Shown here one piece after another: positions 1-64,000 of a stretch of 64,000 bases of DNA. This DNA comes from a virus. Lineage: Duplodnaviria > Caudoviricetes. The notes below the pieces were generated by a model. It was not told the DNA's origin, ran no database searches, and saw only the letters and a program-made list of their open reading frames with translations. Numbering within the stretch: position 1 is the first letter of the stretch; the number at the start of each line of letters is the position of its first letter. Made by a program: the position numbers and the translations under genes. The stretch is from positions 1,835-65,834 of IMG/VR virus record IMGVR_UViG_3300047297_000146; one strand, written 5' to 3'.

Positions 1-184
1 GATGGGGTTGTTCCCATCCGATTTGTTTAGCAACCATAGGAGTCAAGTAAATTGCAGATGCTGTACCGGACAAGACTGTGATAGCCCCTTGGAACACATT
101 CCTAACCCTCTTCCAGTCAGTGCCTATAAGAGAACCAACAAATCCAGCAAGCAGCGTGTTTAAATCAATCTGAAACTTATCCAT
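1..184 (-). CDS. Putative holin (3' truncated by window edge)
   Basis: ATG at 184 overlaps the upstream stop (TGATG). Reads MDKFQIDLNTLLAGFVGSLIG...GAITVLSGTASAIYLTPMV, with two hydrophobic segments. Confidence 0.5.
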   Translation of the reverse strand, partial: MDKFQIDLNTLLAGFVGSLIGTDWKRVRNVFQGAITVLSGTASAIYLTPMVAKQIGWEQPH

Positions 185-894
185 CACTTACCACCTAACT
201 GAACTGGAGGAACTGCAAATGGGCCACCAGACATCTTTAATGAATTATCCAATTGCTGCCAAAGCGTAAGCCTTGACATATCGTACCAATCTTTCCAAAA
301 CGACCTACCAACTAACGACGGGTCATCGAAGTTCTTTAACGCAAGTTTGGTTGCTGCATAGCACGGAAGTGCTTTTAGTAAGATGTCATCTGGGGCAAAA
401 CTATAAGTACCACTACCCGTTGTAATTGCAATAGGTGTACTAGCCCCAGTTAGTGTTACGACTACAGTAGACGTCGGTGTTTTGTATAGCCCAATGTCAT
501 ACGGACCAGACCTAAACCAATGAGTTGGCGTTCCAGTTGCCAGCGTGTAAGATGTGTCGTAAGCGTATAGCTCAGGTTCGCCAGTATGAATTAATGCTGT
601 GCCACCAATAGATGCAATCTGTGGAAACCAAATAACGGTGTCAGCGTAAGTTCTGACACGTGCTGTTGACGTGGTCAACGCAACGGTTGCTGTTTGATAG
701 CAACATGAACGGCACATCTCATTTGCGCCTTCAATTATGTAGTCAAGTAAACCCTCATCGGAAGAAATTGTAAATGTAGCACCGCCACCGCCAGTGGCTC
801 CGTTGCCTGTGGCGATTTCACCTACTACTGAAAGGTTTGTTTCATTTAAAAGACGGAGCGTTTCATATCGCAAGTCTGTAAAACTAACAGCCAT
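184..894 (-). CDS. Head-tail adaptor/connector-like virion protein
   Basis: 236 aa in the capsid operon; same general layout as the neighbouring adaptor (N-terminal helix, YxTP strand, C-terminal helices). Confidence 0.5.
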   Translation of the reverse strand: MAVSFTDLRYETLRLLNETNLSVVGEIATGNGATGGGGATFTISSDEGLLDYIIEGANEMCRSCCYQTATVALTTSTARVRTYADTVIWFPQIASIGGTALIHTGEPELYAYDTSYTLATGTPTHWFRSGPYDIGLYKTPTSTVVVTLTGASTPIAITTGSGTYSFAPDDILLKALPCYAATKLALKNFDDPSLVGRSFWKDWYDMSRLTLWQQLDNSLKMSGGPFAVPPVQLGGK

Positions 895-1541
895 TAGACA
901 GCTCTCCTTGCATATGTAGCAGCGAATGATTCAACTTGGCCTAATCTATCTAGATATTCATTTTTAAAAAGTTGTAAACCATCACCATCACGCATTTGTA
1001 ATGCTCTCATATACAACGTTCCATATACAAGACAGTCGTGCGCAACTTCTGGTAAAGGGCATTCTGTTGCATCTGTATTTGCTAGTGCTGTGCCAGTTGA
1101 ATCGTATGCCCAGTATGCACCGGGTTGTGTATAACCTTCTACTAAAAGCCCTTTTGTTACTGCAACGGATGGAGTGGGGTAAAGGATAATTGCATTCATT
1201 CCACGAATTACAATTACGTCAGGGACTGAGTCAGTAGTTCTGTGTCTGTACTCGTCAACCATTTGATTACTAAAGGAAAGGAGTTCTGGTTGAAAATATT
1301 CACCTGAACTATCTTTGGCTTTTAACACACGGATTTTATAAATATCTGGAGAACAGTAGTCAGATGTTCCAGCAATAATGTCAAGATATCTTCGACCAAC
1401 CAGACAGTCAGTTTTTCTAGCTATCTGGTTGGCTGATTCAAAGATAGTGAACTCTAGGCCAAATGGATCACGATCGGATTCAGAGCCAAAATAATGTCGG
1501 CCCATCATTCTAATCTTTTGTTTAATTTGACCTAGATTCAT
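894..1541 (-). CDS. Head-tail adaptor protein (DUF6682-like)
   Basis: MNLGQIKQKIR start, LYPTP and PEVAHDCLVYG motifs typical of podovirus adaptors; downstream of the capsid gene. Confidence 0.6.
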   Translation of the reverse strand: MNLGQIKQKIRMMGRHYFGSESDRDPFGLEFTIFESANQIARKTDCLVGRRYLDIIAGTSDYCSPDIYKIRVLKAKDSSGEYFQPELLSFSNQMVDEYRHRTTDSVPDVIVIRGMNAIILYPTPSVAVTKGLLVEGYTQPGAYWAYDSTGTALANTDATECPLPEVAHDCLVYGTLYMRALQMRDGDGLQLFKNEYLDRLGQVESFAATYARRAV

Positions 1542-1546
1542 ATTAA

Positions 1547-2440
1547 TTACCTAGCTGCGCCAGTCCTTGCAATTGCAAGATATGCATCACGCAGTACCGC
1601 AATACCAGCAGCACTGGCTCCACCAAATGCCGCAAGGCGAACATATGGTTTTGCAGATGAAGCAACTGGAATCATAATCTGTCCACCTACACTAGCTCCT
1701 GATGTAGCACACTTAGTAAACGTAAGTGCTGGTGTACCAGATGCAACCACAGTCAAATTTGACAATGGGAACATGTTACTCTTAAGCGTTGTGCCCTGCG
1801 GACCCGGATACCGAATGCTAAATGTTGTAGCAGAAGGAACAGTCGCAACCTCAACAACATTTCCCACAACTGCAGCTACAGACTCATGGTTATTACTAAG
1901 GTTGATTGTAGTCGCAGCAGTTACAACCAGTAAGTCTCCGGGCTGTAATAGATGGTTAGCACTTGCTGTAAGTACAGGAAATGTACCAGCAGCAATAGTA
2001 CACACAACAGTACCGTTTGATGGGTTCGTACCCGGCAGTGTTGTTTCACCTGTGCCAATTGTATTCCAGTTAATAAGATCATCAGATGACTGAACAACAA
2101 ATTGTTGGGCCGTTACAAGTGCAGTTGCTGCACATGCATCAACAATAACAAACATGTCATTCCGGCTTGAATGTCCATGAAGAACCTGTCCATTATTTGG
2201 AACGTCTTCAGCATATGGAGCGCCAGTACCAACAGCCGTTTGTGTGTATCCACCCCACGCAAGTGGACATGAAAACACTTGGTTAGTTGCTGTATTACCA
2301 GTTGGTGCAGCAGTACCAGTTAATCCAACAAATGACGTCGTAAATGACGTAATGTTAGTTCCTGGCACGGCAACCGTTCCGGCAGATGCACCAAGTACAC
2401 CAGATCCAAAACGGAAATTTAATTTAAAATCTCTTGCCAT
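1547..2440 (-). CDS. Capsid decoration/minor structural protein
   Basis: 297 aa, Thr/Ala/Gly-rich and beta-like, directly after the major capsid; VQSSDDxxxW...YVRL cement-like pattern. Confidence 0.5.
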   Translation of the reverse strand: MARDFKLNFRFGSGVLGASAGTVAVPGTNITSFTTSFVGLTGTAAPTGNTATNQVFSCPLAWGGYTQTAVGTGAPYAEDVPNNGQVLHGHSSRNDMFVIVDACAATALVTAQQFVVQSSDDLINWNTIGTGETTLPGTNPSNGTVVCTIAAGTFPVLTASANHLLQPGDLLVVTAATTINLSNNHESVAAVVGNVVEVATVPSATTFSIRYPGPQGTTLKSNMFPLSNLTVVASGTPALTFTKCATSGASVGGQIMIPVASSAKPYVRLAAFGGASAAGIAVLRDAYLAIARTGAAR

Positions 2441-2452
2441 AATTTCTCCTTG

Positions 2453-3523
2453 TTAAGCTACCTTGAAGTTCAGGCGTCCAATTGCACGGGTATGTGGAAT
2501 CCAAAGGCCACAACCCCACTCAAAGAGAATGTTGTGCATAATGCCGTTTTCTTGCGATCGACCAAGATTCTCTGGTTTGAATGGCTTTGGCTGCCAACCC
2601 TGTACGTACCCAGTTCCATAGCGAACTGCATACATTGTTGTAGTGTTGGTTACTGCAGCAGTAGAGCCATCAGAAAGAACAGTGGTAGCTGGAAGCGATA
2701 CGTCGTTTGGAATAACAGATGTTAAACCATCAGACTTACGTCCAACAACACGAATCTTTGCATTCTTGTACATTTCAACTGGGCGATCGTAGTTGTCTTG
2801 AGTAATGTCAAAACCACTACCAATACCCATAACTCGGATGGCAGCTTCAATAATACGCTTACCAACTTCAGACACATACAAGACAATACCGTCACCGTCT
2901 GGTGCATTCATGTTGTCAAATAGTGTCTGAATGTCATACATGAAACGATTAGCTGCACCAGATCCAGCGGTAGCTGAAGATGTCGCAAGTAAGTTAGCAA
3001 GAGACATGTTTGATGCAGCATTGATCGTCATGTCAGTAGCCATGTCAAACTGTGCTGCATTGTTTAAGCGATACTTGAGTCCGGGGAAACAGTCAGGAGA
3101 GTTACCCGGAGCAGTACTTGTTGGGTCGTTATTAATAAACTTGTCATTAAAATCGTAACTAAACCCCTCAAGGAACATCTGAACCTGTGCGTCAACTGGA
3201 TCAATAATGTTATTAGGTTGCTCAAGTAGAACCTTATCAATAGTAATCTTGTTGCGCAGAAGAAACATCTGCTCTTCGTACTGCTTTGGCTTACCCTTAA
3301 CTGCCTGTGGTTCAGAGTTGATACCAGTCCAGTTGGGAGTAGGAATACCACTGTTGGTATATCGCATGCCAATCTGGCGTAAAGATGGGGATGTGTAGAA
3401 AGGAATATCCTTTACAGCATTCCACGTTTGATGCAAACTTTTTGTGATCTCTTTTACGAGCGGGTCGTTAGACAAAATTGCCTGATCCGCTAATGTAAGA
3501 GCACCATTGAAATCGATAGCCAT
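2453..3523 (-). CDS. Major capsid protein (HK97 fold)
   Basis: 356 aa after the scaffold gene; LTLAD N-terminus, FINND...FPGLKYR, YAVRYG and C-terminal AIGRL motifs. Confidence 0.85.
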   Translation of the reverse strand: MAIDFNGALTLADQAILSNDPLVKEITKSLHQTWNAVKDIPFYTSPSLRQIGMRYTNSGIPTPNWTGINSEPQAVKGKPKQYEEQMFLLRNKITIDKVLLEQPNNIIDPVDAQVQMFLEGFSYDFNDKFINNDPTSTAPGNSPDCFPGLKYRLNNAAQFDMATDMTINAASNMSLANLLATSSATAGSGAANRFMYDIQTLFDNMNAPDGDGIVLYVSEVGKRIIEAAIRVMGIGSGFDITQDNYDRPVEMYKNAKIRVVGRKSDGLTSVIPNDVSLPATTVLSDGSTAAVTNTTTMYAVRYGTGYVQGWQPKPFKPENLGRSQENGIMHNILFEWGCGLWIPHTRAIGRLNFKVA

Positions 3524-3534
3524 TTCTTAGCCTT

Positions 3535-4416
3535 TCAAAGTCCGTTGTTATTCCTGCCAATTCCCATTAGCCTACTAAATACTCCACCTAAGCCTCGCGT
3601 TGGTGTTATCTCTTGTACTAAGGGCTGTGCAGATTCTGCAGTGTCGATAGGGATTGGAACATTCCTTTGTGCTTCAAATATAGAAGCTAGTTCCGGCACA
3701 AGCGATTCAGCCATATTGGCAAGTTCAGTATGAACGTATGTCACAGCTTCAATTGGATCAATACCGCGTTGGACTAAATTGTTTACAATTTGCTCACCGC
3801 GTCTAGCGTATGGATATTCCCTGAAAGCTTGTTCTAATGCTTGTGACTGCTTAGCTTGGTTAACTTGCTCAAGCAGTTCATCGTATTTCATACGTTGAAT
3901 TTCATAATCTGCCGAAATTCTAGCAGCGTCTTCGGACAATATGTTTGCCTCAGACATCTGCGTGTACTTCTGACGGATTTGATCTTCGTTTGCTTGTTGC
4001 TGTTTTTGTGCCCATGCATTCTGCAACTCACTACCCGATGTGTAACCATCGGCTTCGAGTGCTTGAATTACAGTAGCCCATTTTTCGTATTGGGATGCAA
4101 TATCCTTAGCAGCTTTAGCTTGCTCATTTACTTCCCGAAATCTGTCGTAAGGGACACTTTCTGGAGTCTTCTGAGCACTTAACGCTTCAGTTAATTTCTG
4201 CCGAACTAGATCCTGTGGATCAGTTGCTTCAACCTCAATATCGTCTAACCAAGAAAAGTCTAATGTTTCTGACGTATCATCTGCGGTGTTTAACGCCGGT
4301 GCAGTTTCAGGTTCATTGGCGTATGAACTATCGTTTGTCAACAAACTACTAAGACCAATGTTGTCTGACGCCTCAGCTGGTGAGTCTGAGGTGCGTGTCA
4401 CCATCTCTTCAGACAT
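3535..4416 (-). CDS. Capsid scaffolding protein
   Basis: Acidic coiled-coil protein with VPYDRFREVN motif, between portal and capsid. Confidence 0.75.
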   Translation of the reverse strand: MSEEMVTRTSDSPAEASDNIGLSSLLTNDSSYANEPETAPALNTADDTSETLDFSWLDDIEVEATDPQDLVRQKLTEALSAQKTPESVPYDRFREVNEQAKAAKDIASQYEKWATVIQALEADGYTSGSELQNAWAQKQQQANEDQIRQKYTQMSEANILSEDAARISADYEIQRMKYDELLEQVNQAKQSQALEQAFREYPYARRGEQIVNNLVQRGIDPIEAVTYVHTELANMAESLVPELASIFEAQRNVPIPIDTAESAQPLVQEITPTRGLGGVFSRLMGIGRNNNGL

Positions 4417-4421
4417 TTTAA

Positions 4422-6620
4422 CTATACTCCTTCATTTTGACTTATGCCAGATTCAGGGCCTAAATCAGTCATCGCATACTGTTTACCAATATCAACCATC
4501 GCATAGTCTTCATTAGACTGTGCCTCAAGTCCAGCCTTTGCGGTTGCAAGCGCAATGTCTGCCTCAAGTTTTGCGGCTATCTCAGCCTTTATCTTTTCAA
4601 TTTCAACTTGCGCCTTAGCCTGTTCAATTTGCATATTGAACTGCATGACCTGTGCTTGTTGTCCTTGTTGTGCAGCTTGTGCTTCTTGCTGCATCATCAT
4701 TTGTTGTTGTTGTGCTTCAGCCATTTTGGCTTCTTGCTCATCAAGGTGATCAAGAATCTTAGTTGTTTCTGGCATGTTGACAAGTTGTACAAATAACCTG
4801 TTGGTAGCAGGATCCATTGGGTCACCAAAAACACCCATCTGTCGTAATGTGGCGTACTTGTTTAATCTCTGGTCTGGTCCTTCGTCCATACTAGATCCCG
4901 GCACATATACAATCCTATACCGCCCACCATTGCGCAGAGCATCAAAACGCATAACGCCTTGTTGAATTTGGTCTCTAGGTAACATTCCTCCTTCAATGTT
5001 TCCAACAAAGGGGACAATTGCAAACTGTTCAATTAAACTTACTTCCCACTCTTTAATACATGCATTACTAATTTCAATGTCAGCTCTTACATAAGAGTGC
5101 TGGGTGTTGTCAGCTTTCTGCAGCAACCTTACAGACTCGGCTGGCGTACCGGCTTGAGCCATACCTTGACTGACGTCGTGCAACCCTGCAACATCCATCA
5201 TGTCCTTTTCAATCATTTGCAATAACGGGAATAGGTCAGCACCTATACCTGGTGCTCGTTGCACAGCAGGTGGCCTACTACCACGGTCGTAATAAACCTT
5301 ACGGTAGATTCTATTTTTATCTTCAACCGTATCGCTTTCTTTGTCGTATGCATCAGCACCAACAGAAGACAAACGCTCAATCAGTAAGTAGTCTTTCTGT
5401 GCTTCAAACTGCTCAAGTAATCTACTGTAAATACGATTGTATGTACTCTGTAATGACACTAAGTCAAATCCAAGACTGTATCCATATGGAGTACCGGCGC
5501 GTGGTTGCCATCGCAAAGGAATAAATGGAAATGAATCCTTTTTGTTGTATGGCCATGGACCAGCATAAAGTAATGTTGATTGTGTAGACACAATGTATCT
5601 ACCGTTTTGATACAGCTTAGATGGCTTCTCCCAGTACTCGTAAACTACGGCTGCATTCTTGCGTTTCTCATTAGAGTTTGACGTAGACGATGAAGGTGGA
5701 ACCCAACCTCGTCCGCCAGCATTAGCACCATCAATGTACGCATCTACATATCCTGAGTGCTGACCAGTTAGTGCGTCTGCCTCAACCTTTTTACCAATCT
5801 CGCCGTATGAATCCACGAACCACGATAATGGCTTAATCATTGCATGAATCATCCAGCGGATGTCATCATCACGTTTGGCAGATGGGTCAATGTACACATC
5901 GAATGCTGGCAGGATCTGTTCTACAACATCTCCAACGCGCATCTCCATATGCCCAACAACACTCTGACCATCAACATCCATCTGTGGGACAACTTGTGTT
6001 TTGCGACTATCCCAATACACTTTTAAAAACGATGTACCACAAACACATGCCCAGCGTACACGCTCTTTAGTTTGCGTTTCTCTGCCAAATTTACGGTTGT
6101 AGTGCTTGGCAATAAAGTTTGCCTCGTCGCTGGCAGCTCTGTCTTGTGGACTATCAGATAATGGGACAGACGTTGCGTCTGGAGCACACTGCGTCAACTT
6201 GCCGACTACGCCGTCAATTAGTGGTCGTAACTTATTGACAGTCATATAGCGGTTTGGTTCGTTTGGGTTTTGAAGACGAATAATGTTACGGCCTTGACTT
6301 CCAATGCGTAACCACTGCCTACCCTCAAAGAATGCTGTTGCTAATGCCCATTCAAGCTCCATATCGGTTCTTGCTTTTTGTGCACTATCGAACTGTTGCT
6401 GAACAAACTTAGTGACCTTACGGGCTTCTTCTGGTTCGTCAAGTTCGTTAACTTTCCAGTCTTTAGGTGTTACATCTAGTTCTAAATTATCTTTATCGTC
6501 AAGTTGTGGATCATCCAGCGGAGTGGATCCAACCGTACCTGTATTATTCTTTTTTTCAAATGCAGAGATGCGTGGTTTACCATTTCTTACTGCCGCTGAA
6601 AGTTTACTGATGTCGTACAT
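4422..6620 (-). CDS. Portal protein (P22-like)
   Basis: 732 aa after terminase; FFEGRQW, TVNKLRPLI and CGTSFLKVYWD motifs; Q-rich C-terminal coiled coil. Confidence 0.9.
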   Translation of the reverse strand: MYDISKLSAAVRNGKPRISAFEKKNNTGTVGSTPLDDPQLDDKDNLELDVTPKDWKVNELDEPEEARKVTKFVQQQFDSAQKARTDMELEWALATAFFEGRQWLRIGSQGRNIIRLQNPNEPNRYMTVNKLRPLIDGVVGKLTQCAPDATSVPLSDSPQDRAASDEANFIAKHYNRKFGRETQTKERVRWACVCGTSFLKVYWDSRKTQVVPQMDVDGQSVVGHMEMRVGDVVEQILPAFDVYIDPSAKRDDDIRWMIHAMIKPLSWFVDSYGEIGKKVEADALTGQHSGYVDAYIDGANAGGRGWVPPSSSTSNSNEKRKNAAVVYEYWEKPSKLYQNGRYIVSTQSTLLYAGPWPYNKKDSFPFIPLRWQPRAGTPYGYSLGFDLVSLQSTYNRIYSRLLEQFEAQKDYLLIERLSSVGADAYDKESDTVEDKNRIYRKVYYDRGSRPPAVQRAPGIGADLFPLLQMIEKDMMDVAGLHDVSQGMAQAGTPAESVRLLQKADNTQHSYVRADIEISNACIKEWEVSLIEQFAIVPFVGNIEGGMLPRDQIQQGVMRFDALRNGGRYRIVYVPGSSMDEGPDQRLNKYATLRQMGVFGDPMDPATNRLFVQLVNMPETTKILDHLDEQEAKMAEAQQQQMMMQQEAQAAQQGQQAQVMQFNMQIEQAKAQVEIEKIKAEIAAKLEADIALATAKAGLEAQSNEDYAMVDIGKQYAMTDLGPESGISQNEGV

Positions 6621-6760
6621 TATAACCAGCCCTCGCGATCATATATTTCCTTTGAGTATATCTTTATGTTCTTTATGTCACTCAAGATACGATAAGACAT
6701 GACACTTGCAATGCATGTAGTTAAAGTGCAGATAAAACTTAATATTTCAATTACAACCAT
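6620..6760 (-). CDS. Small membrane protein (46 aa, not in ORF track)
   Basis: MVVIEILSFICTLTTCIASVMSYRILSDIKNIKIYSKEIYDREGWL fills the terminase-portal gap, with TAATG coupling to the portal start. Confidence 0.55.
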   Translation of the reverse strand: MVVIEILSFICTLTTCIASVMSYRILSDIKNIKIYSKEIYDREGWL

Positions 6761-8499
6761 TCATCTAGGTTCCTATTCTTTAACCACTCTGGCTTATTGT
6801 TAGCATTACGTTTTTCACGCTCATCTACTTCTGGACACCTAACGGGATGTTCTCGCCACATTAGCCCATAACGCAAACTATCTATAGCGTGATCATTTCG
6901 AGTACCTGAGTCAATTTCATCAGCATCTTTAGTGTGCGTCATTGTGTCAGATAACTGCTTGATAATATTTGGACAACCATTGCGGTTAATTACAAACTTT
7001 GGCTTGACATTACCATCAACCATTTCAGATGCCATAAGCCATTCTTTGACACGATTCCATCCTGCTTTACGATCCTTAACTGCTCGTACGGCTGGCAGAC
7101 CGCGCTCCCACCAGATCTCTACTGGATACTCACCTACTCGCTGATCAACCTTTTCAGGTGGAAACGTATTAGCCCAGTCAAAAGCAATAGCCTCTAGTTT
7201 AGTATTGTATGCACCATGCTCGTTAGCTTTATTTTTCGGTTCAGCTATTTTGTACTTTTTAAGAAGTTCAATTACACCGTCAACTTGCATGCTGCTGGTT
7301 TTGCCAGCCTCGTACCATTCATGTAAGACATACACATTCTCACGCTCATCACTTGCGTAGAGGATAAAACATGCTGGTGCTCCAGTGCCAAAGTCATGAC
7401 TTGCCCAGAATCTCCACCATGGTTGCACATCAATATGATCTACTACGTGCCAACCATTTCCATTACTGTCAATTGGTTTAAACTGCGGGAAAAATAAACC
7501 ACCTACACCAACATCGTGCTGGCACTCTCGTAAGAATGATATTAAACCAAAGTCGTCAATTTCTTTTTGGCATACCGCTAAGTTTTTGTGTTCCCATGCA
7601 GCACGTCCAGAGGTTATCTTCCAACCCATACGTCCATCATCTTTTTCAACAGGTTCATATATCAGGTCGTAGATTGCAGGAATAATTGGTGACTGTATAC
7701 GGTCTTGCAACATATCAAGCTCACCAGATAAAACACGGGACATAACGCTGTTTGCATGAATTCTATTCTGTACAAACACAATAGCACAGTCAACGCTTTT
7801 AGCCGGAAGAATGGTAGCCGTAATGGTTCGGATCTTTTTTTCAACAGCATTAACGGAGTCATCTAATTCGTCGATGTCGTCCAAGATAATCATGTCTGGT
7901 CGTAGGTGATCTAACTTAACACCACGAGCACCTGTGTCCAAACCAAATGCTAGAACATTAAAACCATTAGCCGTGCGTAGTTTTTGTGCATTCCACCCAC
8001 GAGAGAAACCATATTGGTTAACAGCTCGCTCAATGCCACAGCGCTCCATTACTCCAGCAATATCACTAACGTGCCTATTAGCAGCGTCTTGTGTTGCACA
8101 AACATATAAAAGAAAACGCCTTGACGCCTTTACTGCTAATCTACTGGATATTAATTCCATGGTGGTTGATTTGCCACCACCACGAAACCAACACTCAATC
8201 AAAGCAGGTGGAGAATTACCATTCTCTATACTCTCAGCCCAGTTCCATGCGCGTAAGTGATGGTCTCCCATTTTTGATGGTGCTGATTGTGGAGCGTAGA
8301 CGCGCAACCAATCCATGAACGGCATATCGTGCCCTTGTATAGGAAAGGCTGTACCTCCGTCAAACGCACCAGTGTCTGCGTACTCGTTTAAGTCAGCTGT
8401 TACAGCTTCCAATAAGGCAACTGATAAATCCTTGCCTGGGCGGACAAACTTCTTAAAGCCACGAGGAGTAGCGCGAGTATTAACTAATAACTTCTGCAT
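6751..8499 (-). CDS. terL: Terminase large subunit
   Basis: Walker A FRGGGKST, Walker B IILDD, nuclease motifs HDFG and DHAIDSLRY. Confidence 0.95.
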   Translation of the reverse strand: MQKLLVNTRATPRGFKKFVRPGKDLSVALLEAVTADLNEYADTGAFDGGTAFPIQGHDMPFMDWLRVYAPQSAPSKMGDHHLRAWNWAESIENGNSPPALIECWFRGGGKSTTMELISSRLAVKASRRFLLYVCATQDAANRHVSDIAGVMERCGIERAVNQYGFSRGWNAQKLRTANGFNVLAFGLDTGARGVKLDHLRPDMIILDDIDELDDSVNAVEKKIRTITATILPAKSVDCAIVFVQNRIHANSVMSRVLSGELDMLQDRIQSPIIPAIYDLIYEPVEKDDGRMGWKITSGRAAWEHKNLAVCQKEIDDFGLISFLRECQHDVGVGGLFFPQFKPIDSNGNGWHVVDHIDVQPWWRFWASHDFGTGAPACFILYASDERENVYVLHEWYEAGKTSSMQVDGVIELLKKYKIAEPKNKANEHGAYNTKLEAIAFDWANTFPPEKVDQRVGEYPVEIWWERGLPAVRAVKDRKAGWNRVKEWLMASEMVDGNVKPKFVINRNGCPNIIKQLSDTMTHTKDADEIDSGTRNDHAIDSLRYGLMWREHPVRCPEVDEREKRNANNKPEWLKNRNLDEWL

Positions 8500-9202
8500 C
8501 TAGTATTTCCTCTGTGTCGCTTTGATGTACCTTTAAAATTTTTGCAAACCCCTCAGATATTGCTCTTACTTGTTCTGGATCTCTTATAGTTTGCTTGACT
8601 ACATTGAGTATCTGCATAATTAAACTATATGCTTGATCAACTTCAAGTGTGTATGATTTTGCATGCGCCATTCGTTGCTCAATCTCAATTACATCAGCAC
8701 GTTTTTTAATCAAATCAAGAACATCATCACTAGCTCTTGATGAATCAATACCGTTACTAATTAACGTACCTAGTTTTTTAAACTCTTTACTGAACGCTTC
8801 TTCCGGAGCTACTCTACAAACATTATATTGATCACGCAGTTCTTCGTATAATTCTTTACTAATTCCATACGATGCAGCTTCAGCTCGAATATCAAGTACG
8901 GCAGTAATGTATGCAGTATCATCCCGTAAGGAATACAGGTCTGGGTCTTCTCGTAGTGCTTCTATTTTTTCAAGTAACTGTGGGGCTACTGTTGAAAATC
9001 GTTTCCTCTGCTGTGACCACAAACCTGTTTTAAACGTCGGGCTATCCGGTCCAACTAATGCTTTACCACCATGATGCTTACAGAAATCTTTATCTCGCAT
9101 TGCTGCAGCATTACACTGACGCCCATCACCAAGTTTGGCAGCGCACAATTTAACTTGTTTGTTATTTCCGTTTGTTATGTATCGCGGCTTTTGATCTGGC
9201 AT
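8480..9202 (-). CDS. Terminase small subunit (HGGxSTG-type Zn motif)
   Basis: C-x9-C...CKHHGGK N-terminal motif; directly upstream of and overlapping terL. Confidence 0.7.
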   Translation of the reverse strand: MPDQKPRYITNGNNKQVKLCAAKLGDGRQCNAAAMRDKDFCKHHGGKALVGPDSPTFKTGLWSQQRKRFSTVAPQLLEKIEALREDPDLYSLRDDTAYITAVLDIRAEAASYGISKELYEELRDQYNVCRVAPEEAFSKEFKKLGTLISNGIDSSRASDDVLDLIKKRADVIEIEQRMAHAKSYTLEVDQAYSLIMQILNVVKQTIRDPEQVRAISEGFAKILKVHQSDTEEILDAEVIS

Positions 9203-9220
9203 AACATATATTATACCTAC

Positions 9221-9834
9221 TTACCGTATTTTGGTAATTTTGTCTTTAGCCTTACTAGCTGCGAGACCAGCCTTGTCTCCATATTTAGCAGCGTTATTCA
9301 ATAGGAGGGTTTGTGGATGCGTTTTGGAAACAAAACCTGCAAAATCTGTTATCTTTTTATCAACTGTGTTTACGGTTTTTTGTGTAGCGCTACCTTTATA
9401 CCAGCTTGGAGCTTTAGGTAATCGCCCACCAATGTTAATCGTATTATCTGCTAAGTCGTAAAGCATTGGGTTTACAAAGTCATCCATTGCCATGTCAGTT
9501 GCAAAATTGATTCCAGCTTTAAGAGGATTAATTACTTTTGGCAAAAATCCTAAAGAACTAGTACCTCCAGTTTCTGGTATTAATGCAGCAGATGCAGCGT
9601 TGACTGCCATCTCTTCTAGTGCATCTTTACCAAAGTTTGCAAGCTCAACTAACCCAGTTCCTACCCCGGCATTAATCTTATTTCGTATTCCCGGCTTAGA
9701 AAATATATCTGCTTGATCTGGTGCTCTATTAAAGTACCAAGATGCACCTTCAGATATTCCACTGAGTAAGCGCTTTGGATTTGCTTTTACATCGTTAACT
9801 TTTGACATAATATATTTAGTAAAATCATTTTCCA
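9221..9834 (-). CDS. Hypothetical protein
   Basis: ORF; start at MENDFTK preferred because of GGAGG upstream. Confidence 0.55.
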
Positions 9835-12800
9835 TTTTTCTTAGCCTCCTCAGCACTGAATCTACGTATTGCTGCTTTACCATATTCTTTTAAAGCTAAA
9901 AGAAGTACAGCGGCAAAACTCATTTTCTTGGCTTTTCCAATTAATCCGCCAAACCCCTTAGCTTCCGCGTCGGCAATGATTTTGTTTTGAACTGCTTCAG
10001 GAATCTTAATACCCTCAACGTCTGGTGTGTTATCTTTACCTACCGACTTTGCGCTAATAGAAGTGTATACTTCTCCTTCACGAAAATACCTCTTGCTTGC
10101 TCGCACACGTGAAACCAATTGTGTTACTAACTCACGTACATTCTTGGTATCAATCTTGCCTTCATTGACTTGTTTTACAAAATCTAAATAATCTCGTTTT
10201 CCAATCCAGAATTGCTTACCTTCATATTCAAATCCAAGCCGATTACCAGCTTGTACTGGAGCTGATTCAAATGTTAGCCGTTTTACTATGGGTTCTTTTT
10301 TAATTAATTTTTGATCAATTAACTCAGCATCCATTCCAGCTGGTAACATTCGCGATTGTAAAAATGCACCTCTGTTGTATAACGGCACTTCAATAACTTT
10401 TCCACCGATGCGGTATGTTTCTGATGTAGTAATATCTTTTGTTGTTGTTTTTCCGTCATCACCAGTTGTTGTAACTGTTGCCCCTAAAACTGTATATCCG
10501 TCTTTTAATTTTTTAGATTTTCCATCAGCCTCAGTGGTAAACGTGTTAGCTGTTTGATTTTTTAATATCTTTCCATTAGGGCCTTTGACCTCATAACGAT
10601 ATTCATTTTGGTTTTCTGTTAATATGTCAAGATACTCAACTGTTGTATTGTTAATTTTCCATTGTAATGCGTCTGCGTAATTTGGCTTGTTCGGCATCCT
10701 GTTTTCTCTTACCCATTGCGGTGCCTTAATTGTAAACTTTGTTGCAGCCGGTACAACGTGTCCACCCGGTGTCAAAGTAAGGGCACGGCTGTCTTTTAGT
10801 TGTTTGTTAATTTCTTGCCGTGACGGTCCTGACGGTCCTGACTTCTTATCAAGTTCATTTGGGACTACTTCTGACCAAAGTGGATAATTCCTTAATACAT
10901 ATATTCGTGCTTCATCAGGTAAACCATAAGTATATTCAACCCATTCTTTGGCATTCATGGATTCCCATTTACTATCAATAGATTTCCAGAGATCGCCAAG
11001 TTTTACTTTTGTAGCATCGACATCTAAGCCAATCGCTTGCGCAATCTCAACCTCTCGCGCTAATCGTTTTTTATCATTAGCTGTTAGCTTTTTGTTCCAC
11101 TGCTGGAAAGCTTTTCGTTGATCTTCGGGACTCATGTATACCGTAGGTAAGTTAGTCCGTTCTATCTTCTTAGCCGACTCTCCAAATAAAACTTGAAACG
11201 GGACTTTATTACTAGCAAGATTTGCTTGATTGTAAGTTCTTGATTCCTTAGTGTTTAGTCTGTCAATTTTATTTAATTCAAATAATGGAGACGCACCTAA
11301 CTGTGGAGCAACCGATTTAAGATGCTTATTTAAAACAAGAGTAAGCGTGTCTAGTCGTTGACTTTCATTGTCTGTTAGATCATTATCTAACGCTTTATTT
11401 TTTAATGCCTTATATTGCGAATAAACAGTCTCAAGCGGTAAATCTTTTCTTGTTCGCCAATCACGTGCAACTGATTGTGCAGCTTTTATTGCTGGATCAT
11501 TTGAATTAAATTCTAAAAGCAACCCAGATAATTCACCTTCTGATGTTGCTCTTTTTAACTTTTCCGCAAGACCAGATAACTTTTTAGCTTCGCCTATCTT
11601 AGCAACGCGACCAGTATCTCCTTGTTTTAAAGCATCTACTTCTTTCTGTAATTTGTCCTGTAGTGGTCGTAACTTTTGAAAAACACTATTGCGTAACGCT
11701 GCTACATCATCCTTTTGTGTTGTCAGTGAAACTTTGCCCTTGGCATCGAGTATTGAAATTACTTCACCAACTGCATCACTAGGCAACGTCTTAGGGATTT
11801 TATTACCGTCTGCGTCCGTTACTTCTTTGACGTCATATCCAAACTTTTGTAAGAACGCAGCTTTTTCATTGCGTATCTTGACAGTGTCTTCAGCAGACAT
11901 TTCAGTTGTATTGAAAAACTTAGATATGTCATCTTGAATTTCTTGTGGCGTACGTATACGACCAGATCCTTTGCCAGCAAAAGCATCAATTCGATCTGAC
12001 ATGCGACTACGTAATGTGTCAGAAAATGTCAGTAATGCCTTACTGGTTTTATTGCCCTCAATTAACTTTTTGAGATACTCCTCAGGATTAGCTCGACCAG
12101 AATCTTTTAATCCTTTCAACACTTCAGCTTTTAAAGCTACAACGTTTTGTTTGTTTGTTTCGTTAAGGTTTTCATTAGATGTTAGATCAAGTAAATCGCG
12201 CACTGCGCTAGATAGTTTCGTCGCTCCTCTATTTACTCTAGTGCCTCTGGTAATACCACCATATGTATTACCTTTAGTTGTACTATCAAGAACTTTTAAT
12301 GCTGAATTTAAATCTACTTCAAAATTCTTTGCTTTGACAATTGCTGTTTCTAAACCAGTTTCAATTTTTTGTTTACGCAGTGGGCGCTGGCTATTATTAC
12401 CTTGCTTTACATACTCGGTAGCCACAACTGATACGGCTGTAAATTGACCTGTCTTTGCATCTTTTTTCCAATCAAACGTAAACTTGACATTCTCGTTTAA
12501 TTTATGACCAATAGTTTTTCCTTTGTCATCTTTTATTTCTACTAAATAACTAGGTGCTCTGGCATTGTCATTTACTAATTCGTAGTCTGGATTAATTACG
12601 GTCCAGTTAACGCCTTGTGCGCTTGCGAGAAAACTATTAAATCCTAATCGTGTAGGGCGACCAACACCAATAGTATTTGTTTCACCTTCTCGGTAACGAG
12701 TTAATCCCTGCTCGTAATAAAATTGCTTATCACTTAAAGATAGGCTGTCAAATCCTTTATTACGAACTTGCTCTCTTAGAGTTCTATAACGTTCGCCGAT

Positions 12801-15800
12801 TTTGTCGTCAGCATTTTGTACTGCTCTACGGTCATCTAGAATCTGACTATGAGATTCTTCAGTTGGGCTATTATATGCAAGGTCATATATACGGCTTTGT
12901 AGTAATGATAGTGCATCAGTTCCTTTTTGCTGCGCCCTTACCTTCTTGCGTTCTAATGCAGCAATTGCTTGATCAATTTTTCTTAAACCCTCTGGTGTTT
13001 GTCCAGATTTTGTTTTTTGTGTTTGTAACTTAGCAATGTCGGCATCAGTATTTTTTACTACAGCTGCTTGAATATCCGCATCTCGTTTTGCAGCATCAAG
13101 TGATTTACTAGTATTTTCATACCAGCGTTTAGCAAATTCAACGTAATCGTAATTTCCATTTTTTTCAGCACTTGCAATTTTTGCCGACAGCACTGTTTCA
13201 ATTTGTTTTGTGTCACCAGCTTTTTCACTACCACCAATGTCACCACCAAGGGCTTCAACAGCTTTATTGTAGATTTCTTTTCCGGAATCAACTTGCGCTC
13301 TGTTTGTAGATTCAGATGGCCTAAGGCGTTCCGAAACACTAGTATCTGCTGGTGCTGCATATCCAGCAGCAATACTGGTCATTGATGTACGATACTTTTT
13401 AAATACGTTATCAATGTCTGCGTCAGATACCGTGCCTTTCATCCATTCAGTTGTTGCGGATTCTACTATTTGCTCTCTAATGCTAGATACCATAGTGTCA
13501 AACTTTACTTTGTCTTCTGGCTTAATATCAAACTTAGTTAATGACGATTTGATCGAGTCATCAAACGCATTTAATACCTGTGTCTTAAAGTTACCTTTTG
13601 GAGCTTCTCCGCCAGCTACTTGTTCTCCAATACTGTTTGTTACGCCAAGTATGGATTTTTTTGCGTCGCCAAATATTGTGTTTACAATATCCATACTTCG
13701 CTGCACTCTATCAAGCGCTGTTCTTTCAGTCTTGCTTGACCGACCACCTACGGCACCCGTACCTCCGGGTATTGCATCTGCATTTTGCATTACTGTTCCA
13801 GCAGAAGTGGTAGGTATGTATCTTGTTCCACCTTCAGGTGTGACTTCCATGGTGGATGCCATGGTCCTGAATCTTGCCGGAGTTCCTATTTGCAAAGACT
13901 TTAATATCTTGGCTTTTAAATCTGTCTTGTTGTAATCAGATGCCTTGATGCCAAACATCGATAAAAAGACGTCATCAGTTTTTTTATCTACAGCTGTTGC
14001 TTCCTCTAACCGTGAAGCATACAAACCAACTAACGATGACATCTGCTGGGGAGTCATCTTTATGTTTCCGTTGTATGGAACTTTATCTACTGCACTTTTA
14101 ATTAAATTTTGCAGATCAGTACGGTATCTAGAGTTTTTACCAGCGTAATCAAACATGCCTTGCAAGACTTGTATGCGACTGATCTGATCTGACCGTACTG
14201 GTAATAATGGTTGGTTAAAATCATTCTCACCTGTAGGTAATTTAGCAAATGATAAACCAGACTGCTCAACTGCCGTACCTTCTAAGTTACGTGCTTGTAC
14301 AGCAATATCATTAAGTACGCGCTTCTTGCTCATCCATGAAGACTGCTGTGCGCCACCGGGTATTACTGCATCAACAGCTTTAAAGGTATCTGTAATTAAA
14401 CTGTATGTACCTTTTGATGTACCACCTGTGGTGACACCACCTGTTTTTCCAGCGCGTACAGAACTAATGTCTGAAGTAATCTTAGGCACAATATCAGATT
14501 CAATATCGTAACTATTCATGCCAGCAGTTACGAAATCATTGACATCATCAATGCTTTGGAATAACTTGCGTCCGACTTGTTCTAGTTGTGCTTCGCTAAG
14601 ATTTAAACCTGAGGCCATTGCACCAGCAAGTTCTGGGCGAGATGCAATACGTCCACTGTTTGCACCAGTAATACCTTGTGGTGCTTGTGTTTGACTTCCA
14701 GATACGTTGGAGCTTATGTCATACATGTAAGGATCTTCCTTACCTGCACGTGTCATATCCCCTACGAGGGTGCCCTCCTTCTGACCGTATAAAGCCTTTA
14801 CACCACCGGGGGTTAATGCGGAATACACATCGTCGTTATCAGGATTATTTGGGTCAAAACGTAAAGCTGCTTCATCACTCAATGATGGATCAATATCCAT
14901 CGCTCCAGATACGTATCGCTTCATGCGTGTCTGGCCAAAGAAATCTTTTAACTCTTGTGGAGTAACTTGAGTAGTTGGATCAGCACCAGCTTGCCCACCC
15001 ATTCGCTTTACTAAGTCTTGGGCTTTTTTTGTATTAAATAAACCTTGACCATCAAACTGCTCGTAGGCATCATCAATTAACGCTTGACCTTGTGGCGAAT
15101 CCATAAACATTTGGACTTGCCGATCTTTATTGCCCTCAATAGTTGGTTTTGATAAATCGCCATATGCCGATTCAAATATGTTTAAAGTCTTGCGTGAGTT
15201 ATTTGCTGTAGGAGATCCAGATTGCGCATCTGTTCTAAGTTCCGTAAATCGTCCTTGAACGTAATCGTATAGAACACCACCAATAAGTTTTTTACGTACA
15301 GCTTCTGGACTTGCATCTGCCTTTTCTTGATCAAGTTCAACAAGTGATTTATTTGTAACGTATGGCTTGATAACTTTTGATGCTTGTTGAGCTAGATAGG
15401 TTTGCGTTTTAGGATTTCTAAAATCTTCATCTGTATAGTCAGCAAGTACTTCTAGATAATCTTTTGCACCAGTAACACCAGCATTATCACCCTTCGCGTA
15501 GGCAGTAGTTAAATACATAACGCCATTTGCGTATGCATCTGCCATCTTTCGCTTAGTTGGTTCGCCAGTGTTATATAACTCTGCAGTTCTATTAATTAAC
15601 TGTAAGAACTTGTCATCACCAATGACGTCTGTCCTGTTTGTTCCAGCAGTTTGTTTTGATGCGCCAGTAGCCTTACCAAGCCACGACTGCATCTTAGTAA
15701 TCAGATCAGCACCAGATGCTAGTTGACCAGTACTTTGAGAACGCAAAAACATGTCTAATCCAGCTGCATGTTTTCCCGCACTAGCATCATCTATTCCACC

Positions 15801-16142
15801 TACATCAATGCGAGTACTAAGACCTGCACCTGATGCATTAGGCATGTCTACTATTCCCTTAGATAGACGAGCCATAGGGTCATAATCAAACCCACCCATA
15901 GGAGGTAAACCCGGAAGACTAGGCAATCCGGGCATACCCTGTGGCATTGCTGGCGCTGGCTGTGTAGTCTGTGGCTGTTGACTCGCCATTGGCGGTATTG
16001 ATGGAAGAGACGGTGGTTGTACTTGTTGCCCCTGTGTTGCAGGCACGGGACTACCGCCAGCAGGTGTTGCTGGTTGCTCTTTATCTTTATCCGACATAGG
16101 AGCCGAATTACCCATAATCAAACTAGACAGTAATGACGCCAT
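9825..16142 (-). CDS. Giant hypothetical protein, 2105 aa (possible internal virion protein)
   Basis: Uninterrupted ORF with GGAGGT RBS and Pro/Gln-rich N-terminus; no catalytic motif recognised. Confidence 0.7.
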   Translation of the reverse strand: MASLLSSLIMGNSAPMSDKDKEQPATPAGGSPVPATQGQQVQPPSLPSIPPMASQQPQTTQPAPAMPQGMPGLPSLPGLPPMGGFDYDPMARLSKGIVDMPNASGAGLSTRIDVGGIDDASAGKHAAGLDMFLRSQSTGQLASGADLITKMQSWLGKATGASKQTAGTNRTDVIGDDKFLQLINRTAELYNTGEPTKRKMADAYANGVMYLTTAYAKGDNAGVTGAKDYLEVLADYTDEDFRNPKTQTYLAQQASKVIKPYVTNKSLVELDQEKADASPEAVRKKLIGGVLYDYVQGRFTELRTDAQSGSPTANNSRKTLNIFESAYGDLSKPTIEGNKDRQVQMFMDSPQGQALIDDAYEQFDGQGLFNTKKAQDLVKRMGGQAGADPTTQVTPQELKDFFGQTRMKRYVSGAMDIDPSLSDEAALRFDPNNPDNDDVYSALTPGGVKALYGQKEGTLVGDMTRAGKEDPYMYDISSNVSGSQTQAPQGITGANSGRIASRPELAGAMASGLNLSEAQLEQVGRKLFQSIDDVNDFVTAGMNSYDIESDIVPKITSDISSVRAGKTGGVTTGGTSKGTYSLITDTFKAVDAVIPGGAQQSSWMSKKRVLNDIAVQARNLEGTAVEQSGLSFAKLPTGENDFNQPLLPVRSDQISRIQVLQGMFDYAGKNSRYRTDLQNLIKSAVDKVPYNGNIKMTPQQMSSLVGLYASRLEEATAVDKKTDDVFLSMFGIKASDYNKTDLKAKILKSLQIGTPARFRTMASTMEVTPEGGTRYIPTTSAGTVMQNADAIPGGTGAVGGRSSKTERTALDRVQRSMDIVNTIFGDAKKSILGVTNSIGEQVAGGEAPKGNFKTQVLNAFDDSIKSSLTKFDIKPEDKVKFDTMVSSIREQIVESATTEWMKGTVSDADIDNVFKKYRTSMTSIAAGYAAPADTSVSERLRPSESTNRAQVDSGKEIYNKAVEALGGDIGGSEKAGDTKQIETVLSAKIASAEKNGNYDYVEFAKRWYENTSKSLDAAKRDADIQAAVVKNTDADIAKLQTQKTKSGQTPEGLRKIDQAIAALERKKVRAQQKGTDALSLLQSRIYDLAYNSPTEESHSQILDDRRAVQNADDKIGERYRTLREQVRNKGFDSLSLSDKQFYYEQGLTRYREGETNTIGVGRPTRLGFNSFLASAQGVNWTVINPDYELVNDNARAPSYLVEIKDDKGKTIGHKLNENVKFTFDWKKDAKTGQFTAVSVVATEYVKQGNNSQRPLRKQKIETGLETAIVKAKNFEVDLNSALKVLDSTTKGNTYGGITRGTRVNRGATKLSSAVRDLLDLTSNENLNETNKQNVVALKAEVLKGLKDSGRANPEEYLKKLIEGNKTSKALLTFSDTLRSRMSDRIDAFAGKGSGRIRTPQEIQDDISKFFNTTEMSAEDTVKIRNEKAAFLQKFGYDVKEVTDADGNKIPKTLPSDAVGEVISILDAKGKVSLTTQKDDVAALRNSVFQKLRPLQDKLQKEVDALKQGDTGRVAKIGEAKKLSGLAEKLKRATSEGELSGLLLEFNSNDPAIKAAQSVARDWRTRKDLPLETVYSQYKALKNKALDNDLTDNESQRLDTLTLVLNKHLKSVAPQLGASPLFELNKIDRLNTKESRTYNQANLASNKVPFQVLFGESAKKIERTNLPTVYMSPEDQRKAFQQWNKKLTANDKKRLAREVEIAQAIGLDVDATKVKLGDLWKSIDSKWESMNAKEWVEYTYGLPDEARIYVLRNYPLWSEVVPNELDKKSGPSGPSRQEINKQLKDSRALTLTPGGHVVPAATKFTIKAPQWVRENRMPNKPNYADALQWKINNTTVEYLDILTENQNEYRYEVKGPNGKILKNQTANTFTTEADGKSKKLKDGYTVLGATVTTTGDDGKTTTKDITTSETYRIGGKVIEVPLYNRGAFLQSRMLPAGMDAELIDQKLIKKEPIVKRLTFESAPVQAGNRLGFEYEGKQFWIGKRDYLDFVKQVNEGKIDTKNVRELVTQLVSRVRASKRYFREGEVYTSISAKSVGKDNTPDVEGIKIPEAVQNKIIADAEAKGFGGLIGKAKKMSFAAVLLLALKEYGKAAIRRFSAEEAKKNGK

Positions 16143-16158
16143 ATTTACCTACCTACAA

Positions 16159-16353
16159 TTACATTGGACCCATTGGCCCCATTGGTCCCATTGGTCCCAT
16201 TGGAGGCATCATAGCCTTCTTTGCACCACGCCCTGCCTTAGCAGGAGCCTTCTTCTTTGCTGGAGCTGGCTTTGACTTAGCTCCTTTTGCCATACCTAAT
16301 AAGGCTGCCATGCCCATGGCTTTGCCACGTGATGCAGCTGCGTTCCTCATCAT
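16159..16353 (-). CDS. Small basic Lys/Ala/Met-rich protein
   Basis: Histone H1-like KKAPAK stretch and PMG repeats; RBS upstream. Confidence 0.6.
   Translation of the reverse strand: MMRNAAASRGKAMGMAALLGMAKGAKSKPAPAKKKAPAKAGRGAKKAMMPPMGPMGPMGPMGPM
16161..16203. repeat. 9-nt tandem repeat (CCCATTGGN) encoding PMG repeats
   Basis: cattggacccattggccccattggtcccattggtcccattgg read directly from the sequence. Confidence 0.8.
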
Positions 16354-16365
16354 TATCCTATACCT

Positions 16366-16527
16366 CTATTTTACTCTGTTGAGTCTGGGATTTTTCTTCT
16401 TTGCCGCAGCTGACGCTTTACGGGTAGAAGACGCTAGGATTGCTCCAGCGCTTTTTAAAGACACGCCTTGTTGAGACGATATCTTTTGTTGAACAGCTTT
16501 AAAACCGGGGTGTTTATTAACTGCCAA
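16366..16527 (-). CDS. Small basic phage protein
   Basis: KHPGFKAVQ...AGAILAS...NPRLNRVK; TTG start just after the upstream stop. Confidence 0.6.
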   Translation of the reverse strand: MAVNKHPGFKAVQQKISSQQGVSLKSAGAILASSTRKASAAAKKKNPRLNRVK

Positions 16528-16528
16528 G

Positions 16529-16777
16529 TTAGCAGTTCCATGCACGTAAGGATTTATTGATACGGCTGTTTGGATCGTTAGCTGTTTTGGCACTAGTACG
16601 TGAACGCTTCATGCCTTCCATACGAGCACAAAACGACTTGCGCCGTCCAGCATCTTTAGGTGTTTTTGGGTTAGGGGCTGGTGGTTTTAAATTGGAACCA
16701 GTGGTCCGATTATAATGCGCTCGACCAGCAGAGTTTAAACCTCCAGCTGGATTTTGATACTTCTTAACGACGCCCAT
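16529..16777 (-). CDS. DUF6321-like small basic phage protein
   Basis: GGLN..GR, RRKSFCARM and SLRAWNC motifs. Confidence 0.75.
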   Translation of the reverse strand: MGVVKKYQNPAGGLNSAGRAHYNRTTGSNLKPPAPNPKTPKDAGRRKSFCARMEGMKRSRTSAKTANDPNSRINKSLRAWNC

Positions 16778-16845
16778 TTATTGCACCTCACGACTATCAT
16801 ACACTACCTGTCATAGCAAGACATTACTTGCGGTAGAATGCAGAT

Positions 16846-17052
16846 ATGATGCAATTATCTAAGCGGGAAAAAGAAGTCATTACCTTATTAGGTAAGAGTA
16901 AAACATCAAAAGAAATAGCCCTTGAGCTACAAATTAGCCCAAGGACTGTACACTTTTATCTAGAAAATGCCTACTTTAAACTAGGTGTAAGCGGTGTTGG
17001 CGCAAGGCAGAAGGCTTACAACATAGCATTAGTAAATAAGTTACTAGATTAA
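16846..17052 (+). CDS. LuxR/GerE-type HTH transcription regulator
   Basis: LSKREKEV...KEIALELQISPRTVHFYLENAYFKLGV; stand-alone HTH. Confidence 0.9.
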   Translation: MMQLSKREKEVITLLGKSKTSKEIALELQISPRTVHFYLENAYFKLGVSGVGARQKAYNIALVNKLLD

Positions 17053-17444
17053 TCGTCAGCAAACGGATCTTCGATGTCTTGATTATTGTTTTGCTGTGGC
17101 TTCCTGTTAACTGGTTGAACAACATCAGATTGTTCTTTACGCGAATCAAGAAGTGACCAGTTATCTACAATAACCTTAACAGCTTGCATCTTAACTCCAT
17201 CTTTATTTGTGTACTTGTCTATCTGGACTTTACCACTTACTGCAATTAATCGACCCTTCTGTGCATACTCATTCAACGCTACGCCAGAGTTTCCGAACAA
17301 TGTGCAGTTAAAAAAGTCAGCTTCCTTATCTTTTGTCTTGCGGTCTACAGCAATACAAAAAGTTGTGTAACTTTTTCCTAGTTGTGATTCTTTCGTTGAC
17401 GGATCTTCAGTCAATCTTCCGACAAGTGATACATTATTGAACAT
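17049..17444 (-). CDS. ssb: Single-stranded DNA-binding protein
   Basis: NNVSLVGRLTEDP, DFFNC, KGRLIAVSG and acidic tail EDPFADD; GGAGG RBS before the start at 17444. Confidence 0.95.
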   Translation of the reverse strand: MFNNVSLVGRLTEDPSTKESQLGKSYTTFCIAVDRKTKDKEADFFNCTLFGNSGVALNEYAQKGRLIAVSGKVQIDKYTNKDGVKMQAVKVIVDNWSLLDSRKEQSDVVQPVNRKPQQNNNQDIEDPFADD

Positions 17445-17515
17445 AACTTCCTCCATATTTATTATACCGTAATACGGTATATGCATGTGTGATACACGTA
17501 TAGTAAACTAAATTT

Positions 17516-17680
17516 ATGGCACGTGATATCAAACAGATGAAACCAGACGGCATCTATAAAACCGGCATGATGAGTGGTATGAAAAAGGGTATGAAGAAGG
17601 GCAAGAAAGTCGAGAACGATGACAAGTGCCCTTCTTGCGGTAAGAAGAAATCAGAATGTGGGTGCGACTACGACGATTAA
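17516..17680 (+). CDS. Small Lys/Met-rich protein with C-terminal Cys cluster (54 aa, not in ORF track)
   Basis: MARDIKQMKPDGIYKTGMMSGMKKGMKKGKKVENDDKCPSCGKKKSECGCDYDD; TAAACT 6 nt upstream of the ATG. Confidence 0.55.
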   Translation: MARDIKQMKPDGIYKTGMMSGMKKGMKKGKKVENDDKCPSCGKKKSECGCDYDD

Positions 17681-17922
17681 GTCTTGTCCTTGCAATATTG
17701 TTCGATCAAGTCAACAATCTGCTGTGCAAACATATCGCTGTGAGTAACGGTCGCTACTAGATACCAGATTGCTTTATTAATGTCGTCATTATATGTTGAG
17801 CCGGGTTTGTCTCCAGCTCTTTCAATATATTTGACAGCATTAAATTCTGCCCATGTTAAATCCCATTCCCATGCACAATGCACAGTCTGTATCTTGTGTT
17901 TACGATAATGTGCGTTGTCCAT
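17677..17922 (-). CDS. DUF3310 (T7 gp1.7 nucleotide kinase-like) protein
   Basis: HY...NAVKYIERAGDK...DINKAIWYL. Confidence 0.75.
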   Translation of the reverse strand: MDNAHYRKHKIQTVHCAWEWDLTWAEFNAVKYIERAGDKPGSTYNDDINKAIWYLVATVTHSDMFAQQIVDLIEQYCKDKT

Positions 17923-18392
17923 TAAAATTCTCCAGTAGAGCCGAATCCACCTTGACCTCTACCTGAAGTCTCTTCAAACAAGTTGCCTGTTTGCACTATA
18001 GTAACGTGGCATCTTTCAACAGGGCAAAGCACCAGTTGTGCTATGGCCATGCAATCAACTACAACAAACTGTTCTTGTCCTGAGTTGTGCAGTATGACTT
18101 GTATTTCACCTTGGTAGTCCGCGTCTACGGTACCCGGTGAGTTTAATACATGAACAGAGTACTTAAGCGCAATACCACTACGTGATCGCACTTGCAGTTC
18201 ATAGTCCGGATCCATCTTCACTCGCCACCCTGTTGGTATAAGGGCTGTGTGTCCGGGTTTAATTACTACTGGTTTTTTTAAGTACGCTTTTACATCAAGA
18301 CCACTAGCCAGTTGCGTTTTGCGTACTGGCTCGTGACCTGCTTGATGTTCGTCGTTACCACACCATTGGAACTCTAAGCTTTTTGATTTCAT
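17922..18392 (-). CDS. dut: dUTPase (trimeric)
   Basis: SGLD, RSG, GTVDADYQGEI, AQL and RGQGGFGSTG motifs. Confidence 0.97.
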   Translation of the reverse strand: MKSKSLEFQWCGNDEHQAGHEPVRKTQLASGLDVKAYLKKPVVIKPGHTALIPTGWRVKMDPDYELQVRSRSGIALKYSVHVLNSPGTVDADYQGEIQVILHNSGQEQFVVVDCMAIAQLVLCPVERCHVTIVQTGNLFEETSGRGQGGFGSTGEF

Positions 18393-18622
18393 ACGTTGCT
18401 ATCTGTAAGCTTACCCATGACGTGTACCAACGCTACGTAGGCTAATTCATTAAGCCACTTACTAGGAATCTTGCATTCTTTCTTTAACGCAATTGCCTTA
18501 ACCGCCAAGTCTGGCAACGTGTACGTACCGCAATCTTCGCCTTTAACGTTCAGGATGTACGTATCTGGTGTGACCTGTACGACTTCAATATCCGATTGAT
18601 TACCACGCTTTAAGATTGTCAT
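18389..18622 (-). CDS. Hypothetical protein (paralog of 18600-18866)
   Basis: Translationally coupled ORF; aligns by eye with its neighbour. Confidence 0.6.
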   Translation of the reverse strand: MTILKRGNQSDIEVVQVTPDTYILNVKGEDCGTYTLPDLAVKAIALKKECKIPSKWLNELAYVALVHVMGKLTDSNV

Positions 18623-18866
18623 CTTGTTTCTCCATTAACTGACTAATTGCTTTGATAGCAATATCTTGCATAAACCGCCAAGGTATCTTGGCTCCCTGAC
18701 CCTGTACGGTATCAAGAAATAACACTGCCTCTGGCAGCGAATCTATTACTAAATACTGATTGTTCCACCTAATGGCATATGTGCCATCTTGTTTATGTGT
18801 AACTGTTACGTCAGAGTCATAACCTTTAGCAATCATCAAGATGTCAACACATCCCATTGGTTCCAT
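18600..18866 (-). CDS. Hypothetical protein (paralog of 18389-18622)
   Basis: Coupled ORF downstream of thyX. Confidence 0.6.
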   Translation of the reverse strand: MEPMGCVDILMIAKGYDSDVTVTHKQDGTYAIRWNNQYLVIDSLPEAVLFLDTVQGQGAKIPWRFMQDIAIKAISQLMEKQDDNLKAW

Positions 18867-19498
18867 TACATGTGATTCTCAGTAAATGCACTTGTCGTAT
18901 TAGGAAGAACCTTGCACAGCACGTTCCAGCAGTCAGTAGCAATTTCACGATGTTCTTGCTGCGTGTGCGTGTTCATGCGTACTCGGCAGTAATGTAGCCA
19001 GTCACGCACGTTTCCCTTCATATACAGGCGTGTGCCGACGCACAAGGGCAATACCATTCGTGCTGACTCTAGCGCTACACCAGATTTGACAAGATCATCG
19101 TAGGCCCGGATAGCAACTAGTACTGGAGCTAACGCTTTGTTGTCCATTTGATATTGCGTTTCAGGATCATCAAACATAACGCTACCCTGCCTATTAGTAC
19201 TACCTTTACGGCGCATAACAGGTAAGTCTAACTCAATCTTGCTTGGGTTTGCGTAACGCTGGCTAAACTCTTGGAAGTGAAAGCTCCTGTGACGCAGGAT
19301 CTGTGCTGCAATAGCCCTTGATGTGTAGATCTCCATGACCACATCTACCATCTCAAACACAGACCAATGACCTTCACGCATGCAATACTTCAGAAGCCTA
19401 ACGTATTCAGGGTTATCTTGGTTATCAGATGAGACACGTGCAAGATGAATCATAAATTCTTCTGCATCAGGTTGTACGTACTTAAGTGTGGCTGCCAT
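18866..19498 (-). CDS. thyX: Flavin-dependent thymidylate synthase
   Basis: GHWSVFE, RHRSFHFQEFSQRY (RHRx7S), ARMVLP and QQEHR motifs. Confidence 0.97.
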   Translation of the reverse strand: MAATLKYVQPDAEEFMIHLARVSSDNQDNPEYVRLLKYCMREGHWSVFEMVDVVMEIYTSRAIAAQILRHRSFHFQEFSQRYANPSKIELDLPVMRRKGSTNRQGSVMFDDPETQYQMDNKALAPVLVAIRAYDDLVKSGVALESARMVLPLCVGTRLYMKGNVRDWLHYCRVRMNTHTQQEHREIATDCWNVLCKVLPNTTSAFTENHM

Positions 19499-19510
19499 TT
19501 TCTCCTCCAA

Positions 19511-19591
19511 TCCCCAGTACGGGACTCGAACCTGTACTCTTTGCAGAAACGGATTTTAAGTCCGTCGTGTCTACCATTCCACCAACTGGGG
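19511..19591 (-). tRNA. tRNA-Leu(UAA)
   Basis: Acceptor CCCCAGT/ACTGGGG plus discriminator A; anticodon arm ACGGA-CTTAAAA-TCCGT; long variable arm; GGTTCGAGTCC with one T-stem mismatch; CCA not encoded. Confidence 0.9.
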
Positions 19592-19702
19592 TTGTGTCTT
19601 ATTATACCGTAAGTATATGTGGTACTATGGTTGTGAAACGCGATGATATCTTAAAAGTCCGCCCATCATGCCACCATAGCGACAGTTAGGACGAGCGAAT
19701 CT

Positions 19703-19731
19703 AAAGGCCCCTTCACAGAGGGGCCTTTTTT
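19703..19731 (+). terminator. Intrinsic terminator (possibly bidirectional)
   Basis: AAAGGCCCCT-loop-AGGGGCCTTTTTT. Confidence 0.75.
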
Positions 19732-19733
19732 AT

Positions 19734-19792
19734 TACGTGCGAATACGTGCGAAATACGTGCGATTATCGATAACCTTGCGTTTTACGTGCGA
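19734..19792. repeat. Four copies of TACGTGCGA
   Basis: At 19734, 19744, 19755 and 19784. Confidence 0.8.
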
Positions 19793-20150
19793 TTGTTTTT
19801 GGTTGTGCTACAAACTGTTTTCCTGCCTTATTACCGGCAGCTTTAGCTCGGTTAGTGGCAGCTTTTTCACCCGATGACAGAGCACCCCACGCCTTGTCTG
19901 GCAAATACCGCTTTTTACCTTCACTAGGTGTATTATCGCTAGTGCGCCACTTCTGATCTGTCCACTTTGCTAGGCTATTATCGCTTGATTTAGGGCCTTT
20001 ATAGCCACCGCCTGACTTCTTGTACTGTTGTGTTGCAAGTTGCGCCTTACGGGCAGACCATTCACCGGGATCACCACCCTTTGTGCCAGACTTAACCCTA
20101 GAAACAATAGCTTTCCACTTACTTGGATCTGTCTTCTCGGCTGATGACAT
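19764..20150 (-). CDS. DUF5872-like basic phage protein
   Basis: GGDPGEWSARKAQL, SLAKWTDQKWRT and RYLP.KAW motifs. Confidence 0.75.
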   Translation of the reverse strand: MSSAEKTDPSKWKAIVSRVKSGTKGGDPGEWSARKAQLATQQYKKSGGGYKGPKSSDNSLAKWTDQKWRTSDNTPSEGKKRYLPDKAWGALSSGEKAATNRAKAAGNKAGKQFVAQPKTIARKTQGYR

Positions 20151-20385
20151 CGTCTTTATCCTTTTCTGTTACTTCTTTGATCTCGATATTTGGCAACTTA
20201 CTGATCTCCCACATTGCGTAGTACTTATCAAAGCCTTTTTCGTCTATTGACCTAATATCTACATCCATTGTGACTAGCCATTTCTTGAACTTGCGGTAGT
20301 CAAAATACCCAGCAACGTAGTCAACAATGTAGTATGCCAGCGATGTTACTGCAATGCCTAAGATAAACGCTTGTAATCCAGTCAT
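20119..20385 (-). CDS. Small membrane protein
   Basis: N-terminal TM helix; probably leaderless (TGCTATACT-6nt-ATG). Confidence 0.6.
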   Translation of the reverse strand: MTGLQAFILGIAVTSLAYYIVDYVAGYFDYRKFKKWLVTMDVDIRSIDEKGFDKYYAMWEISKLPNIEIKEVTEKDKDDVISREDRSK

Positions 20386-20402
20386 GACTGCAGTATAGCA
20401 AT

Positions 20403-20518
20403 AAAAAACCACCCGCAGTAGAGGAGGTTACTACGGGTGGCCTATCGCATATTAGAGAGAAAGAAAAAGAAAGGCTCTAATATGCAATATCCCCAGTGCG
20501 TTTACATGCATGGGAGAT
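20403..20518 (-). ncRNA. Three-hairpin structured RNA/3'UTR ending in a terminator, with anti-SD-like loops
   Basis: 11-bp stem with loop CCUUUCUUUUUCUUUCU; 12-bp terminator stem with loop ACCUCCUC followed by U6. Confidence 0.5.
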
Positions 20519-20521
20519 CGG

Positions 20522-20803
20522 TTATTTAAATTTTAACAACTTTGAGTACGAAGTACCAGACATTGCTTGTGCTGCTTGCTTATTACTAATCTTGTTCATT
20601 ACAACTTTATTAGGTACAGCGGATTGAGATGGTGTAGTTCGATCCATCACGTGCTGTGTTAAGGCATGAGACTTTGCTTGAGCACCCATATCTTCAACGC
20701 GTTTGTCGCGATCTTCCTTAAGGCCCGTTCTAATATACTCAGCATTACGGCGGTGCCTATTCTGAAGTGGTGGAGTGTTGTACTGTTTACCTTCATCGCG
20801 CAT
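20522..20803 (-). CDS. Hypothetical protein
   Basis: 93-aa ORF with GAGGT RBS. Confidence 0.55.
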   Translation of the reverse strand: MRDEGKQYNTPPLQNRHRRNAEYIRTGLKEDRDKRVEDMGAQAKSHALTQHVMDRTTPSQSAVPNKVVMNKISNKQAAQAMSGTSYSKLLKFK

Positions 20804-20826
20804 ATCTGTACCTCAGAGCGATTATA

Positions 20827-20898
20827 CTCCTACTGCTGGGATCGAACCAGCGACCGTCCGGTTAACAGCCGGATGCTCTACCGCTAAGCTAAGTAGGA
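20827..20898 (-). tRNA. tRNA-Asn(GUU)
   Basis: Acceptor TCCTACT/AGTAGGA plus discriminator G; anticodon arm TCCGG-CTGTTAA-CCGGA; GGTTCGATCCC; CCA not encoded. Confidence 0.93.
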
Positions 20899-20916
20899 AT
20901 GTACCGTAAGTATATC

Positions 20917-21552
20917 CTACTTGGGTGCTTTGCCAGTAGGTTTCTGTTTGAAGTCAGCAATCTTATTGATGTCTAACATAGCACCACCACCAATACTTGG
21001 GCGACTATTTGGAGCTGGCTTATCAGCTGTAATACCAAGAAAGTTGCTAACACCTTTTACTGAAAACGGAGTAGCTGGCTTAGGTGTTTCTTTAGCAGCT
21101 GGCTTTATAGGTACCCGTGATTCTGTTGGCCTAGGTGCTTTCAGTTGTTCCACAGGTGGTTTATTTACGGCTGGTTTAGGTGCAGTACCACCCATGAACG
21201 AGTCGCGTTCTACTGGCTTTGGCGCAGCCTTAGGTGTCTCCTTAGCAGTTGGCTTAGGTGCTGGTTTGGGTGTAGGCTTAGCACCAAACTCTTTGTCGTA
21301 ATCAACTGGCATATTCTTGGCTGCTTTTTCGCGATAACGCTGTACTTTAGCATCACCTAAGCCCTCATTTGCACGTAAGTTTTTTTGGTCTTGTATGTTG
21401 TTTACAGAGTTAAGGAAAGCATCACGTTGATCTGCAGGAATACTATCTTTTAGGCGTTCATATTCTCTATGCGCAGCCCATTTACCTTTACGGACAGCAA
21501 CATCAAATAAATATCCAGCCGCTTCTTTACCTGATTTAAATTGATTAGCCAT
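20917..21552 (-). CDS. Pro/Lys-rich hypothetical protein
   Basis: PKP/AKETPK repeats; start MANQF preceded by TGCTATACT-7nt (leaderless). Confidence 0.6.
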   Translation of the reverse strand: MANQFKSGKEAAGYLFDVAVRKGKWAAHREYERLKDSIPADQRDAFLNSVNNIQDQKNLRANEGLGDAKVQRYREKAAKNMPVDYDKEFGAKPTPKPAPKPTAKETPKAAPKPVERDSFMGGTAPKPAVNKPPVEQLKAPRPTESRVPIKPAAKETPKPATPFSVKGVSNFLGITADKPAPNSRPSIGGGAMLDINKIADFKQKPTGKAPK

Positions 21553-21846
21553 AATCGAAAGTATAGCATGGTACAGAGTGTAGCAAAACCGTATAGTCAC
21601 TGCGTTCTAAAAGGATCTTAATGTTTTTTCTACGGGGAGAAACAGTTTCTCCGGTGGGAGAAATAGATAGAGGATAGCTGAGAATATATGTTTTGGAGTC
21701 ACTACTGTGCCGAGCCAACCGGGGCACCCCCTTGCCATGCCGGGGTCTAACCCCCGGTACCCCACCCCACGTGACTGTGCCCTAAATCCCGGTCTACATA
21801 CATGGTGTGGACGCCCTTCGGGGTCGTCCGGTTTACATTCCCTTTA

Positions 21847-21910
21847 TTATGTTCACATAATCATTCACCCGATTATGTCCGACGATGGCAGGTTATAGCC
21901 GAAAACACAA
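21847..21910 (+). ncRNA. Hammerhead ribozyme HH1, type III, variant core
   Basis: UGUUC^ (cut after 21854); stem I ACAUAAUC/GAUUAUGU; core CCGACGA (U4C) plus extra U; stem II GGC/GCC; GAAA; stem III AACA. Confidence 0.7.
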
Positions 21911-21927
21911 AAGGAAAACTAGACATA

Positions 21928-22278
21928 ATGGCAACGACAACGACAACGCCCGCAACGCCAGCGGTATACGCTGGCGCACAAACGGCGTACACTAAAGCGC
22001 TACAAAGTATTGACAATCACGTATCATTGAATATGCTGATTACAAAGTCAGTAGCAAACCGGATTATACAGCCCGTTGAATGTGCATACATTCAAGGTAT
22101 CAAACGTCGAAAAACAACCATTGACGCATACAAAGCGGTTATGCAAGTATTATCCGCTAAACTTGCGCCTGTGCTAGATACTACCGGCAAGGATTACGAT
22201 TCTATCGCCGCCAGCATAAAGGGATTGACGGCGGACGCGCTTGGGCAGGCAATGCTCGGTGTAGACGGGGACGCATAG
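21928..22278 (+). CDS. Early hypothetical protein
   Basis: AAGGA RBS then ATG at 21928 (MATTTTTPATP...). Confidence 0.7.
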   Translation: MATTTTTPATPAVYAGAQTAYTKALQSIDNHVSLNMLITKSVANRIIQPVECAYIQGIKRRKTTIDAYKAVMQVLSAKLAPVLDTTGKDYDSIAASIKGLTADALGQAMLGVDGDA

Positions 22279-22286
22279 TCCCCGCA

Positions 22287-22321
22287 GGCACCCGGTGTAA
22301 GATACCGGGTGCCACTTTTTT
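22287..22321 (+). terminator. Intrinsic terminator
   Basis: GGCACCCGGT/ACCGGGTGCC followed by ACTTTTTT. Confidence 0.7.
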
Positions 22322-22353
22322 CGGAAAAAACAAAAACAAAAGGATAATGAGTC

Positions 22354-22641
22354 ATGTCATTCGCACAACACACACAATCGGAATCACGTCCTGTTACACA
22401 GGTGGCAATATGGAAAGTGTTCACCATGTACGGACCAGACGCAGCAAGTAACGGAACAGACTTTGTCTACCAGATGTCAGACTGGACGGGTGGTCGCTTG
22501 CTCAATGACCTACTCCACGCAGCGAAGGGGCACACAGACACGCCACTGACGTTTGAAGACGCATACGTCATTGCAACATATCAGTGGAAGGGCAACCCTG
22601 ACACGTTCGAGTGGAAGGGCGCCATGTTCGAGAAGTGTTGA
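22354..22641 (+). CDS. Early hypothetical protein
   Basis: A-rich leader with AAGGA RBS; 95 aa. Confidence 0.65.
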   Translation: MSFAQHTQSESRPVTQVAIWKVFTMYGPDAASNGTDFVYQMSDWTGGRLLNDLLHAAKGHTDTPLTFEDAYVIATYQWKGNPDTFEWKGAMFEKC

Positions 22642-22674
22642 TGTCAATGGGGGGCGCAAGCCCCCTACCTTTTA

Positions 22675-22734
22675 ACGTGTCCTCATTGGGTGATGCCAAT
22701 GAGCTGACGAGGCCAGTCTACAGGCGAAACACGT
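22675..22734 (+). ncRNA. Hammerhead ribozyme HH2, type III
   Basis: ACGUGUC^ (cut after 22681); stem I CUCAUUGG/CCAAUGAG; CUGACGA; extra G; stem II GCC/GGC; GAAACACGU. Confidence 0.88.
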
Positions 22735-22760
22735 AACACACACAAAGGAAACTAACCGCC

Positions 22761-23003
22761 ATGCAATTCAATGGCACTTTCATGACGTCTAATCGTCGCT
22801 TCAGCTTCTCAATCACAACCCCAACTGCATTGACGCAGACAACGATCAAGATAACGAGCGCACAAGGTGAGTTCTCGGTAACACGTCACATTGACACCTA
22901 CGCTGAACTCGAAAAGAACATGATTGCGGTAGCGCGTATCATCGGTGGCGGTGATGACGCAAGCGTATTGGCGTTGGCTCGGATGATTGGAGAAAGCAAG
23001 TGA
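22761..23003 (+). CDS. Early hypothetical protein
   Basis: AAAGGA RBS; 80 aa. Confidence 0.65.
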   Translation: MQFNGTFMTSNRRFSFSITTPTALTQTTIKITSAQGEFSVTRHIDTYAELEKNMIAVARIIGGGDDASVLALARMIGESK

Positions 23004-23131
23004 AGAAGTTCCTGAACAATGGTCTGGTGCGGTTTATCCTTGATGGATTGACTGCAGTCATTATCGTCGCTGGTTTGCTGTTCATCTATTGGGGGCTGTC
23101 AACACTCCCGATGCATAGATACGGTCACTAA
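23000..23131 (+). CDS. Small single-TM protein (43 aa, not in ORF track)
   Basis: GTGA overlap with upstream stop, GGAG RBS; MKKFLNNGLVRFILDGLTAVIIVAGLLFIYWGLSTLPMHRYGH. Confidence 0.6.
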   Translation: MKKFLNNGLVRFILDGLTAVIIVAGLLFIYWGLSTLPMHRYGH

Positions 23132-23162
23132 GAACTACGGGGTGGTGCTAACGTGCCACCCC

Positions 23163-23221
23163 AACGTGTATCTATAGGGTGATTCCTATGGACTGATGAG
23201 GCAGTCAAGCCGAAACACGTT
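23163..23221 (+). ncRNA. Hammerhead ribozyme HH3, type III
   Basis: AACGUGUA^ (cut after 23170); stem I UCUAUAGG/CCUAUGGA; CUGAUGA; stem II GGC/GCC; GAAACACGUU; canonical core. Confidence 0.93.
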
Positions 23222-23262
23222 TAAAACCTTGTCAGATATCAAAACAAACAAAGAGGTATCCC

Positions 23263-23886
23263 ATGGATAACCAGTTCCGTTTCAACATATCCTTTAGCCC
23301 ATACGGGGCTATCCCGTCACCCGTCGTGTACACCGATGCAAAGCATGATGTAGATAACATCTGTGCTGCAATCCTCGGAGAATCATTACGCCGTCGCACG
23401 TACTATGACGCTCAGGTTGAAGAGCGTCCATACGTAGACGAATATGCAATGAGCGATGCTCGTATGTATCTGCAATGCGCATTCATGTGCGTAGTACAAG
23501 AACAGTACGGTGAGGCGCTTAACTGGTATGACATGGCACACAAGAACTTCTGTGGCTACATTGACCCAGCCACCGTATCCACAATGCACGGCGCCGTTTG
23601 GATGGTGCGTGATGATGAGAGTTGGGGTGTGTACATGAAGGCTGATGTTGTTACCGGGTTTGGTAACACAACTGCCAACATTAAAATCGCCGACATCGAA
23701 CCGCACCCATATAAACCGGGCAAGTACACAGCCACTGTACTCGACCGCATGGAAGAGTTGAGGTATGGACAAGACGGGTGGTTTGCGCACCTTGATAAAT
23801 CAAGAGCTGCATACAAACAACAACAGATCGATGCTAAGGGCATCGACTTTACATACGATGACGATGTTGAAGGAGAAACAAAGTGA
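23263..23886 (+). CDS. Early hypothetical protein
   Basis: GAGGT RBS; 207 aa. Confidence 0.7.
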   Translation: MDNQFRFNISFSPYGAIPSPVVYTDAKHDVDNICAAILGESLRRRTYYDAQVEERPYVDEYAMSDARMYLQCAFMCVVQEQYGEALNWYDMAHKNFCGYIDPATVSTMHGAVWMVRDDESWGVYMKADVVTGFGNTTANIKIADIEPHPYKPGKYTATVLDRMEELRYGQDGWFAHLDKSRAAYKQQQIDAKGIDFTYDDDVEGETK

Positions 23887-24323
23887 AGAAGAAGAGTTTA
23901 TTGAAACGCATTGAGACCATTTGGCTTGCCAAGCAGGTCAAGAACGAGATGATCAACTTCCACAAGGGTGTTGATGAGTGCGTTAGGGATTTCGGCTACA
24001 GGAAGGAGGAGATGTTGGACTTCCCTAAGTGGCCATACGCACTCAAGACCCCAGACGGGTCTTACGTTTGCACACCCAACCCAGACAAGAGACTGATGCT
24101 GTGTCTGTTCCTTACTGCTGATGAGGCAGAACAGATGAAAGCAATGTTTCATGCGTCAACTGGGAATGACTGCGAGGTTGTGCAACCAGAGCACAACTTC
24201 CCATTCAGGAAGGACATTGTCCTTATGATCAAGGACTGTGGGTTTGAGATGTGGTACGGCACATATCGCAGTGTGTACCACCTGCAAACCATCAAGAGTA
24301 TGGAAGCCACTGGGCTTCTTTGA
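23883..24323 (+). CDS. Early hypothetical protein
   Basis: GTGA coupling, AGGAG RBS; 146 aa. Confidence 0.7.
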   Translation: MKKKSLLKRIETIWLAKQVKNEMINFHKGVDECVRDFGYRKEEMLDFPKWPYALKTPDGSYVCTPNPDKRLMLCLFLTADEAEQMKAMFHASTGNDCEVVQPEHNFPFRKDIVLMIKDCGFEMWYGTYRSVYHLQTIKSMEATGLL

Positions 24324-24383
24324 GACGAAACTTCTCCCATGCGGAGAAGTCTGTGGGACATAGCTACCCCACACTGATGAGTC
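24324..24383 (+). ncRNA. Hammerhead ribozyme HH4, type II
   Basis: GAC-GAAA-CUUCUCC/GGAGAAG-UC^ (cut after 24351)-UGUGGG/CCCACA-CUGAUGA-GUC; canonical core. Confidence 0.92.
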
Positions 24384-24423
24384 AGGCTTAACAAGCAGCT
24401 GCATAAGAACAAAGGAAACACTT

Positions 24424-24630
24424 ATGAAAAACACAAGCGAGATTCTCGCACTTCAGACAGAAATCAGTGAACTATCACGTGGCATGTACAAAACATGGTC
24501 ACGCACGGGTAACACACTACGTGCCAATGAGGAAACCCTCAAGAGTCTAACAAGGAAGCTAGACCAAATGATTCGTGATGCACACAATGCTGACGAAAAA
24601 GCAGCACGTAGCAGGAGGTTAGGTTACTAA
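24424..24630 (+). CDS. Early hypothetical coiled-coil protein
   Basis: AAAGGA RBS; 68 aa. Confidence 0.65.
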   Translation: MKNTSEILALQTEISELSRGMYKTWSRTGNTLRANEETLKSLTRKLDQMIRDAHNADEKAARSRRLGY

Positions 24631-24995
24631 TGGATTTACGCTCTTTCAAAACACTGAAGACAATACTCCAAAGCCCAAAAGAAAACATTGAGGCGATGGA
24701 CCCCATTGGTTATGACATCGACATGAGAACTAAACGTCATACACAACTAGAGGTCAATGAGTTTAGAGAAGATGTTGATAACTACATGAGACTTCATAAT
24801 GAGGCAAACTTTCGCGGGTACATGTACCCACCCACTACATGCGACAACCACAAATGTCCAATGTACAACGGGCAGAGATGGACATTTGTTTTCTACATGG
24901 ATGGTGAGGGATACAAACACTCATGGTCATTCAAGTCAGATGACAACTCCATTGATACCGAGTGCGGTGACCACTCATGGTTACCGGGTATCTAA
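24630..24995 (+). CDS. Early hypothetical protein
   Basis: TAATG coupling, GGAGG RBS. Confidence 0.65.
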   Translation: MDLRSFKTLKTILQSPKENIEAMDPIGYDIDMRTKRHTQLEVNEFREDVDNYMRLHNEANFRGYMYPPTTCDNHKCPMYNGQRWTFVFYMDGEGYKHSWSFKSDDNSIDTECGDHSWLPGI

Positions 24996-25006
24996 ACACA
25001 CCAATG

Positions 25007-25110
25007 ATTGGAGGGGTCAAATTTTATACCCCTCCAATTTTTACTAGGGGGGGAGGGGTCAGATTCTACCCCCCTCATATATTGAATAACAATCATATAT
25101 GAACATATGA
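25007..25110. other. Twin GGGGTCA..TT.TA..CCCC palindromic repeats plus AT-rich tract (terminator and/or candidate replication origin)
   Basis: ATTGGAGGGGT/ACCCCTCCAAT with a T-run; second copy GGAGGGGTCAGATTCTACCCCCCTC; AT-rich flank. Confidence 0.4.
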
Positions 25111-25126
25111 TTGGAAGGACAACAAA

Positions 25127-25360
25127 ATGACACGACAACAAGCCCTTGAGGCACTCCGCGTTTACTGTGAATGGAAATACGACACGACCATTGAGTTGTG
25201 GCCAGCATACACAAAGGAACGCTATCTTGCGATTTCAATGGGTGGTCTCAATAGCCTTGATGAGGCACTCATTATCAAGCTTGGTACTGATTGCAAAAAG
25301 TACATGGAGAATCCAGTTGGTATGCTCGTCAACCAGCTGAGGGAGATGCAGAATGCTTAA
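25127..25360 (+). CDS. Hypothetical protein
   Basis: AAGGA RBS. Confidence 0.6.
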   Translation: MTRQQALEALRVYCEWKYDTTIELWPAYTKERYLAISMGGLNSLDEALIIKLGTDCKKYMENPVGMLVNQLREMQNA

Positions 25361-25670
25361 AGTAGGACAACGAGTCCGCAACGTACGCCGCCCCGATGTT
25401 ATCGGGGTGGTTACCTCTCTTGATGCCCCAAACAATCAATGGGCAGTGAGGCCACAGGACCTGCGTGTGATGGTCAAATACCCACGTTTGACCAAGTTAT
25501 CCAATGGCAAGTGGAAGGGAGGCGAATTGGACGAATTACCTGTAGATCTCTTACCTACAGGAGAAGCGGTCCATGAGGCATTTGATTCATACAAACGTAG
25601 TGGTGATGAGGGTGGCGTTGGCGTTCGCATTGCTGCATACAACAGAACCAAGAGAAGAAAACGATTATGA
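25353..25670 (+). CDS. Hypothetical protein with SH3/KOW-like N-terminus
   Basis: LKVGQRVR...GVV; overlapping start. Confidence 0.55.
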   Translation: MLKVGQRVRNVRRPDVIGVVTSLDAPNNQWAVRPQDLRVMVKYPRLTKLSNGKWKGGELDELPVDLLPTGEAVHEAFDSYKRSGDEGGVGVRIAAYNRTKRRKRL

Positions 25671-25777
25671 TATTTGTTATATGCATTGCCATTGCAACTG
25701 TTGCCATTTTGGCAACAGTTGCTTGGTTCATCTACACAATACACACTTACCAACAACACATCGACAAGGAAAACTAA
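25667..25777 (+). CDS. Small single-TM protein (36 aa, not in ORF track)
   Basis: ATGA overlap; MIFVICIAIATVAILATVAWFIY... Confidence 0.5.
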   Translation: MIFVICIAIATVAILATVAWFIYTIHTYQQHIDKEN

Positions 25778-25778
25778 C

Positions 25779-25997
25779 ATGACTACAGAACAAAAGAAGA
25801 TTGCCTACTACGAATGGGTAGGTCAGATGACATTCCTCAGCCAACTCATGGGCGAGAAGTTCAAGACTCCCAAGAAATCAGATGGTACAGCCGAGGATGA
25901 CATCGAGGTTCTATGGAACTGGTATCAAAACTACAACAACAACTTGGCACGTGAACTAAATCAACTACGCACAGAGGTACGCAATGCAACTCATTAA
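25779..25997 (+). CDS. Hypothetical protein
   Basis: AAGGA RBS before MTTEQKK. Confidence 0.6.
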   Translation: MTTEQKKIAYYEWVGQMTFLSQLMGEKFKTPKKSDGTAEDDIEVLWNWYQNYNNNLARELNQLRTEVRNATH

Positions 25998-26358
25998 TAC
26001 TTATGTCCACCCACAAGATATAGCCAAAAGGGCTTATCACCACTTCCGTGAACAGTTCAATCAACACTTTGATTTCATGTCCATTTCTTCATCCAGTTAC
26101 TCAGCCAACAGTAACGGACACTCAAAAACATGCACACAGATATGCACCATTGAGTTGGAACGAAGAGAGCCATTTCAATCCTGCAGATTCCGAATGGATG
26201 TAGACATTGCAGGTAAAGATGCTAATGTGCAAATCATTGGCTCAGGTGTGCACGACTTGTACATTTTTCCAAGCGACGCAGACGCTCTGGAACTCTGGTT
26301 AATCCAGTTTAAATGTCATCTGCGAAAAGAATTTAGTAAGGATCAAAACAATGATTAA
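25984..26358 (+). CDS. Hypothetical protein
   Basis: GAGGT RBS; tightly packed operon. Confidence 0.6.
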   Translation: MQLINTYVHPQDIAKRAYHHFREQFNQHFDFMSISSSSYSANSNGHSKTCTQICTIELERREPFQSCRFRMDVDIAGKDANVQIIGSGVHDLYIFPSDADALELWLIQFKCHLRKEFSKDQNND

Positions 26359-26662
26359 ACACTACAAAATACTCATCCTCCGCTTTGCTTACCTCCACAT
26401 CCATCCGGGTGGAGGTTTTGAGAAACTAATCAAACTTGCACCGGGGTTCCAACAGTTCCTTGATGGACAAGCTCGCGTATTCCTCGCAGAGTTACTTGAC
26501 TTTGCCGATGCTCATGTACCACATGACACTCGCAACGTCATGGGCTTTGACGACTGGCTTGGCGATGAGCCTACGCATGACGAACATCTACTGTTTGACA
26601 AGTGGATGGCTACACTACAAGAGATGCCTGTACATCCAACAGGCTGGGAGATTATTGACTGA
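26351..26662 (+). CDS. Hypothetical protein
   Basis: AAGGA RBS; overlaps upstream ORF. Confidence 0.6.
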   Translation: MIKHYKILILRFAYLHIHPGGGFEKLIKLAPGFQQFLDGQARVFLAELLDFADAHVPHDTRNVMGFDDWLGDEPTHDEHLLFDKWMATLQEMPVHPTGWEIID

Positions 26663-26934
26663 TGGGAAACTACCCATACACTTACACTAATCAGTGCTAT
26701 GACTTTGAGGGCCGTGAATTCGGCCCTCCTACTGTTTATAGAGATGCTAAATCAGCTAAGGTGATGGCTCGTTACAGAGTCATCATCCAAGAAGACTCCG
26801 TGCCCGTGCTCCATGTACGGATAACACGTAGATTGAATGGCACATACAACGATGAGCCATTCATGCTCGTCTGGTTTGATGACAAGACCGGACAACCAAC
26901 ACAATCAACCCGTAAGGAACATCTAATTAAATGA
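26662..26934 (+). CDS. Hypothetical protein
   Basis: TGATG coupling. Confidence 0.6.
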   Translation: MGNYPYTYTNQCYDFEGREFGPPTVYRDAKSAKVMARYRVIIQEDSVPVLHVRITRRLNGTYNDEPFMLVWFDDKTGQPTQSTRKEHLIK

Positions 26935-27185
26935 AATTACCTTTTGACGTTATCAGTGGGGCACTTCTACTAGAAGCATTGTTTAACGAAAACATTATCA
27001 ATCAGGGTCAATACGACAGAATCGATAAACACTTTGACGATCTGCGTAATCATGTCAACTACACACTTGTAATTGTTGGCGAGCTATCAGATTTTCTTGA
27101 CGAAGATCAATTTAATGATGCGATTAACTTAGTCCAATCAAAATGCTCATTGACTCCTGATCATACTTTCTATCTCGCTATCTAA
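26931..27185 (+). CDS. Hypothetical acidic protein
   Basis: ATGA coupling, AAGGA RBS. Confidence 0.6.
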   Translation: MKLPFDVISGALLLEALFNENIINQGQYDRIDKHFDDLRNHVNYTLVIVGELSDFLDEDQFNDAINLVQSKCSLTPDHTFYLAI

Positions 27186-27191
27186 TGTTTG

Positions 27192-27222
27192 ATGTGAGGG
27201 GTGCGTCTCACTAACAACGCAC
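27192..27222 (+). ncRNA. Repeated H-type pseudoknot, copy 1
   Basis: GUGAG-GG-GUGCGU-CUCAC-UAACA-ACGCAC: S1 GUGAG/CUCAC, S2 GUGCGU/ACGCAC. Confidence 0.6.
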
Positions 27223-27238
27223 AGAAAGAAACACAATT

Positions 27239-27727
27239 ATGTCTACGCTCACAACATTTGATTATTTCGTCTCCCGCCTCACCGATGACATCCGACGCAT
27301 CGGAGAAGGCAATGGCAACACATACGATTTCTACGAGACAACAAGTCACGACAAAGATTTCAATATCAATGGACATCGTGTTGTCCTCAGCTTCACATTG
27401 CGTATTGATGTGGCAACACGAGACTTGGCATTCCTTGATCGAATCGTAGCCAAGGTTGATGTAGCACTAACGATGTACGAAATTGAGAATGTTCGTAATG
27501 AGCCATCCAGTAGGAAGCTGCGTACATTCAACATCAAGACTAAATCAGAGACGTTAGATGACCAGATTCAAGAGGCCCTCAAAGCGTTCAACGTAATCAT
27601 CAAGGATGTTAACCTTCCTGCTGTTCCGTTTGACTTCTGGAAGTACGTGGCAACATCTATGCCACAGTTCGATAAGTTAGTAGCATCTACTGCTCGTGAC
27701 AATAGCGACCTAGTCGAACTCGCCTAG
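27239..27727 (+). CDS. Hypothetical protein flanked by 30-nt direct repeats
   Basis: 162 aa, between the two pseudoknot copies. Confidence 0.7.
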   Translation: MSTLTTFDYFVSRLTDDIRRIGEGNGNTYDFYETTSHDKDFNINGHRVVLSFTLRIDVATRDLAFLDRIVAKVDVALTMYEIENVRNEPSSRKLRTFNIKTKSETLDDQIQEALKAFNVIIKDVNLPAVPFDFWKYVATSMPQFDKLVASTARDNSDLVELA

Positions 27728-27732
27728 TGACA

Positions 27733-27763
27733 ATGTGAGGGGTGCGTCTCACCAACAACGCAT
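27733..27763 (+). ncRNA. Repeated H-type pseudoknot, copy 2
   Basis: 29/30 nt identical to copy 1 (difference in loop 3); terminal S2 pair G-C becomes G.U. Confidence 0.6.
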
Positions 27764-27786
27764 ACTACACAATGAAAGACAACACA

Positions 27787-28029
27787 ATGAGACAAATTAC
27801 ACTTGTATCCGTTCCAATGTTTAATGCACCGGGCATGTTACGTTGGGCACGTCACTTTTATCGCATGACTAACTGCTCAAAAAAAGACAAAAAGTATTTC
27901 TTGGGTGTCATGGAAGCATGGGTAACAGACAAAGCAACTGCAAAGTACTGCCTTGAATGTCCTGATGACGTAATCGTATGGGATGACAAAGAACAGACAG
28001 CAACAATAACAATAAAGGTAACAAAATGA
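27787..28029 (+). CDS. Hypothetical protein
   Basis: ORF MRQITLV... after an AC-rich leader. Confidence 0.6.
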   Translation: MRQITLVSVPMFNAPGMLRWARHFYRMTNCSKKDKKYFLGVMEAWVTDKATAKYCLECPDDVIVWDDKEQTATITIKVTK

Positions 28030-28343
28030 AAGCAGAAGATCCAGTTGTATACAAGTATGAGTATTGGTCTACGTATGGTGATGCCAGCCCTAACCGTAGG
28101 ACAAACATCTATTTCAAAACATACAGAACACAACCTACTAAAGTTACTGTGCGACGTGAATTAGCAGTAATGATTGGATGCGTTGCTTTACGTAGAGGCG
28201 TTGAGCAAAACGATGATGGCACTCAACTCAGACTATACAGTGAGCGTCACGCAATGGTTGGGTTTGGTGGTCTATGTCTAGCCAACACAGGTAAGACATA
28301 CAAAGAACTGAAAGAGTTATACAACAATGAGCGAATGGTTTAG
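28026..28343 (+). CDS. Hypothetical protein
   Basis: ATGA coupling. Confidence 0.6.
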   Translation: MKAEDPVVYKYEYWSTYGDASPNRRTNIYFKTYRTQPTKVTVRRELAVMIGCVALRRGVEQNDDGTQLRLYSERHAMVGFGGLCLANTGKTYKELKELYNNERMV

Positions 28344-28710
28344 CCTAGAAGACCGCAACTATCAGAATGACCACCGTGTACGCGGTGGTCAGGATCGTTG
28401 GTGGATAGACATCAATGAGCGCAAAATGATCGCGAGACACAAATATGACACGGAAGATGACAAACAAGTTTGGTACAAGTTTAAGTATGAGACCTGCGAT
28501 ACGTGTGATGGTAAAGGCCATCATGTTAATCCTTCTGTTGATAGCAATGGTCTAACGTATGAAGACTTATACGACGGTGGCTATGCAGAAGATTACTTTG
28601 ATGGTGTGTATAACGTGGATTGCTATAAATGCCATGGCAATAGAGTAATGCCAGTCAAGTTTGGCAAGCCAATACACATAGAACCTAAAGAGGATGATGA
28701 CAATGAGTGA
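28327..28710 (+). CDS. DnaJ-like zinc-finger protein
   Basis: CDTCDGKG...CYKCHGN. Confidence 0.7.
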   Translation: MSEWFSLEDRNYQNDHRVRGGQDRWWIDINERKMIARHKYDTEDDKQVWYKFKYETCDTCDGKGHHVNPSVDSNGLTYEDLYDGGYAEDYFDGVYNVDCYKCHGNRVMPVKFGKPIHIEPKEDDDNE

Positions 28711-29104
28711 CAAAAGCATCTTTCTACAAGCATGGGATGAGATTATAGAAGACAGTGAGGTAGCACAAGAGTGCTACCTTTCTCTTTATGAGAACGTGCC
28801 TTATTATGGTGGACCAGAGGAAGGAGGTTGGTGGGGTTATTTACAGATACTCCAAAAATATTGCAAGTGTTCATCACGTGAGACAGCAGAAATGCTGATG
28901 GAAAAATTGCGTGATCACTGCGAAGAACTAACAGCAGAGTCAAAGAAAGCTGATGGTGACGATTGTTTACGTCACATAGAACGTGCTGATCGACGAGGTG
29001 AAGATGTTGATGATGACGGATATGACGGACCATCAACATACTACATGATAATAGAATCGATGCCCGGACAGCATCAAAACACAACGAGGAGTCATTATGA
29101 GTAA
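28703..29104 (+). CDS. Acidic hypothetical protein (YGGPEEGGWW motif)
   Basis: GAGGA RBS; distinctive motif. Confidence 0.65.
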   Translation: MSDKSIFLQAWDEIIEDSEVAQECYLSLYENVPYYGGPEEGGWWGYLQILQKYCKCSSRETAEMLMEKLRDHCEELTAESKKADGDDCLRHIERADRRGEDVDDDGYDGPSTYYMIIESMPGQHQNTTRSHYE

Positions 29105-29480
29105 ATATATACCAGAGTACTATCACAAAGCAGCTGACATCATTATGGCTATGGCAGCTCAAGTATGGGAGCTGCAATGGCAAAACAGCGAGTGGGTGCA
29201 TTGTGAATGCAATCAACATCGTACATACGCAACAGACATTGTTGAGGACGAATACTGCGTAGATACGTGGAAGGTTAATGTCGAGGTTGGCATATGCCTT
29301 GACTGTAACCCAGCAACTTGCGAGGGTGAATGTGATGATCTAAGCACAGTTAATATCGAGGTCGGCTGGGCAGGACTAAGCAAGGAAGACTGCGAAAAAA
29401 TATGCCAAGTAATAGATCTTGATGATGACAAATACGGAGAGTATTGGTTTTGGAATAGCAAAGGAGACAGTAGTGGATAA
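29097..29480 (+). CDS. Cys-rich acidic hypothetical protein
   Basis: GAGGAG RBS; many Cys, Asp and Glu residues. Confidence 0.6.
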   Translation: MSKYIPEYYHKAADIIMAMAAQVWELQWQNSEWVHCECNQHRTYATDIVEDEYCVDTWKVNVEVGICLDCNPATCEGECDDLSTVNIEVGWAGLSKEDCEKICQVIDLDDDKYGEYWFWNSKGDSSG

Positions 29481-29899
29481 TGCCATCTAAAAAACTAACA
29501 CCTAAACAAATAGCGTCAATACATCATCAAGCAAACAATGGCGTAAGTGTTGTTGCACTTTGTGCTAAATATAACTTATCGTCATCACACATTTACCGAA
29601 TCAAGAACAACGAACAACGTAACCGAAGGAAAACACAATTGAGTACATATAACGGCTGGACTAATCACGCGACATGGTTGTTTTATCTGCATCACCAAGA
29701 AGATGTAGAGAACTGGTATCAAGATCACGATGAGGAAACACGTGAACATCTTGATGCGTCCGATATCGAATCATACTTTGAGGATATGTATAGTGAGCTA
29801 ATTGATGGCATTGCTAACATCTACCTCACTGACATAATCAACAACGAATTACGTGACGTTAATTGGCGCGAGATACTTAAGACAATAAAGGAAGACTAA
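29480..29899 (+). CDS. HTH domain fused to a YNGWTN..TW domain
   Basis: KLTPKQI...LCAKYNLSSSHIYRIK HTH, then an acidic domain starting YNGWTNHATW. Confidence 0.6.
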   Translation: MPSKKLTPKQIASIHHQANNGVSVVALCAKYNLSSSHIYRIKNNEQRNRRKTQLSTYNGWTNHATWLFYLHHQEDVENWYQDHDEETREHLDASDIESYFEDMYSELIDGIANIYLTDIINNELRDVNWREILKTIKED

Positions 29900-29901
29900 C
29901 A

Positions 29902-30795
29902 ATGACAGCAAAAGAATATCTAAACAAGTTCGGGCTGGATGCAAATCCAGCCCTTTTCACTAATGTACGCAATGGCAAAGACATGAAGCCAAAGTACAAC
30001 TCGTATTGTATGTACACAGGTTGGTCACAGCTTGACCCACGACACAACATCATTGCAGTTATGTCTAACTGTCAGACTAACACAGAAGACTACAACATCA
30101 AGACTGGTGATATGTTGCAGACCTACATCATCATGCGTGATGTTCACCCACAAGACGCCATTGATACAGGACTCGATCGTTGTATCTGTGGTAGATGTCC
30201 ACATATGAAAGGTTGGAAGCACCACATTGTCAATGGCAAGCTGAAGACAGTTCGTACTTGTTATGTCAATATTGGTAAGGGTGTTAGTGCTATTTATGAG
30301 TCATGGCATCGTGGCAATATTCCACTTGTATCTAGTGACGTTGCTGCGTCAATACAAGTTGTTGCTGGCAAGCAGACACGCATTGGTTCATATGGTGACC
30401 CAGTAGCCGTGCCATTTCCTATATGGAATGACTTACTGCGTCATAGCCTTGGCCATCGTGGATACACACATCAGTGGCGCAGCAAGATTGCAGAACCATT
30501 CAAGGGCATACTACAAGCGTCATGTGATAGTTATTCTGACCAGTATGAGGCAGAGCAAGCTGGTTGGGGTACATTTACTGTCTTGCCTGAGCATGACTAC
30601 GTAAATCGTCGGCACGTAGCATACAGCAAGGGTATGAAGCAATGCCCTAGCGATCCATTCATCAATGAGATGCGTACCTTTCGCAATATGCTGCCAATGC
30701 ATACAGATTGCGTAGGATGTCCAGCATCGTTACAGTGTGATGGCGATAGTCATGTTGTCATCCGTGCCCACGGCAGTGCAGCTGCGTGGGTTTAA
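29902..30795 (+). CDS. Gp88-like Cys-rich (putative Fe-S) phage protein
   Basis: ICGRCPH...CYVN, RIGSYGDP, GYTHQWR, ASCDS, CP...CxxC...C. Confidence 0.55.
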   Translation: MTAKEYLNKFGLDANPALFTNVRNGKDMKPKYNSYCMYTGWSQLDPRHNIIAVMSNCQTNTEDYNIKTGDMLQTYIIMRDVHPQDAIDTGLDRCICGRCPHMKGWKHHIVNGKLKTVRTCYVNIGKGVSAIYESWHRGNIPLVSSDVAASIQVVAGKQTRIGSYGDPVAVPFPIWNDLLRHSLGHRGYTHQWRSKIAEPFKGILQASCDSYSDQYEAEQAGWGTFTVLPEHDYVNRRHVAYSKGMKQCPSDPFINEMRTFRNMLPMHTDCVGCPASLQCDGDSHVVIRAHGSAAAWV

Positions 30796-30828
30796 TTAAA
30801 CAAATAAATAAACACAGAGGAGTTAGTA

Positions 30829-31251
30829 ATGTTTTATTCAATATGCGAAGAAGAAGAATGGTCGATTGATCGATATTCTTATACACAGGATTGCCACTAC
30901 ACAGATGACGGGGAGGTTCTCTCCCCGGCTATTGGCGCAGAGTTTATGTTCCGTGTAGGAAAACTATTGTTCTCTGATGTGAGCATCCAGTACACAGATA
31001 AAGCAGTTGTTAAGTTTATTGATGAGGTTACGGAATCAATGAAAGTAAATCGACCGACTGATGATGAGATTACAAAGTTTTGCGCACTTGTTGCATCGGT
31101 TTATCACGAGTCAAACATTGACGAGTTCAACGATGCATTGTCTGAGTACATTGGTGACTGCACATACGAAGAATGGAATGACATGTTTAGTTCACATGAC
31201 TTGTATATAGATACATGTCTTGATCAACCAACAGGATGGGGAGAAGACTAA
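30829..31251 (+). CDS. Highly acidic hypothetical protein
   Basis: GAGGAG RBS; Asp/Glu-rich. Confidence 0.65.
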   Translation: MFYSICEEEEWSIDRYSYTQDCHYTDDGEVLSPAIGAEFMFRVGKLLFSDVSIQYTDKAVVKFIDEVTESMKVNRPTDDEITKFCALVASVYHESNIDEFNDALSEYIGDCTYEEWNDMFSSHDLYIDTCLDQPTGWGED

Positions 31252-31547
31252 TGACAGAAGAAGAATGGAACATTAAAGACTTAGCTTTTGAGAAAGCACT
31301 GCGTAAACTCCGGGATGAATTCCCGGAGTTTTACATTGAAGTGTGGGGACCATACGACTTTGTTTGTGGAGTCAACAGAGAAGAGTTTCAATCACACGAC
31401 TTAATCATGGCTGAAATCATCGAGCGAGATGATGAGTGGCCAGCTGTAGTAGAAGAACTACACGAGGGATTTGATGCCAACTATGGCACGAATTGGGACA
31501 GAATTGACATGACAGTAAAGGAAGTACGACGCAATGCAAGCAAGTGA
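31251..31547 (+). CDS. Acidic hypothetical protein
   Basis: TAATG coupling. Confidence 0.6.
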   Translation: MTEEEWNIKDLAFEKALRKLRDEFPEFYIEVWGPYDFVCGVNREEFQSHDLIMAEIIERDDEWPAVVEELHEGFDANYGTNWDRIDMTVKEVRRNASK

Positions 31548-31860
31548 CACACACATCAAGTGGATACCCGGTGATATTGATAATGAATATTGGTATGACC
31601 AAATTACAGAGGCGTTACATCACTGTGAATGGGTGACTAAATGGCATGCAAGTTGGATTGATAAACCTAACCTGTGGCATATCGACATACACAATGAGGA
31701 AGATGAAATATGCACATTGTCTCCTATTGATGTCTTGACATATCTAAGAAAGGCATGGAAAAAGGGCGATCGGTCGTTTGAGGAAGAACAACAAGTTGAT
31801 CAAGATGTAATTGACACAATGCTACAAATAATAATATTCGGTGAGTTAGTTTACGGATAA
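31534..31860 (+). CDS. Acidic hypothetical protein
   Basis: AAGGA RBS; ends IIFGELVYG. Confidence 0.6.
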   Translation: MQASDTHIKWIPGDIDNEYWYDQITEALHHCEWVTKWHASWIDKPNLWHIDIHNEEDEICTLSPIDVLTYLRKAWKKGDRSFEEEQQVDQDVIDTMLQIIIFGELVYG

Positions 31861-31871
31861 GGAATAACACA

Positions 31872-32369
31872 ATGCCTAATTGGTGTATGAATGAATTGAC
31901 GATCACTGGCCCAGCAGACAAGGTATCTGCTTGGGCTGAGTTACACACTACAAAATATGAGACGAGCACATCAGTACTAGACTTCAACAAATCTGTGCCA
32001 GAACCATTAGATGAGAATGGATGTGGAAATGTTGACTGGCAGTACAACAACTGGGGTACTAAATGGGGAGCCTGTGATACATGTTATCTAGACTTCAAAG
32101 AAGGGCATGTAACTATCGCATTTGATACAGCATGGGGTCCACCAGATACATGGATACATACTATGTCTGATATGTTTCCTGACCTTGAGTTCACCTGTCG
32201 TTATGCTGAACCCGGCATGTGTTTTGCTGGCAATATATACGCAGGACCTAAAGGTTATGAACATATACAACGTAGTGATGATGATTTAGTAGGAGATGAC
32301 TATCACTTGATGGGTACTGAGGTATGTGAAAGATGCTCCAACTGGGAACCGAAATGCACTTGTGAGTAG
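31872..32369 (+). CDS. DUF1281/YubB ferredoxin-like domain protein
   Basis: MPNWCxN, NWGTKW, FDTAWGPP and YAEPG.FAG motifs. Confidence 0.8.
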   Translation: MPNWCMNELTITGPADKVSAWAELHTTKYETSTSVLDFNKSVPEPLDENGCGNVDWQYNNWGTKWGACDTCYLDFKEGHVTIAFDTAWGPPDTWIHTMSDMFPDLEFTCRYAEPGMCFAGNIYAGPKGYEHIQRSDDDLVGDDYHLMGTEVCERCSNWEPKCTCE

Positions 32370-32371
32370 AT

Positions 32372-32386
32372 TACCTACGGTATAAT
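32372..32386 (+). promoter_or_regulatory. Putative promoter (-10 TATAAT with TACCTACGG motif)
   Basis: TACCTACGGTATAAT in intergenic DNA. Confidence 0.5.
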
Positions 32387-32405
32387 AAGTAGGGATCTAC
32401 CACAC

Positions 32406-32447
32406 CTTGTGGAGTCTGAAATACGTTTTAGGCTCCACAAGTTTTTT
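32406..32447 (+). terminator. Intrinsic terminator
   Basis: CTTGTGGAGTCTGAAA/TTTTAGGCTCCACAAG followed by T6. Confidence 0.75.
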
Positions 32448-32460
32448 ACACAGGAGAATT

Positions 32461-32862
32461 ATGTTACAAGAATTAATTAAATTGCTCGACGCCATGAAAG
32501 ATGGCAGTGAAAATCCAGAGGGATGGAGCAAAATAGAACCACTCGTTAGCACAAATGAAATTGTTATACTTAACTGGCCAGCATGGAAGTTAAAAATTGT
32601 TGCCTTTAAAATGCCTAAGAACTGGGATGGTACACGAGAATCAGCCAACGCTATTGAATCATTAGACAATCTATATTGGGATCAGCATATGAATATCATA
32701 TGGAGAACTCATGCAAATGAGAAAGCACATGACTGGTCAAAGTTAGAACGATGCACTGCAGCAGAAGTTGTTGACACATTCCTTACTGGAGATTGGTCTC
32801 CACCATGGAAGTGTAGTCATTGTTTGTCGCGCATGTCTGGTAAATACAAGCCAAGATTCTAA
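32461..32862 (+). CDS. Hypothetical protein
   Basis: AGGAG RBS before MLQEL; C-terminal CxxC. Confidence 0.6.
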   Translation: MLQELIKLLDAMKDGSENPEGWSKIEPLVSTNEIVILNWPAWKLKIVAFKMPKNWDGTRESANAIESLDNLYWDQHMNIIWRTHANEKAHDWSKLERCTAAEVVDTFLTGDWSPPWKCSHCLSRMSGKYKPRF

Positions 32863-33425
32863 TGGCATCACATCGCAAGAAATACATTGCACCAGTGGCC
32901 TACTATGTGCACATCAATAACGTTGGTGTGCACATATCTAACAAATACACAGCCATACTAATCTTTGAACTATTTGTGTCAAAGGCATCAGGGAATGATG
33001 TCGTTGAGATGAAGAGTGTATTCCCACCAAACCCATGGCCATCATGGTCACGGAGCCACATCATCTCTCTATTAAATGGGTGCTGGTATAGCTCAACACT
33101 AGCAAAATATGTCTACAAAGACAATAAGTTAACGAGTGTAATTGATTACACAAAAACCAATTACAAGCCAGATCATTACGATAGGCATGCAGAATACATG
33201 CACAACAATTTGACACAAGGAGAAAAACAAACACTAAACAAAATACTATCAACACCAGACATATTGAAGTTAGTATTGCAAGCTCCAACTCCGGAGTCTG
33301 CAAAGATAGCAATCAAATATCTAAATACTACTAAGGCAACTTCAATACCACTAATGCATGTAGTAACTTGCTGGAAATTCCTAAAGTTACAACATGAAAA
33401 AAGAAGAAGACAAGAGTCTGCATGA
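32862..33425 (+). CDS. Hypothetical protein
   Basis: TAATG coupling. Confidence 0.55.
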   Translation: MASHRKKYIAPVAYYVHINNVGVHISNKYTAILIFELFVSKASGNDVVEMKSVFPPNPWPSWSRSHIISLLNGCWYSSTLAKYVYKDNKLTSVIDYTKTNYKPDHYDRHAEYMHNNLTQGEKQTLNKILSTPDILKLVLQAPTPESAKIAIKYLNTTKATSIPLMHVVTCWKFLKLQHEKRRRQESA

Positions 33426-33455
33426 GAACTGTTTAACACCTATACTTGCGGTGTT

Positions 33456-33887
33456 ATGGTTAATCGCAGTCGCATATTGGTTCAATCGCTAACCGAAAAA
33501 CAGTTGCAACAATTGGTAGTCCAGTCGTTGCGACTGTTAGGTTACACAGTTTTCGAGTCAGGAAAGGCACGGTCAAAAGTTATGTGCCCTACATGTAAAA
33601 CAAGGCACTACGCTACTGGATGGCAAGGTAATAGTGTAGGGCTACCAGATCTTTATGTACACAACTCCAAATGGAAAATACCAGTTGGAGTTGGCATAGA
33701 GCTTAAAACAACGAAAGGAAAAGTACAAATAGAACAACAATTATTTGCAGATATGAATGTAACTAAAGTATGTAGGTCTTTAGATGAAGTACTAAATGCA
33801 ATACATACAATCGAGTTAGTTATTGGTAATGATCACACAATCAAAAAACTAGAGGAGTTTATTAATAATGAGTACAGACAAAAGTAA
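33456..33887 (+). CDS. VRR-NUC / PD-(D/E)xK endonuclease
   Basis: TEKQLQ, GLPDL, IELKT..GK...EQ and CRSLDEV motifs. Confidence 0.8.
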   Translation: MVNRSRILVQSLTEKQLQQLVVQSLRLLGYTVFESGKARSKVMCPTCKTRHYATGWQGNSVGLPDLYVHNSKWKIPVGVGIELKTTKGKVQIEQQLFADMNVTKVCRSLDEVLNAIHTIELVIGNDHTIKKLEEFINNEYRQK

Positions 33888-34533
33888 ACGTAAACAATAC
33901 TTGTATCCTGTTGAACCAGAGTACATGGATTACTATGTTCCAAGAAAGTGGCATGACACTACGTATGTTTCATTTATAGAAGATGAGGATACATTGTCAT
34001 GGTTTTCTTGCAGCATTGCAGACAAGATTTTTATAGAAGTAAATGATGACCCAGAATACTTTAAACAATTTAATAAGGTTGCTGTACCTATAACATGGAA
34101 AGCTTTATTGTCTGAGTTTCGCGCACTCAATTACAACGAGAAACTCATGTATGTTTACGGGTGTAACAATCATGTGCCAGATAATATTTTTGGTGCATCT
34201 GGCAATCACCTTTACCCAAATGAGACTCTTCTGGCTTCAGTATTAATTGACCCTAAGCAATACGCGCTTAATGAGTTGCATTGTAAAACGGTTGATATTG
34301 ATGGTCAGACGTGCGTTTATTTTGGTAGTTCACCAAATGAATTAGTAAATGCGTTTTCACCAAAAGATAGATTTACTATGTTTAGTGCGTTGCCATTAGG
34401 CATACTTGCTGACAAGTATAGGTACGGGATATTTGATGAGACTATTTACGACATATTACTTGCTGTAACAAGTAGCAAGGCTGCATTAGAAACACTGACC
34501 GATGACATGAAGAAAGAACTATTTGGAGAATAA
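33868..34533 (+). CDS. Hypothetical protein
   Basis: GAGGAG RBS; 221 aa. Confidence 0.6.
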   Translation: MSTDKSKRKQYLYPVEPEYMDYYVPRKWHDTTYVSFIEDEDTLSWFSCSIADKIFIEVNDDPEYFKQFNKVAVPITWKALLSEFRALNYNEKLMYVYGCNNHVPDNIFGASGNHLYPNETLLASVLIDPKQYALNELHCKTVDIDGQTCVYFGSSPNELVNAFSPKDRFTMFSALPLGILADKYRYGIFDETIYDILLAVTSSKAALETLTDDMKKELFGE

Positions 34534-34534
34534 T

Positions 34535-35134
34535 ATGGCATTCAATCCTAAAGATCATTTCATTAACTTAAAAGGCAAGCAGTACTTGCCTGTTGCTCCA
34601 CGTATTGCATGGTTCCGTGAGGAACATCCAGACTGGACAATCATGACGTATGCAGTGCCCGAACTTTCGGGCATTGACTACTGTACATTTGCAGCAGAGA
34701 TTCATGATGCATCAGGCAGACTTATTGCTAAGGCTCACAAGACAGAACATGAGAAGCATTTTGCTGATTACCGAGAGAAGGCAGAAACGGGCGCTATTGG
34801 GCGAGCGTTGGCCTTGTGTGGGTATGGCACACTGTTTGCTCAAGAACTGGAAGAGCCTATTACACCAGCTGGTGATATGCGCATTGTAGATGCACCTCAG
34901 TTAGTAAAACTTACTGGAACTGCAACTGTACTTACACCAGCCAAGAAGTTTAACTTAGAGTGTAAACGTATATGGGGTGCAGGTATTAGCTCGTCAGATA
35001 TGAAGCGCGTGTTTGAACGTCTTGCTGGTCATACAGATACTAGCGATGAAAACCTGCGTTTAGTTGCAGAAGTATTGATGGGATTCAATACACCAGAAGA
35101 AGCAGAGTCAGTGTTCTTAACAGAGGAGGAATAA
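34535..35134 (+). CDS. Putative ssDNA-annealing protein (Rad52/Sak-like)
   Basis: KGKQYLPVAPRIAWFRE...EKAETGAIGRALALCGYG. Confidence 0.65.
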   Translation: MAFNPKDHFINLKGKQYLPVAPRIAWFREEHPDWTIMTYAVPELSGIDYCTFAAEIHDASGRLIAKAHKTEHEKHFADYREKAETGAIGRALALCGYGTLFAQELEEPITPAGDMRIVDAPQLVKLTGTATVLTPAKKFNLECKRIWGAGISSSDMKRVFERLAGHTDTSDENLRLVAEVLMGFNTPEEAESVFLTEEE

Positions 35135-35135
35135 A

Positions 35136-35693
35136 TTGGACTTAAGTAAATTTGACATCATCGGTGATAGTTACTACGAGATTGAGACCGGCGAATATGC
35201 CGGTCCAGTTGATGGTTGGCTGGGCGATGAACTTAAAACAGAAGAGGACGTTCTTTTAGCTTTACAGCGTTTACTAAAATACGAGACAGAACTCAAAGCA
35301 GAACAACTTGCAATGCAGTCTGTTGTAGATAGATACAAATCAATGGTCAAAGACAAAGAGCGTAAGGTTCAATGGCTTAAGAATAGATATGGCGATCAAA
35401 TAGCAGACTTTGCGGAGAGTCAACTGGTTGGTAAAGCTAAGACATGGAAGTGTCCATGGGGTCAAGTTGCTTTCCGTACAGTTGCCCCATCCTTTACTGT
35501 TTTAAATGAAGAGCAGGCAGTTATGGTTGTTCCACTTGAAGCAGTCAAGACTGAACATCGAATACTCAAAAGCAAAATACCTAAAGAGGTTCAACTAACA
35601 CTTGTTGATCAGTACCCAGATCTTTTCTGTATTTCTGGATCTACTGAAAATGTAACAATTAAAACATTGACAGCGAGTGATACAGAGGAGTAA
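35136..35693 (+). CDS. Mu Gam-like host-nuclease inhibitor
   Basis: Coiled coil followed by KTWKCPWGQVAFR. Confidence 0.6.
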   Translation: MDLSKFDIIGDSYYEIETGEYAGPVDGWLGDELKTEEDVLLALQRLLKYETELKAEQLAMQSVVDRYKSMVKDKERKVQWLKNRYGDQIADFAESQLVGKAKTWKCPWGQVAFRTVAPSFTVLNEEQAVMVVPLEAVKTEHRILKSKIPKEVQLTLVDQYPDLFCISGSTENVTIKTLTASDTEE

Positions 35694-35696
35694 GAT
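35667..35696 (+). promoter_or_regulatory. Sigma70-type promoter
   Basis: TTGACA-18nt-TAAGAT. Confidence 0.6.
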
Positions 35697-35745
35697 TACA
35701 GTGCCTCGTAACCAACATTAATGCGGGGTCAACAACAACCAAATG

Positions 35746-35777
35746 AGGGCCACGGACTTGAAATCCGTGGTCCTTTT
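35746..35777 (+). terminator. Intrinsic terminator
   Basis: AGGGCCACGGA/TCCGTGGTCCT followed by TTT. Confidence 0.65.
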
Positions 35778-35797
35778 GTATCAACGAAAGAAATAAC

Positions 35798-36400
35798 ATG
35801 AGTGATGAATTAGTTTACATAGGCAGCATTCCAGACGCCGTTAGCGTAACGGATGTTGGTCTTCAGTTTAATCATGACATTGAATATGATCAATGGTTGC
35901 GACTGATGGCTACACTACAGCAACTTACAACAGCATTTCAATTTGCAATTGGTGATGCATTAAACTATGGACAAAAAAGGTATGGAGAGAAGTATGCACA
36001 GGCTATGGATGCTACTGGTTGCGCTTATCAGAGTCTTGCTAACTGGAGTTGGGTTTCTAGCAATGTTCCTATTAATAACCGTATTGCAGGTATCAGTTGG
36101 ACTCACCACAGAATTGTCGCGCATGTGGGAACGGAACAACAAAAACAACTCCTAGAATCAGCAAAAGCTCGCAACCTATCTGTAACAGATTTCGAGAAAG
36201 AACTAAAGGGTGATAGAGAAGAAGAAAAGAAACCACTAAAACAAATTACTATTCCTGAAGGCTGGTCAGTTGATGATGCAAATAAAGCGTTGGAGATGAT
36301 TAGCTCATATAAAAATGGATTGAACGCACTTTGCGAGGCAATCGAAACAAAAACAGAATCAGTGCAAAGATATTGCACTGAATGTCCATATAACAACTAG
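35798..36400 (+). CDS. LmbU-like DNA-binding regulator
   Basis: AIGD.LNYG..RYGEKY.QA...TG..YQSL.N..WV...R...SW.HH..VA pattern. Confidence 0.6.
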   Translation: MSDELVYIGSIPDAVSVTDVGLQFNHDIEYDQWLRLMATLQQLTTAFQFAIGDALNYGQKRYGEKYAQAMDATGCAYQSLANWSWVSSNVPINNRIAGISWTHHRIVAHVGTEQQKQLLESAKARNLSVTDFEKELKGDREEEKKPLKQITIPEGWSVDDANKALEMISSYKNGLNALCEAIETKTESVQRYCTECPYNN

Positions 36401-36409
36401 AGGTAAGGC

Positions 36410-37120
36410 ATGATTACTGTATTCAATGGCAAGTCTTTCGGCTTGTCAGGTGAGCGTTCGTCTGGCTTTGTTCAGATAGATCGCTTACTCGTAAACCACA
36501 TAACTTCATTTACTCCATCAGGGTTTGTTGTATTCATGGCTTTAGTCATGCATGTTGACAACGATGGTTACTGCTGGCCTAGCATAAAAAGACTTGTAGA
36601 ATGCACAGGCTTATCTGAGACTACAGTCAAGACTGCACTGCACTACCTGACAGGCATGAAGATAAACGAGAAGAGATTACTTGAGATCAATAGGAGAACT
36701 TCTCCTAATGGGAGAACAACAAGCAATGGATATAAGTTGTTCCCTGATTCTCTTGATCACGATTTAGATGTAAAGGTTACGTCAGTCAAGCAAGAACGCA
36801 AACAGATTGCAAAGGAAGATGACCCAGCATACGGATTGTATTCAGCTTTCAAGTATGTGAGATGGGGACTTGCTTTTGAGAGTCCTGTTTCTGAAAGAGA
36901 ATGGAAAGACGTAAGACTTACAATCTGGCAGATGCACAAAGCTGGTGTGACCTGTGAAGACGTACAAATACGCACAAAGGTATTACTAGATAAGTGGAAG
37001 GCAGAGATGGTAACTGTACGCTCACTATGGAAGCACTGGGAGACATATGCGTCTCCAACGTATGGCGTAGCAATGAAATCAATAAGTGTGGAGGATTGGT
37101 TCAATGACAACAACGGATAA
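36410..37120 (+). CDS. Replication initiator (HTH_36-like)
   Basis: CWPSIKRL..CTGLSETTVKTAL..L and SNGY motifs; upstream of loader and DnaB. Confidence 0.75.
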   Translation: MITVFNGKSFGLSGERSSGFVQIDRLLVNHITSFTPSGFVVFMALVMHVDNDGYCWPSIKRLVECTGLSETTVKTALHYLTGMKINEKRLLEINRRTSPNGRTTSNGYKLFPDSLDHDLDVKVTSVKQERKQIAKEDDPAYGLYSAFKYVRWGLAFESPVSEREWKDVRLTIWQMHKAGVTCEDVQIRTKVLLDKWKAEMVTVRSLWKHWETYASPTYGVAMKSISVEDWFNDNNG

Positions 37121-37535
37121 ATTACTGGCTATTCTTTCTCAGCTCCCTAGTTCTATTCCTTGGAATAGTACTAGCGAGACTGTGTATCGTGTGGCTGTTG
37201 ATGGGATTAGCGATGAAGATATCAAGGATGGAGCTAAGCGAATTCTTACTCGATCTAAGTTTCGTCCGACACCGTCAGAAGTACTTATCAATATAGCTAT
37301 CGTAAAGTATGGAGATTTTTTACCTCATTCAGTAACTAACGACATTGTAGAAGCAATACGTCTTGGCACTCCATTTAGTAGATTACATCCAACCATACAG
37401 ATCGTTTTATCAAAGACCGGTGGATTAAAAGCATGGAGAGTAGAAGCACCAGTCAAAGGTCAGCAGTTACAAGAGATTTTGAATGAAGTCTTATTGATTA
37501 GAATACAGGAACACATAGATGAGCAACGATCATAA
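37104..37535 (+). CDS. Putative helicase loader/inhibitor
   Basis: KFRPTPSEV motif; between initiator and dnaB. Confidence 0.5.
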   Translation: MTTTDKLLAILSQLPSSIPWNSTSETVYRVAVDGISDEDIKDGAKRILTRSKFRPTPSEVLINIAIVKYGDFLPHSVTNDIVEAIRLGTPFSRLHPTIQIVLSKTGGLKAWRVEAPVKGQQLQEILNEVLLIRIQEHIDEQRS

Positions 37536-38895
37536 TAAAAGCCTTGGCTTTAATATAGAAATCCCATCGGACGTTATGAGTGAGCAATCACTTATAGCGT
37601 CTGTTCTTCTTGGTGGTAGAAAGCTATTCAAGAATCTTTCACATATTGACAAGGGTATGTTCTATCGCGTATCCCACAGTCTTATATGGGATGCTTATGT
37701 TGCCATTGATAATGCGGGTCAAGATATTGACATTGTTACCGTCAATGAAGAACTTACAAAGCGTAATGCTCTTGAGGCATGTGGTGGATTGGGATACATC
37801 ATGCAATGCGCTGAGTTACTCCCAACCACATCCAATTATGAAAGCTATACCAAGTTAGTTATTGAATATCATAGACGCCGAGAGATTATATTTTCATCTG
37901 AGCTTGCCAGTAAGAAGGCATCGAAGGGAGATGACGATGTTGATTCAATCATTACTGAATTAAATAAATCTGTTTCGTTCACCAATTCCGGAAACAGCAC
38001 AGATGATTTATCTAAATTAATTTTGGAGGCATCGAACGCAGCAATAAGCAGGCAGGAAGATGAAACTACATTTAGTGTCACAAGTGGCTTTAGTGAAGTA
38101 GATTCTATTACTGGAGGTTGGCGCGATGGAGAACTCATCATAGTAGGTGGTAGACCATCTATGGGTAAGTCTAGTCTTGGGTTACAATACGCATGGAACG
38201 CAGCTCGTTCTATGCGAGGACTTGACGATAAGACAGGTGTGCTGATTATTAGTGCAGAGATGTCCAAGGATATGGTCACTGCTCGTATGTTATCAATCTA
38301 CAGTGAAGTAGATAGCCAAGTAATTCAGACTAAGAAACTGAATAACTACCAGAAAGATAAGCTACAGGTTGTAGCACAGGAGGCTAAGTCACTTCATGTT
38401 AGGATTGTCGCAGATAAAACTGTCACCCTTGGAGGAATACGAGATGCAATTAGAGACACCCAAAAGTCTTTTCATGTTGGCTTGGTGGTTGTTGATTACT
38501 TACAGATGATCTCATTGCCATCGTCATATAAATCCGAGAATAGAACTCGCGACATTGGTGTTATAAGCCGTGGTCTCAAGGATATAGCACGTGAGTTCAA
38601 GTGTCCTATGATTGCTTTATCATCACTGTCACGTGCTGTAGAGCAACGTCAAGACAAGCGACCGATGATGTCAGACCTACGTGAATCTGGAGATATCGAG
38701 TCTGATGCAGATGTCATTCAATTCATTTATCGTGCTGGATATTATGAAGCCAAGCAAATAGGTGAAGAAGAACAGACAATTGACAAGGCTGAGATAATTG
38801 TAGCTAAAAATAGAAACGGACGTACTGGTGTTTCATTACTTAACTTTGAACCCCGGTACGCCCGATTTACAGAATACGATGCACTAGGGCTTTGA
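37519..38895 (+). CDS. dnaB: Replicative DNA helicase
   Basis: GRPSMGKS, SAEM, VDYLQ, SDLRESGDIESDAD and KNRNG motifs. Confidence 0.97.
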   Translation: MSNDHNKSLGFNIEIPSDVMSEQSLIASVLLGGRKLFKNLSHIDKGMFYRVSHSLIWDAYVAIDNAGQDIDIVTVNEELTKRNALEACGGLGYIMQCAELLPTTSNYESYTKLVIEYHRRREIIFSSELASKKASKGDDDVDSIITELNKSVSFTNSGNSTDDLSKLILEASNAAISRQEDETTFSVTSGFSEVDSITGGWRDGELIIVGGRPSMGKSSLGLQYAWNAARSMRGLDDKTGVLIISAEMSKDMVTARMLSIYSEVDSQVIQTKKLNNYQKDKLQVVAQEAKSLHVRIVADKTVTLGGIRDAIRDTQKSFHVGLVVVDYLQMISLPSSYKSENRTRDIGVISRGLKDIAREFKCPMIALSSLSRAVEQRQDKRPMMSDLRESGDIESDADVIQFIYRAGYYEAKQIGEEEQTIDKAEIIVAKNRNGRTGVSLLNFEPRYARFTEYDALGL

Positions 38896-39675
38896 CAATG
38901 TCACTGTTTTGTTTACATCGTTGATTGTAATATAACATCCCAACCAAAGAGATAAGTCCCTGACACCAATGTAACGCTTGCCATCTCGCGTAATCAAAGG
39001 TGCAGGGATGATCTCACTACCCCACATAGCGCCATCGTCTGTCGCTTTCAAATTAACAAGCACCTCATGTGGTGTAAAAAACATGTTCAAAGCATTACGC
39101 AATGGAGCGTACACACGACTTGCATGGTTAATACATTCAACCTGACGATTCTTTACTTTTAAAACCCACTCTACATCCTGCTGTATCATTTTTGTCCAAC
39201 GAATAAACTTAAGACTATCAGCAGTTCTATTTGCATAGACATTAGGACGCCGAGCAACTAAGTATCCATTTCGACTACCGTTGTTATTACTGTTGCCTTC
39301 TATGCTTCCAATAACCCCATCAGCACCTTCAGTGTCAACAATGCCAATGTGATATGCGTCATCACCACGATGGCACACAAACAAGTCTCCGGCAGCCGGA
39401 GATGATGTCATTAGCTGTCGTTTTCTTGCCCAGCTATAAACCACGTCACAATCAGCAGTAATAGGCACAGGCCAGTCAATATTATGAGCATCTTGAAACT
39501 CTTTGCCGATAGCAGAAACAAATGAGCAACACCAAAAGCTTCCTAATGGAACGTTGCTTTGACGATTCCATTTATCAATTAAATCCCCACGATTACTACC
39601 AAATGGCTCTTCCGACACACCAACATATTTATTAGCAAGAGTCAAAAACTCTTTTGCTAAATCATTACTATTCAT
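38884..39675 (-). CDS. Endolysin: CHAP domain plus putative cell-surface-binding domain
   Basis: WCCSFV, HIGIV and IEGNS (CHAP); C-terminal YAPLR and YIGVRDL repeats resemble the copper-amine-oxidase N-terminal domain. Confidence 0.8.
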   Translation of the reverse strand: MNSNDLAKEFLTLANKYVGVSEEPFGSNRGDLIDKWNRQSNVPLGSFWCCSFVSAIGKEFQDAHNIDWPVPITADCDVVYSWARKRQLMTSSPAAGDLFVCHRGDDAYHIGIVDTEGADGVIGSIEGNSNNNGSRNGYLVARRPNVYANRTADSLKFIRWTKMIQQDVEWVLKVKNRQVECINHASRVYAPLRNALNMFFTPHEVLVNLKATDDGAMWGSEIIPAPLITRDGKRYIGVRDLSLWLGCYITINDVNKTVTLSKP

Positions 39676-42600
39676 TATTGCCTCCTCCGTTATATTGCAT
39701 TAGTGCTCTGGTCACATTGTTCAATGGTAACCGTATCTTCTGCTTCTCTTTTTCTCTAGCTTGAGATTCTGATGCTGCAATTCCAAACGTGGCGTTACTT
39801 GGATCTTTAACATCCCAGCCAGTAAATATGTTTTGAGGTTCTTTGCGCATCATTTCAAAAATATTTGGATAGTCGTACCAGTCTTTAATCATGTACGCAA
39901 AACGTCCAAATGTCATACTACTGTTACCTACTTGGACTGGCTCCCTGTTAACCATCCTGTATCCCTTAGGCTCATACATAACGTTAAACCCTAATAGCTT
40001 TGGAACAGTAGCCTTCCACCATAATTCATTAGCTTGTTCCTTACTTACTCGTAATTGATTAGGAACATTACCAGAACGAATCATTTGATCTATAGACATA
40101 TTCTGCTTAGCTGCTTCAGAGAACATAGCTAACTTTAATAAGTCTTCGTAATAAGATCTCTGATGAGCAAGCGTCATTGTGTCCATTGCTAATCGACTTT
40201 GCTGTGGAAATAAATACCCAGTCGGATGGAAATAAAATGGTGCTCTTACATCATTTTCTACAGCAACTTTTAATCCAGAATCACGTTCAAATGTAGGCAA
40301 ACCCTTGAATGACTTGCCAGTTAAATTACTAATGATGAATTGACCACCATTGTGGATTTTGTTTTTAATTAACTGTTTTGCTAATCCATTAAGAGCAGCT
40401 TCAGTTTTCTCAATTGGTCCGTAGTTTTCTTGAGAGAAAGCTTCAGCAAGAGGTTTTATATTTTGAGCAAGACGCCCAAGGACTGGTAACTGTACAGTCC
40501 AGTTGTCGTTTAATTCAACATAACCTAGCCTCTTACTCATAACATCTAGCCAACCAGTCTTATCTTCTTCTTCATCTGGTCGTTCTCGTTGATGACGATA
40601 GAAGTTAGCTGTTGCAGTTATCGCACCAACAATAGCCCACGTCGCTAACGATTTGCCAATATCTGCCTTCCTTTGCCGAGTAGCCCACTCTGTACCGTAT
40701 TGCTCCATACGTAAGTCACTCTCAATATCAAAGACATCTCCCTTTAACCACCAAGGTCCTTTATCTGTAGCAACTCTAGCCCATTCATTAATAGACTTTT
40801 TAGCAGCAGTTCCCGGTCCGCTAAATCCGTAGTACTGATTAAAATTCCTTGTGTATGACGGTGCAGTCATAAAGTAATTAAACACACTGGAAAGAGATCT
40901 CCAAATAGGAGCCTGTGTTTTACTCTTAGCGTGAGATCCAATTCCAATTTCTTTAGCCACTAACGATATACGAGCCTTAATATCTCGATCAATTTCATAG
41001 TCTTTTAAATCTACATTGTTAGGATCTAACTGACGTTCTCGTGCTCGTTTGACAGTAAACAATGCCTGTTGAAGCATAGATAAATCAAGAATCAACTGAC
41101 GAGTCATTTCAGCTCTGCGCCATAGTGGCACAGTAGCTCCAAGGACACCAGCTGTAAATACGTTTTCACGTTCACTTTCCCATGGAGTATCTATGATTGA
41201 CTTATATCGTCCCGGAGATGCAAGCATGTTTGCCTTTGATCGTCTATACCAGTCAGAGTAACTACTCTGCATGTAATACGTGTCAATCAACTCAGACATA
41301 CTAATAGGTGTACCCATGCTGTGTCTTGCATTGAATCGATCAACTGTATGGTTCATGATGAAATCGTAATAGCGAGAGTCTAAATTCATAGCGCTATCAG
41401 TCCATTGATTACCACCCGCTAACCTTCTTTGTTGACGAGAGCCATGCCACAGACTACCAAGTACTAAGCCAAGGTCTGCGCTAGAAAATGTAACAAGGGA
41501 TGGAGCGGATAAAGCAAGAGCTTTAAAGGTTTGATAAGGAGCACGTGCTAGTAATGAACCAAGCTGAATTGCAAATGATGATAAGTCAAGACCTAACACA
41601 CCTCGGAATATCTGCTGCAATGGACTCAGTACATATTTATTTACGTTGTATGCTGCCTCATTTACCTTTGGTGACATTGAGAAATAAACATCGTTATCTT
41701 TACCGTCTAATGTAATTGCTTCACCATCTTTGACGGAAGTCTCATAAGGAGTTCCCTTCAATGGGTCAAGAACTAACTTGTCATATATGTCACTTGAAAC
41801 TTGCAATACAAGGTTATCTTTTCCACCAGACTGAAGCATGCCACCTTTTGTCTTAGGGTCCCTATGATAAGTAACTGTTTCAGGTACACGATATGCTCGT
41901 TCCTTAGCGTCTATAGCAAGATCATCGAGTGCACCCTTAGTTGATTCAACGTATGGGTCTTCTGAATCATTGACGTGTAATGCGCTTTGCTTACGTAATT
42001 CGGGAATGTTATCCGGATTACCATCAAAGTAACGTGGACTACTTGAGAACCAAGTGCCAGTGCTTGCATCCTGCATTAAGTCAGATTCATTGTTGAACAA
42101 CATCTTGTGCCCAACCTTATTGAACTCAGCATGCTTTGGATTATCAGTATTCCTGTCTTGCGCTAACAATAACTTAGCAACATGATATTCCTCTTGCAAC
42201 ATACGATTGTCAATAATGCCCTGACGCTTTTCTTCAACTACAGTCATAGCACTTGAACGCTCAAATGGATTCAAGACCATGTCCATGAGACCAATAGGCA
42301 TCTGAGTACGATAGTTATCTGCATTCTGCCAGTTGTCACTTGTATCTACAAAAGACCATTTAGCTTCTTTGCTATCATACTCACCCTTAATAACATGCAT
42401 GCCGGTGTTTGGAGTTGGCACATCAGGATCAAATATTGGTGCATTTAATTCCGATATCTCAGCAACAGATATCGGCAACATAAAGTAAATGGGTTCACCA
42501 GATAGGTATCCGTAACTAGCTGCGCGTTCACCAGCTAATGCAACAAGTGCATCATTAACCTTTTCGACTCCATCAAATCCAAATAATTGTTTAGCATTAA

Positions 42601-45600
42601 TACTTGTAGCATTTGGTTTTTTATCAAATGCATACGGGTCTTTACGTGGTGTATCGTTTGGCTTTCGAGTCCAGTTGTATTTAAGGAAATCATCTACATC
42701 TTGAATGTTTTCATATGACTCAACCCACTTATTACTTTGTGAGTCAAACCGTCGTGACTGCGCAACAAGATGCGTTTTACCGGTCTGCATATTGACTCTA
42801 TACAATGCACCAGATTTAGAAGCACCAGTTTCATCAGCAGCAATATCTCTATCTGGAGATCGGATAATAACCTCAGACTTGTTTGCATCGGTTGTTACTA
42901 GCTCGTAACTTTTCCAGTTTCGTAACGCAGCATTGCGAACCTTAGCATCAGTACGAACCATGTGTTCGACTGTATTAAATAAGTTTCTTGCACGAACAAC
43001 ATCTGGTGGAGTTACACCATCACCAACATCGCCAACGAGAGCAGACATAAACCTAATCATCTCCGCTTCATTAGTAAATATTTTAGAGGCTACGTGGTCT
43101 AACACTGCATGAGGTACAACCTTCAATCCAGTCTGAGCACTGAACTGTAATTTGATGTCACTCTGATTCGCATAAGCGCGAATCGCTTGTTCAAATTGTT
43201 GAGGCGTAGCATACTGTCCTGCCAACTGCCTAAGAACAGTATCAACAGAGATCTCTTTACCACTCCTAACAAATGTCTTACTAAGCCCTGACCGATTGTA
43301 AGCATTTTCACCACCAGCCGTAGGAGGAGCACCAACAGGTACAAGTCCGGGTTCAGTAGTTTCACCACGTAAATCTGCATGTAGTTCAGCAAGTCGTTGA
43401 CTTAAGTTTCTAGTAGTACCTTCAACAAGCCCACTACTTTCACCAATCCATCCACTTAGTTGTGTACCAATCCATTGGCTGTAAAACTGAGTAAATGCTT
43501 GATTGAAATCTTCAACATGCAGACCAAAAACTTGATCAAAGTAAACACTAGCATCAACACTAACACCGTCAATATTAATCAAGAATGAACGTGGATTTAC
43601 AGCACCAGCTTCACCTACAGGAACAAGTGCAGTAGTTTTATTCATTACACTAATAAGACTTGTTGCAGCAGGGTCAGAAAATAGTTCTTCTCTTGCAGTA
43701 ACCAACTCCTGATAGAACTTTTGTAAGTCTTCAAATGATCGGAATGATTGTTCAAATACAGCATTTGCTATAGGGGCAATGCCATTCTTTGCGAGCTTGT
43801 CAGCACTAAATGGGACAAATGAATACCACCCTTTCCCAGCACGGATAACATTTCCAAGACGTTCAGTAAATGATAACCTGCTGTCTCCAGCCATAGAATT
43901 ACCTACAGTGTAGGCATGCGCTTCAGTAACACGATCTATTAAACTTAATGCGGTAGATCTACGACCATCATCTTTTATGTTTCGTGCCCATCTATATAAA
44001 TTACGTGAGTGACTTTGATTACGTAACCATGGGTGAGTTCCAGTTTGTTGGACAGCGCGGATATCAGCAATTGGTGTTCTTGCCACTATATTAGCAATGT
44101 CTTTATCTAACGACATGGCTAAAGGAGCAGATACAACCTTATCCCACTTTGTATAGTCACCTGTTCGCATAGCTTCAGCTAGTGCATCATTAACTCTAAG
44201 CTCATACTCATAAGTTCTTTGACCAGCAATGTTCAATACATTCTGATCAATTTTTGCAAGCATATTGTAGAGAACGGACATAAATGCTGGATTACCAGCA
44301 TCTCCAGAGCCAACCATATGGAAGTTACGACTACTGTCAATGTAGTTGTGACCAACAACATATCTAACTGGAACATCCAACTTGGCTATCTTGTTTTCAC
44401 CAAGGTCTACATCCTTACCTTCGTATAATGTGTGTAAGCGAATCTGAGCAGTGCTTTCAACTACATATCCATAATCACCACGTGTCTGGCTTTGCATCAT
44501 ACGCCGTAGGCCATTTGCCATATCAACAATGCTTAGTCCATACCACTGTGTTCCATCGCTCTTTTTACGGCTACTTATAAACCAGTCTTTGCCATTGACC
44601 TTAAATGGATTCACATCCATACCAGCAGTTACCCGCTCACGAGCTATTCCTACAACTTGACCCGTAACAGGATAACCCTGCTCGTTAGCTGTATTCGTAT
44701 CTTGCTTAACAAAGTTTTCGTTTCCATTTATGCTGAGGCGATACTGCTTTCCATATTCAAACTTATTGCCAGATGAATCCCTCATCTTGCTTAATGCAAC
44801 TAACTTGTCAGCAACTTCATTAACAACATCTCTGTCTTTGATTACGTTATCCAAAACCTTTACTAATGCGTCACGACCACCGTCACTAATCAAGTTTTTG
44901 TTCGACATGATTACGTCATGTATGTCAACAACGTTTGTGGCTGTAGAAAATTTCTTGCCTACATCATTAATAAAGTGCACAAAGGACCCATGCTTAAGAG
45001 GGTAGAACATACGGTTCACACCCATAGCGCTAGGAGTTTTAACTAAAACAGATGATGGAGAATAATAGAATACGTTAGTTGGCTTTCCACCTACCATTGC
45101 GTATGGTCCATATTCGCTACTCAGTGTTTTTGCAATAGGAGCTAGTACTCTCTGCAAGTTAACAAGTGAACTAGTTAAATCTTCAGCAACAGACAGCCTG
45201 TCATTTGGGTTGTGCACTACTCCGCTTTGAAGTATGAAATTCATCATACTTGTCGCAGTCATTTCACCAATGATCATCTTGGCGTTATAAATCTGTTGTT
45301 CGTTAAATCCACCTTGTGTTGCAGCAAAGTCCTCTATGGTTTGCATCCTAAAGTTATTCTGATCATCCAAACGTGAGAATTCATTTAGTCGCGTAGTTTG
45401 CTTGTTGATAAATGCATGGACTAATTCTTCTTCAGGTGAAACCTTTTCGTCTTTCTTGCGACCAAGTGGTGGCATGACAGCTTTTAACCATTTAAGTTGT
45501 TGAGTATCTGGCAAAGCAAAGTAAAGATGGTGGCTTACTTCATGTGCCATGGTTAATGCACTCTTACCAAAATTCTTAGATGCTGCCATAAACAAAATGG

Positions 45601-48600
45601 ATGACGCAGCATTAGCAATTTTAGTACGTGTAATAAATCCATTGACATCATTGCCAGATTGGACACGACTGTATCCCATCTCCGACATCATAGACTCATG
45701 TGCAAAGAATAATTTATGATGTTGATTATAGAAGTCTTGTTTAAGTTGAGCTGCTCGCAATGCAATCAACTGTCTCTGTTGATCATTGCCTAAAACCTCT
45801 TCTGTAAAGATTTGCTTGACACTAGTTGATTCTAAAACCTTTGACATTGTAAGCATGTCAACGCCTAGTAATGATGCTAGTGCTTTATATTCATCAATAT
45901 CATAGTTGTATTCTAAGTCTGTACTAATCTTCTTAGTAGACATACGAGCAGCGTACGTGTCGTAAACCTTGGCTAAGTTACTAGCAACAACTCGTGCATC
46001 AGAGTATCGATTAATAATCTTGGATGGCGAATCATCTTTACGTCGAGACATTGCACGATAGTTTTTTGCTAGTGATGAAAACTGAGCTTGTTGCCTATCT
46101 GTGTACGTTGCATCCTTTGACATCTGTGTATACAGAGTTGCCAGTGCCTCTGCATCATTCATAGTTACAACGTCATCCGGCAATTGTTGATAAATGTCAA
46201 CTGCCTCAAAGTTGTCTATAAAACTTACTGAGTCACCAAGATTTGTAAATTGATCAGAAAGATTAAACCTGTTTTGATCTGTCGGTTGAGTGACATCTCT
46301 TACGATAGATGCAATACGAGACTTAACTTTGTAAGCAGCATTATGGCTATCTTTGTTTGTTACACCAAAAGAAAATTCAGATGCGTCTGCGGATGACCTA
46401 AACAGTACACCGCGTGTCTCATTAAATCCTTCCGCAATAGACATCAAGTCAGACATCGTGAACACAAACTGTTGGTTGCCACTCTCAGTACGCTTTGTGT
46501 CTACATAGTTGGACAATGCGTCCATAAACTTTTGCTTGTCGCGAGGCTTAATTAAATTCAACATCTTTGTAACATAGTTGTTGAATAAGGCTTGCCCCTC
46601 CATGATCTCTGTCTTTGCTGTACCACTAGGCAATGTGTATTGACCATCAACACCCGGAATAACAGCAGCTCGCATAACAGGATTCTTTTCAAACACAACT
46701 TTGCGTTTTACGTAGTCCTCTTGTTTCACGCGCTCAAAATAACGACGTGCAATATCTGGCCCTACAACTGCTTCCATCAAAGCCTTGTCTACGTCAGCGT
46801 AATCTAATTCAGCTTTACTTGCTGCATCTAATAGCGTTGTAAGAATAATCTTCTCAAGGCCAGCGCGGTTTCCAGCCATTAATAATGGTTGTGTTTGCGG
46901 TGAGTCTCCTGTTCGCACAAACTGCATGCCTTGCCTTAGTGCATCAATAAGACTCGCCGATTGAACTTCGACTGCAGGTGTATATGCCACTGCAGGGTCC
47001 TGTCCAATCTCTAATCCTTTATCACCTAAAACAAAATCAGCAATCTCACTAGCCATTGTTTGAGCATCTTGAAGTAACATCTCGGCTTGTTTTATCGAGC
47101 TGCCTTCAATTCGACGCGCATTCATATTGTTGATAAGTGACTGCACTGAGTCTTGAATTAACCTGCGCCGTGATCCATCAAACGTAACGCCAAGATATTT
47201 AAGACCATCAGTAGACCCGGACTCTACAATTTGCATTGCCTCCGCAATAGATGAACGCTCACCAATAAATACACCAGCACGACGTATACGTTCCCTATTA
47301 GAAGCTACATAATTGTTTATGCTTCCAAGTACATCTGCTGCTGCATCTGGAGATACTCGTATAGAGTTTTTAATTAACGATGTAATTAATTCTTTAGATG
47401 CAAATTCAATAAACGTTTTGATATGAGCTGGTTGTATTTGTTGAGACCGGTAGTAATCCATTGCGTCATCAAGCAATCCAACAGTAGGTTCAAGTGGGTC
47501 ATCATTCTTTGAAACTAATGTGTCAACTAATTTTAGTAGTTGATCCATAGCTCCACGTATTGAGGTCAATCGTTGTGGATCACCACTATTCAGTTTACTT
47601 GCCAGTATAGTTGCGTGATCATTAAACTTATTGAAGTCCTCTTGTGTTCTAAATAATCTGTTGAGCGTGAAAGGAATCAGTGAAGCTCCATCATTTCCTT
47701 GTGCATTTAATAAGGCAAAGATTAATGACTCACGAATATTATTATCACCAGATCGCTCTACGGCTTTTACAACATCTACAAACCAAAGTAACGGAGACGA
47801 TAGAGCAGCTACAACGTCACGTGCCTGTTCTGGTAAAGATGCAAAAGCATCTAATGCAGCATTTAATTGTTGTCTTTCTTCGTGTGCTAACTGGGCTGTC
47901 TGTAATTGATGAGTACCAACTAAAGCATCCTCAACAGAATTAACTGTCACGCCGGGTAAGACTGAATTGGTATCAACATCATCCATGAATGTGCGAACAT
48001 TACCAACAATCTCCATCATGGCTGGCAAGTTATCTGCAGCTGCAGTAATACCTTGCTGGTCGTACATTTGTTCTGGATGTAGAACTCCATCTGGAGCTGC
48101 AAGCATAGCTGATGTTGCAATCTCATCAAGTCTAACTGGAACAGATAAATCAGGTGAAGACTGATTGTCTTGTAGCCGTTTAGTTAAAACGGCAAGTTTT
48201 GCAGTAGCAACACGCTTGATCATTTCACCGACGGCATTGTTAGCACGTTGGGCATTAGCACGAATAACATCTACAGCAGAAGCATCTGTAATATTTACGT
48301 TAGCACGACGGCTGACAATTTCATTTCCACCAGAAGCTATTTCAAAGAAATAACCTAGCTTAGCGTCGTACATTGAGGTCCGTAAATCTTCAATGCCAAC
48401 TTCACCACGAGTAGCGGCTTCAGCATATAGTTCTTTTGCGCGAGCAATAGATGATTCGTATGCTGTTTTAGACGTATGCCAGTTGCTAAAATCAGCAGCA
48501 TAAACACCCGACACACCTTCAAATGGAAGTAATGCAGATAGAACCTGTACTTCATGTGGTAGTACAGATAACTTTTCCATCATCCAGATAGCACCCTTTT

Positions 48601-51600
48601 CGCTTATAACTCCATAAGCTAAATGGTTAATCGAACTAGATAACTGCAGAAGACGCTTGATTGTAGTAGTTGTATTTTCAAGATTGCCTTCAAATGCTGG
48701 ATGCTTCCCAAGGAAGTTACCAATCATGTTATTCAAACGCTCTTCACTCATACGTCCTTTTTTACGTATAAATGTGTTGATCATGTTTACAGCAGACAAC
48801 ATGATTTGAAATTCACCTTGAGCGCGTCCAATACGTCGAGGGCTAGAACTAAAGAATGTCTCACCACCAACTGGTCGATCGGAATCATAACCACCGATTA
48901 AAATATCTACAAGGTCATTAAGATCAGCGTTATGTGCAATAGAAGATAGATGACCAATAGTCATCAAGCTCATGTCATCAGATGACTTAGTAAGTTCTGT
49001 TGACAGTGCACGATTAACTATAAATTCAAAATCACCAGCGGACTCAGGATTTTTAGTCAACCATTCACGCATACTGCCAACTACATTTTGAACAACGCCA
49101 GTGTCATCTAGGTTGTCAAGAATGTGCTGATGTAAAACGGCAGGTAACTCCACCGCAGTTGCATCCATAATGGCTGGAATTAATCGTACGGGCTGTGTGT
49201 CACCTGTGTTTTTAGCCGATAACCAGAATGCGTATTTAAAAATATTACCGAGTGGATCATCACTAGGACGTACTGTTGCTGGGTCAAAGCCACTAATACG
49301 TTCTGACTGACGCAACTCATTTAATAAGAACTCAGTATTAGCTCGCTGTACTTTTAATTCTGGGTGATCAAATATCATGACTGCCGTGTCAGCAGGATTA
49401 TCAAGTGGAACAGCAACTCCGTGGTCACTGGACTTGGTTACGATTACATATTTGCGAGAAGAAGATTCTCCACGCCAAGGATTGGACGTATCAATTGTAA
49501 CGATGTCACCAACATCACGAGTAAATGCATTTGCAGTTAGTAATGCCTCGTGCAAGAAACTCCGTGCATCTGTTGGTACGCCTTCACGGCTAAACATATC
49601 TACTTGATCTGGCGATAATCTAATTTCAAATGGATAGGTTTCACCAGATTCCATGTCTGGTAAATGAATTACCAAACGACCATTTACGCTGTCAAAGTCT
49701 GTTTCAAATGGATTAACGATCTCCTGTTCGACGGCTAAGCTTGATACTTGATCAGCTGGAAGAACAAAATAATCCCCATCGGAGGATTGGAGTACTGCGA
49801 ATCCATTTACTTTGTCAATTACGCGAGCCTGTATGTCAGCGTTTACATCAGGAATATCAAAGCTAAATCGATTATCACCTACGGTCCTACCATAACGTCT
49901 TGCTGGTGCTGGTAGTGACTCACTGTCCCGTATTCTTTTAGCAGTTTCGGCAAGTGTATTTAATTCGTTTTGTAATTCTGTCCTACCTGCTTCACCAGCT
50001 TTACGAGCTTCATCTACTAAGGTGTCAACCGAGAAACGGGCTAAATTACCAGCACCATCCTTAAGTATGATTCCATCTCGTGAAAAACCAAATGGGACCA
50101 TATCAACGCCATTGATGACTACGCTATTCTCGCGCATTCCTACAACAGAACGGTGTAGCTCACGGCGCTCAGGAGTAATCTCCAAGGTTTCCGAACGTGG
50201 TTGCCTATTAGGGCGTAGCATTTCTATATCGCTATACTCACCAGCAGGAATAATTTTTTGCGATGTAAAGTCACGGTTGTATACCAACATGGTGCCATCA
50301 CCGCGATCTATTCCGTAAAAACTTGCATCAGCTTTAACTGGCTTGTTACCAGACTTCATAGCGTCAAACATTTTTTGATACTCAGGCAGCAGTGCCTTTG
50401 CTAATTCATTAATGCGTCGCCGTTTGGAGAATAAATCATTTTTATAATTCTCCGCCATTTCAATATTGTTTAATGGGTTGTCATCATTAATATCAATACG
50501 TTCATTATCAGCTCGTACATTCTCAAGGAGATTGTCGTAACGCGATCTAACATCAGCACCAATAGAATCTGGTTGGTCTACATATGCCTTGACATGTTCG
50601 TCAGTTGTTCTGTGAACTGCAACGCCATCTGGTAAAGTTTCCATTCTAGATAGCACATCTAAATTAGACTGATTCTCTCTTGCAATTGCACTAGCAACAC
50701 GCCTAAGGTCAGCCTCATTAGGCTTTACATCTGGTCCACGCAACTGTTCAAAACGTTTGCGTAGGTTTGTAATTTCAGGAGTATTGGCATTAACTATGTC
50801 GGCAGCTGATGCTAACGCCATTGTCTTTGGTTCAAGTCGCTCAAGTGGGTTACCACGGAATATCCATTGAGCATTTTTACCGGGTCGGCTGGCAACAAGT
50901 CCCATTAATGTATCAACAAGCAACTCTTCAGGCTTGGGTGTTAGATACGGTTTTGACTTATCAAGTCGCGTTTGCGAATAGACTAATCTACCAATGTCAC
51001 CAAGTGGTTGAGTTAAAGCAAATCCTAAGTCAGCTGCAGCAGCCTTGCCAAGTTCTGTTTCTACAGTAGCAGCAATACCAGTTTTAGCTGCAACAAAAGG
51101 ATTACGAGTTTCTTTTAAAGAACCACGGAATGCAAACATGCCTTTAGCTGCATTATCCTTAACGTCGCGCCACATTTCCTTAGCGCCACCACTAGCCATT
51201 CCAAGTAATGCAGCTTTTTGTGCAGCTTGACCATAAACGTTATTTGGGTCAAATTCTTGTTGGCCAATAGCTTGGGATTCAGTAATGCCACGTTGCTGCA
51301 TAGACCTAATTGGGTCCATGGCTGTTTCAATACCAGACACAATATCTTCAGACAGACCTGACTTACCACCAGTAAGTTGATCTCGAAACGCAGTAATCGT
51401 AGGAGGTGCTGCCACAGCTGCAGCAATACCACCGTATCGACCTACGTTAGAAGCCTGTGTGCCAAATGGCGCAAGCATGCGACCACCAAGAGACGCAGAT
51501 GCATTAAGTAAACCCAAGCTAGTATATAAAGCTGGTATTGCAGTAGTAGCTTCTTGCCCAAGAACAGAACCAATTTGAAAGTTAGGACTTGTCTGTGCGG

Positions 51601-52462
51601 GTGCAAGTGCCATATTTGCAGTTTGATACCACGGCGTTTCAGTGGTTAATGCTGCTGCATCAGCCTCGGCTTCCTCTGGTGTACGGCCATATAGCCTTGA
51701 CATTCCATATCTTGTACGGTTACTAATACCAGACATAAGATTAGGGATTGCTGTTTCTACACCAGCCTCAATACCCTCAGCGGCTTTTCCTACTCGTCCA
51801 AAAAATGTATTTTCGTCAAAGGTTGGATTGTATCCAAAGTCTTTTGCTACACGTAATGGTTTTGCTGCAAAGATACCTAACCCAACTGCAGCTAGGTCAG
51901 GCATTGCACCCTTAGGCGCGTCTTCAATTAATCCTTTCTGCCTTGATACATTAGCTCGAATTGTTTCATTGGGGTTAGTTGGATCATATTGCCATGAACC
52001 ATCTGGGTTGTAACGAATTAAATCTGAATGTTTTAAAGTATCTTGCACAGCACCAATGTTGCCCGGTGCACCAGATTGACCAAGTCTAGTAAACGGAACT
52101 GGTTTTCCACCCATAGTAACTGGTGCGGATAAAGCCTTACGAAACTTAGTAACATTATCAAAAATAAAACTTGCCTGTGATTGAGTAAGTAAACCTTGCT
52201 GTAATCCATACCTAGCTACGTCCGTAACTTGACTACTTACAACACGTGAGTCACCAGATTCAATAGCTTTAGCAATAGGCTCGTAATTGTTTTTTAACCA
52301 GTCTGCTTTTTCTTGTTTGTTGTCATATCCGATTCTTGATGTAGGCCTTGTGACAGTTACACCACCACCTCCCGGCTTTGGCACAACACCAGCTTCCGCA
52401 TATCTTTTTCGCCAATACGAATCACTAAGGCTACGATTACGGTTTTGGTTTGTTTGTGGCAT
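39668..52462 (-). CDS. Giant 4264-aa putative internal virion/ejection (large polyvalent-type) protein
   Basis: Single ORF with AGGAG RBS; last of three ejection-like genes after the nozzle; HEVSH zincin-like motif. Confidence 0.7.
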   Translation of the reverse strand: MPQTNQNRNRSLSDSYWRKRYAEAGVVPKPGGGGVTVTRPTSRIGYDNKQEKADWLKNNYEPIAKAIESGDSRVVSSQVTDVARYGLQQGLLTQSQASFIFDNVTKFRKALSAPVTMGGKPVPFTRLGQSGAPGNIGAVQDTLKHSDLIRYNPDGSWQYDPTNPNETIRANVSRQKGLIEDAPKGAMPDLAAVGLGIFAAKPLRVAKDFGYNPTFDENTFFGRVGKAAEGIEAGVETAIPNLMSGISNRTRYGMSRLYGRTPEEAEADAAALTTETPWYQTANMALAPAQTSPNFQIGSVLGQEATTAIPALYTSLGLLNASASLGGRMLAPFGTQASNVGRYGGIAAAVAAPPTITAFRDQLTGGKSGLSEDIVSGIETAMDPIRSMQQRGITESQAIGQQEFDPNNVYGQAAQKAALLGMASGGAKEMWRDVKDNAAKGMFAFRGSLKETRNPFVAAKTGIAATVETELGKAAAADLGFALTQPLGDIGRLVYSQTRLDKSKPYLTPKPEELLVDTLMGLVASRPGKNAQWIFRGNPLERLEPKTMALASAADIVNANTPEITNLRKRFEQLRGPDVKPNEADLRRVASAIARENQSNLDVLSRMETLPDGVAVHRTTDEHVKAYVDQPDSIGADVRSRYDNLLENVRADNERIDINDDNPLNNIEMAENYKNDLFSKRRRINELAKALLPEYQKMFDAMKSGNKPVKADASFYGIDRGDGTMLVYNRDFTSQKIIPAGEYSDIEMLRPNRQPRSETLEITPERRELHRSVVGMRENSVVINGVDMVPFGFSRDGIILKDGAGNLARFSVDTLVDEARKAGEAGRTELQNELNTLAETAKRIRDSESLPAPARRYGRTVGDNRFSFDIPDVNADIQARVIDKVNGFAVLQSSDGDYFVLPADQVSSLAVEQEIVNPFETDFDSVNGRLVIHLPDMESGETYPFEIRLSPDQVDMFSREGVPTDARSFLHEALLTANAFTRDVGDIVTIDTSNPWRGESSSRKYVIVTKSSDHGVAVPLDNPADTAVMIFDHPELKVQRANTEFLLNELRQSERISGFDPATVRPSDDPLGNIFKYAFWLSAKNTGDTQPVRLIPAIMDATAVELPAVLHQHILDNLDDTGVVQNVVGSMREWLTKNPESAGDFEFIVNRALSTELTKSSDDMSLMTIGHLSSIAHNADLNDLVDILIGGYDSDRPVGGETFFSSSPRRIGRAQGEFQIMLSAVNMINTFIRKKGRMSEERLNNMIGNFLGKHPAFEGNLENTTTTIKRLLQLSSSINHLAYGVISEKGAIWMMEKLSVLPHEVQVLSALLPFEGVSGVYAADFSNWHTSKTAYESSIARAKELYAEAATRGEVGIEDLRTSMYDAKLGYFFEIASGGNEIVSRRANVNITDASAVDVIRANAQRANNAVGEMIKRVATAKLAVLTKRLQDNQSSPDLSVPVRLDEIATSAMLAAPDGVLHPEQMYDQQGITAAADNLPAMMEIVGNVRTFMDDVDTNSVLPGVTVNSVEDALVGTHQLQTAQLAHEERQQLNAALDAFASLPEQARDVVAALSSPLLWFVDVVKAVERSGDNNIRESLIFALLNAQGNDGASLIPFTLNRLFRTQEDFNKFNDHATILASKLNSGDPQRLTSIRGAMDQLLKLVDTLVSKNDDPLEPTVGLLDDAMDYYRSQQIQPAHIKTFIEFASKELITSLIKNSIRVSPDAAADVLGSINNYVASNRERIRRAGVFIGERSSIAEAMQIVESGSTDGLKYLGVTFDGSRRRLIQDSVQSLINNMNARRIEGSSIKQAEMLLQDAQTMASEIADFVLGDKGLEIGQDPAVAYTPAVEVQSASLIDALRQGMQFVRTGDSPQTQPLLMAGNRAGLEKIILTTLLDAASKAELDYADVDKALMEAVVGPDIARRYFERVKQEDYVKRKVVFEKNPVMRAAVIPGVDGQYTLPSGTAKTEIMEGQALFNNYVTKMLNLIKPRDKQKFMDALSNYVDTKRTESGNQQFVFTMSDLMSIAEGFNETRGVLFRSSADASEFSFGVTNKDSHNAAYKVKSRIASIVRDVTQPTDQNRFNLSDQFTNLGDSVSFIDNFEAVDIYQQLPDDVVTMNDAEALATLYTQMSKDATYTDRQQAQFSSLAKNYRAMSRRKDDSPSKIINRYSDARVVASNLAKVYDTYAARMSTKKISTDLEYNYDIDEYKALASLLGVDMLTMSKVLESTSVKQIFTEEVLGNDQQRQLIALRAAQLKQDFYNQHHKLFFAHESMMSEMGYSRVQSGNDVNGFITRTKIANAASSILFMAASKNFGKSALTMAHEVSHHLYFALPDTQQLKWLKAVMPPLGRKKDEKVSPEEELVHAFINKQTTRLNEFSRLDDQNNFRMQTIEDFAATQGGFNEQQIYNAKMIIGEMTATSMMNFILQSGVVHNPNDRLSVAEDLTSSLVNLQRVLAPIAKTLSSEYGPYAMVGGKPTNVFYYSPSSVLVKTPSAMGVNRMFYPLKHGSFVHFINDVGKKFSTATNVVDIHDVIMSNKNLISDGGRDALVKVLDNVIKDRDVVNEVADKLVALSKMRDSSGNKFEYGKQYRLSINGNENFVKQDTNTANEQGYPVTGQVVGIARERVTAGMDVNPFKVNGKDWFISSRKKSDGTQWYGLSIVDMANGLRRMMQSQTRGDYGYVVESTAQIRLHTLYEGKDVDLGENKIAKLDVPVRYVVGHNYIDSSRNFHMVGSGDAGNPAFMSVLYNMLAKIDQNVLNIAGQRTYEYELRVNDALAEAMRTGDYTKWDKVVSAPLAMSLDKDIANIVARTPIADIRAVQQTGTHPWLRNQSHSRNLYRWARNIKDDGRRSTALSLIDRVTEAHAYTVGNSMAGDSRLSFTERLGNVIRAGKGWYSFVPFSADKLAKNGIAPIANAVFEQSFRSFEDLQKFYQELVTAREELFSDPAATSLISVMNKTTALVPVGEAGAVNPRSFLINIDGVSVDASVYFDQVFGLHVEDFNQAFTQFYSQWIGTQLSGWIGESSGLVEGTTRNLSQRLAELHADLRGETTEPGLVPVGAPPTAGGENAYNRSGLSKTFVRSGKEISVDTVLRQLAGQYATPQQFEQAIRAYANQSDIKLQFSAQTGLKVVPHAVLDHVASKIFTNEAEMIRFMSALVGDVGDGVTPPDVVRARNLFNTVEHMVRTDAKVRNAALRNWKSYELVTTDANKSEVIIRSPDRDIAADETGASKSGALYRVNMQTGKTHLVAQSRRFDSQSNKWVESYENIQDVDDFLKYNWTRKPNDTPRKDPYAFDKKPNATSINAKQLFGFDGVEKVNDALVALAGERAASYGYLSGEPIYFMLPISVAEISELNAPIFDPDVPTPNTGMHVIKGEYDSKEAKWSFVDTSDNWQNADNYRTQMPIGLMDMVLNPFERSSAMTVVEEKRQGIIDNRMLQEEYHVAKLLLAQDRNTDNPKHAEFNKVGHKMLFNNESDLMQDASTGTWFSSSPRYFDGNPDNIPELRKQSALHVNDSEDPYVESTKGALDDLAIDAKERAYRVPETVTYHRDPKTKGGMLQSGGKDNLVLQVSSDIYDKLVLDPLKGTPYETSVKDGEAITLDGKDNDVYFSMSPKVNEAAYNVNKYVLSPLQQIFRGVLGLDLSSFAIQLGSLLARAPYQTFKALALSAPSLVTFSSADLGLVLGSLWHGSRQQRRLAGGNQWTDSAMNLDSRYYDFIMNHTVDRFNARHSMGTPISMSELIDTYYMQSSYSDWYRRSKANMLASPGRYKSIIDTPWESERENVFTAGVLGATVPLWRRAEMTRQLILDLSMLQQALFTVKRARERQLDPNNVDLKDYEIDRDIKARISLVAKEIGIGSHAKSKTQAPIWRSLSSVFNYFMTAPSYTRNFNQYYGFSGPGTAAKKSINEWARVATDKGPWWLKGDVFDIESDLRMEQYGTEWATRQRKADIGKSLATWAIVGAITATANFYRHQRERPDEEEDKTGWLDVMSKRLGYVELNDNWTVQLPVLGRLAQNIKPLAEAFSQENYGPIEKTEAALNGLAKQLIKNKIHNGGQFIISNLTGKSFKGLPTFERDSGLKVAVENDVRAPFYFHPTGYLFPQQSRLAMDTMTLAHQRSYYEDLLKLAMFSEAAKQNMSIDQMIRSGNVPNQLRVSKEQANELWWKATVPKLLGFNVMYEPKGYRMVNREPVQVGNSSMTFGRFAYMIKDWYDYPNIFEMMRKEPQNIFTGWDVKDPSNATFGIAASESQAREKEKQKIRLPLNNVTRALMQYNGGGNNE

Positions 52463-52481
52463 GAATAACTCCTACTATATT

Positions 52482-54230
52482 TTACGGCGTTGGACGGCGG
52501 GCACCACCCGGCATTGTAATTGAGTCAAACCCACCTCTTATACCATCTCCACCTTGTATACCATAAGCAGCATTAGGATCTGGCGCTGGAGCTTGTGTGC
52601 CTCCACTTTGCGCATCTAAACCGGGTGGTATTTGCCCATCAGGCGTTATATTAATAGATGCAAAAGCTCTAAGAGATCTGGCTACACGAATATTATCTGC
52701 TACGCCAGTTTTGACAAATGATGTCAAGGCACTGTTTAAAGCCCCCTTTACATCCTGATAACGTTTGATTGTGGCAAGTGTAAACTGTTTATCAGCACTA
52801 TCTTTTGCATTCTTTATTTTGTCAATAAACGCTGGTAATAAAGCTCCCTTAGAATCAAAAGCATTCATACCCCTAAGTGCGTCAGATAATTTAGTTAATT
52901 CACCAGACGCTTTAGTATATGCATCAGTCCAAACATTTACTAATGGCACAGTAGTACTAGCTAATGCAGCTTTTAAAGCAGTATCACTTTGCTTGATGCC
53001 AAGCTGTTTATTCATATTTGCTATTGCCATTTGCACATCAAGCTTAAGTGCTTCTGAAGAAGTGTTTTCAAATTTCATCAAAGCATCTTGTTGCTTTTCA
53101 GTTGCTTTAAAGTTTGTGGCTAATGCTGCAACTGCACGTCTTTTAATACTCGGATCGGCAATGTTTAATTCTCCAGTTTTTGGATCAAAATCTTTATCCG
53201 TAAAAGTACCTATTGTGTTCCAAACAGTTTTTGCATCGTAACCTAAACCCTTTGCTGCTTTCATATCTGTTAGAAATCCGGGTAACGCTTTTTCTGCAAG
53301 TTTTGTTGTATTTAATCTAGCAGGTACATTTCCACCAACAATTTTTCCTTTTACTAATTTTCCCGGAGTGTAGTCCACAAAACTGGATTCAGGTGTAAGT
53401 GCCATCGGATTTAATCTTTGAGAAACCATATTTAATATTTGTTGGAAACGCTCAGGATTATCAGCTGGACTAGGTGCTTTCATGTCTGGACTTACGCTTT
53501 GAATATAAGAATCCAACTGGTCATCTGTAATACTTGCTGGTACATTTAAAGCCGATCTTACTGCTGTTGTTATTGCTGCTCGATCACCGAATAGCGACGA
53601 AAGACTTGCCATACTGTTAATGTCGCCAGTTGCACCACGCAGTATTGCAGCGTTAGTATTGTATTCCTTAAATGCTAATGCTCTATCTGGACCAGTAGCT
53701 TGTGGATTATTTAAAATAGATTGTGCTGTTTTTAATCCAGCTGCTGCACCTTGATACCGAGCCTTTGCTTTATCCAGAAAATTAAACTGGTTTCCTTGAA
53801 CTGTCTGCTCAGCAAGTTTTATGTTGGTCGGTAAAGTTTTTTCTGCAAGTTCTGTTGCTGCAGTCTGCTGCCTTTTAAGTAGCGGATTAACTTCGTCAAG
53901 TTGAAATAAGCTTTGACGATTTCCTAACTTCTGACCTTCAACTCCAATCTTGGCAGACTCAAGTTGAAACGGAGACATCTTTTCTGTAAGGTCAACCCGC
54001 GCGGTTAAATCACGCAGTTGAAGTGGATTAATAGCCTTCTTTTGCCCTAAATCAACACCGGCTCCTTCAAGCGCAATCTTTTCCATTGCACGTTGTTGCG
54101 CAAGGTTTTCATTTTCAATACGTTGTTGTCGCTCCATTTGAGCTAGTTGCAACTTTTGTTGTGCGGATTGTTGCATCCCTTGCAACATTGATCCAATGCC
54201 AGCAGTAAGTGCAGATGAATTAAAAGCCAT
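52482..54230 (-). CDS. Putative ejection (pilot) protein
   Basis: Q-rich helical N-terminus; position analogous to P22 gp20 / T7 gp15. Confidence 0.5.
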   Translation of the reverse strand: MAFNSSALTAGIGSMLQGMQQSAQQKLQLAQMERQQRIENENLAQQRAMEKIALEGAGVDLGQKKAINPLQLRDLTARVDLTEKMSPFQLESAKIGVEGQKLGNRQSLFQLDEVNPLLKRQQTAATELAEKTLPTNIKLAEQTVQGNQFNFLDKAKARYQGAAAGLKTAQSILNNPQATGPDRALAFKEYNTNAAILRGATGDINSMASLSSLFGDRAAITTAVRSALNVPASITDDQLDSYIQSVSPDMKAPSPADNPERFQQILNMVSQRLNPMALTPESSFVDYTPGKLVKGKIVGGNVPARLNTTKLAEKALPGFLTDMKAAKGLGYDAKTVWNTIGTFTDKDFDPKTGELNIADPSIKRRAVAALATNFKATEKQQDALMKFENTSSEALKLDVQMAIANMNKQLGIKQSDTALKAALASTTVPLVNVWTDAYTKASGELTKLSDALRGMNAFDSKGALLPAFIDKIKNAKDSADKQFTLATIKRYQDVKGALNSALTSFVKTGVADNIRVARSLRAFASINITPDGQIPPGLDAQSGGTQAPAPDPNAAYGIQGGDGIRGGFDSITMPGGARRPTP

Positions 54231-54242
54231 GTTAGTCTCCTG

Positions 54243-54956
54243 TTACTTAGTCTTTTTAGCTAATGCTCGCATATTATTAGCGTTCTCCATCTGGAATGGA
54301 AGACCCGTTAAGAATGATGTAAAGTTAGCGTGTTCTGCACGAGCTGCATCGTCAGCCGCTTGATACTGTGCTCCAATACCAGCCTGATCCTGCATGCCCT
54401 GTGAATACAAGTTTGTTGCGCCTTGTATACCTCCCTGCATCATGTTGGTTCCAGCACCAGCCATTTGATTAGCCATGCCAGTTGCAGCAGCATATCGCTG
54501 TGGAGCATTGGCTTCATAGTTAGCACCAAACTGTGCAATGTTTCCAGCTTGTGCAGCATTAATACTATTTTGTGTACCTTGCATTAGCCCAGCCTGTGCT
54601 GGTCCATATAACCCAGACTGAGACCCACGCATCTGCGCAGCAGACATTTGTGCATCACCCTGATTCTGCAAGATTGCATTAGTAGCACCAGTGCCTTTGA
54701 ATACATCTGTTTGTGTTAAAGGCTTATATGCTGCTTCAATACCCATTGCTGCAGACTTCTGGGCTAACGGCATAAACTGATTTTGTTGCGCTTGTCCCTG
54801 CTTCATCATGTTGTCAAAGTATGGAATGTAACCCATCTTCGACCGAGCATATGACTCCTGCATGCCAAGTGTCCTACTGCGACGTGGTTTAAACAGACCA
54901 CCTGCAAGTTGACCAACACCCTGCATAATCATCGAACCAGTTATTGGATCTATCAT
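54243..54956 (-). CDS. Putative ejection (pilot) protein
   Basis: MIDPIT..GVGQLAGGLF start, Gly/Ala/Gln-rich; position analogous to P22 gp7 / T7 gp14. Confidence 0.55.
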   Translation of the reverse strand: MIDPITGSMIMQGVGQLAGGLFKPRRSRTLGMQESYARSKMGYIPYFDNMMKQGQAQQNQFMPLAQKSAAMGIEAAYKPLTQTDVFKGTGATNAILQNQGDAQMSAAQMRGSQSGLYGPAQAGLMQGTQNSINAAQAGNIAQFGANYEANAPQRYAAATGMANQMAGAGTNMMQGGIQGATNLYSQGMQDQAGIGAQYQAADDAARAEHANFTSFLTGLPFQMENANNMRALAKKTK

Positions 54957-54957
54957 T

Positions 54958-55413
54958 TTAAACTGACCTCGCCATCATAACTACCCATCGTCCTTGACCT
55001 GCACTATCTACTATAGCCAAGACGCGACATGTTTCCCATTGCTCGTTTAAGCCAACCCAAGCTGCATTAAACGAAACTATATCTGCACCACTTGCTGCAA
55101 ATGTAACTGCATTAACCGATGTGTCTGTTTTAATTACATCAATTGATCGCCCATAGCACGATGATGCCATAGGTAAAGTTAACACAATGCCAGCTGTTGT
55201 TGCATCACATATCATAACGCATGGTGCAAGAGGAACCTCAAATGATGTTGATGTGTAATACAACGCACCGTACGCTGGTTGATACGGCACTGGGTCAAGT
55301 CCACGTAAATTTGATTGACGTATGGCAGCAGACGATTTACCTCTCCCAGATAATTGGTCTGGCTGTCCATATCGTCCGTCTGTGGGATATGTAAGTGGAG
55401 CAATGATTGGCAT
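54958..55413 (-). CDS. Small structural protein
   Basis: CDAT...LTLP.A...GR.I.VIKTD fibre-associated pattern. Confidence 0.5.
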   Translation of the reverse strand: MPIIAPLTYPTDGRYGQPDQLSGRGKSSAAIRQSNLRGLDPVPYQPAYGALYYTSTSFEVPLAPCVMICDATTAGIVLTLPMASSCYGRSIDVIKTDTSVNAVTFAASGADIVSFNAAWVGLNEQWETCRVLAIVDSAGQGRWVVMMARSV

Positions 55414-55415
55414 AA

Positions 55416-58400
55416 TTACGCTCTTGGTGTATTACCTTCCGTAGTTGTTGCATGGAAACTAAATAACTTCCAAGCAGTACTTGTTGTTCCACTAATAGTA
55501 ATAGTAAATGTTTGCCTGTCAGCAGATCGTTGAATATGTCTTTGAGACACGACGCTTTCTTTGCTTGCTGGCCATAAATACGAACCAGTACTAGAAATTC
55601 CATTCATTCCAGTTAATGACCAGTTAGTCAGAACAGGTGTTGCAGAATCGTTACTTAGATGAAAATTTAAACTGTGTAACTTATTCGCTGAGTAGTACAT
55701 GTTGCCCTCTGCTGCGGACTGTCCGTATTCACGCGAAACTAAGCTCCATGTAATACCTGTGCTAACTCTACTCGATGCTCCATAGATGACGTCTGAATAC
55801 CCCTCTAACCTAAATAGTTTTCCGTTACGACTTCCAACGTATAACTCTTGCGTGTCATCTGCAGTCTCTACAGAAACCATAGACGTATATGAAACTGGGT
55901 TTGTCCAGTTAACCCATCCACCAATACGTGTGTCGTACACATACATGCGAGTACAGGTAGAACCAGCCGCCTCACCAGCAACAGGAGCTAATACATGTAT
56001 ACGCCTATCATGCACACATAATTCAGACTGCGCGTATGCAGCTGCATTTATATACGAACCAGACGAAAGCGGTCCGTAATCTTGACTGCGGATATTCAAT
56101 ACACCTTCTAGTGGTAAGCCGATGGGCTCTAACTGCATTCCAGTTAACTGCATGATGCCAGATGATGTTAGATATACAATTCTGCCATTAACAATACATG
56201 CACCACGCTTTGCTAACAATCCTGTCCCCTCGCCTTGCAGGAATCCTTGACTTGCAAACGTTGAAGGATTATCTCCCGTAAGGAGATAAGTAGATCGTTC
56301 ACGCAAAATTGCCAACGCAGCAGACGTACTGTTTTCACGAATAAGGCCATCGCCACCAATTGGCACCATATCCATTATCTGCTCTTCATCAGTCCTAGAC
56401 GAAATACTAAAACTAGTACCTTTAGTTTTCATCATTGCGTCATTGAAATCTGGGACATTAGTCGTGTAGATTCCATACTCGTTTGCAGGATCTAATAACC
56501 AGCTCGTGTAAATAGTGTTATTGACAGATACAAACAAACGGCTATTGAATACAGCAATAGCAGTACATCCCGTAGGAAATGAATCACGTCCACGCCGTAA
56601 TCTATATCCACGTGTACCGATACCATTGTCAAACAACAATCCAGAGTCTTGCACTTGATCAGTAAATGTAATCTCGTTAGTGGCTACATCTGAAAACGAT
56701 GACGTTGCGCCATTCCATTTAGTGCCGTCAACATATGAGGTACCTGTGTCTAAGTCAATGATTGCAATGAGCCTACCAACATCGTCTCCAGTTAAAACAT
56801 TTTTACGATATAGCAAGCCGTATTTATATACGCAGTTACCGCCGCCAATACGTCGCAAGTCTCCTGCATATAACTTTAACGTCACTTGGTTAACGGCAGC
56901 AGTTATCGTTACATCAGCACTAAACTGTGTAGGTGTAGTTTCAAAGCCATCACCAGTTGGTAGTTCTGGAGTCGTGGCCCATGCTGCCACACCGGCTGCT
57001 GCCGTAGGTGAAGAAGGTAATGTGTATGGTCTCCATAGCGACAACGCATATGAGTATTTACTTGAAGGAGTTAGTGCACCTTGTTTAGTAATCTCGCCAA
57101 ACGAAATACACCATTCGTTATTGCGTAATGTCGGCAAGTCGTAGTCAAGTTTAAAATATAGATAACGAACCGATGTTCTAAATGCCTGAGATACAGGGAA
57201 TAACTGAAACGTCAAGTAACCCTTGTCTTTGTCATACGAACACTGACCAGTCCATTCAGTCTTATTGCCAACTCGAAAACCTAAACTGAATGGCGGTATA
57301 GACGAATTAATAACTTCCGAGAATGCTGCTCTAATACTTAAACTTTCAGTTTCAGTAAATGAATAGTTTGCGCCTAAGTCTATCTTTATATATTCACCTT
57401 CTAGATAACGTGCGTATGTATCAACTGGTGACGTAGCTTCAAATGTAGTGTTGTCTTGCTTACCCATTAACTTAGCTAAGCCAGTAGGGTCATCCTGCGG
57501 ATCAGATAATGCAAGCGCACTATTAATAGCATACAGAGACGTGTCTTCAATTAACACGTAACTTCCACCACCTCTATCAAAAGCTGTGCTCAGCCTAATT
57601 TGTATGCCAGTCATGATGTTGGCATACTCTCTAAAGTCTACAAAAACTTCAAATCTTTGCCAGTCACTTGAGTTACGAGCAGCAGATGGCCTAGCGTTGT
57701 AATAGACCTCAGCTCCATCAATGCGTTGATTAGATGCAAATGCTGAGTTGTCCGTAGTCTTATATGCATTTACCCTAATGTCAATCGTGTTGGCACTAAC
57801 AAAATTCGTAAGGTCATCTTCATTCCATATGTAGCATGTAAATACATACAAGCCAGCATTTTTTATAACCTTAAAAGTACTGGATGAAACAGCTGTAAAT
57901 ACAAATGGACCAGACAACAATGTGCTATCTGTAGTTACAGTAAATGTTGTAGTGTTTACTATAGTTCTAACATAGTAAATTGCAGTTACAGATACTCCAC
58001 CAGTAGTTGCTTGAAACTGAATCTTTTGACCAATTGATAAACCATGTGACGTTGTAGTTACTACGTTTGATAATGCTCCTGCTAAAACACTAAACGTAAA
58101 TGGTTCACTATCAGATACTAAATTAATAGTTCGCACATCAATATCTTGGGTTAAGAAGTCTTGTATCTGATCAATTTTAATACAACGCTTTCCTGTTGTT
58201 CCATCCCTAGTAGAGATATAGTTCTGTGGATTTTTAGCTGTTGTTGCAAACTTGTTTGTAGCTCCAGATGTAATATTTTGCACATCTGTAGTGTTGTAGT
58301 TCCATCTATTAAAACCACTGTTTACATTTAACTCAAAACTTGGGTCACCAATTTGATTTACCCATGCAGCGCTTGGAAGCGAACTAAATCCACTTGTTAG

Positions 58401-59033
58401 AATAGGGGCTGTATTTCTTGCACCTATTTGTGCACCAGCCATAACCTGTAATGATGATGCCGTTGCTATTGGTTTTACGTTTTTGATTTGATCGTAGTTT
58501 AGATTAGGTAATGTCTCTGCTTCTACGGTACTACCATTCATGCGTACTCTAAACAAAGGGTTGGTTGAACCACTACAGCCATAGACATATCGTCCATACT
58601 GAACCATGCGTACGTTGTCAGCATTAGTAATATTTAATGGACTACCAGTTGTCCTATCATTTAGTACTACTGGTTGATTTGCAGTTGTGTATCTTGTACC
58701 TAAACTACTGTACTGAGCGGTGTCATATGTATATAGTCCAGTGCCACTGGCAAATAACAACCTACTAGTTTGTCCAGCATCACGTAGGACAGTCAGTTCT
58801 CTAATTGGATTTGCCAATGCAAAGTCATATGCAGGAGAACCTGTAGTGTTGTACCAAACAGAAGCCCAGCCATTACGTGGACGAACCGTACCAGCAGTAA
58901 TGAATAAATTGTTTAGGCTTTGGCAGAACCCAGCATCAATACGCGACGGGTCGTTATAGGTATCAATACCTTGAAACTTGCGATCACCGAGCGTAAATGG
59001 TTGCTGATTATTTCTAACTTGTCGTACTGCCAT
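55416..59033 (-). CDS. Tail nozzle/stabilisation protein (P22 gp10/T7 gp12-like) with inserted domains
   Basis: FQGID, N...G.VRPRNG and beta-propeller-like motifs (FNSRLFV, YVYD..W); start MAVRQ. Confidence 0.65.
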   Translation of the reverse strand: MAVRQVRNNQQPFTLGDRKFQGIDTYNDPSRIDAGFCQSLNNLFITAGTVRPRNGWASVWYNTTGSPAYDFALANPIRELTVLRDAGQTSRLLFASGTGLYTYDTAQYSSLGTRYTTANQPVVLNDRTTGSPLNITNADNVRMVQYGRYVYGCSGSTNPLFRVRMNGSTVEAETLPNLNYDQIKNVKPIATASSLQVMAGAQIGARNTAPILTSGFSSLPSAAWVNQIGDPSFELNVNSGFNRWNYNTTDVQNITSGATNKFATTAKNPQNYISTRDGTTGKRCIKIDQIQDFLTQDIDVRTINLVSDSEPFTFSVLAGALSNVVTTTSHGLSIGQKIQFQATTGGVSVTAIYYVRTIVNTTTFTVTTDSTLLSGPFVFTAVSSSTFKVIKNAGLYVFTCYIWNEDDLTNFVSANTIDIRVNAYKTTDNSAFASNQRIDGAEVYYNARPSAARNSSDWQRFEVFVDFREYANIMTGIQIRLSTAFDRGGGSYVLIEDTSLYAINSALALSDPQDDPTGLAKLMGKQDNTTFEATSPVDTYARYLEGEYIKIDLGANYSFTETESLSIRAAFSEVINSSIPPFSLGFRVGNKTEWTGQCSYDKDKGYLTFQLFPVSQAFRTSVRYLYFKLDYDLPTLRNNEWCISFGEITKQGALTPSSKYSYALSLWRPYTLPSSPTAAAGVAAWATTPELPTGDGFETTPTQFSADVTITAAVNQVTLKLYAGDLRRIGGGNCVYKYGLLYRKNVLTGDDVGRLIAIIDLDTGTSYVDGTKWNGATSSFSDVATNEITFTDQVQDSGLLFDNGIGTRGYRLRRGRDSFPTGCTAIAVFNSRLFVSVNNTIYTSWLLDPANEYGIYTTNVPDFNDAMMKTKGTSFSISSRTDEEQIMDMVPIGGDGLIRENSTSAALAILRERSTYLLTGDNPSTFASQGFLQGEGTGLLAKRGACIVNGRIVYLTSSGIMQLTGMQLEPIGLPLEGVLNIRSQDYGPLSSGSYINAAAYAQSELCVHDRRIHVLAPVAGEAAGSTCTRMYVYDTRIGGWVNWTNPVSYTSMVSVETADDTQELYVGSRNGKLFRLEGYSDVIYGASSRVSTGITWSLVSREYGQSAAEGNMYYSANKLHSLNFHLSNDSATPVLTNWSLTGMNGISSTGSYLWPASKESVVSQRHIQRSADRQTFTITISGTTSTAWKLFSFHATTTEGNTPRA

Positions 59034-60160
59034 TACGAACACCCTTTTCGTGACCAACCACACGCCACAACACTACTGTTGCTAAATGCGTTTAGAGTTA
59101 CATTTTCTACATCGTATTGTACATTAGGTGCCACATTAAACTGATAATTGCAAGTGTCTGGGTTATATCCATAATTAAATAATCTAAACACTGGAATAGT
59201 AGATGGCAGTGACGCAATTCCTACTCCACCTGTTACTAACCAGTTACAAGTTACATAATCACCAACTTCCCAGTCTGGGCATGGGCAAGGTACTGCTGCA
59301 TCTGTTACTGTTGCGTTAGCATTAATAGTTGCTATGCCAGTAATGCTAGATGCGTTTCTGGAAATACTATTAGCGGTACTTGTTACTGATGCAACACCGG
59401 TAATACTGGAGTTAGCTTGTTTCTCACGGATGCCAGCTGCAACTATCGATCCAATACCAGTAATGGATGAACTGACTTGTACTTCTTTTGTAAGCGCACC
59501 GGTGATTGTTACTACACCTATAAGGCTTGATAAACCACGTTTCTCAACAACACCAGCAGCTGATATGGAAGCAATACCAGTAACACTTGCTGTGCCATTT
59601 ACAACGCCACCAAGAACTGCATTTGCGTTGATTGATGCAATGCCGGAGATACTTGATGTAGCTCTTTTTTCAACGATGCCTACAGATGTTATTGACGCTA
59701 TACCAGATACATTGGATGTAGCCGTTACGATGCCGGAGATTATTCCATCTGCTATGACTGTTGCAACGCCAGATATTGATGACGTGGCTCGTTTTTCAAC
59801 AAGGCCAGCAGCTGTTATTGAAGCAACACCAACTAGTGAACTACTTCCTAGTTTCTGAACAACACCAGCGCTGGTAACTGTTGCAATACCAGTAAGTGAA
59901 CTAATCCCTCGCTTTTCAACAATAGCAGACGATGTAACGGTTGCGACACCAACAACTGATGATGCACCTAACTTGTTTGCTTGACCGATTGATGTAACTG
60001 TAGCAACACCAGAAACACTAGCTGTTGCTCGTTTTTCTACTACACCTGCTGACGTAACAGCAGCCAGTGCAACAAAAGATGCACTGGCTGAGATGACCCC
60101 GGCGGTACTGCCTTTGCCAAAGGCCCATTTACCCCACCAAGAAATATAACCATCGGCCAT
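59033..60160 (-). CDS. Virion protein with 13 tandem 20-22-aa beta repeats
   Basis: Unit like ATSSISGIASITSAGVVEKR. Confidence 0.65.
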   Translation of the reverse strand: MADGYISWWGKWAFGKGSTAGVISASASFVALAAVTSAGVVEKRATASVSGVATVTSIGQANKLGASSVVGVATVTSSAIVEKRGISSLTGIATVTSAGVVQKLGSSSLVGVASITAAGLVEKRATSSISGVATVIADGIISGIVTATSNVSGIASITSVGIVEKRATSSISGIASINANAVLGGVVNGTASVTGIASISAAGVVEKRGLSSLIGVVTITGALTKEVQVSSSITGIGSIVAAGIREKQANSSITGVASVTSTANSISRNASSITGIATINANATVTDAAVPCPCPDWEVGDYVTCNWLVTGGVGIASLPSTIPVFRLFNYGYNPDTCNYQFNVAPNVQYDVENVTLNAFSNSSVVACGWSRKGCS

Positions 60161-60573
60161 TAGGTCACACTAATAGTAAGGTTGGATGCTAAGAATTTAA
60201 ATACGTCTCCAGATGCAACAACTCTACTAGTCGTTAATGCACCGCCAAACAAAAAGTTACCGGCACCAGATGCATTCCATATGCCAACGTGTGTAACTGT
60301 TCCAGACCATGTAACTGTCCCTGACGCAGGATAAACAATTTCAGCGGTGTTAGTTGCACTTGCTGTTCCACCAGTAGTTTTAGTCCATCCAGCTGCAGCC
60401 ACAGAAATGCGAGCGTAGTTACCACCGGTAACTTCATTTGCACCTGTATCTGCTGGGTCTGCAGTATGTAGTGATACCCATACAGTTCCTGCGGTAGGAA
60501 GTGTAGCAAACGTAGCGCCCGAAAACGCCCATCCAATAATCTGGTCTTCCAAGTAGTTCGAGAATGCTGCCAT
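60160..60573 (-). CDS. Small tail-fibre-associated structural protein
   Basis: FSNYLE, LHTADP, EV.GG.YAR, VTHVGIW and GN.LF motifs. Confidence 0.7.
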   Translation of the reverse strand: MAAFSNYLEDQIIGWAFSGATFATLPTAGTVWVSLHTADPADTGANEVTGGNYARISVAAAGWTKTTGGTASATNTAEIVYPASGTVTWSGTVTHVGIWNASGAGNFLFGGALTTSRVVASGDVFKFLASNLTISVT

Positions 60574-60581
60574 AATTCCTC

Positions 60582-61781
60582 CTAGGTAGGATCTATACTT
60601 ATTATAGGGTTAGCCGATGGATCAGAACCAACAGTTGCTGTCCAAGCAGCTGCTGTGTCATCTTCCTGATATACAGTCAATGTCCCTGATGCAATGACTG
60701 ATTTGTTGCGAATAGCTCTCATTGCTGAAAGTATGTCACGTCCAGTTATCTTAGTTGCTGTGAATGCACCAGTAGAACCAGTGGAAACACCAAGACCGCC
60801 TTGAGTAAGAGCAAGTTCAAATGTTGTGCTAGTTACTGTAGATCTTACCCAATAAGCAACACCTAAAGCAAAGTTTGCTGGAGCCGTTCCCACGAATGCA
60901 ACTCGATCATCAACTACTAATGTATTTACTGCATTAAATGTTCCGGGTGAAGAAATAGATGTAATCGCAATGTTATTGGCTGCTCCAGCTGCTGCCAGAC
61001 TCCTGTTAAGTATTGCATCTGCAATTTCGGTAAGCGCAGAAGTTGCTAGTTCATCACTTGTAATTGCGTCTGTAGCAATAGCAGCAGCTGTAATTACATT
61101 ATTTTGCATTGCGTGTATATTAGCAGCAATATGGTTAGATGCACCAATAGTTACTTCATTTGTAGTTGATGAAGATAACGTCCTAACAACTCTCGCCCCA
61201 AAGGAGTTGACTGTTGTATACGACGCAAGCAATGCATCCCAGACGGCAGATGCTGTTTGCGCTGTGGTCAGAGGAGCCGTTGTAAGGCTGTATCCAGTCT
61301 TGTCGTTGTTGGTTACAACTGTTACCTGCCCAGTAGCATTACCTGTCGAGATGGCGCCTGTAGTACCCTGTGCAACGTTAGGTATAGCTGTTAGCCCAAG
61401 ACGTACAGCATCGTCAGGATTGAACCCTACAATCTGATATTCAAGGACAACTGGAGCCATATTAGTTGCGCCTTTTAGCATAACTACAGATTTATCAGCT
61501 GTCGCAAATACTACGTTAGGTACGTCGAACCTATACACTCCCGGCATTAACGCAGCGTCAACTTCGATAAATCCACCTGAAGACCAAGCTGCATTTGCAC
61601 TAGCTAATGATGCAAGGCCTATTGATGCTGCAGTGCCACGCTCTACTACATAAGCCGCAGTCAATCCAGCCGACAAGTAAGTAAGACCAGTTAACCCTGC
61701 TCCCGTAGTGCTGGACGAGTTCTGTATAAAGATGTATTCGCTTCGGCTAGTGTTATTTAATTGTACTAATTGTTTAGCCAC
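60582..61781 (-). CDS. Tail fibre/appendage protein
   Basis: SGGFIEVDA..MPGVYR domain; paralogous to the C-terminus of the 63162 ORF. Confidence 0.6.
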   Translation of the reverse strand: MAKQLVQLNNTSRSEYIFIQNSSSTTGAGLTGLTYLSAGLTAAYVVERGTAASIGLASLASANAAWSSGGFIEVDAALMPGVYRFDVPNVVFATADKSVVMLKGATNMAPVVLEYQIVGFNPDDAVRLGLTAIPNVAQGTTGAISTGNATGQVTVVTNNDKTGYSLTTAPLTTAQTASAVWDALLASYTTVNSFGARVVRTLSSSTTNEVTIGASNHIAANIHAMQNNVITAAAIATDAITSDELATSALTEIADAILNRSLAAAGAANNIAITSISSPGTFNAVNTLVVDDRVAFVGTAPANFALGVAYWVRSTVTSTTFELALTQGGLGVSTGSTGAFTATKITGRDILSAMRAIRNKSVIASGTLTVYQEDDTAAAWTATVGSDPSANPIISIDPT

Positions 61782-62892
61782 GTATGCCTCCCGACATTCC
61801 GGGATGAACTAACATCCCTCCACCACTAGCACTTGCTGTAGCAGCACTGATGAGCAACTTCCAAGCTGGGACTGCTGTATCGGTATCAGTCCATGCACCA
61901 GCATTAGTGCGTTGAGTCCTTTGGTATATACCGGAACCAGTAAATGCCCTAACAACAGTATTGTTTGGAAAGTTTACTTGAAGAAAAGTAGTAAACCCTA
62001 ATGATGCATTAGTTACTTCTACTGTGATCCTGTATGTGCTTCCGGGTGTCAAGCTTGCCAGTGTAGACGTATCAAACATAAGCGTTCGGAGGTTTGCAGT
62101 GTTAGTACCGGCATAGATTTCGGTTGCCGTAAAAGACTTACTTTGCAGGAGTGAGCCACCACTGTCATACAAATTTAGCGTAGCCGTAGACGCGCTGTTG
62201 GTTATACCAAAAATGCCGTTAACGCCTAAGACGTTATAGTTTGTTGTCCACGATGATTCGAGACTGAACTTAACTCCAATCTCGTCTGGAGTAGATGCGC
62301 TATTCCAACTAGTTACGTTAGACGGAGTAACTTGCGGGTTGCCATATGTAGCAGTACTAGATTCACAATATATATTTGCATGAGCTTGAGGGTTGTTATT
62401 GTTACTAGCAACACCACCAGCCACTGATTTCATCGTAGGAAACGATGTTACATTCTGACCTACGCCAGAAAACAACGTCGTAAACTGCAAGTTATTTGAA
62501 GCATCCCACGTTCCAGATTGTGCATACATAACAATTGCATACAACTGACCTCTGGTTACGGACGCAGTTCCATTTGCCGTTATGTCTAGATTCACACCAC
62601 TAAAGTTAGGAAAGTTAGTTGAGTCAGCAGTGTAATCTGTGTAGCCTAGCCACGTCCCACTAATGTCACCACTTGTGTTTACTGATTGAATTCCAACACG
62701 ACACGTACCCGGTGTAGCATTTGTTCCGCGAGCATCAAAGTAAAAACCCACCTTGGTAATGGTAGCGGATTCTTCTGCTTGTCTAATACACGCTACATAA
62801 TCACCTATAGCTCGTATTTGCCTGTTGCCAGAGTTACTAGTACTTGTTGGTTGTGGCAAAAACCAAGGGTGGATAAAGTCTACTCTAGCCAA
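61774..62892 (-). CDS. Virion structural protein (two beta-sandwich-like halves)
   Basis: Ser/Thr/Asn-rich; lies within the fibre cluster. Confidence 0.5.
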   Translation of the reverse strand: MARVDFIHPWFLPQPTSTSNSGNRQIRAIGDYVACIRQAEESATITKVGFYFDARGTNATPGTCRVGIQSVNTSGDISGTWLGYTDYTADSTNFPNFSGVNLDITANGTASVTRGQLYAIVMYAQSGTWDASNNLQFTTLFSGVGQNVTSFPTMKSVAGGVASNNNNPQAHANIYCESSTATYGNPQVTPSNVTSWNSASTPDEIGVKFSLESSWTTNYNVLGVNGIFGITNSASTATLNLYDSGGSLLQSKSFTATEIYAGTNTANLRTLMFDTSTLASLTPGSTYRITVEVTNASLGFTTFLQVNFPNNTVVRAFTGSGIYQRTQRTNAGAWTDTDTAVPAWKLLISAATASASGGGMLVHPGMSGGIRG

Positions 62893-63142
62893 TTTTTTCT
62901 ATCCACGCACCGTTAGGTGCAGTTGTATCAAAGATTGCTTCTCCACCAGTTGTGGCATTGACAAGATATTCTTGCACCAACAATGATCGCATCAAAGCCA
63001 TTGGGTAGTTTGTCTGGCATTGATATATCTCGTCTTGCCACTGTTGATCTGTAAGCGTAATGACTTGACCGTTGTTGAATTCAATAGCAATTGCTCCGTC
63101 TTCAGTAGTTGTCGCGTCTGTGATTTGTAGTGTGCTACGCAT
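62885..63142 (-). CDS. Hypothetical protein
   Basis: 85 aa, coupled to the downstream gene. Confidence 0.5.
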   Translation of the reverse strand: MRSTLQITDATTTEDGAIAIEFNNGQVITLTDQQWQDEIYQCQTNYPMALMRSLLVQEYLVNATTGGEAIFDTTAPNGAWIEKIG

Positions 63143-63161
63143 TAATATTTTCCTACTTACT

Positions 63162-64000
63162 TTACGACGGATCTACCGTCACGTCAGAAGTGTTAGACAA
63201 CGATGCAGTCCATGCAGTGGCTGAATCGTCCTCTTTGTATACCGTCATTATGTTACTTCCTACAGACACCTTATTACGCATTGCTCGCAATGCACTACGA
63301 ACGGTACGTTCGTTGAGTGTGTCAGTGCCGTCACCCGTACTGTCTAACTTACGATTCAGAATAGCGTCTGCCGTCTGTGCCGCTGTTAGACCACCAGAGG
63401 ACAGTTTGACCGTCATCACCGCACCGTTAGTACCAGATGCACCACGCACCACGACTGTCACATCGTCAGCACCAGCAGCAAGTGCAGCATCGGGAAGGTC
63501 TAAGCGATAGACCCCCGGCATATTGGTAGCGTCTACCTCAGCAAAGCCACCAGAAGTCCACGCCTGTGCGATTGTACGGGCTACCAGCGGGATGCTTACT
63601 GATGCTGTGCGTGTCCTGTTGTAGCGAGCTGAGAGACCAGATGTGGAGGCTGTGAGCCCAGTAACACCGAGATACAGTTCGATTGATTGTGATGTTGAGC
63701 CGGGAGCGATTGTGATCGCAGATGCTTGTCTGTCGGTTGGCATATAGTTGCCTACCGGAGAGTAGTTGTAGAACTCAGCAGCTCCAATGGTTGGTGTTGC
63801 TGGTGTAATCCACGTCACACCATATATGTCTGTAGCAGGAGCCAGCGTATTTATACCCGCGTTTACCTGCAATCCTTGGTTTGTAATTGCACCAGTAAAT
63901 GTGTAATCTCCCCAACCTTGGATTCTTGATATGTCACCATTTTTGAATGCAAAAGCATTTTCGTATGTGGTTGCGCTTGAATTTACATTTGACCTAACGG
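63162..64000 (-). CDS. Tail fibre/tailspike, 5' truncated by window edge
   Basis: Frame stays open to 64000; VNAG..APATDIYG..W...IGAAE resembles the motif closing pectin-lyase-like beta-helices, followed by the MPGVYR domain. Confidence 0.65.
   Translation of the reverse strand, partial: VRSNVNSSATTYENAFAFKNGDISRIQGWGDYTFTGAITNQGLQVNAGINTLAPATDIYGVTWITPATPTIGAAEFYNYSPVGNYMPTDRQASAITIAPGSTSQSIELYLGVTGLTASTSGLSARYNRTRTASVSIPLVARTIAQAWTSGGFAEVDATNMPGVYRLDLPDAALAAGADDVTVVVRGASGTNGAVMTVKLSSGGLTAAQTADAILNRKLDSTGDGTDTLNERTVRSALRAMRNKVSVGSNIMTVYKEDDSATAWTASLSNTSDVTVDPS

What the first reader, a model, noticed from the sequence alone, without database searches (positions are those of the whole stretch)
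20403..20518. Three-hairpin RNA whose loops mimic the 16S rRNA anti-Shine-Dalgarno tail
Seen on the minus strand: a terminator loop ACCUCCUC and a perfect 11-bp stem with the 17-nt loop CCUUUCUUUUUCUUUCU. Established: many bacterial 16S rRNAs end ...CACCUCCUUUCU, and sRNAs such as RNAIII use C/U-rich loops to block RBSs. Inference: a 3'UTR-derived sRNA that represses SD-led host or early phage mRNAs (leaders here include AGAAAGAAA at 27223, GAAAGAAA at 35786, AAAGGA and GGAGG) while sparing the nearby leaderless genes.
Basis: partly seen in the sequence, partly recalled or inferred. Interest (0 to 1): 0.72.

Follow-up and report, generated by a model that had tools for sequence, protein, structure and literature searches.

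The report
Conserved phage RNA with pyrimidine loops
A small three-hairpin RNA at the end of a phage gene is conserved in dozens of related uncultivated phages, and its exposed C/U-rich loops could pair with ribosome-binding sites, but its function is untested.

Summary
On the minus strand, 20518-20403 folds into three hairpins (MFE -50.3 kcal/mol, z = -8.07). They lie between the stop codon of a 93-aa gene and an extended -10 promoter placed 6 nt before the ATG of the next gene.

It is a member of a modular RNA family in related uncultivated phages with no Rfam match. I found 40 distinct elements; 23 directly follow tRNA-Asn.
- Hairpin 2: all 15 stem pairs show compensatory changes. The loop keeps UCUUUC in 34 of 34 sequences.
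- A CUCC motif sits unpaired in a hairpin loop in 32 of 33 long-variant 3' domains and in all 4 short variants.
The motif also occurs in unrelated phages, in 4 of 13 examined loci next to the major head gene.

The anti-Shine-Dalgarno reading is only partly supported:
- CUCC is conserved, but the full CCUCC is present in only 19 of 33.
- No extended target exists in five near-complete relatives.
- Most phage genes are themselves SD-led.
- The modules can be separated by an ORF.

An SD-pairing sRNA is my best guess (about 0.35). A protein-binding RNA and a purely cis-acting 3'-end module are close rivals. No expression data could be obtained.

The parts
20826..20899 (-). tRNA-Asn(GTT), upstream in the same orientation. 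In 23 of 40 distinct related elements, hairpin 1 starts 1-3 nt after this tRNA.
20522..20803 (-). 93-aa ORF of no known family whose 3'UTR is the element. It is conserved at 46-75% identity in 5 related loci.
20489..20518 (-). Hairpin 1: variable outer stem, 2x2 internal loop (CA/CY), 3-bp helix UGC/GCA, 8-nt loop AUGUAAAC. The apical motif is CCAUGCAUGUAAACGCAC.
20444..20488 (-). Hairpin 2: 14-bp stem with a 17-nt loop CCUUUCUUUUUCUUUCU (20474-20458). The loop holds the family-invariant UCUUUC.
20403..20443 (-). Hairpin 3: an intrinsic terminator with a 15-bp stem, loop ACCUCCUC (20428-20421) and a U-run.
20392..20400 (-). Extended -10-like TGCTATACT, 6 nt before the ATG of the next gene. This is a leaderless arrangement, inferred rather than shown.
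20119..20385 (-). 88-aa gene following the element. It is read from the ATG at 20385 and has a relative at 67% identity in 2 loci.

Best explanation
SHOWN. The 116-nt stretch is the short form of a modular, structured, terminator-ended RNA conserved in a group of related uncultivated phages of about 62-67 kb.
- The RNA strand is the minus strand of the window.
- The 5' module is hairpin 1 plus hairpin 2. The 3' module is a hairpin that displays CUCC and ends in, or is itself, an intrinsic terminator.
- The element follows either tRNA-Asn directly or a small ORF. It is followed by a -10-type promoter.

INFERRED.
- The RNA is released from the tRNA-Asn/ORF transcript. Its 5' end would come from tRNA 3' processing or 3'UTR cleavage, and its 3' end from its own terminator.
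- It acts in trans through its unpaired pyrimidine loops: CUCC in hairpin 3, UCUUUC in hairpin 2.
- These loops pair with purine-rich ribosome-binding regions (GGAG, GAAAGA) of host and/or some phage mRNAs and lower their translation. Messages without a leader, such as the gene just downstream, would be untouched.
- Hairpin 1 is a separate module. It is most likely a 5'-end or host-factor hairpin rather than part of the pairing surface.
For: Structure
- Fold z = -8.07.
- An independent MAFFT alignment of 21 sequences folded with RNAalifold gave 22 pairs, 16 with compensatory changes.
- A model-fitted alignment of 34 sequences (32 distinct) gave 99.3% of cells paired, against 36-54% when partners are slid. 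17 of 22 pairs show double changes, including 15 of 15 in hairpin 2. 0 of 500 shuffles reach the observed values.
- Many G.U/U.G pairs and the U-run place the structure on this strand.

Loops
- UCUUUC is present in 34 of 34 hairpin-2 loops. 26 of these 34 were found without any requirement on the loop.
- CUCC is unpaired in the predicted loop in 32 of 33 distinct long-variant 3' domains, while the flanking stems differ (GGCCAGAA, GUCUAGGA, GUCUAGAG, AACAGAA and others).
- All 4 short variants carry AACCUCCUC.

Context
- The element lies in a 3'UTR or directly after tRNA-Asn (23 of 40).
- Its own terminator is listed.
- The best non-self duplexes of both loops in the window are SD regions, e.g. 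the thymidylate-synthase-like gene start at 19486-19515, -18.4 kcal/mol.
- The antisense ORF is not conserved.
- No known RNA family matches.
Against: - The full CCUCC is not conserved: 19 of 33, with ACUCC 7, UCUCC 6, none 1.
- One relative (L101) has a GAAA loop where CUCC normally sits.
- No extended complement of the hairpin-2 loop exists in five 97-100% complete relatives. Matches with 3 mismatches are no more frequent than for the reversed control pattern.
- Window duplexes do not exceed ordinary SD-level pairing, and any C/U-rich loop would score on SDs.
- In a crude census, 36 of 67 ORFs of 80 aa or more have GGAG/GAGG upstream, and 52 of 67 have any SD-like word. A global blocker would therefore hit the phage itself.
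- The modules are separable. 5 of 40 elements lack hairpin 2, and 7 of 40 do not have the long-type 3' domain next to hairpin 2: in five of these (L034, L087, L091, L092, L105) an HTH-like ORF lies in between, and two (L050, L086) carry a different 3' part.
- Long variants have features typical of folded or protein-bound RNAs. These are a GNRA-capped hairpin, a conserved internal loop GAAAG/CCGACA, and an enclosing covarying helix. By eye, the invariant GAAAG could pair with the UCUUUC loop inside the same molecule; this was not tested.
- The hairpin-1 motif occurs in unrelated phages without the C/U loops.
Confidence: 0.35

Rival explanations
1. A protein-binding structured RNA (RNP, decoy or antitermination signal). 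The conserved loops and the hairpin-1 apex would be protein sites. Candidates are pyrimidine-binding host proteins such as ribosomal protein S1 or cold-shock proteins, or a nut-like NusB/NusE-type site (CUCUUU resembles the boxA core) read together with hairpin 1. All of these names come from recall.
For: - The hairpin-1 apex is conserved in sequence while its outer stem covaries: pair 15-36 is C-G in 20 and G-C in 6 of 26 sequences.
- Hairpin 1 folds the same way in 55 distinct instances, across unrelated phages.
- Long variants have a GNRA hairpin, a conserved internal loop and an enclosing helix.
- Loop positions that are not SD-complementary are also conserved, e.g. UAC in CCUUACUCUUUC.
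- There is no extended RNA target in the phage genomes.
- The element always precedes a terminator, as an antitermination signal would.
Against: - No protein partner is identifiable.
- The boxA likeness is six bases and the rest of boxA is absent.
- The downstream genes have their own promoter directly after the terminator.
- The window variant lacks the elaborate 3' domain yet keeps the loops.
Confidence: 0.28
2. A purely cis-acting 3'-end module. It would be a terminator plus hairpins that block exonucleases or direct processing, so as to separate the tRNA-Asn/ORF unit from the next promoter, with no trans function.
For: - It lies between a transcription unit and the next promoter in every relative.
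- Hairpin 3 is a canonical intrinsic terminator.
- In other phages hairpin 1 sits 27-34 nt after the major head gene (L035, L049, L044). In class C loci it sits just before terminators. This fits a 3'-end or stability role for abundant RNAs.
Against: - Exonuclease blocks and terminators do not need conserved loop sequences. Here loops are more conserved than stems.
- The 5' module can act as a 5'UTR of an ORF and the 3' module as a 3'UTR. The pieces are therefore kept for something beyond insulation.
Confidence: 0.2
3. Hairpin 1, alone or with neighbours, is a processing element or small ribozyme. It would cut at the tRNA 3' end or after capsid messages, by analogy with the HDV-like theta ribozymes found next to phage tRNAs.
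For: - Hairpin 1 begins 1-3 nt after the tRNA-Asn discriminator in 23 of 40 elements.
- The tRNA does not encode CCA.
- Its core is near-invariant, as in catalytic RNAs.
- A precedent exists for tRNA-adjacent ribozymes in phages (PMC10879173, passages read).
Against: - No match to any Rfam ribozyme family even at E up to 10.
- About 30 nt with two short helices is smaller than known self-cleavers, and the HDV topology (P2 strand between P1 and P3) is absent by inspection.
- 17 of 40 elements and all class B-D instances are not next to a tRNA.
Confidence: 0.07
4. Not an RNA. It would be a small protein encoded on the plus strand (GAGGAGG + GTG, about 30 codons) or a DNA-level site.
For: In the window, a strong SD-like GAGGAGG precedes a GTG-initiated frame of about 30 codons on the plus strand.
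Against: - The frame is broken by stops in L005, L085 and L090.
- G.U pairs would be A.C mismatches on the other strand.
- The exact hairpin-1 motif gave only non-hairpin, chance-level hits in bacterial genomes. There were 26 hits, with about 70 expected for 17 fixed bases in 596 billion bases on both strands by my arithmetic.
Confidence: 0.02

Closest known systems
3'UTR-derived and tRNA-spacer-derived bacterial sRNAs (e.g. CpxQ, SroC; the 3'ETS-leuZ sponge) - recalled, not from a call
   Same: It lies between a stop codon (or a tRNA 3' end) and its own intrinsic terminator. It has conserved unpaired segments upstream of a terminator hairpin with a U tail.
   Different: It is phage-encoded. 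The candidate seeds sit in apical loops. It has an extra conserved 5' hairpin. Hfq dependence and processing are unknown. There is no sequence relation (no Rfam match).
C/U-rich-loop sRNAs that pair with Shine-Dalgarno regions (S. aureus RNAIII hairpins, RsaE/RoxS; cyanobacterial Yfr1 with unpaired ACUCCUCACAC) - recalled
   Same: Unpaired pyrimidine motifs are complementary to GGAG and displayed on several hairpins of one RNA.
   Different: The motif is CUCC/UCUUUC rather than UCCC. There was no match to these Rfam families; the only nearby hit was Yfr10 at 18.8 bits (threshold 43, E 4.3), which is noise. Targets are unknown.
Phage antisense/immunity RNAs c4 (P1/P7) and CI (P4) - recalled
   Same: They are phage-encoded small RNAs cut out of longer transcripts, and their loops pair with ribosome-binding regions.
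   Different: Those have defined cis-linked targets in the same phage. Here no extended complement exists in five near-complete relatives. The C4 family was not matched.
HDV-like theta ribozymes next to phage tRNAs (PMC10879173; passages read)
   Same: It is an RNA element starting directly after a phage tRNA gene.
   Different: There is no HDV-like fold or Rfam ribozyme match. The element also occurs after ORFs.
Catalogue of 10,006 candidate structured RNAs in viruses (PMC10690425; abstract and passages read)
   Same: It uses the same data source (IMG/VR) and the same kind of evidence (covariation). It includes many terminator-containing and tRNA-adjacent candidates.
   Different: I could not check whether this family is among them, because the lists are in supplements that were closed.

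Membership tests
Intrinsic (Rho-independent) terminator | G+C-rich hairpin immediately followed by a U-run on the transcribed strand | tested here: met
   Hairpin 3 has 15 pairs (7 G-C) and an 8-nt loop, followed by TTTTTTATT.
Any Rfam 15 family (including C4, Yfr1, HDV-like, hammerhead, twister, pistol, hatchet, GOLLD, ROOL) | Covariance-model score at or above the family's gathering threshold | tested here: not met
   Only two tRNAs pass in the window. On 651 nt around the element at E up to 10, only sub-threshold noise appears. Eight related or HP1-bearing loci gave only tRNAs at E up to 1.
3'UTR- or tRNA-linked trans-acting sRNA | Position between stop codon or tRNA 3' end and own terminator | tested here: met
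3'UTR- or tRNA-linked trans-acting sRNA | Conserved unpaired seed with covarying flanking stems | tested here: met
   UCUUUC in 34 of 34; CUCC unpaired in 32 of 33; hairpin-2 stem 15 of 15 pairs compensatory.
3'UTR- or tRNA-linked trans-acting sRNA | A discrete, stable RNA species in infected cells | not testable with these tools
   No RNA run was listed for the region. The host is unknown.
Anti-Shine-Dalgarno (16S 3'-tail) mimic | Contiguous identity with the host 16S 3' tail | not testable with these tools
   The record is a virus genome without rRNA and the host is unknown. The window loops contain ACCUCCU and CCUUUCU, which match common bacterial tails only by recall.
Anti-Shine-Dalgarno (16S 3'-tail) mimic | The core CCUCC kept across relatives | tested here: inconclusive
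   CCUCC 19, ACUCC 7, UCUCC 6, none 1 of 33 long-variant 3' domains. It is present in 4 of 4 short variants. Only CUCC is near-invariant.
SD-targeting sRNA with defined targets | Extended complementarity to specific leaders | tested here: not met
   In five 97-100% complete relatives, the only match of 1 mismatch or fewer to the complement of the hairpin-2 loop is its own antisense strand. Window duplexes stay at SD level. Host targets are untestable.
Lambda-type nut site (boxA + boxB) | boxA consensus next to a protein-binding hairpin, upstream of terminators that are read through | tested here: inconclusive
   Only CUCUUU/UUCUUU is shared with the recalled boxA core. The rest of boxA is absent and read-through cannot be tested.

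The most novel reading that the evidence does not exclude
The phage makes an abundant RNA, cut from its tRNA-Asn transcript, whose loops imitate the 3' tail of 16S rRNA. By masking Shine-Dalgarno sequences, or by soaking up the pyrimidine-binding ribosomal protein S1, it would tilt translation toward leaderless phage messages.

In addition, hairpin 1 would be a previously undescribed, widely shared phage RNA motif. Its loop fits the recalled T-loop pattern U-G-N-A-A. It could dock onto a universal host component or a tRNA elbow, or be catalytic.
Probability: 0.1. Interest if true: 0.85.

Novelty: new variant of a known kind. Interest (0 to 1): 0.55.

Why it matters
If the loops really pair with ribosome-binding sites, this would be a phage-encoded RNA that reshapes which messages the host ribosome can start on. 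That function is so far known in phages mainly from proteins such as T4 RegB (recalled).

Whatever the mechanism, the work defines a new covariation-supported phage RNA family:
- 40 distinct elements and three separable modules.
- A short hairpin motif shared by otherwise unrelated phages, often beside the major head gene or a tRNA.
- No entry in Rfam for any of it.

Both the family and the motif can be tested directly with in vitro transcription, probing, pull-downs and reporter assays.

Tried and rejected
- Expression: the look-up of sequencing runs (RNA) on 19500-21700 listed no RNA holder.
- Rfam at gathering and E-value thresholds gave nothing but tRNAs.
- Phage GenBank blastn of the region gave only tRNA-Asn matches and one weak gene match to Roseobacter phage CRP-9.
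- Large-terminase tblastn gave only 26-30% identity matches to Rhizobium, Sinorhizobium, Roseobacter and Bacillus phages, so no host could be inferred.
- Antisense small ORF: rejected, with stops in 3 of 3 relatives.
- Hairpin-1 motif in bacterial genomes: 26 exact hits, none in a hairpin context and at or below chance, so rejected as prophage or host evidence.
- Kissing dimer through the palindrome CAUGCAUG: weakened. Relatives found independently of hairpin 1 have CAUGUAUG, CAUGCACG and CAUGUAAG.
- N4-type DNA hairpin promoter (considered because of the 4264-aa ORF): not pursued. The giant ORF has no PHROG match. The stems and loops here are far longer than I recall for those promoters.
- HDV-like fold for hairpin 1: topology does not fit by inspection, and there is no Rfam hit.
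- Extended phage targets for the hairpin-2 loop: none.
- The short-variant terminator pattern found only one further virus contig, which was already held.
- Literature: four full-text searches found no description of this motif or of a phage anti-SD mimic. The supplements of PMC10690425 could not be opened.
- RNAalifold on the mixed 3'-domain alignment recovered only the GNRA hairpin and the terminator, because the sub-variants differ.

Full report
**What is there**

The window is bases 1835-65834 of a 65,834-base virus record rated complete.
- It has a portal gene (4422-6620) and a large-terminase gene (6751-8499).
- It has two giant ORFs of 4264 and 2105 aa without PHROG matches.
- A block of small genes with two tRNAs lies around 17-22 kb.

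Reading the minus strand from 20803 downward, the order is:
- a 93-aa ORF ending in TAA at 20524-20522;
- hairpin 1 (20518-20489);
- hairpin 2 (20488-20444), with a 14-bp stem including one U.G, 11 consecutive Watson-Crick pairs, and a 17-nt loop CCUUUCUUUUUCUUUCU;
- hairpin 3 (20443-20406), with a 15-bp stem and loop ACCUCCUC, followed by a U-run to 20403;
- TGCTATACT (20400-20392);
- six bases later, the ATG of an 88-aa gene (20385).

RNAfold returns exactly these three hairpins at -50.3 kcal/mol. Shuffles give -23.2 +/- 3.4, so z = -8.07, and 0 of 200 shuffles fold as well. Hairpin 3 is listed as a terminator by the independent scan.

**It is a conserved RNA, on this strand**

Relatives were collected in four ways:
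- Proteins flanking the element found five and two related virus loci.
- The hairpin-1 apex used as a DNA pattern found 46 virus stretches.
- A pattern requiring hairpin 1 plus TCTTTC found 11 metagenome stretches. This set is biased for the loop.
- A pattern taken from the 3' part of the long relatives, independent of hairpins 1 and 2, found 36 virus stretches.

Evidence for the fold:
- A MAFFT alignment of 21 distinct hairpin 1+2 sequences, folded with RNAalifold, gave 22 pairs, 16 with compensatory changes.
- A covariance model built from that alignment recovered 34 full-length copies, 32 of them distinct.
- On that alignment, which is fitted to the model, 99.3% of cells pair, against 36-54% when partners are slid by 1-3 columns.
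- 17 of 22 pairs have double changes, and all 15 pairs of hairpin 2 do. No shuffle out of 500 reaches the observed values.
- Frequent G.U and U.G pairs and the U-run fix the strand.
- A plus-strand frame of about 30 codons behind GAGGAGG in the window is interrupted by stops in all three other short-variant relatives, L005, L085 and L090.

**Family architecture**

I counted 40 distinct elements of the window's family.
- 23 start 1-3 nt after the 3' end of tRNA-Asn. 17 follow something else, as in the window, where a 93-aa ORF sits between the tRNA and the element.
- 4 are the short form seen in the window: window, L005, L085 and L090.
- 29 are a long form. There hairpin 2, absent in 5, is followed by:
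  - a GNRA-capped hairpin GCCACC-GAGA-GGUGAGC;
  - a covarying helix enclosing a hairpin with a CUCC loop;
  - a conserved single-stranded stretch (CCGACA...ACUCUGCAAACA);
  - a separate terminator.
- In the remaining 7, the long-type 3' domain does not follow hairpin 2 within 110 nt.
  - In L034, L087, L091, L092 and L105 an HTH-like ORF of about 90 aa lies between hairpin 2 and the 3' domain. Its ATG is inside the 3' strand of hairpin 2.
  - L050 and L086 carry a different 3' part.

So the element is modular and not an indivisible three-hairpin unit.

**The loops**

Hairpin 2:
- The loop keeps UCUUUC in 34 of 34 copies. 26 of these were found without any condition on the loop.
- The commonest loop is UCCUUACUCUUUCUC. 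The window's own loop is the most U-rich variant.

CUCC:
- In 32 of 33 distinct long-variant 3' domains, CUCC is unpaired in the predicted apical loop. The flanking stems differ between relatives.
- The preceding base varies: CCUCC 19, ACUCC 7, UCUCC 6, none 1.
- The exception, L101, has a GAAA loop there.
- All four short variants carry AACCUCCUC in the terminator loop.

The loops are therefore under tighter constraint than the stems. What is conserved is CUCC, not the whole 16S-like word.

**Hairpin 1 is the surprise**

Hairpin 1 has a constant apex on a variable, covarying outer stem:
- a closing C-G pair;
- a 2x2 internal loop (CA/CY);
- a UGC/GCA helix;
- an 8-nt loop AUGNAAAC;
- pair 15-36, which is C-G in 20 and G-C in 6 of 26 sequences.

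How invariant the core really is:
- The invariance of the core in that 26-sequence set comes partly from how it was collected.
- Copies found through the 3' domain show changes at a few positions: CAUGUAUG, CAUGCACG, CAUGUAAG, GCUC.

Distribution:
- The motif occurs once in the window even with 3 mismatches allowed.
- Exact hits in 596 billion bases of bacterial genomes numbered 26, none in a hairpin. That is at or below my chance estimate of about 70.
- In virus contigs it also occurs in clearly unrelated phages, as a lone long G+C-rich hairpin or inside other stems.

I examined the neighbours of 13 such loci:
- The major head gene ends 27-34 nt upstream in three (L035, L049, L044) and starts 154 nt downstream in one (L027).
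- Large terminase follows in one (L041).
- A methyltransferase precedes in one (L013).
- Seven had no annotated neighbour.

In four contigs (L024, L028, L030, L031) the motif is one arm of a larger conserved region of about 250 nt. That region has several covarying hairpins and a second UAUAAACG loop. It has no Rfam match.

**Testing the anti-SD idea**

- A duplex scan of the window puts SD regions at the top for both loops: -18.4 kcal/mol at the start of the thymidylate-synthase-like gene, and -18.3 at 24596-24625.
- These energies are ordinary SD-strength pairings, and any C/U-rich loop would give them.
- I searched five 97-100% complete relatives for the complement of their hairpin-2 loop. 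Only the antisense strand of the loop itself matched with 1 mismatch or fewer. Weaker matches were as frequent as for the reversed control.
- A crude census found GGAG/GAGG upstream of 36 of 67 ORFs of 80 aa or more, and any SD-like word upstream of 52 of 67. The phage mostly relies on SD-led initiation.
- Only one gene in the window has the strict promoter-then-ATG arrangement, the gene right after the element. A second, at 21552, has a 7-nt spacer.
- By eye, over half of the relatives printed also have TATAAT/TATACT 5-6 nt before the ATG of the gene after the element. Leaderless starts are therefore a recurring neighbour, but that does not show a functional link.
- The host, and so its 16S tail, is unknown. 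The record has no rRNA, and the nearest isolates share only 26-30% identity in the terminase.
- No RNA data could be found. This is no evidence either way and is listed under Tried and rejected.

**Most likely mechanism and rivals**

I rate as near certain that this is a functional structured RNA family. For what it does, I rank the readings as follows:

| Reading | Confidence | Main basis |
|---|---|---|
| Trans-acting RNA whose unpaired CUCC and UCUUUC loops pair with purine-rich ribosome-binding regions | about 0.35 | 3'UTR or tRNA-trailer position, own terminator, conserved loops |
| Protein-bound or decoy RNA, including a nut-like antitermination signal | about 0.28 | Elaborate long-variant fold, hairpin-1 apex, lack of extended targets |
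| Cis-only 3'-end or insulator module | about 0.20 | Favoured by position; disfavoured by loop conservation |
| Hairpin 1 as a processing element or ribozyme | about 0.07 | Position directly after the tRNA |
| Coding or DNA-level readings | about 0.02 | Plus-strand frame present only in the window |

**Comparison with what is known**

- No Rfam family matches.
- In working principle, the nearest things (all recalled) are 3'UTR- and tRNA-spacer-derived sRNAs, the C/U-loop sRNAs of Gram-positive bacteria and cyanobacterial Yfr1, and phage c4/CI RNAs.
- tRNA-adjacent theta ribozymes (PMC10879173; passages read) are a positional precedent only.
- A catalogue of 10,006 virus RNA candidates drawn from the same database exists (PMC10690425; abstract and passages read). 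Its lists are in supplements I could not open, so the family may already be listed there without a name.
- Four full-text searches found no description of the motif or of a phage anti-SD mimic.

**Verdict**

It is a real, conserved, loop-constrained RNA, but the 16S-mimic and leaderless-sparing story is unproven and in places weakened.
- I rate it a new variant of a known kind, with interest 0.55. The main reasons are the covariation-backed family and the widely shared hairpin-1 motif.

Noticed in passing
window 20489-20518 (-); loci L013, L019, L026, L035, L045, L049, L014, L015, L027, L033, L038, L041, L044, L046: The hairpin-1 apex (CCAUGCAUGNAAACGCAC on a variable stem) recurs in unrelated phage contigs. 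In 4 of 13 examined loci it is next to the major head gene, and in several it lies just before a terminator. It is absent from hairpin contexts in bacterial genomes and has no Rfam family.
   Followed up: partly
L024, L028, L030, L031 (about 160 nt before to 120 nt after the hairpin-1 motif): A conserved region of about 250 nt with several covarying hairpins contains the hairpin-1 motif as one arm and a second hairpin with a UAUAAACG loop. It has no Rfam match at E up to 1 (L028 and L031 were scanned) and may be a separate large phage RNA.
   Followed up: partly
window 20902-20915 (-) and 19605-19618 (-): The same 14-mer ATATACTTACGGTA (containing TATACT) lies just upstream of both tRNA-Asn and tRNA-Leu. 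It looks like a shared promoter or processing signal for the tRNA units.
   Followed up: no
window 21560-21568 (-), ATG at 21552: A second exact TGCTATACT lies 7 nt before an ATG at the head of the minus-strand gene block. The 227-aa ORF listed from GTG 21600 probably starts here with little or no leader.
   Followed up: no
window 39668-52462 (-) and 9825-16142 (-): ORFs of 4264 aa and 2105 aa have no PHROG match at E up to 1e-5. The phage as a whole is remote from isolates; the best large-terminase matches are 26-30% identical.
   Followed up: no
L034, L087, L091, L092, L105: An HTH-like ORF of about 90 aa is inserted between hairpin 2 and the 3' domain, with its ATG inside the 3' strand of hairpin 2. 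Several relatives without the ORF keep a vestigial AUG plus 2-3 codons there (window: AUG CGA UAG).
   Followed up: partly
window 19703-19728: A perfect palindromic hairpin AAAGGCCCCTTCACAGAGGGGCCTTT flanked by T/A runs reads as a terminator on both strands. It closes the two-gene unit that starts after the element.
   Followed up: no
relatives printed: The gene after the element varies between relatives (at least four different proteins), while the element and its terminator-promoter junction stay. The site looks like a hotspot for gene-cassette exchange.
   Followed up: no

What the first reader, a model, noticed from the sequence alone, without database searches (positions are those of the whole stretch)
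21809..24420. Four hammerhead ribozymes punctuate the early region into two-gene pieces
Seen: four hammerhead folds on the sense strand in intergenic gaps, with cuts after 21854, 22681, 23170 and 24351. Exactly two ORFs lie between consecutive cut sites (827, 489 and 1181 nt). HH2 and HH3 differ in stems I and II while keeping the pairing. Each ribozyme is followed by an A/C-rich spacer and an RBS. Established: hammerheads leave 5'-OH and 2',3'-cyclic-phosphate ends and have been reported in phage sequences. Inference: a protein-free mRNA maturation system, analogous to RNase III processing of T7 early RNA, giving pieces resistant to 5'-monophosphate-dependent decay. A terminator at 22287 may further split the first piece.
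Basis: partly seen in the sequence, partly recalled or inferred. Interest (0 to 1): 0.92.

Follow-up and report, generated by a model that had tools for sequence, protein, structure and literature searches.

The report
Hammerhead ribozyme array in phage operon
An uncultured 66-kb phage carries four self-cutting hammerhead RNAs between its small early genes, a well-conserved example of the clustered phage hammerheads first described in 2011, and the leader copy has an unusual core in every related phage.

Summary
A strict hammerhead descriptor finds exactly three hits in 64 kb, both strands. HH1 (cut after 21854) has C instead of U at core position 4. A hit of that grade is also rare by chance (4 of 150 shuffles).

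Six related IMG/VR phages keep the elements, with compensatory changes in the stems and in the type II pseudoknot. Rfam's cut-offs miss all four.

New here:
- The leader position holds a hammerhead fold in all 7 phages, always with a non-consensus core (C4, U3/A8, or an extra base at N7).
- A GC hairpin precedes every type III cut site.
- The genes between the ribozymes are mosaic.
- "Two genes per piece" is not conserved.

This scan has noted similar phage hammerhead arrays on other DNA before. Verdict: a real feature, a new member of a known kind, of moderate interest.

The parts
21694..21849 (+). Conserved C-rich non-coding leader upstream of HH1. It would be released as an RNA of about 160 nt if transcription starts near 21694 and HH1 cuts. 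The start site is inferred, not shown.
   Evidence: Highly conserved in 7 of 7 related phages. The pattern of two invariant blocks is found only in records of this clade (9 stretches). RNAalifold gives 23 pairs, 5 of them with double changes, and a weak covariation term of -1.38.
21809..21829 (+). GC-rich UUCG-loop hairpin about 25 nt before the HH1 cut site.
   Evidence: Read. Conserved in the relatives, with UUCG or UCCG loops.
21850..21907 (+). HH1: type III hammerhead variant. Cut after C21854 (UUC|A). Stem I 21855-21862/21871-21878. Core CCGACGA 21879-21885 (C at position 4). Extra U at 21886. Stem II 21887-21889/21898-21900. GAAA 21901-21904. Stem III 21850-21853/21904-21907.
   Evidence: Four versions in relatives: 98.4% of cells paired, 8 of 16 pairs with double changes, 0 of 500 shuffles as good. 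C4 is invariant in those four.
21928..22278 (+). Gene A (116 aa, unknown function).
   Evidence: ORF (internal ATG of 21802..22278, preceded by AAGGAAA). No Pfam or PHROG hit. A homolog at 70% identity only in L039.
22267..22322 (+). Hairpin over the stop codon of gene A (22267-22283), followed by an intrinsic terminator (stem 22287-22313, then a T run).
   Evidence: 12 pairs, 8 GC, tail ACTTTTTTCG. An equivalent double hairpin plus U run follows the first gene in 7 of 7 phages.
22354..22641 (+). Gene B (95 aa, unknown function).
   Evidence: No family hit. 44-46% identity in L010 and L039.
22649..22665 (+). GC hairpin (G5-6C / tetraloop) followed by ACCUUUU, 16 nt before the HH2 cut. Either a weak terminator or a 3'-end protecting hairpin.
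   Evidence: The same hairpin with different tetraloops (GCAA, UUAG, GAAA, GUAA) stands before the HH2-type site in 7 of 7 phages.
22675..22734 (+). HH2: type III hammerhead. Cut after C22681 (GUC|C). Stem I 8 bp, loop GUGAUG, core CUGACGA, extra G after A9, stem II GCC/GGC, stem III 6 bp.
   Evidence: the MFE is the hammerhead fold. CM R1 gives 73.8 bits. Covariation.
22761..23131 (+). Genes C (22761-23003, 80 aa) and D (23000-23131, 43 aa, hydrophobic).
   Evidence: Conserved at 53-91% in four relatives.
23139..23162 (+). 10-bp GC hairpin that abuts HH3.
   Evidence: Read. Conserved in all four phages that have HH3.
23163..23221 (+). HH3: canonical type III hammerhead. Cut after A23170 (GUA|U). 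Stem I 9 bp, core CUGAUGA, stem II GGC/GCC, stem III 7 bp.
   Evidence: z = -3.2; the MFE is the hammerhead fold. R1 gives 83.9 bits. RF00008 gives 16.2 bits.
23263..24323 (+). Genes E (23263-23886, 207 aa) and F (23883-24323, 146 aa).
   Evidence: F is conserved in all relatives at 35-99%. No Pfam or PHROG hit. The atlas gives only weak leads.
24324..24388 (+). HH4: type II hammerhead that starts at the base after the stop codon of gene F. Stem II GAC 24324-24326 / GUC 24381-24383. Stem III hairpin 24330-24350. Cut after C24351. Stem I 24352-24357/24368-24373. Core CUGAUGA 24374-24380. Pseudoknot: loop I AGCU 24362-24365 with 3' tail GGCU 24385-24388.
   Evidence: RF02276 36.3 bits, E 7.5e-5. 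Descriptor hit. In 7 versions 100% of cells pair, and two pseudoknot pairs and two stem I pairs show double changes.
24424..24630 (+). Gene G (68 aa), the first gene after HH4.
   Evidence: 66-79% identity in four relatives.

Best explanation
Four cis-acting hammerhead ribozymes are built into the rightward early operon of an uncultured tailed phage of about 66 kb. There are three of type III and one of type II.

Proposed mechanism, as the RNA is made:
1. Each element folds and cuts itself after position 17.
2. The upstream product ends in a GC-rich hairpin plus a 2',3'-cyclic phosphate. For HH4 that hairpin is the ribozyme's own stem III.
3. The downstream product starts with a 5'-OH, the compact ribozyme body, an unstructured A/C-rich leader and a Shine-Dalgarno site.

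The operon RNA is thereby divided into separately handled units: leader | A(-B) | C-D | E-F | G.... Their decay and translation no longer depend on neighbouring sequence. This works like RNase III processing of T7 early RNA, but without a protein.

HH1 sits in the 5' leader and has a non-consensus core in every related phage, so it is probably the slowest or a conditional cutter.

Shown here: the folds, their non-random occurrence, their conservation and covariation, and the conserved flanking hairpins and terminator. Inferred: cleavage itself, co-transcription of the whole block, and the effect on stability and translation.
For: 1. Three strict hammerheads against 0.027 expected, all on the gene strand in intergenic gaps.
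2. Orthologous elements occur in six related IMG/VR phages whose flanking proteins are only 35-99% identical.
3. Covariation:
- Ten type III versions: 100% of cells paired, 12 of 16 pairs with double changes, 0 of 500 shuffles as good, and 24-53% paired when the partners are slid.
- Four HH1 versions: 98.4% paired, 8 of 16 pairs with double changes.
- Seven HH4 versions: 100% paired, with a covarying loop I / tail pseudoknot.
4. The MFE folds of HH2 and HH3 are the hammerhead fold.
5. A GC hairpin lies 8-25 nt before every type III cut in all relatives. The spacers are A/C-rich and carry a Shine-Dalgarno site.
6. The descriptor agrees with Rfam where Rfam is sensitive: type II copies in unrelated phage contigs pass the gathering score (L018 x3, L029 x2).
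7. Precedent: Perreault et al. 2011 (passages read) saw clustered hammerheads flanking genes in prophages, obtained the expected products from three arrays in vitro, and proposed transcript processing. cyPhyRNA-seq detected in vivo cleavage of type II hammerheads near phage-like genes in D. vulgaris (abstract and passages).
Against: - There is no RNA evidence for this phage (one search listed no RNA holder).
- No element reaches its Rfam gathering score.
- HH1 has C4, described as strongly lowering activity in vitro. On its own with only 4 bp of stem III it does not fold into stem III in the MFE.
- A strong, conserved terminator after gene A means that much transcription may stop before HH2-HH4. 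No promoter has been identified, so 'one long early transcript' is an assumption.
- The number of ribozymes varies from 2 to 4 among relatives, so no single site is indispensable.
- 5'-OH ends stabilise RNA in RNase E-type hosts but can be targets of RNase J1 (recalled). The host is unknown.
Confidence: 0.6

Rival explanations
1. The ribozymes are active, but cleavage is gated rather than constitutive. HH1 has an attenuated core in the leader. HH4 begins at the stop codon of gene F, so a terminating ribosome would cover stem II and GAAA. Together they would act as timers or switches that couple cutting to Mg2+, time after infection, or translation of the upstream gene.
For: - The HH1 position holds three different non-consensus cores in 7 of 7 phages, while HH2-HH4 are canonical everywhere.
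- HH4 abuts or overlaps the stop codon in 7 of 7.
- Perreault et al. suggest that slower phage variants may become active under particular conditions.
Against: - No ligand pocket or alternative fold was found.
- U3/A8 is a compensated variant reported as active, so not all HH1-locus cores need be slow.
- RBS masking by an extended stem III is no better than in shuffles (fraction of shuffles as good 0.03-0.85).
Confidence: 0.13
2. The hammerheads and their hairpins are conserved junctions of a mosaic early region. Their main evolutionary role would be as shared 60-nt homology blocks at which gene cassettes are exchanged between phages, or as passengers of such cassettes. RNA cleavage would be secondary.
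For: - Window against L007: HH1 is 56 of 58 identical and HH2 59 of 60 (read), yet genes A and B between them have no homolog. C, D, E and F are 80-99% identical.
- HH4 columns are 85% identical across phages whose F proteins share 35-64%.
- Perreault et al. note that the gene identities between clustered hammerheads are not constant.
Against: Compensatory base changes that keep the pairing show selection on the RNA fold, not just on DNA identity. Recombination junctions do not need a catalytic core.
Confidence: 0.1
3. The 489-nt HH2-HH3 fragment circularises. Its 3' end (AACGUGUA>p) can pair with the 3' strand of stem III of HH2 inside the same fragment, rebuilding a complete hammerhead. This would hold the 5'-OH and 2',3'-cP ends together for ribozyme or RtcB ligation and give a circular mRNA for genes C and D.
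For: HH2 and HH3 share the stem III sequence ACGUGU/ACACGU in the window, L006/L007 and L010. This is 3 of the 4 genomes that have both elements.
Against: - In L039/L025, stem III of HH2 is UGUUAUGU/ACGUAACA. The chimeric helix would then be 4 bp with two wobbles (read).
- The shared stem is also the stem of the single type III element of L011, so it is most simply inherited.
- Perreault et al. looked for circular or spliced products in other arrays and found none.
Confidence: 0.05
4. For HH1 only: it is not a working ribozyme. It would be a decayed copy or a structural leader element, and in this genome it overlaps a sigma-70-like promoter whose transcripts would start inside it.
For: - TTTACA-18-CATAAT at 21832-21861 matches 10 of 12.
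- The core has C4.
- R1 scores HH1 at only 10 bits, E 2.7.
Against: - The promoter-like hexamers are not conserved; L014/L015 has CATTCA in place of CATAAT. Such matches are as frequent in shuffles (10 found against 9.2 expected).
- Stems I and III covary across four C4 versions.
- A hammerhead fold is kept at this position in 7 of 7 phages.
- A natural U4C viroid hammerhead works in vivo.
Confidence: 0.15

Closest known systems
Clustered hammerhead ribozymes flanking genes in prophages and phages (Perreault et al. 2011, PLoS Comput Biol, PMC3088659; passages read)
   Same: Several hammerheads of mixed types lie in the gene orientation and flank single genes or short blocks of variable identity in a phage genome. 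The proposed role is the same: cutting long phage transcripts into shorter mRNAs.
   Different: - This clade is uncultured and none of its four elements passes an Rfam cut-off.
- The array is conserved across seven genomes with a fixed architecture: hairpin, ribozyme, A/C-rich leader, Shine-Dalgarno site.
- The leader copy always has a non-consensus core.
Type II hammerhead, Rfam RF02276, with loop I / 3'-tail pseudoknot
   Same: HH4 aligns over the full 66-position model (36.3 bits). It has the canonical core and a 4-bp pseudoknot between loop I and the tail after stem II, which covaries.
   Different: It scores 0.7 bits below the gathering score. Open stem II is only 3 bp and starts directly after a stop codon.
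Type III hammerheads (Rfam RF00008; viroid, satellite and plant types)
   Same: The topology is the same: stem III open, stems I and II capped. HH2 and HH3 have a canonical core.
   Different: - Very low scores against RF00008 (16.2 bits for HH3).
- HH1 and HH2 carry an extra nucleotide after A9.
- The context is an mRNA, not a replicating circular RNA.
Natural U4C hammerhead of a viroid (Ambros and Flores 1998, cited as ref. 30 in PMC3088659; only the citing sentence and the reference line were seen; the paper itself is not held)
   Same: C at core position 4 in a naturally maintained hammerhead.
   Different: Here C4 is fixed in four phage lineages with covarying stems, rather than being a variant within a viroid population.
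HHphage of haloviruses HF1/HF2 (discussion of PMC3088659)
   Same: A variant-core hammerhead lies just upstream of the first ORF of an early polycistronic transcript, as HH1 does. There the mapped 5' end lies within 3 nt of the cut site.
   Different: A different core variant and an archaeal host. HH1 lies 73 nt before the ATG and behind a conserved leader of about 160 nt.
RNase III processing of phage T7 early mRNA, and synthetic ribozyme insulators such as RiboJ (both recalled, not looked up)
   Same: Works alike: a polycistronic RNA is cut between cistrons into units with defined, structured ends.
   Different: Not a member. No long RNase III-type duplexes are present (the hairpins are 5-10 bp). 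The cut is made by the RNA itself and leaves 5'-OH and 2',3'-cP ends.

Membership tests
Hammerhead ribozyme (class) | Three helices I, II and III around one junction, in the hammerhead order. | tested here: met
   All four elements. The MFE of HH2 and HH3 is this fold. For HH4 and HH1 the MFE shows the capped stems, while the short open stem (3-4 bp) is not formed in isolation.
Hammerhead ribozyme (class) | Consensus core C3 U4 G5 A6 N7 G8 A9 / G12 A13 A14 / A15.1-U16.1 / H17, for HH2, HH3 and HH4. | tested here: met
   Strict descriptor hits at 22681, 23170 and 24351. HH2 has one extra G after A9.
Hammerhead ribozyme (class) | Consensus core, for HH1. | tested here: not met
   The core is CCGACGA, with C at position 4 and an extra U after A9. 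C4 is conserved in four lineages. I therefore file HH1 as a hammerhead variant, not as a consensus member.
Hammerhead ribozyme (class) | Helices supported by compensatory changes in homologs. | tested here: met
   12 of 16 pairs; 8 of 16; 4 of 21; stems II and III of HH4 never vary. In each, 0 of 500 shuffles reached the covariation score.
Hammerhead ribozyme (class) | Tertiary contact between stems I and II (loop-loop or pseudoknot). | tested here: inconclusive
   - HH4: the 4-bp pseudoknot pairs in 7 of 7, with two double-change pairs but probably a single evolutionary event.
- Type III: loop 1 UGAY with loop 2 GUCA pairs in 90% of cells, with one-sided changes only.
- HH1 locus: ACC x GGU swaps sides to GGU x ACC.
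Hammerhead ribozyme (class) | Mg2+-dependent self-cleavage giving 5'-OH and 2',3'-cyclic phosphate. | not testable with these tools
   No RNA run was listed. A bench assay is needed.
Rfam RF02276 / RF00008 | Score at or above the curated gathering cut-off. | tested here: not met
   HH4 scores 36.3 against 37. HH3 scores 16.2 against 48.5. HH1 and HH2 are not reported. No element of this clade passes in six relatives' loci.
Clustered phage hammerheads (Perreault 2011) | Two or more hammerheads in the gene orientation that flank single genes or short blocks of a phage genome, with variable gene identities. | tested here: met
   The phage nature is shown by portal, terminase and DnaB hits and by the virus record.
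Clustered phage hammerheads (Perreault 2011) | Cleavage products of the expected sizes from the polycistronic RNA. | not testable with these tools
   Needs in vitro transcription.
RNase III processing sites (T7 type) | A long imperfect duplex cut by host RNase III. | tested here: not met
   The intergenic hairpins are 5-12 bp, and the elements carry ribozyme cores. The resemblance is functional only.

The most novel reading that the evidence does not exclude
The HH2-HH3 pair makes a circular mRNA. Both ribozymes share stem III, so the excised 489-nt RNA carrying genes C and D can rebuild a complete hammerhead across its own ends. It could then be sealed by the ribozyme's reverse reaction or by a host RtcB-type ligase. 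This would give a phage-encoded, exonuclease-proof circular message.

A second, less radical unexcluded reading: HH1 is a deliberately attenuated ribozyme that releases the conserved leader of about 160 nt as a separate regulatory RNA.
Probability: 0.05. Interest if true: 0.8.

Novelty: new member of a known kind. Interest (0 to 1): 0.36.

Why it matters
Reviews still describe the purpose of bacterial and phage hammerheads as undefined (PMC6765202, passage read).

This clade offers a compact, well-conserved test case:
- seven genomes with 2-4 ribozymes at orthologous junctions;
- a fixed unit of hairpin, ribozyme, A/C-rich leader and Shine-Dalgarno site;
- a conserved terminator;
- a leader ribozyme that is non-consensus in three different ways.

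That last point is a natural experiment on whether slow cores are selected.

It also shows that annotation at Rfam cut-offs misses all four elements, so ribozyme punctuation of phage operons is probably under-counted. The finding does not open a new kind of system.

Tried and rejected
- Rfam at gathering cut-offs on the window: only two tRNAs. At E<=1 on the whole window there is no twister, pistol, hatchet, HDV-like or other ribozyme.
- blastn of the region against 50,697 phage records: no match.
- Portal protein against cultured phages: at most 24.6% identity. Portal against genome contigs: none confirmed. The host remains unknown.
- RNA evidence: no RNA holder was listed for 21600-24600, so read laying could not be used.
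The duplexes are -1 to -9 kcal/mol, and 3-85% of shuffled upstream strands do as well. Only 1 of 15 elements is below 5%. Not supported.
- 'Two ORFs per piece' as a rule: rejected. Relatives have 2-4 sites and differing ORF counts.
- The sigma-70-like promoter over HH1: not conserved, and such matches occur at chance frequency.
- The two extra relaxed-descriptor hits on the minus strand (39198-39327 and 2184-2276) lie inside long ORFs. They match the chance expectation of about one per window and were dropped.
- The type III pattern in bacterial genomes: 29 matches, of which only 1 is a full hammerhead. That compares with 28 of 31 in viral contigs. It gave no host lead.
- Pfam and PHROGs for genes A-H and the upstream gene: no hit above a cut-off. 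Atlas look-alikes for E and F scored 0.77 and 0.91, which are leads only.
- MAFFT alignment A1 of all 14 type III elements mis-registered HH1 and was not used for counts. In A2 the stem II register differs between HH2 and HH3, so 4 of 10 rows show one unpaired cell there.
- The supplements of PMC3088659 (figures S1-S8 and the alignments) could not be seen. They may already contain relatives of these elements, or the C4 variant.

Full report
CONTEXT. The window is bases 1835-65834 of a 65,834-base IMG/VR virus record that CheckV rates as complete. It encodes a portal, a large terminase and a DnaB-type helicase. It also has two tRNAs on the minus strand and two giant ORFs without family hits. 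Genes left of 21600 run leftward. From 21928 a long block of small ORFs runs rightward towards the replication genes. The finding lies at the head of that rightward block. No cultured phage is close: blastn gave no match and the portal is at most 24.6% identical. No host could be assigned.

THE OBSERVATION. I wrote a descriptor for all three hammerhead topologies. It requires the core CUGANGA, GAAA, the A15.1-U16.1 pair, H at position 17, stems I>=4, II>=3 and III>=4 bp, and 0-1 extra base after A9.

- type III, cut after 22681;
- type III, cut after 23170;
- type II, cut after 24351.

In 150 dinucleotide shuffles the mean was 0.027 hits per window, and no shuffle had two.

HH1 (cut after 21854) appears only if one core change is allowed, because its core is CCGACGA. 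Relaxed hits are expected about once per window. With a stem I of 8 bp or more, only 4 of 150 shuffles had one.

All four elements lie in intergenic gaps. The cut-to-cut distances are 827, 489 and 1181 nt, with two ORFs in each interval. The spacers to the next ATG are 68-85% A+C and carry AAGGA or GAGG. The terminator at 22287-22313 is found.

Rfam does not report these elements at its cut-offs. HH4 reaches 36.3 bits against 37 for RF02276 (E 7.5e-5 in a 4.5-kb search). HH3 reaches 16.2 against 48.5 for RF00008. HH1 and HH2 are not listed. The descriptor itself is sound, because type II hits it makes in unrelated phage contigs do pass Rfam's cut-off (L018 x3, L029 x2).

RELATIVES AND COVARIATION. 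Searches with genes E and F found six distinct related viral records. Several were held as more than one locus.

Ribozyme positions relative to the HH4 cut:

| Record | Positions |
|---|---|
| window | -2497, -1670, -1181, 0 |
| L007 | -2592, -1677, -1188, 0 |
| L039 | -2671, -1827, -1346, 0 |
| L010 | -1468, -1003, 0 |
| L015 | -2504, -1614, 0 |
| L037 | -1511, 0 |
| L040 | -1380, 0 |

In L007 and L040 the strict descriptor misses HH4 because stem I has a one-base bulge.

Covariation counts:
- Ten distinct HH2/HH3-type sequences, stems I and III: 100% of 145 cells pair and 12 of 16 pairs show changes on both sides. No shuffle of 500 reaches the covariation score, and slid partners pair in only 24-53% of cells.
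- Four HH1 sequences: 98.4% paired and 8 of 16 pairs with double changes.
- Seven HH4 sequences: 100% paired. Stems II and III are invariant. Stem I and the loop I / 3'-tail pseudoknot (AGCU or AGCC with GGCU, against GACC with GGUC) each have two double-change pairs.
- Loop 1 (UGAY) of the type III elements can pair with loop 2 (GUCA or GUUA) in 90% of cells, but only one-sided changes are seen.

A covariance model built from the ten sequences finds only HH3 (83.9 bits) and HH2 (73.8 bits) in the window. In five whole related records it finds only the known type III sites, plus two weak matches: HH1 of L039's record (18.4 bits, E 0.012) and an unplaced match in L037's record (16.6 bits, E 0.026). 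The ribozymes are therefore confined to this operon.

THE LEADER RIBOZYME. Aligning the divergent intergenic region of all seven phages showed that L010, L012 and L013 also have a hammerhead fold at the HH1 position. The one-change descriptor had found none there. RNAfold returns the hammerhead fold for L010 and L013.

Their cores differ from HH1 and from the consensus:
- UUGAUAA in L010 and L012. This is the U3/A8 pair, which Perreault et al. describe as a natural compensated variant.
- CUGAAUGA in L013, with an extra base at N7.

The leader position thus holds a hammerhead in 7 of 7 phages, always with a non-consensus core: C4 in four, U3/A8 in two, and an N7 insertion in one. In contrast, all 10 HH2/HH3-type versions and all 7 HH4 versions have the consensus core. 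The loop 1 / loop 2 complementarity is kept but changes sides, from ACC x GGU to GGU x ACC.

Perreault et al. state that a U4C viroid variant is much less active in vitro yet sufficient in vivo. I infer that the leader copy is a slow or conditional cutter. This is not shown.

FLANKING ARCHITECTURE.
- A GC-rich hairpin lies 8-25 nt upstream of every type III cut site in every relative. At HH4 the ribozyme's own stem III plays that role.
- The hairpin before HH2 is followed by a short U tract and scores as a weak terminator.
- After the first gene, all seven phages have a hairpin over the stop codon followed by a strong terminator. Its stem differs between lineages but keeps pairing.
- HH4 starts at or one base inside the stop codon of gene F in 7 of 7.
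- Upstream of HH1 lies a C-rich leader of about 160 nt. It is more conserved than the genes, is found only in this clade, and has weak covariation support. No Rfam family matches it.

GENE CONTENT. None of genes A-H has a Pfam or PHROG assignment. The region is mosaic. Against L007, genes C, D, E and F are 80-99% identical, but A and B have no homolog. HH1 and HH2 around A and B are nevertheless nearly identical (56 of 58 and 59 of 60, read). F ranges from 35% to 99% identity.

HOW IT MOST LIKELY WORKS. The elements are selected RNA folds with catalytic cores. They lie in the sense strand, between cistrons, each followed by an open leader and a ribosome-binding site.

The best-supported reading is co-transcriptional self-cleavage that turns the operon RNA into units with defined ends. 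The 3' end of each unit would be a hairpin plus a cyclic phosphate. The 5' end would be a 5'-OH plus the folded ribozyme body.

Where a hairpin with a U tract precedes the ribozyme, terminated and read-through transcripts would end up with almost the same 3' end. Both points are inference.

The conserved terminator after gene A means that the downstream pieces depend on read-through or on a promoter I did not find. Whether 5'-OH ends stabilise the RNA depends on the host's RNases (recalled), and the host is unknown.

COMPARISON WITH WHAT IS KNOWN.
- Perreault et al. 2011 (PMC3088659; passages and section 8 read) reported that multiple hammerheads often flank single genes or short gene blocks in prophages. 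They proposed processing of long phage transcripts. They obtained the expected products from three arrays in vitro, and for one array (A. tumefaciens) showed self-cleavage in E. coli.
- A 2019 review still calls the purpose undefined (PMC6765202).
- Type II hammerheads near phage-like genes cleave in vivo in D. vulgaris (PMC8782182).
- My own pattern scan shows that arrays are common: 14 of 31 viral loci that match a loop 1/core motif hold two or more strict hammerheads on one strand.
- This scan's notebook lists 528 earlier notes on phage hammerhead arrays in at least 380 genomes.

The finding is therefore a new member of a known kind. The parts I did not find in the papers I read are the always-variant leader ribozyme and the fixed unit of hairpin, ribozyme and leader. 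I ran four literature searches and could not see the supplements.

VERDICT. Interest is moderate, at 0.36.

Noticed in passing
window 21694-21849 (+); L007 2345-2503, L010 2007-2187, L012 1884-2039, L013 1974-2119: A C-rich non-coding leader of about 160 nt upstream of HH1 is more conserved than the neighbouring genes in 7 of 7 phages (invariant blocks such as CACCCCCTTGCCA and ACGTGACT). It occurs only in this clade. RNAalifold gives long-range pairs but little covariation, and there is no Rfam match. It could be a structured RNA released by HH1, or a DNA-level control region.
   Followed up: partly
window 21646-21663 and 21682-21690: A conserved hairpin TTTCTCC-GGTG-GGAGAAA and an invariant AATATNTG box lie upstream of the leader in all seven phages. 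The box is a candidate -10 element for the rightward operon. No -35 element was recognised.
   Followed up: no
window 22267-22322 and the equivalent sites in six relatives: A double hairpin (one over the stop codon, then a strong terminator with a U run) follows the first rightward gene in 7 of 7 phages. The stem sequences differ between lineages but keep pairing. Gene A may therefore be a largely separate transcription unit.
   Followed up: partly
window 24321-24326 and six relatives: The type II hammerhead begins at the base after the upstream stop codon (TGA, TAA or TAG), or one base inside it, in 7 of 7 phages. A terminating ribosome would therefore cover stem II and the GAAA strand.
   Followed up: partly
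window 21928-24995 against L007, L010, L039, L015, L037 and L040: The early region is mosaic. Genes between conserved ribozymes are replaced by unrelated genes (A and B are absent from L007), while the ribozymes stay nearly identical. The ribozymes may mark module boundaries.
   Followed up: partly
L029 3063, 4060, 5522, 8616; L018 3997, 4739, 5822; L023 8343, 13447: Unrelated IMG/VR contigs that share the loop 1 GUGAYG motif carry arrays of three or four type II hammerheads, or mixed type I and II, on one strand. Five of these pass Rfam RF02276.
   Followed up: partly
window 39668-52462 (-) and 9825-16142 (-): ORFs of 4264 aa and 2105 aa have no PHROG family at E<=1e-5.
   Followed up: no
window 21832-21861 (+): A sigma-70-like match TTTACA-18-CATAAT (10 of 12) overlaps stem I of HH1. 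It is not conserved in L014/L015, and such matches occur at chance frequency in this region.
   Followed up: yes

Follow-up and report, generated by a model that had tools for sequence, protein, structure and literature searches.

We examined a plus-strand operon in a virus record of about 66 kb (65.8 kb), most of which is covered by the stretch of 64,000 nt analysed here and referred to as the window. A motif search combined with a helix-checking script was run over the whole window and returned four hammerheads, HH1 to HH4, all of them on the plus strand and at this operon, with none elsewhere. Relatives were collected by protein-based locus searches, which yielded four other lineages in IMG/VR (B to E, with A denoting the lineage of the window), and a metagenome contig is included as lineage F; because so few lineages were found, the comparative power is low. 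The operon starts at 21928, the ATG of gene 1, and the features of the locus, including the Shine–Dalgarno sequences (SD), are as follows.

21809–21829, plus strand: GC-rich hairpin 1 with a UUCG loop, a single bulge and 8 bp, upstream of HH1 and kept in five of five lineages
21830–21849, plus strand: pyrimidine-rich linker of 20 nt between hairpin 1 and HH1, containing the anti-SD UUCCCUUU at 21838–21845
21850–21907, plus strand: HH1, type III hammerhead-like RNA, predicted cut between C21854 and A21855, core CCGACGA
21850–21853/21904–21907, 21855–21862/21871–21878 and 21887–21889/21898–21900, plus strand: stems III, I and II of HH1
21879–21885, 21886 and 21901–21903, plus strand: HH1 core CCGACGA with C at position 4 (U4C), extra U, and GAA
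21910–21916, plus strand: SD of gene 1, AAAGGAA, 12 nt before the ATG at 21928
21928–22278, plus strand: gene 1
22287–22321, plus strand: intrinsic terminator-like hairpin and run of six U, 3' of gene 1
22354–22641, plus strand: gene 2
22648–22667, plus strand: GC-rich hairpin 2 with a GCAA loop, 3' of the gene 2 stop codon
22668–22674, plus strand: linker CCUUUUA between hairpin 2 and HH2, with the anti-SD CCUUU at 22668–22672; the linker can equally be taken for a short U tract following hairpin 2
22675–22734, plus strand: HH2, type III hammerhead, predicted cut after C22681, core CUGACGA with an extra G after A9
22744–22750, plus strand: SD of gene 3, AAAGGAA, its AAAGG part at 22744–22748
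22761–23003, plus strand: gene 3, with its ATG at 22761
23139–23162, plus strand: GC-rich hairpin 3, 10 bp, abutting HH3 directly
23163–23221, plus strand: HH3, type III hammerhead, predicted cut after A23170, core CUGAUGA
23253–23256, plus strand: SD of gene 4, 30 nt downstream of HH3
23263–23886, plus strand: gene 4
23883–24323, plus strand: gene 5
24324–24383, plus strand: HH4, type II hammerhead, predicted cut after C24351, core CUGAUGA, beginning directly after the gene 5 stop codon
24411–24417, plus strand: SD of gene 6, downstream of HH4
24424, plus strand: start of gene 6

Upstream of each of the three type III elements (HH1 to HH3) stands a stable GC hairpin whose loop has four bases; in hairpin 2 this loop is of the GNRA type (GCAA, GUAA or GAAA) in five of six lineages and UUAG in lineage B. 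None of the eight proteins encoded in the vicinity matched a PHROG, and Pfam returned only one sub-threshold, Dor1-like match; a DnaB-like helicase is encoded farther downstream on the same strand. When positions 21600–24500 were compared with the phage collection by blastn, nothing matched. An N4-like phage, whose hairpins are virion-polymerase promoters, had been considered on account of an ORF of 4263 aa and was dropped as unsupported: the giant ORFs match no PHROG or Pfam family, and the hairpins described here have 4-nt loops and stems of 8–10 bp.

By structure, HH1 to HH4 are real ribozymes, with self-cleavage as their putative activity. Each of them contains three helices, the A15.1–U16.1 pair and a cut-site nucleotide other than G. 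From HH1 to HH4, stem I comprises 8, 8, 9 and 6 bp, stem II 3 bp throughout and stem III 4, 6, 7 and 8 bp, and the cut-site triplets are UUC, GUC, GUA and GUC, respectively. HH2, HH3 and HH4 fit the conserved core (C3 U4 G5 A6 N7 G8 A9 with G12 A13 A14), each with GAAA, whereas HH1 departs from it at one position (U4C) and carries one extra nucleotide after A9. At the gathering score, Rfam reported no hammerhead in the sequence and two tRNAs only. At E ≤ 10, only HH4 (RF02276, 36.3 bits against a cut-off of 37) and a mis-registered HH3 (23.3 bits) appeared, with no report at HH1 or HH2, and the best RF00008 score was 16.2 bits, again on HH3 (cut-off 48.5).

Comparison with the relatives bears above all on HH1. 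In lineages A to D, 60 of 60 cells of its helices are paired and 7 of 15 base-pairs are changed on both sides, a count that none of 500 shuffles reached and for which the stem III register of lineage D was picked by us; RNAalifold, unaided, arrived at the same three helices. The odd core, C4 together with one extra nucleotide, is common to these four lineages and recurs in an unrelated phage contig of 77 kb (L076), and HH1 of lineage E shows a UUGAUAA core (U3–A8 with a normal U4) with all three helices present. Covariation of the U3–A8 kind is described in the text of Perreault 2011 (PMC3088659). For HH2, reading by eye, stem III exists in two versions that differ on both strands, ACGUGU/ACACGU and GUUAUGU/ACGUAAC, each of them in three lineages.

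These data have to be weighed against the reading that HH1 is inactive, in which U4C would leave no more than a structured 5' leader, or the stretch would be a promoter of the sigma-70 type, and nothing would be released. A promoter-like site indeed spans 21832–21861, with TTTACA at 21832, an 18-nt spacer and CATAAT ending at 21861 (10 of 12 positions matching); it overlaps the 5' half of HH1, and if it is used, the RNA would therefore lack the 5' strand of the ribozyme. The core CCGACGA in place of CUGANGA and the lack of an Rfam match at HH1 point in the same direction. As reported in the text of Perreault 2011 (PMC3088659), U4C considerably decreases activity in vitro, and HH1 may therefore be a slow ribozyme, but the same variant still supports viroid infectivity in vivo. 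Further, the core with its extra nucleotide is found in four lineages with covarying helices and also in L076, lineage E retains the helices around a U3–A8, U4 core, and the promoter-like hexamers are, by eye, not kept in the relatives. We therefore regard an inactive HH1 as unlikely.

The main finding is the repeated order of GC hairpin, hammerhead, SD and start codon, which fits self-processing of a multi-gene RNA. For comparison, type III hammerheads of other phages were taken from pattern scans with a filter of our own, in two sets of 21 and 25 units that are not independent samples and include some related members, the second set having been picked for GGAG near the ribozyme. Among the matches listed, 12 of 21 have a perfect GC-rich hairpin 0–2 nt before stem III, while at random positions in the same loci a GC hairpin at that spacing occurs in 4.4% of 10,500; in the second set, an abutting hairpin is present in 11 of 25, likewise among the matches listed. 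An SD and a start codon follow no more than 75 nt from the ribozyme in 15 of 21 (among the matches listed). One member still counted in the 21, L282 (113 nt, with a huge stem I loop), is probably a spurious hammerhead. In lineage C, a plain hairpin with a U tract stands where the others carry HH3, and the hairpin can therefore be considered a 3'-end element in its own right. HH1 and HH2 are unlike the common layout in that a linker (20 nt at HH1, 7–9 nt at HH2) separates hairpin and stem III. Such a linker is unusual among phage units.

In the explanation we prefer, the operon from 21928 would be transcribed as a multi-gene RNA, which would cut itself at the four hammerheads between the genes. 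The upstream message would carry a 2',3'-cyclic phosphate behind its terminal hairpin, whereas a 5'-hydroxyl would head the downstream message, followed by a leader of short, defined length ahead of the SD, with possible consequences for RNA stability. The hairpin, the 5'-OH and the cyclic phosphate may each have a stabilising role. At HH4, which is of type II, the ribozyme's own stem III would provide the terminal hairpin of the upstream product. This four-fold self-processing array of hairpin–ribozyme–SD units would be the main feature of the locus, and it is of an already known kind. At HH1 and HH2, the pyrimidine-rich linker would additionally prolong stem III weakly by pairing with the SD. 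The SD would thus be closed in part as long as the RNA is uncut and folded as a ribozyme; cutting would let the short 5' piece leave and open the SD, so that genes 1 and 3 would depend on earlier cleavage for their translation. The effect would be small at HH2, and larger at HH1 only on condition that HH1 folds and has activity. We judge this explanation as a whole, with self-processing as the primary, selected function and SD pairing as a lineage-specific, secondary feature, to be about as likely as not.

The pairing itself could be confirmed. The original prediction had stated that UUCCCUUU (21838–21845), which lies 9 nt upstream of the HH1 cut, is complementary to the AAAGGAA SD at 21910–21916, and that HH2 features a similar pair of CCUUU (22668–22672) and AAAGG (22744–22748); both are found exactly there, the latter joining a segment 5' of the cut to the gene 3 SD. 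Both helices also prolong stem III, as had been proposed for HH1. At HH1, the contact consists of CCUUU/AAAGG (5 bp) and a further UU/AA across one bulged C. On the plus strand of this genome, CCTTT occurs in 2.6% of 25-nt windows and a GG-containing 5-mer complement of AAAGGAAA in 6.8%, so that two matches among four hammerheads are modestly above chance.

A further question is how much of the predicted closure depends on the particular linkers. With the ribozyme fold enforced and 150 trials per linker, random plus-strand k-mers put in place of the linker closed the SD equally well in 1% (HH1) and 3% (HH2) of the cases, and k-mers of the antisense strand did so in 1.3% and 3.3%, respectively. 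Shuffling the letters of the window's linkers gave masking equal to native in 8% (HH1) and 11% (HH2) of trials, and over all scored units native-level masking was regained in 1–63% of trials (8–63% for seven of the eight units). Since shuffled linkers mask so often, the pyrimidine-rich composition carries much of the signal. Two readings of the complementarity draw on these numbers. In the first, a natural, strict ON-switch that takes the original prediction to its full extent, the linker–SD helix is the selected purpose, and translation of genes 1 and 3 has to wait until self-cleavage has freed the anti-SD strand, in accordance with window linkers that rank in the lowest 1–3% of random replacements and with the unusual presence of a linker. 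In the second, the complementarity is incidental: CCUUUU at HH2 would be the U tract of a weak terminator together with hairpin 2, the HH1 linker would be a spacer, and translation would be unaffected. The frequent success of shuffled linkers is consistent with this, as is the general circumstance that purine-rich SDs pair on paper with any pyrimidine tract.

The original prediction went further and held that cleavage and release of the 5' strand unmask the RBS, which was to be checked by folding precursor and product. As the measure we used the predicted probability of the SD core being fully unpaired in the uncut precursor versus the cut product. When stems I–III were enforced, this probability rose from 0.0002 in the precursor to 0.186 (about 0.19) in the product at HH1, and from 0.08–0.29 to 0.40 at HH2. 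Unconstrained folding of HH1 gave 0.13–0.23 for the precursor versus 0.19–0.20 for the product, that is, no unmasking, and ratios between 0.7 and 1.4 over lineages A to D. For HH2, the unconstrained result varied with the 5' boundary: starting from the hairpin, 0.06–0.09 rose to 0.38–0.40, but with 45 nt more of upstream sequence the effect was gone (0.36 versus 0.40). For HH3 and HH4, the fold predictions showed neither SD masking nor SD pairing. The claim of unmasking is thus partly supported: the enforced folds agree with it, in that HH1 is predicted closed, HH2 partly closed and the products open, the unconstrained folds of HH1 do not, and those of HH2 depend on context, so that the masking predictions are fragile. 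Regarding release, the predicted binding energy of the 5' piece after the cut is only −7.1 kcal/mol (HH1) and −8.2 kcal/mol (HH2), corresponding to a Kd in the micromolar range, and the piece should therefore dissociate; this easy departure suits the strict ON-switch and the part of the original prediction concerning release. A 10-bp alternative helix between 21844–21853 and the start-codon region 21923–21932, which appeared in folds of the window, was set aside as chance; it depends on an ACAUAAU repeat that is absent from the relatives.

The relatives show how far linker–SD pairing is shared. At HH1 it is predicted for lineages A and D, weakly for B, and absent in C and E, where in lineage E the gene 1 SD lies in a local hairpin whether cut or uncut. 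The linkers of A and D differ, each suiting its own SD flank (CCUUU/AAAGG in A, UUCUUC/GAAGGA in D), an observation in favour of a selected switch. However, within a leader of 330 nt that is highly conserved elsewhere, conservation is lowest in the HH1 linker, a point for the reading as a spacer, and because the linkers do not align, covariation of the linker–SD helix, and with it compensatory change, is unscorable. At HH2, the CUUU/AAAG contact is present in six of six lineages and the folds pair linker and SD in all six, which again suits a selected switch, but since the contact never varies it is uninformative on compensatory change. The HH2 SD is changed to AAAGAGG in lineages C and D and to AAAGAAG in F without a matching change of the linker, and lineage F keeps CCC without a GG partner. 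The changed SD of lineage C, AAAGAGGU, is nevertheless matched by a helix of 7 bp containing a single bulge, with probabilities of 0.0002 versus 0.051. The distance from SD to stem III amounts to −1 to 6 nt in HH1 of lineages A to D and to 6 to 12 nt in the four scored HH2 units.

In the replacement controls the relatives lean the same way as the window, though more weakly, and HH1 of lineage C shows nothing. Random replacements reached or exceeded the SD closure of the native linker with a frequency of 0.05–0.13 (HH1) and 0.02–0.05 (HH2) in lineage B, 0.37–0.53 (HH1) and 0.03 (HH2) in C, 0.007–0.047 (HH1) and 0.08–0.15 (HH2) in D, 0.007–0.087 (HH2) in E and 0.12 (HH2) in F. For the strict ON-switch, the HH1 value of lineage C speaks against a selected helix, and B, D, E and F come only to 0.007–0.15. 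Adding to this, the unconstrained folds give no effect at HH1 and a context-dependent one at HH2, the predicted HH2 effect is just 1.4- to 6-fold, and a masked state would be short-lived if the ribozyme is fast and constitutive; at HH1, U4C makes the activity itself uncertain. Nor is masking enriched in the 25 other phage hammerhead–SD units: among the matches listed, cleavage opened the SD at least fivefold in 9, compared with 9.7 expected from random upstream 25-mers, and units with an abutting hairpin tend toward less masking than random. Single cases with the SD inside or against stem III do exist (L171, L324, L413 and L399), and the principle of SD masking therefore occurs in nature, although not as a rule. 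Weighing both sides, a strict ON-switch is possible, and we hold it only tentatively.

For the reading of an incidental match, the terminator-like features of hairpin 2 are most relevant. A scan flagged 22649–22665 with TACCTTTTAA as terminator-like, with 4 U within the first 8 nt after the 8-bp stem. In lineage D, CUUUAUUUU follows immediately after the counterpart of hairpin 2, and the plain terminator at the HH3 position of lineage C is built on the same type of hairpin. However, lineage D is the only one with a close and long U run. In lineages A, B, C, E and F the run begins 3–5 nt after the stem and is 3–4 long, with UUU only in lineage B, which makes a poor terminator. A U tract also does not account for the CC that precedes the U run in five of six lineages, nor for HH1 linkers that have no U tract and are still complementary to the SD in A and D and weakly in B. 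Taken together, we consider an incidental origin of the complementarity a serious possibility that falls somewhat short of being probable.

Two further readings assign the closed SD a different task. It could prevent ribosomes from loading onto the nascent RNA before folding and cutting of the hammerhead are complete. Stem III being only 3–10 nt from the SD is consistent with such protection of the ribozyme, and so is the restriction of the linker to HH1 and HH2, where the SD is close, as opposed to HH3, where the SD is 30 nt off and there is no linker. The reading is, however, purely inferential, and many other units whose SD lies 0–6 nt from stem III are unmasked and have an abutting hairpin instead, so that we rate it as very improbable. 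Alternatively, HH1 could be a ribozyme timer, in which its conserved slow core (U4C and one inserted nucleotide) and an SD-closing extension of stem III worth about 5 kcal/mol would together delay translation of gene 1; we regard this as rather doubtful, and equally doubtful its extension to HH2 as a weaker copy of the HH1 design. Returning to the preferred explanation, self-processing with SD pairing added, a coupling of translation to cutting at these two sites, HH1 and HH2, is plausible on physical grounds and exceeds chance in this lineage, but it is model-dependent and unproven and is probably secondary. SD masking looks like a local extra rather than a general rule among phage hammerheads.

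Hammerheads between phage genes have precedents. The text of Perreault 2011 (PMC3088659) describes prophage genes flanked by several hammerheads and proposes their processing into gene-length mRNAs, an idea with which our reading of the locus agrees. As at the present locus, the phage hammerheads shown there are of types II and III, clustered between short genes of unknown function, and include core variants; what differs here is the fixed layout of hairpin, ribozyme and SD and the presence of two units whose linker is complementary to the SD. Neither 'Shine' nor 'terminator' occurs as a word in the main text of that paper, whose supplementary alignments and figures may already hold such units or a core combining U4C with an insertion. 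In the same text (PMC3088659), the HHphage element of the haloviruses HF1/HF2 has a variant core and precedes, by 13 nt, the start codon of the ORF that comes first in an early polycistronic transcript; this transcript has its mapped 5' end at most 3 nt from the cut site. HH1 resembles it as a variant-core hammerhead shortly before the first ORF of an operon, but HHphage belongs to an archaeal host, has a two-nucleotide core insertion and a high-salt-dependent activity, and no SD pairing is described for it in that text. According to the portion of a 2019 review that addresses them (PMC6765202), the purpose of phage hammerheads needs additional work to define.

The original prediction had also likened the locus to engineered ON-switches. 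Hammerheads have been placed in bacterial 5' UTRs with the RBS in a ribozyme helix from which self-cleavage frees it, as summarised in a 2025 review (PMC12192606). The devices covered there are ligand-controlled and have designed, stable masking helices, in contrast to the present locus, which has no aptamer. Here, the masking helix measures 5–7 bp across an internal loop and prolongs stem III. In engineered aptazymes, the masking helix extends stem I. Common to both would be the hammerhead in the 5' UTR, the RBS paired within a ribozyme helix and its release on self-cleavage. In the literature searched, to which subscription journals and the supplements of Perreault 2011 do not belong, we found no natural hammerhead that masks a bacterial RBS. 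If the SD pairing works at HH1 and HH2, these units would be the equivalent in nature of the RBS switches engineered from ribozymes, and there would be a reason to keep a slow core variant; if HH1 is a timer, it would be the first natural hammerhead turning on bacterial translation.

A parallel to the self-processing we propose is found in phage T7, in whose early mRNA the host RNase III cuts between the genes, leaving a hairpin at the upstream 3' end and a standard leader downstream. Here the cut would be made by the RNA itself and no host enzyme would be needed, and the fixed unit of hairpin, ribozyme and SD consequently offers a testable model of how a phage could make its own message ends without a host nuclease. 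Ribozyme insulators of the RiboJ type follow the same logic, RiboJ being synthetic, and the unit described here could serve synthetic operons as a compact natural insulator part.

The heptamer ACATAAT is present twice in the window, once in the 5' strand of stem I of the type III hammerhead HH1 (21855-21861) and once spanning the start codon of the gene directly downstream, gene 1 (21924-21930). Owing to this duplication, alternative pairings of the gene 1 start region appear in folds of the window, where it can pair either with 21844-21853 or with the 3' strand of stem I. The relatives are without the repeat.

The lineages of this phage further differ at HH1 and HH3. In lineage E (L225:2600-2700), the HH1 core reads UUGAUAA, corresponding to a U3-A8 pair with a normal U4, stem I carries a 5-nt bulge, and the Shine-Dalgarno site of gene 1 lies within a local hairpin, AUAAAG/CUUUAU, and not near stem III. 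In lineage C (L222:3880-3920), the position at which the other lineages carry HH3 and its abutting GC-rich hairpin is occupied by a plain GC hairpin, capped by a GCAA loop, together with a long U run, so ribozyme units are gained or lost among close relatives.

Upstream of HH1, the non-coding stretch 21600-21830 is conserved over five lineages far above the level of the adjacent proteins, whose identity amounts to 52-56% versus lineages C-E and 88% versus lineage B. Its long invariant blocks include GGGAGAAATA, AGCTGAGAAT, CACCCCCTTGCCA and ACGTGACT. This stretch could act as a promoter region, represent one end of the genome or encode an RNA released by HH1 cleavage. Two tRNA genes are located shortly upstream of the hammerhead operon, on the opposite strand, and the window additionally contains three very large ORFs. 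None of these three matched Pfam, and a PHROGs search, covering only the 4263-aa ORF among them, gave no match.

19511-19591, minus strand, tRNA gene Leu-TAA
20826-20899, minus strand, tRNA gene Asn-GTT
9825-16142, minus strand, ORF of 2104 aa
39668-52462, minus strand, ORF of 4263 aa
55416-59063, minus strand, ORF of 1214 aa

Many unrelated type III hammerheads of phages have a GC-rich hairpin ending 0-1 nt 5' of stem III (for example at loci L122, L162, L184, L196, L260, L409 and L430), with counts of 12/21 and 11/25 in two sets, among the matches listed, versus a background of 4.4%. The main text of the Perreault 2011 survey (PMC3088659) was not found to mention this adjacency. The unusual HH1 core, CCGACGA with an extra U, recurs identically in a type III hammerhead of a GC-rich 77-kb phage contig unrelated to the window phage (L076:1258-1317, minus strand), with a Shine-Dalgarno site 8 nt downstream. 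This recurrence suggests that the core and its extra U together form a working variant, as opposed to a product of decay.

Follow-up and report, generated by a model that had tools for sequence, protein, structure and literature searches.

We found that two type III hammerhead motifs, HH2 and HH3, bracket a two-gene cassette in a rightward operon of small phage genes. Judged by their sequences, both are real hammerheads, and self-cleavage is predicted for each. Together with a putative type II hammerhead and a further candidate, HH1, they form a cluster that probably punctuates the transcript of the operon, the identical stem III of HH2 and HH3 being a leftover. The stretch of DNA analyzed, hereafter the window, is 64,000 nucleotides long and corresponds to bases 1835-65834 of a virus record of 65,834 bases that is rated complete. 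The features of the operon that bear on this reading are, in order:

21846..21908, plus strand: HH1 candidate, type III-like, in the leader of the first gene; predicted cut after C21854
22287-22313, plus strand: strong terminator-like hairpin, 12 pairs followed by a T-run, in the gap between genes one and two of the operon; no ribozyme adjoins it
22649..22674, plus strand: GC hairpin GGGGGGCGCAAGCCCCC followed by UACCUUUUA, directly before HH2; listed as terminator-like (the weaker site, 22649-22665)
22675..22734, plus strand: HH2, type III hammerhead, predicted cut C22681/C22682 (from sequence, covariance model R1, and covariation)
22761..23003, plus strand: 80-aa ORF with homologues in all five lineages; no Pfam or PHROG family
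23000..23131, plus strand: 43-aa ORF with one hydrophobic stretch, the peptide being conserved in relatives; no Pfam or PHROG family
23139..23162, plus strand: 10-bp GC hairpin GGGGUGGUGC-UAAC-GUGCCACCCC, abutting HH3 (from sequence and predicted fold)
23163..23221, plus strand: HH3, type III hammerhead, predicted cut A23170/U23171 (from sequence, model R1, and covariation)
23263..24323, plus strand: two ORFs, of 207 aa and 146 aa, that separate HH3 from the type II hammerhead; no Pfam or PHROG family
24323..24391, plus strand: putative type II hammerhead starting at the stop codon of the 146-aa ORF, predicted cut after C24351

The record carries phage genes for a portal, a large terminase, and a DnaB-like helicase. 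The best relatives of the portal in a tblastn search were actinobacterial phages, with an identity of 25% or less, and a blastn search with positions 21800-24700 against a collection of cultured phages returned zero matches. The small ORFs of the operon stand in a row on the plus strand from about 21900 to beyond 27000, and the GTG start of the 43-aa ORF overlaps the stop codon of the 80-aa ORF. Pfam and PHROGs searches with eight small proteins from around the ribozymes assigned none of them to a family; a 68-aa protein among them gave a sub-threshold match to Dor1. Rfam at its gathering thresholds reported two tRNAs only. Two tRNA genes lie on the minus strand (19511-19591 and 20827-20898), just upstream of a divergent region that is followed by the ribozyme-bearing operon. 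Also on the minus strand are giant ORFs of 4264 aa (39668-52462) and 2105 aa (9825-16142), for which PHROGs gave no match at E 1e-5.

In both HH2 and HH3, stem I (8 bp) and stem II (3 bp) are closed and stem III is open, as expected of the type III topology. In HH2, the 5' strand of stem III (ACGUGU, 22675-22680) pairs with the 3' strand ACACGU (22729-22734), and C17 lies at 22681. Stem I (22682-22689 with 22696-22703) is closed by the loop GUGAUG, the core CUGACGA (22704-22710) has a C at the free position 7, and an extra G at 22711 stands after A9 and before the GCC/GGC of stem II; GAA occupies 22726-22728. HH3 consists of stem III AACGUGU (23163-23169) with ACACGUU (23215-23221), A17 at 23170, stem I (23171-23178 with 23185-23192) around the loop GUGAUU, the core CUGAUGA (23193-23199), stem II GGC/GCC, and GAA. 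Each motif has what a type III core requires, namely CUGACGA...GAAA with U16.1-C17 in HH2 and CUGAUGA...GAAA with U16.1-A17 in HH3. The letters and coordinates that the initial annotation gave for the two ribozymes proved correct when the sequence was read again. Alignment likewise confirmed its observation that stems I and II have diverged between them but stem III is identical. Four of the eight pairs of stem I differ, every one of them still paired, and stem II differs in register and loop length, whereas the 6-bp stem III ACGUGU/ACACGU is common to both, HH3 adding a seventh A-U pair. The piece that would be released between the two predicted cuts, 22682-23170, is 489 nt long and carries the 80-aa ORF and the 43-aa hydrophobic ORF, as had been stated.

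Viral and metagenome contigs, scanned by pattern and by protein, yielded four further lineages with the same two-gene cassette, which makes five in total. Their ribozymes compare as follows, a match meaning that the stem III of HH2 agrees with that of HH3:

Window: reference; HH2 stem III ACGUGU/ACACGU; HH3 stem III AACGUGU/ACACGUU; matched
L008 type, three contigs: 80-aa protein 88% identical to that of the window; HH2 and HH3 stem III letters as in the window; matched
L014 and L010, other clade: HH2 stem III UGUUAUGU/ACGUAACA, 8 bp, both strands changed; HH3 stem III AACGUGU/ACACGUU; unmatched
L038: 80-aa protein 95% identical to that of L014; L014-type HH2 stem III; GC hairpin and T-run at 13460-13500 on the minus strand, no HH3
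L068: 80-aa protein 71% identical to that of L014; L014-type HH2 stem III; GC hairpin and T-run at 695-735, no HH3

The Rfam type III model (RF00008) was weak on both motifs: HH3 scored 16.2 bits against a cut-off of 48.5, below threshold, and HH2 was not listed. We therefore turned to a covariance model of our own, R1. It was built from 15 sequences, all of them type III hammerheads from unrelated phage contigs and none a member of the HH2/HH3 family. In an unfiltered search of both strands of the window, R1 scored HH3 at 32.5 bits (E 3e-7) and HH2 at 29.3 bits (E 2.8e-6). These were the only significant matches in the window, the next best reaching 10 bits. Among seven distinct HH2 and HH3 sequences of relatives, 96.3% of the cells in stems I and III are paired and 8 of the 16 pairs change on both sides; controls in which the pairing was slid gave 49.5% or less. 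In stem I of HH3, for example, a G.U pair has become A-U in L008, and L014 shows a UC/CU swap. Stem II, 3 bp in both motifs, is invariant within each ribozyme. The stretch of HH2 from C17 to C15.2 is identical in five of five lineages, and the gene adjoining it has an identity between the two clades of 49-55% in protein and 64-68% in DNA. Because the stems covary and the HH2 body is invariant beside a diverged gene, both motifs appear to be under selection as hammerheads.

These data bear directly on the alternative that one or both motifs are inactive relics, in which case their spacing and their shared helix would be meaningless. The low standing of both motifs in the Rfam type III search agrees with that idea, and so does the irregular stem II of HH2. 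This irregularity, which can be drawn either as an extra G after A9 or as a bulge of one base, also counts as a point against punctuation; an extra base after A9 is likewise found in several other phage hammerheads from our own descriptor scan. Relics would, however, hardly be expected to show compensated changes in stems I and III with every core position intact, a ribozyme body that stays the same next to a gene that does not, and significant scores for both motifs with an independent phage model. We therefore hold this alternative to be highly improbable. A pattern scan of genome contigs for the HH2/HH3 body yielded zero stretches. A match to CTGATGAGGCAGAACAGATGAAA at 24118 was rejected as a ribozyme, because it falls within the 146-aa ORF and lacks helices.

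A span of 1.7 kb holds HH2, HH3, and the type II element, and the HH1 candidate is 0.8 kb further upstream. All four elements are intergenic and on the coding strand, the arrangement that defines a phage hammerhead cluster. The core of the HH1 candidate reads CCGACGA, with C in place of the expected U4, and an extra U follows A9. It was not significant with R1 (9.2 bits, E 2.8). The candidate is also found in L014 and L038, where its stem I changes are compensated, and its 3' strand does not match the 5' strand of HH2. The type II element scored 36.3 bits with Rfam RF02276, for which the cut-off is 37, and is predicted to contain a pseudoknot between loop 1 and the bases that immediately follow stem II on its 3' side. 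Both this pseudoknot and stem I covary among relatives (AGCU:GGCU in the window, AGCCU:AGGCU in L014 and L038, and UGACC:GGUCA in L008).

HH2 and HH3 are each immediately preceded by a GC hairpin, which ends no more than 8 nt from stem III. In L014, L038, and L068, the homologous hairpin and T-run upstream of HH2 runs into the 5' strand of the ribozyme. The hairpin before HH3 is present together with HH3 (in the window, L008, and L014) and absent together with it in L038 and L068. This architecture extends beyond the family. Among the matches listed, a GC hairpin ending 8 nt or less before stem III was found at 77 of 93 unrelated phage type III hammerheads, as compared to 79 of 930 positions drawn at random from these loci. 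The recurrence of the hairpin suggests either that the upstream product needs a structured 3' end or that the short stem III needs a stacking partner.

The first of these needs is readily placed in a scheme of transcript punctuation, the reading that we prefer and regard as reasonably probable. Each ribozyme would cut itself during synthesis of the polycistronic RNA. The upstream product would then end in a stable GC hairpin and a tail of 6-7 nt with a 2',3'-cyclic phosphate, and the downstream product would carry the folded ribozyme body at its 5'-OH end, ahead of a ribosome-binding site. Without the hairpin, the upstream RNA left by a type III cut would end in a bare tail of 6-7 nt. The ribozyme would act as a processing site or a substitute for a terminator, and may in this way provide each block of genes with its own ends and its own stability. 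Counted against this scheme are the two terminator-like hairpins, the strong one at 22287-22313 and the weaker one at 22649-22665, which may limit the amount of transcript that reaches HH2.

A different role for the shared stem III had been suggested in the initial annotation, namely that the 3' end of the excised piece rebuilds a chimeric hammerhead across the junction and that the RNA circularizes. The geometry for this is right. The 5' end of the excised RNA comprises the complete HH2 body, and its 3' end consists of the 5' strand of HH3 with A17>p, A17 being an allowed cleavage-site base and the one used by HH3. In both the minimum-energy and the centroid fold predicted for 22682-23170, ACACGU (nt 48-53) pairs with ACGUGU (nt 483-488) into a 6-bp chimeric stem III and stems I and II are intact. 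As the predicted fold pairs both ends in this manner, the chimeric hammerhead can be formed on paper. The matched stem III might then be functional, with the 489-nt RNA sealed at its ends either by the rebuilt hammerhead or by a ligase of the RtcB type from the host. The product would be a circular two-gene mRNA or, alternatively, a "spliced" RNA that skips the cassette. The latter appears as feasible as the circle, because the upstream RNA ending in AACGUGUC>p could pair over 7 bp with the HH3 body, as read from the sequence. RtcB does join 2',3'-cyclic phosphate and 5'-OH ends, according to one report (PMC8782182). A search for the family (PF01139) was positive in 10 of 14 control genomes and gave zero matches in the phage record.

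Several properties of the excised RNA speak against a functional circle, which we consider quite unlikely. Because 489 is a multiple of 3, an endless frame around the circle was considered; it was rejected, as the three frames contain 9, 4, and 12 stops. Thus, the circle adds no coding novelty. The equilibrium of the hammerhead reaction is usually on the side of cleavage, and a resealed junction would rebuild an active hammerhead, so that the circle is expected to be cut again. In viroids and retrozymes, a rod-like fold conceals the ribozyme in the circle. The predicted fold of the excised RNA, in contrast, is branched, with an intact ribozyme and a z of -2.3, and contains no rod or other special fold that would conceal the ribozyme in the window lineage. 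Re-cutting has been described for other ribozyme classes in cyPhyRNA-seq, where adapters ligated by RtcB were cut off again if the 3' fragment of the ribozyme kept its active structure (PMC8782182).

The comparison with relatives weighs further against joining of the ends. If the match served circularization, it should be kept in homologous phages. Instead, stem III is matched in two of the five lineages, unmatched in one, and lacks its partner in the two that have no HH3, and the cassette is conserved throughout. Of the two matched lineages, L008 is uninformative, since its protein is 88% identical to that of the window and its stem III letters are the same. In L014 and L010, the chimeric helix is reduced to A-U, C-G, G.U, and U.G; when the L014 piece is folded in silico, its 3' end pairs at a site 5 nt farther along and does not restore the core. 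HH2 stem III has changed by compensation in one clade while HH3 has remained unchanged, which indicates that each ribozyme keeps its own helix. Thus, the idea of a functional circular mRNA was not upheld: the match persists only between close relatives, re-cutting is expected, and the phage has no RtcB. The interpretation in the initial annotation is partly supported: self-circularization is physically possible in the window lineage, but it finds no support among relatives and is unneeded to explain the locus.

The same comparison revealed what can occupy the slot of HH3. Because L038, whose cassette protein is 95% identical to that of L014, and L068 carry a GC hairpin with a T-run at this place, a ribozyme and a terminator appear to be interchangeable there. 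In addition, since L038 and L014 are 95% identical in the gene just upstream yet differ at the slot, a mosaic boundary is likely to coincide with it. It could be argued from this switch, between hairpin plus HH3 and terminator behind nearly the same cassette protein, that hammerheads are the boundaries of exchangeable gene modules. Each type III copy would travel with its downstream genes, and open-helix letters common to the whole pool would keep ribozymes working after recombination or would reflect a conserved leader, with no joining of RNA. In the window family, however, the HH3 body moves as a unit with its hairpin and 5' strand, so that compatibility across modules is unneeded, and a recombination junction within a ribozyme was not seen. 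We regard this alternative as unlikely.

We then considered whether the identity of stem III reflects chance, descent, or function. Of the 93 unrelated phage type III hammerheads among the matches listed, just 1 has a 5' strand that pairs over at least 6 bp with the 3' strand of HH2. Because such pairing is rare, the HH2/HH3 match is more than chance. This rarity is counted against punctuation and in favor of RNA joining; it also goes against exchangeable modules, as ACGUGU is not among the open helices that are frequent outside the family. HH2 and HH3 have the same letters in loop 1 (GUGAU) and the same first letters in loop 2 (AGUC), and the two are therefore probably paralogues, as far as their letters tell. 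At the rate of stem I, where half of the pairs have changed, the absence of any change in the four free pairs of stem III has a probability of about 0.06 by our own arithmetic; this equal-rate estimate is suggestive, being weakly compatible with drift and not decisive. Shared ancestry of the ribozymes, which the initial annotation had offered as an alternative, is the simpler account and explains the shared loop letters as well. Thus, the stem III identity is best read as a leftover of common origin that does not represent a selected device.

To place this match among those of other phages, we surveyed hammerhead neighbors with our own descriptor script, which is uncalibrated. The loci were obtained with two motif patterns, which gave 57 and at least 120 stretches. 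The survey covered same-type neighbors up to 4 kb apart, leaving out type II copies, mixed-type neighbors, and more distant pairs; identical copies were collapsed, and the counts ignore kinship of contigs. It yielded at least 90 unique type I and at least 99 unique type III hammerheads and at least 55 unique same-type neighbor pairs. A pair was scored as matched if the closing helix formed between the neighbors was as long as the ribozyme's own. The results, all among the matches listed and to be taken as a lead, were:

Type I: neighbors matched 11/29; cross-locus 347/7916 (4.4%)
Type III: neighbors matched 10/26; cross-locus 16.3%
Type III outside the HH2/HH3 family: neighbors matched 8/23; cross-locus 18.2%

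Neighboring hammerheads of the same type thus share their open helix above the cross-locus rate among the matches listed, and their closed helices are no more alike in matched than in unmatched pairs (0.63 vs 0.61 and 0.75 vs 0.71, among the matches listed). This excess is counted in favor of RNA joining and against punctuation, which in its simple form does not predict it. On the other hand, most same-type neighbors are unmatched, with 18 of 29 pairs of type I and 16 of 26 of type III among the matches listed, and in L129, L130, and L097, neighbors differ by compensated changes that keep the helix of each ribozyme. Open helices also recur from locus to locus, as exchangeable modules would predict: UUAAC occurs at 10 loci, ACAGA at 18, ACGGA at 13, and ACAGC at 12, among the matches listed. 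In line with such modules, the copies in L028 and L036 and those in L037 and L052 are conserved in their flanks outside the open helix too. As a lead drawn from these letters, the recurring open helices and conserved flanks may be explained by a leader that is conserved, or by a gene pool that is shared, no less well than by RNA joining. In some clusters, all same-type neighbors share the open helix and differ in their closed helices, with GCUGU/ACAGC in type III and GGUUAA/UUAACC in type I. Clusters that share an open helix were found in L028 (minus strand, 5877-7668), L037 (minus, 877-2014), L052 (minus, 6557-7900), L147 (plus), L163 (plus), and L167 (minus).

The farthest-reaching interpretation of the survey is that, in the window lineage and in a subset of phage clusters, same-type neighbors keep a common open helix while their closed helices drift, so that the ribozyme or a host RtcB could put cut pieces back together in a different order. 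At the present locus, this would give a reversible choice among a linear mRNA, a 489-nt circle, and a skipped transcript. We see this as very unlikely.

Transcript punctuation, our preferred reading, is in keeping with what is known of such loci. Clusters of phage hammerheads around small non-conserved ORFs have already been described and were read as sites where long transcripts are processed (Perreault 2011, PMC3088659; PMC6765202; PMC6155905). The present locus is best read, from its sequence, as a member of this known kind of phage element. It resembles the clusters of Perreault 2011 (PMC3088659, PMC6155905, and PMC7761336); here, the types are mixed (III, III, and probably II), and the elements are intergenic, on the coding strand, and set among small genes without a family. 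Perreault et al. 2011 raise the possibility of circular or spliced products from clustered phage hammerheads and say that such products were sought and none were detected, with data not shown (PMC3088659), which also argues against a functional circle. A literature search for a hammerhead-made circular mRNA in a phage found no report. In the accessible parts of the phage-hammerhead literature (PMC3088659, PMC6155905, and PMC7761336), we found no statement that neighbors have their open helix in common or that type III copies follow a GC hairpin.

The locus can also be compared to the small circular RNAs of plants. As in Avsunviroidae, plant satellite RNAs, and retrozymes, same-sense hammerheads would cut both ends, and the 5'-OH and 2',3'-cyclic phosphate would lie within one ribozyme that can be rebuilt. 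In those RNAs, the ends can be closed by a ligase of the tRNA-ligase or RtcB kind (PMC5680766, PMC7229834, and PMC6765202 for both points). The units are repeats with identical ribozymes, are non-coding or replicate through RNA or reverse transcription, and are folded into rods that hide the ribozyme. In contrast, the ribozymes here differ in two helices, and what they enclose is an ordinary mRNA of two genes. A rod is not predicted, and the match is lost among relatives.

A parallel in function may be found in the early transcripts of T7. There, RNase III sites lie between genes, the long transcript is cut, and the upstream product ends in a hairpin. Here, by comparison, the predicted cut would be made by the RNA itself and would leave 5'-OH and cyclic phosphate ends with no host nuclease involved.

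The role of phage hammerhead clusters has been a question since 2011, with processing of long transcripts as the favored view. The locus described here is a small test case for this question, as it combines two active-looking ribozymes, a 489-nt product, and natural variants in which stem III is unmatched (L014) or HH3 is missing (L038 and L068). If circles or skipped transcripts were found, this would be the first case in which a phage makes a circular or spliced mRNA by means of hammerheads, and re-joining in other orders would amount to protein-free, hammerhead-based RNA splicing in phage. The comparison among relatives argues instead for ribozymes that serve as self-contained punctuation and are exchangeable with terminators, and we propose as a rule that type III copies are directly preceded by a GC hairpin.
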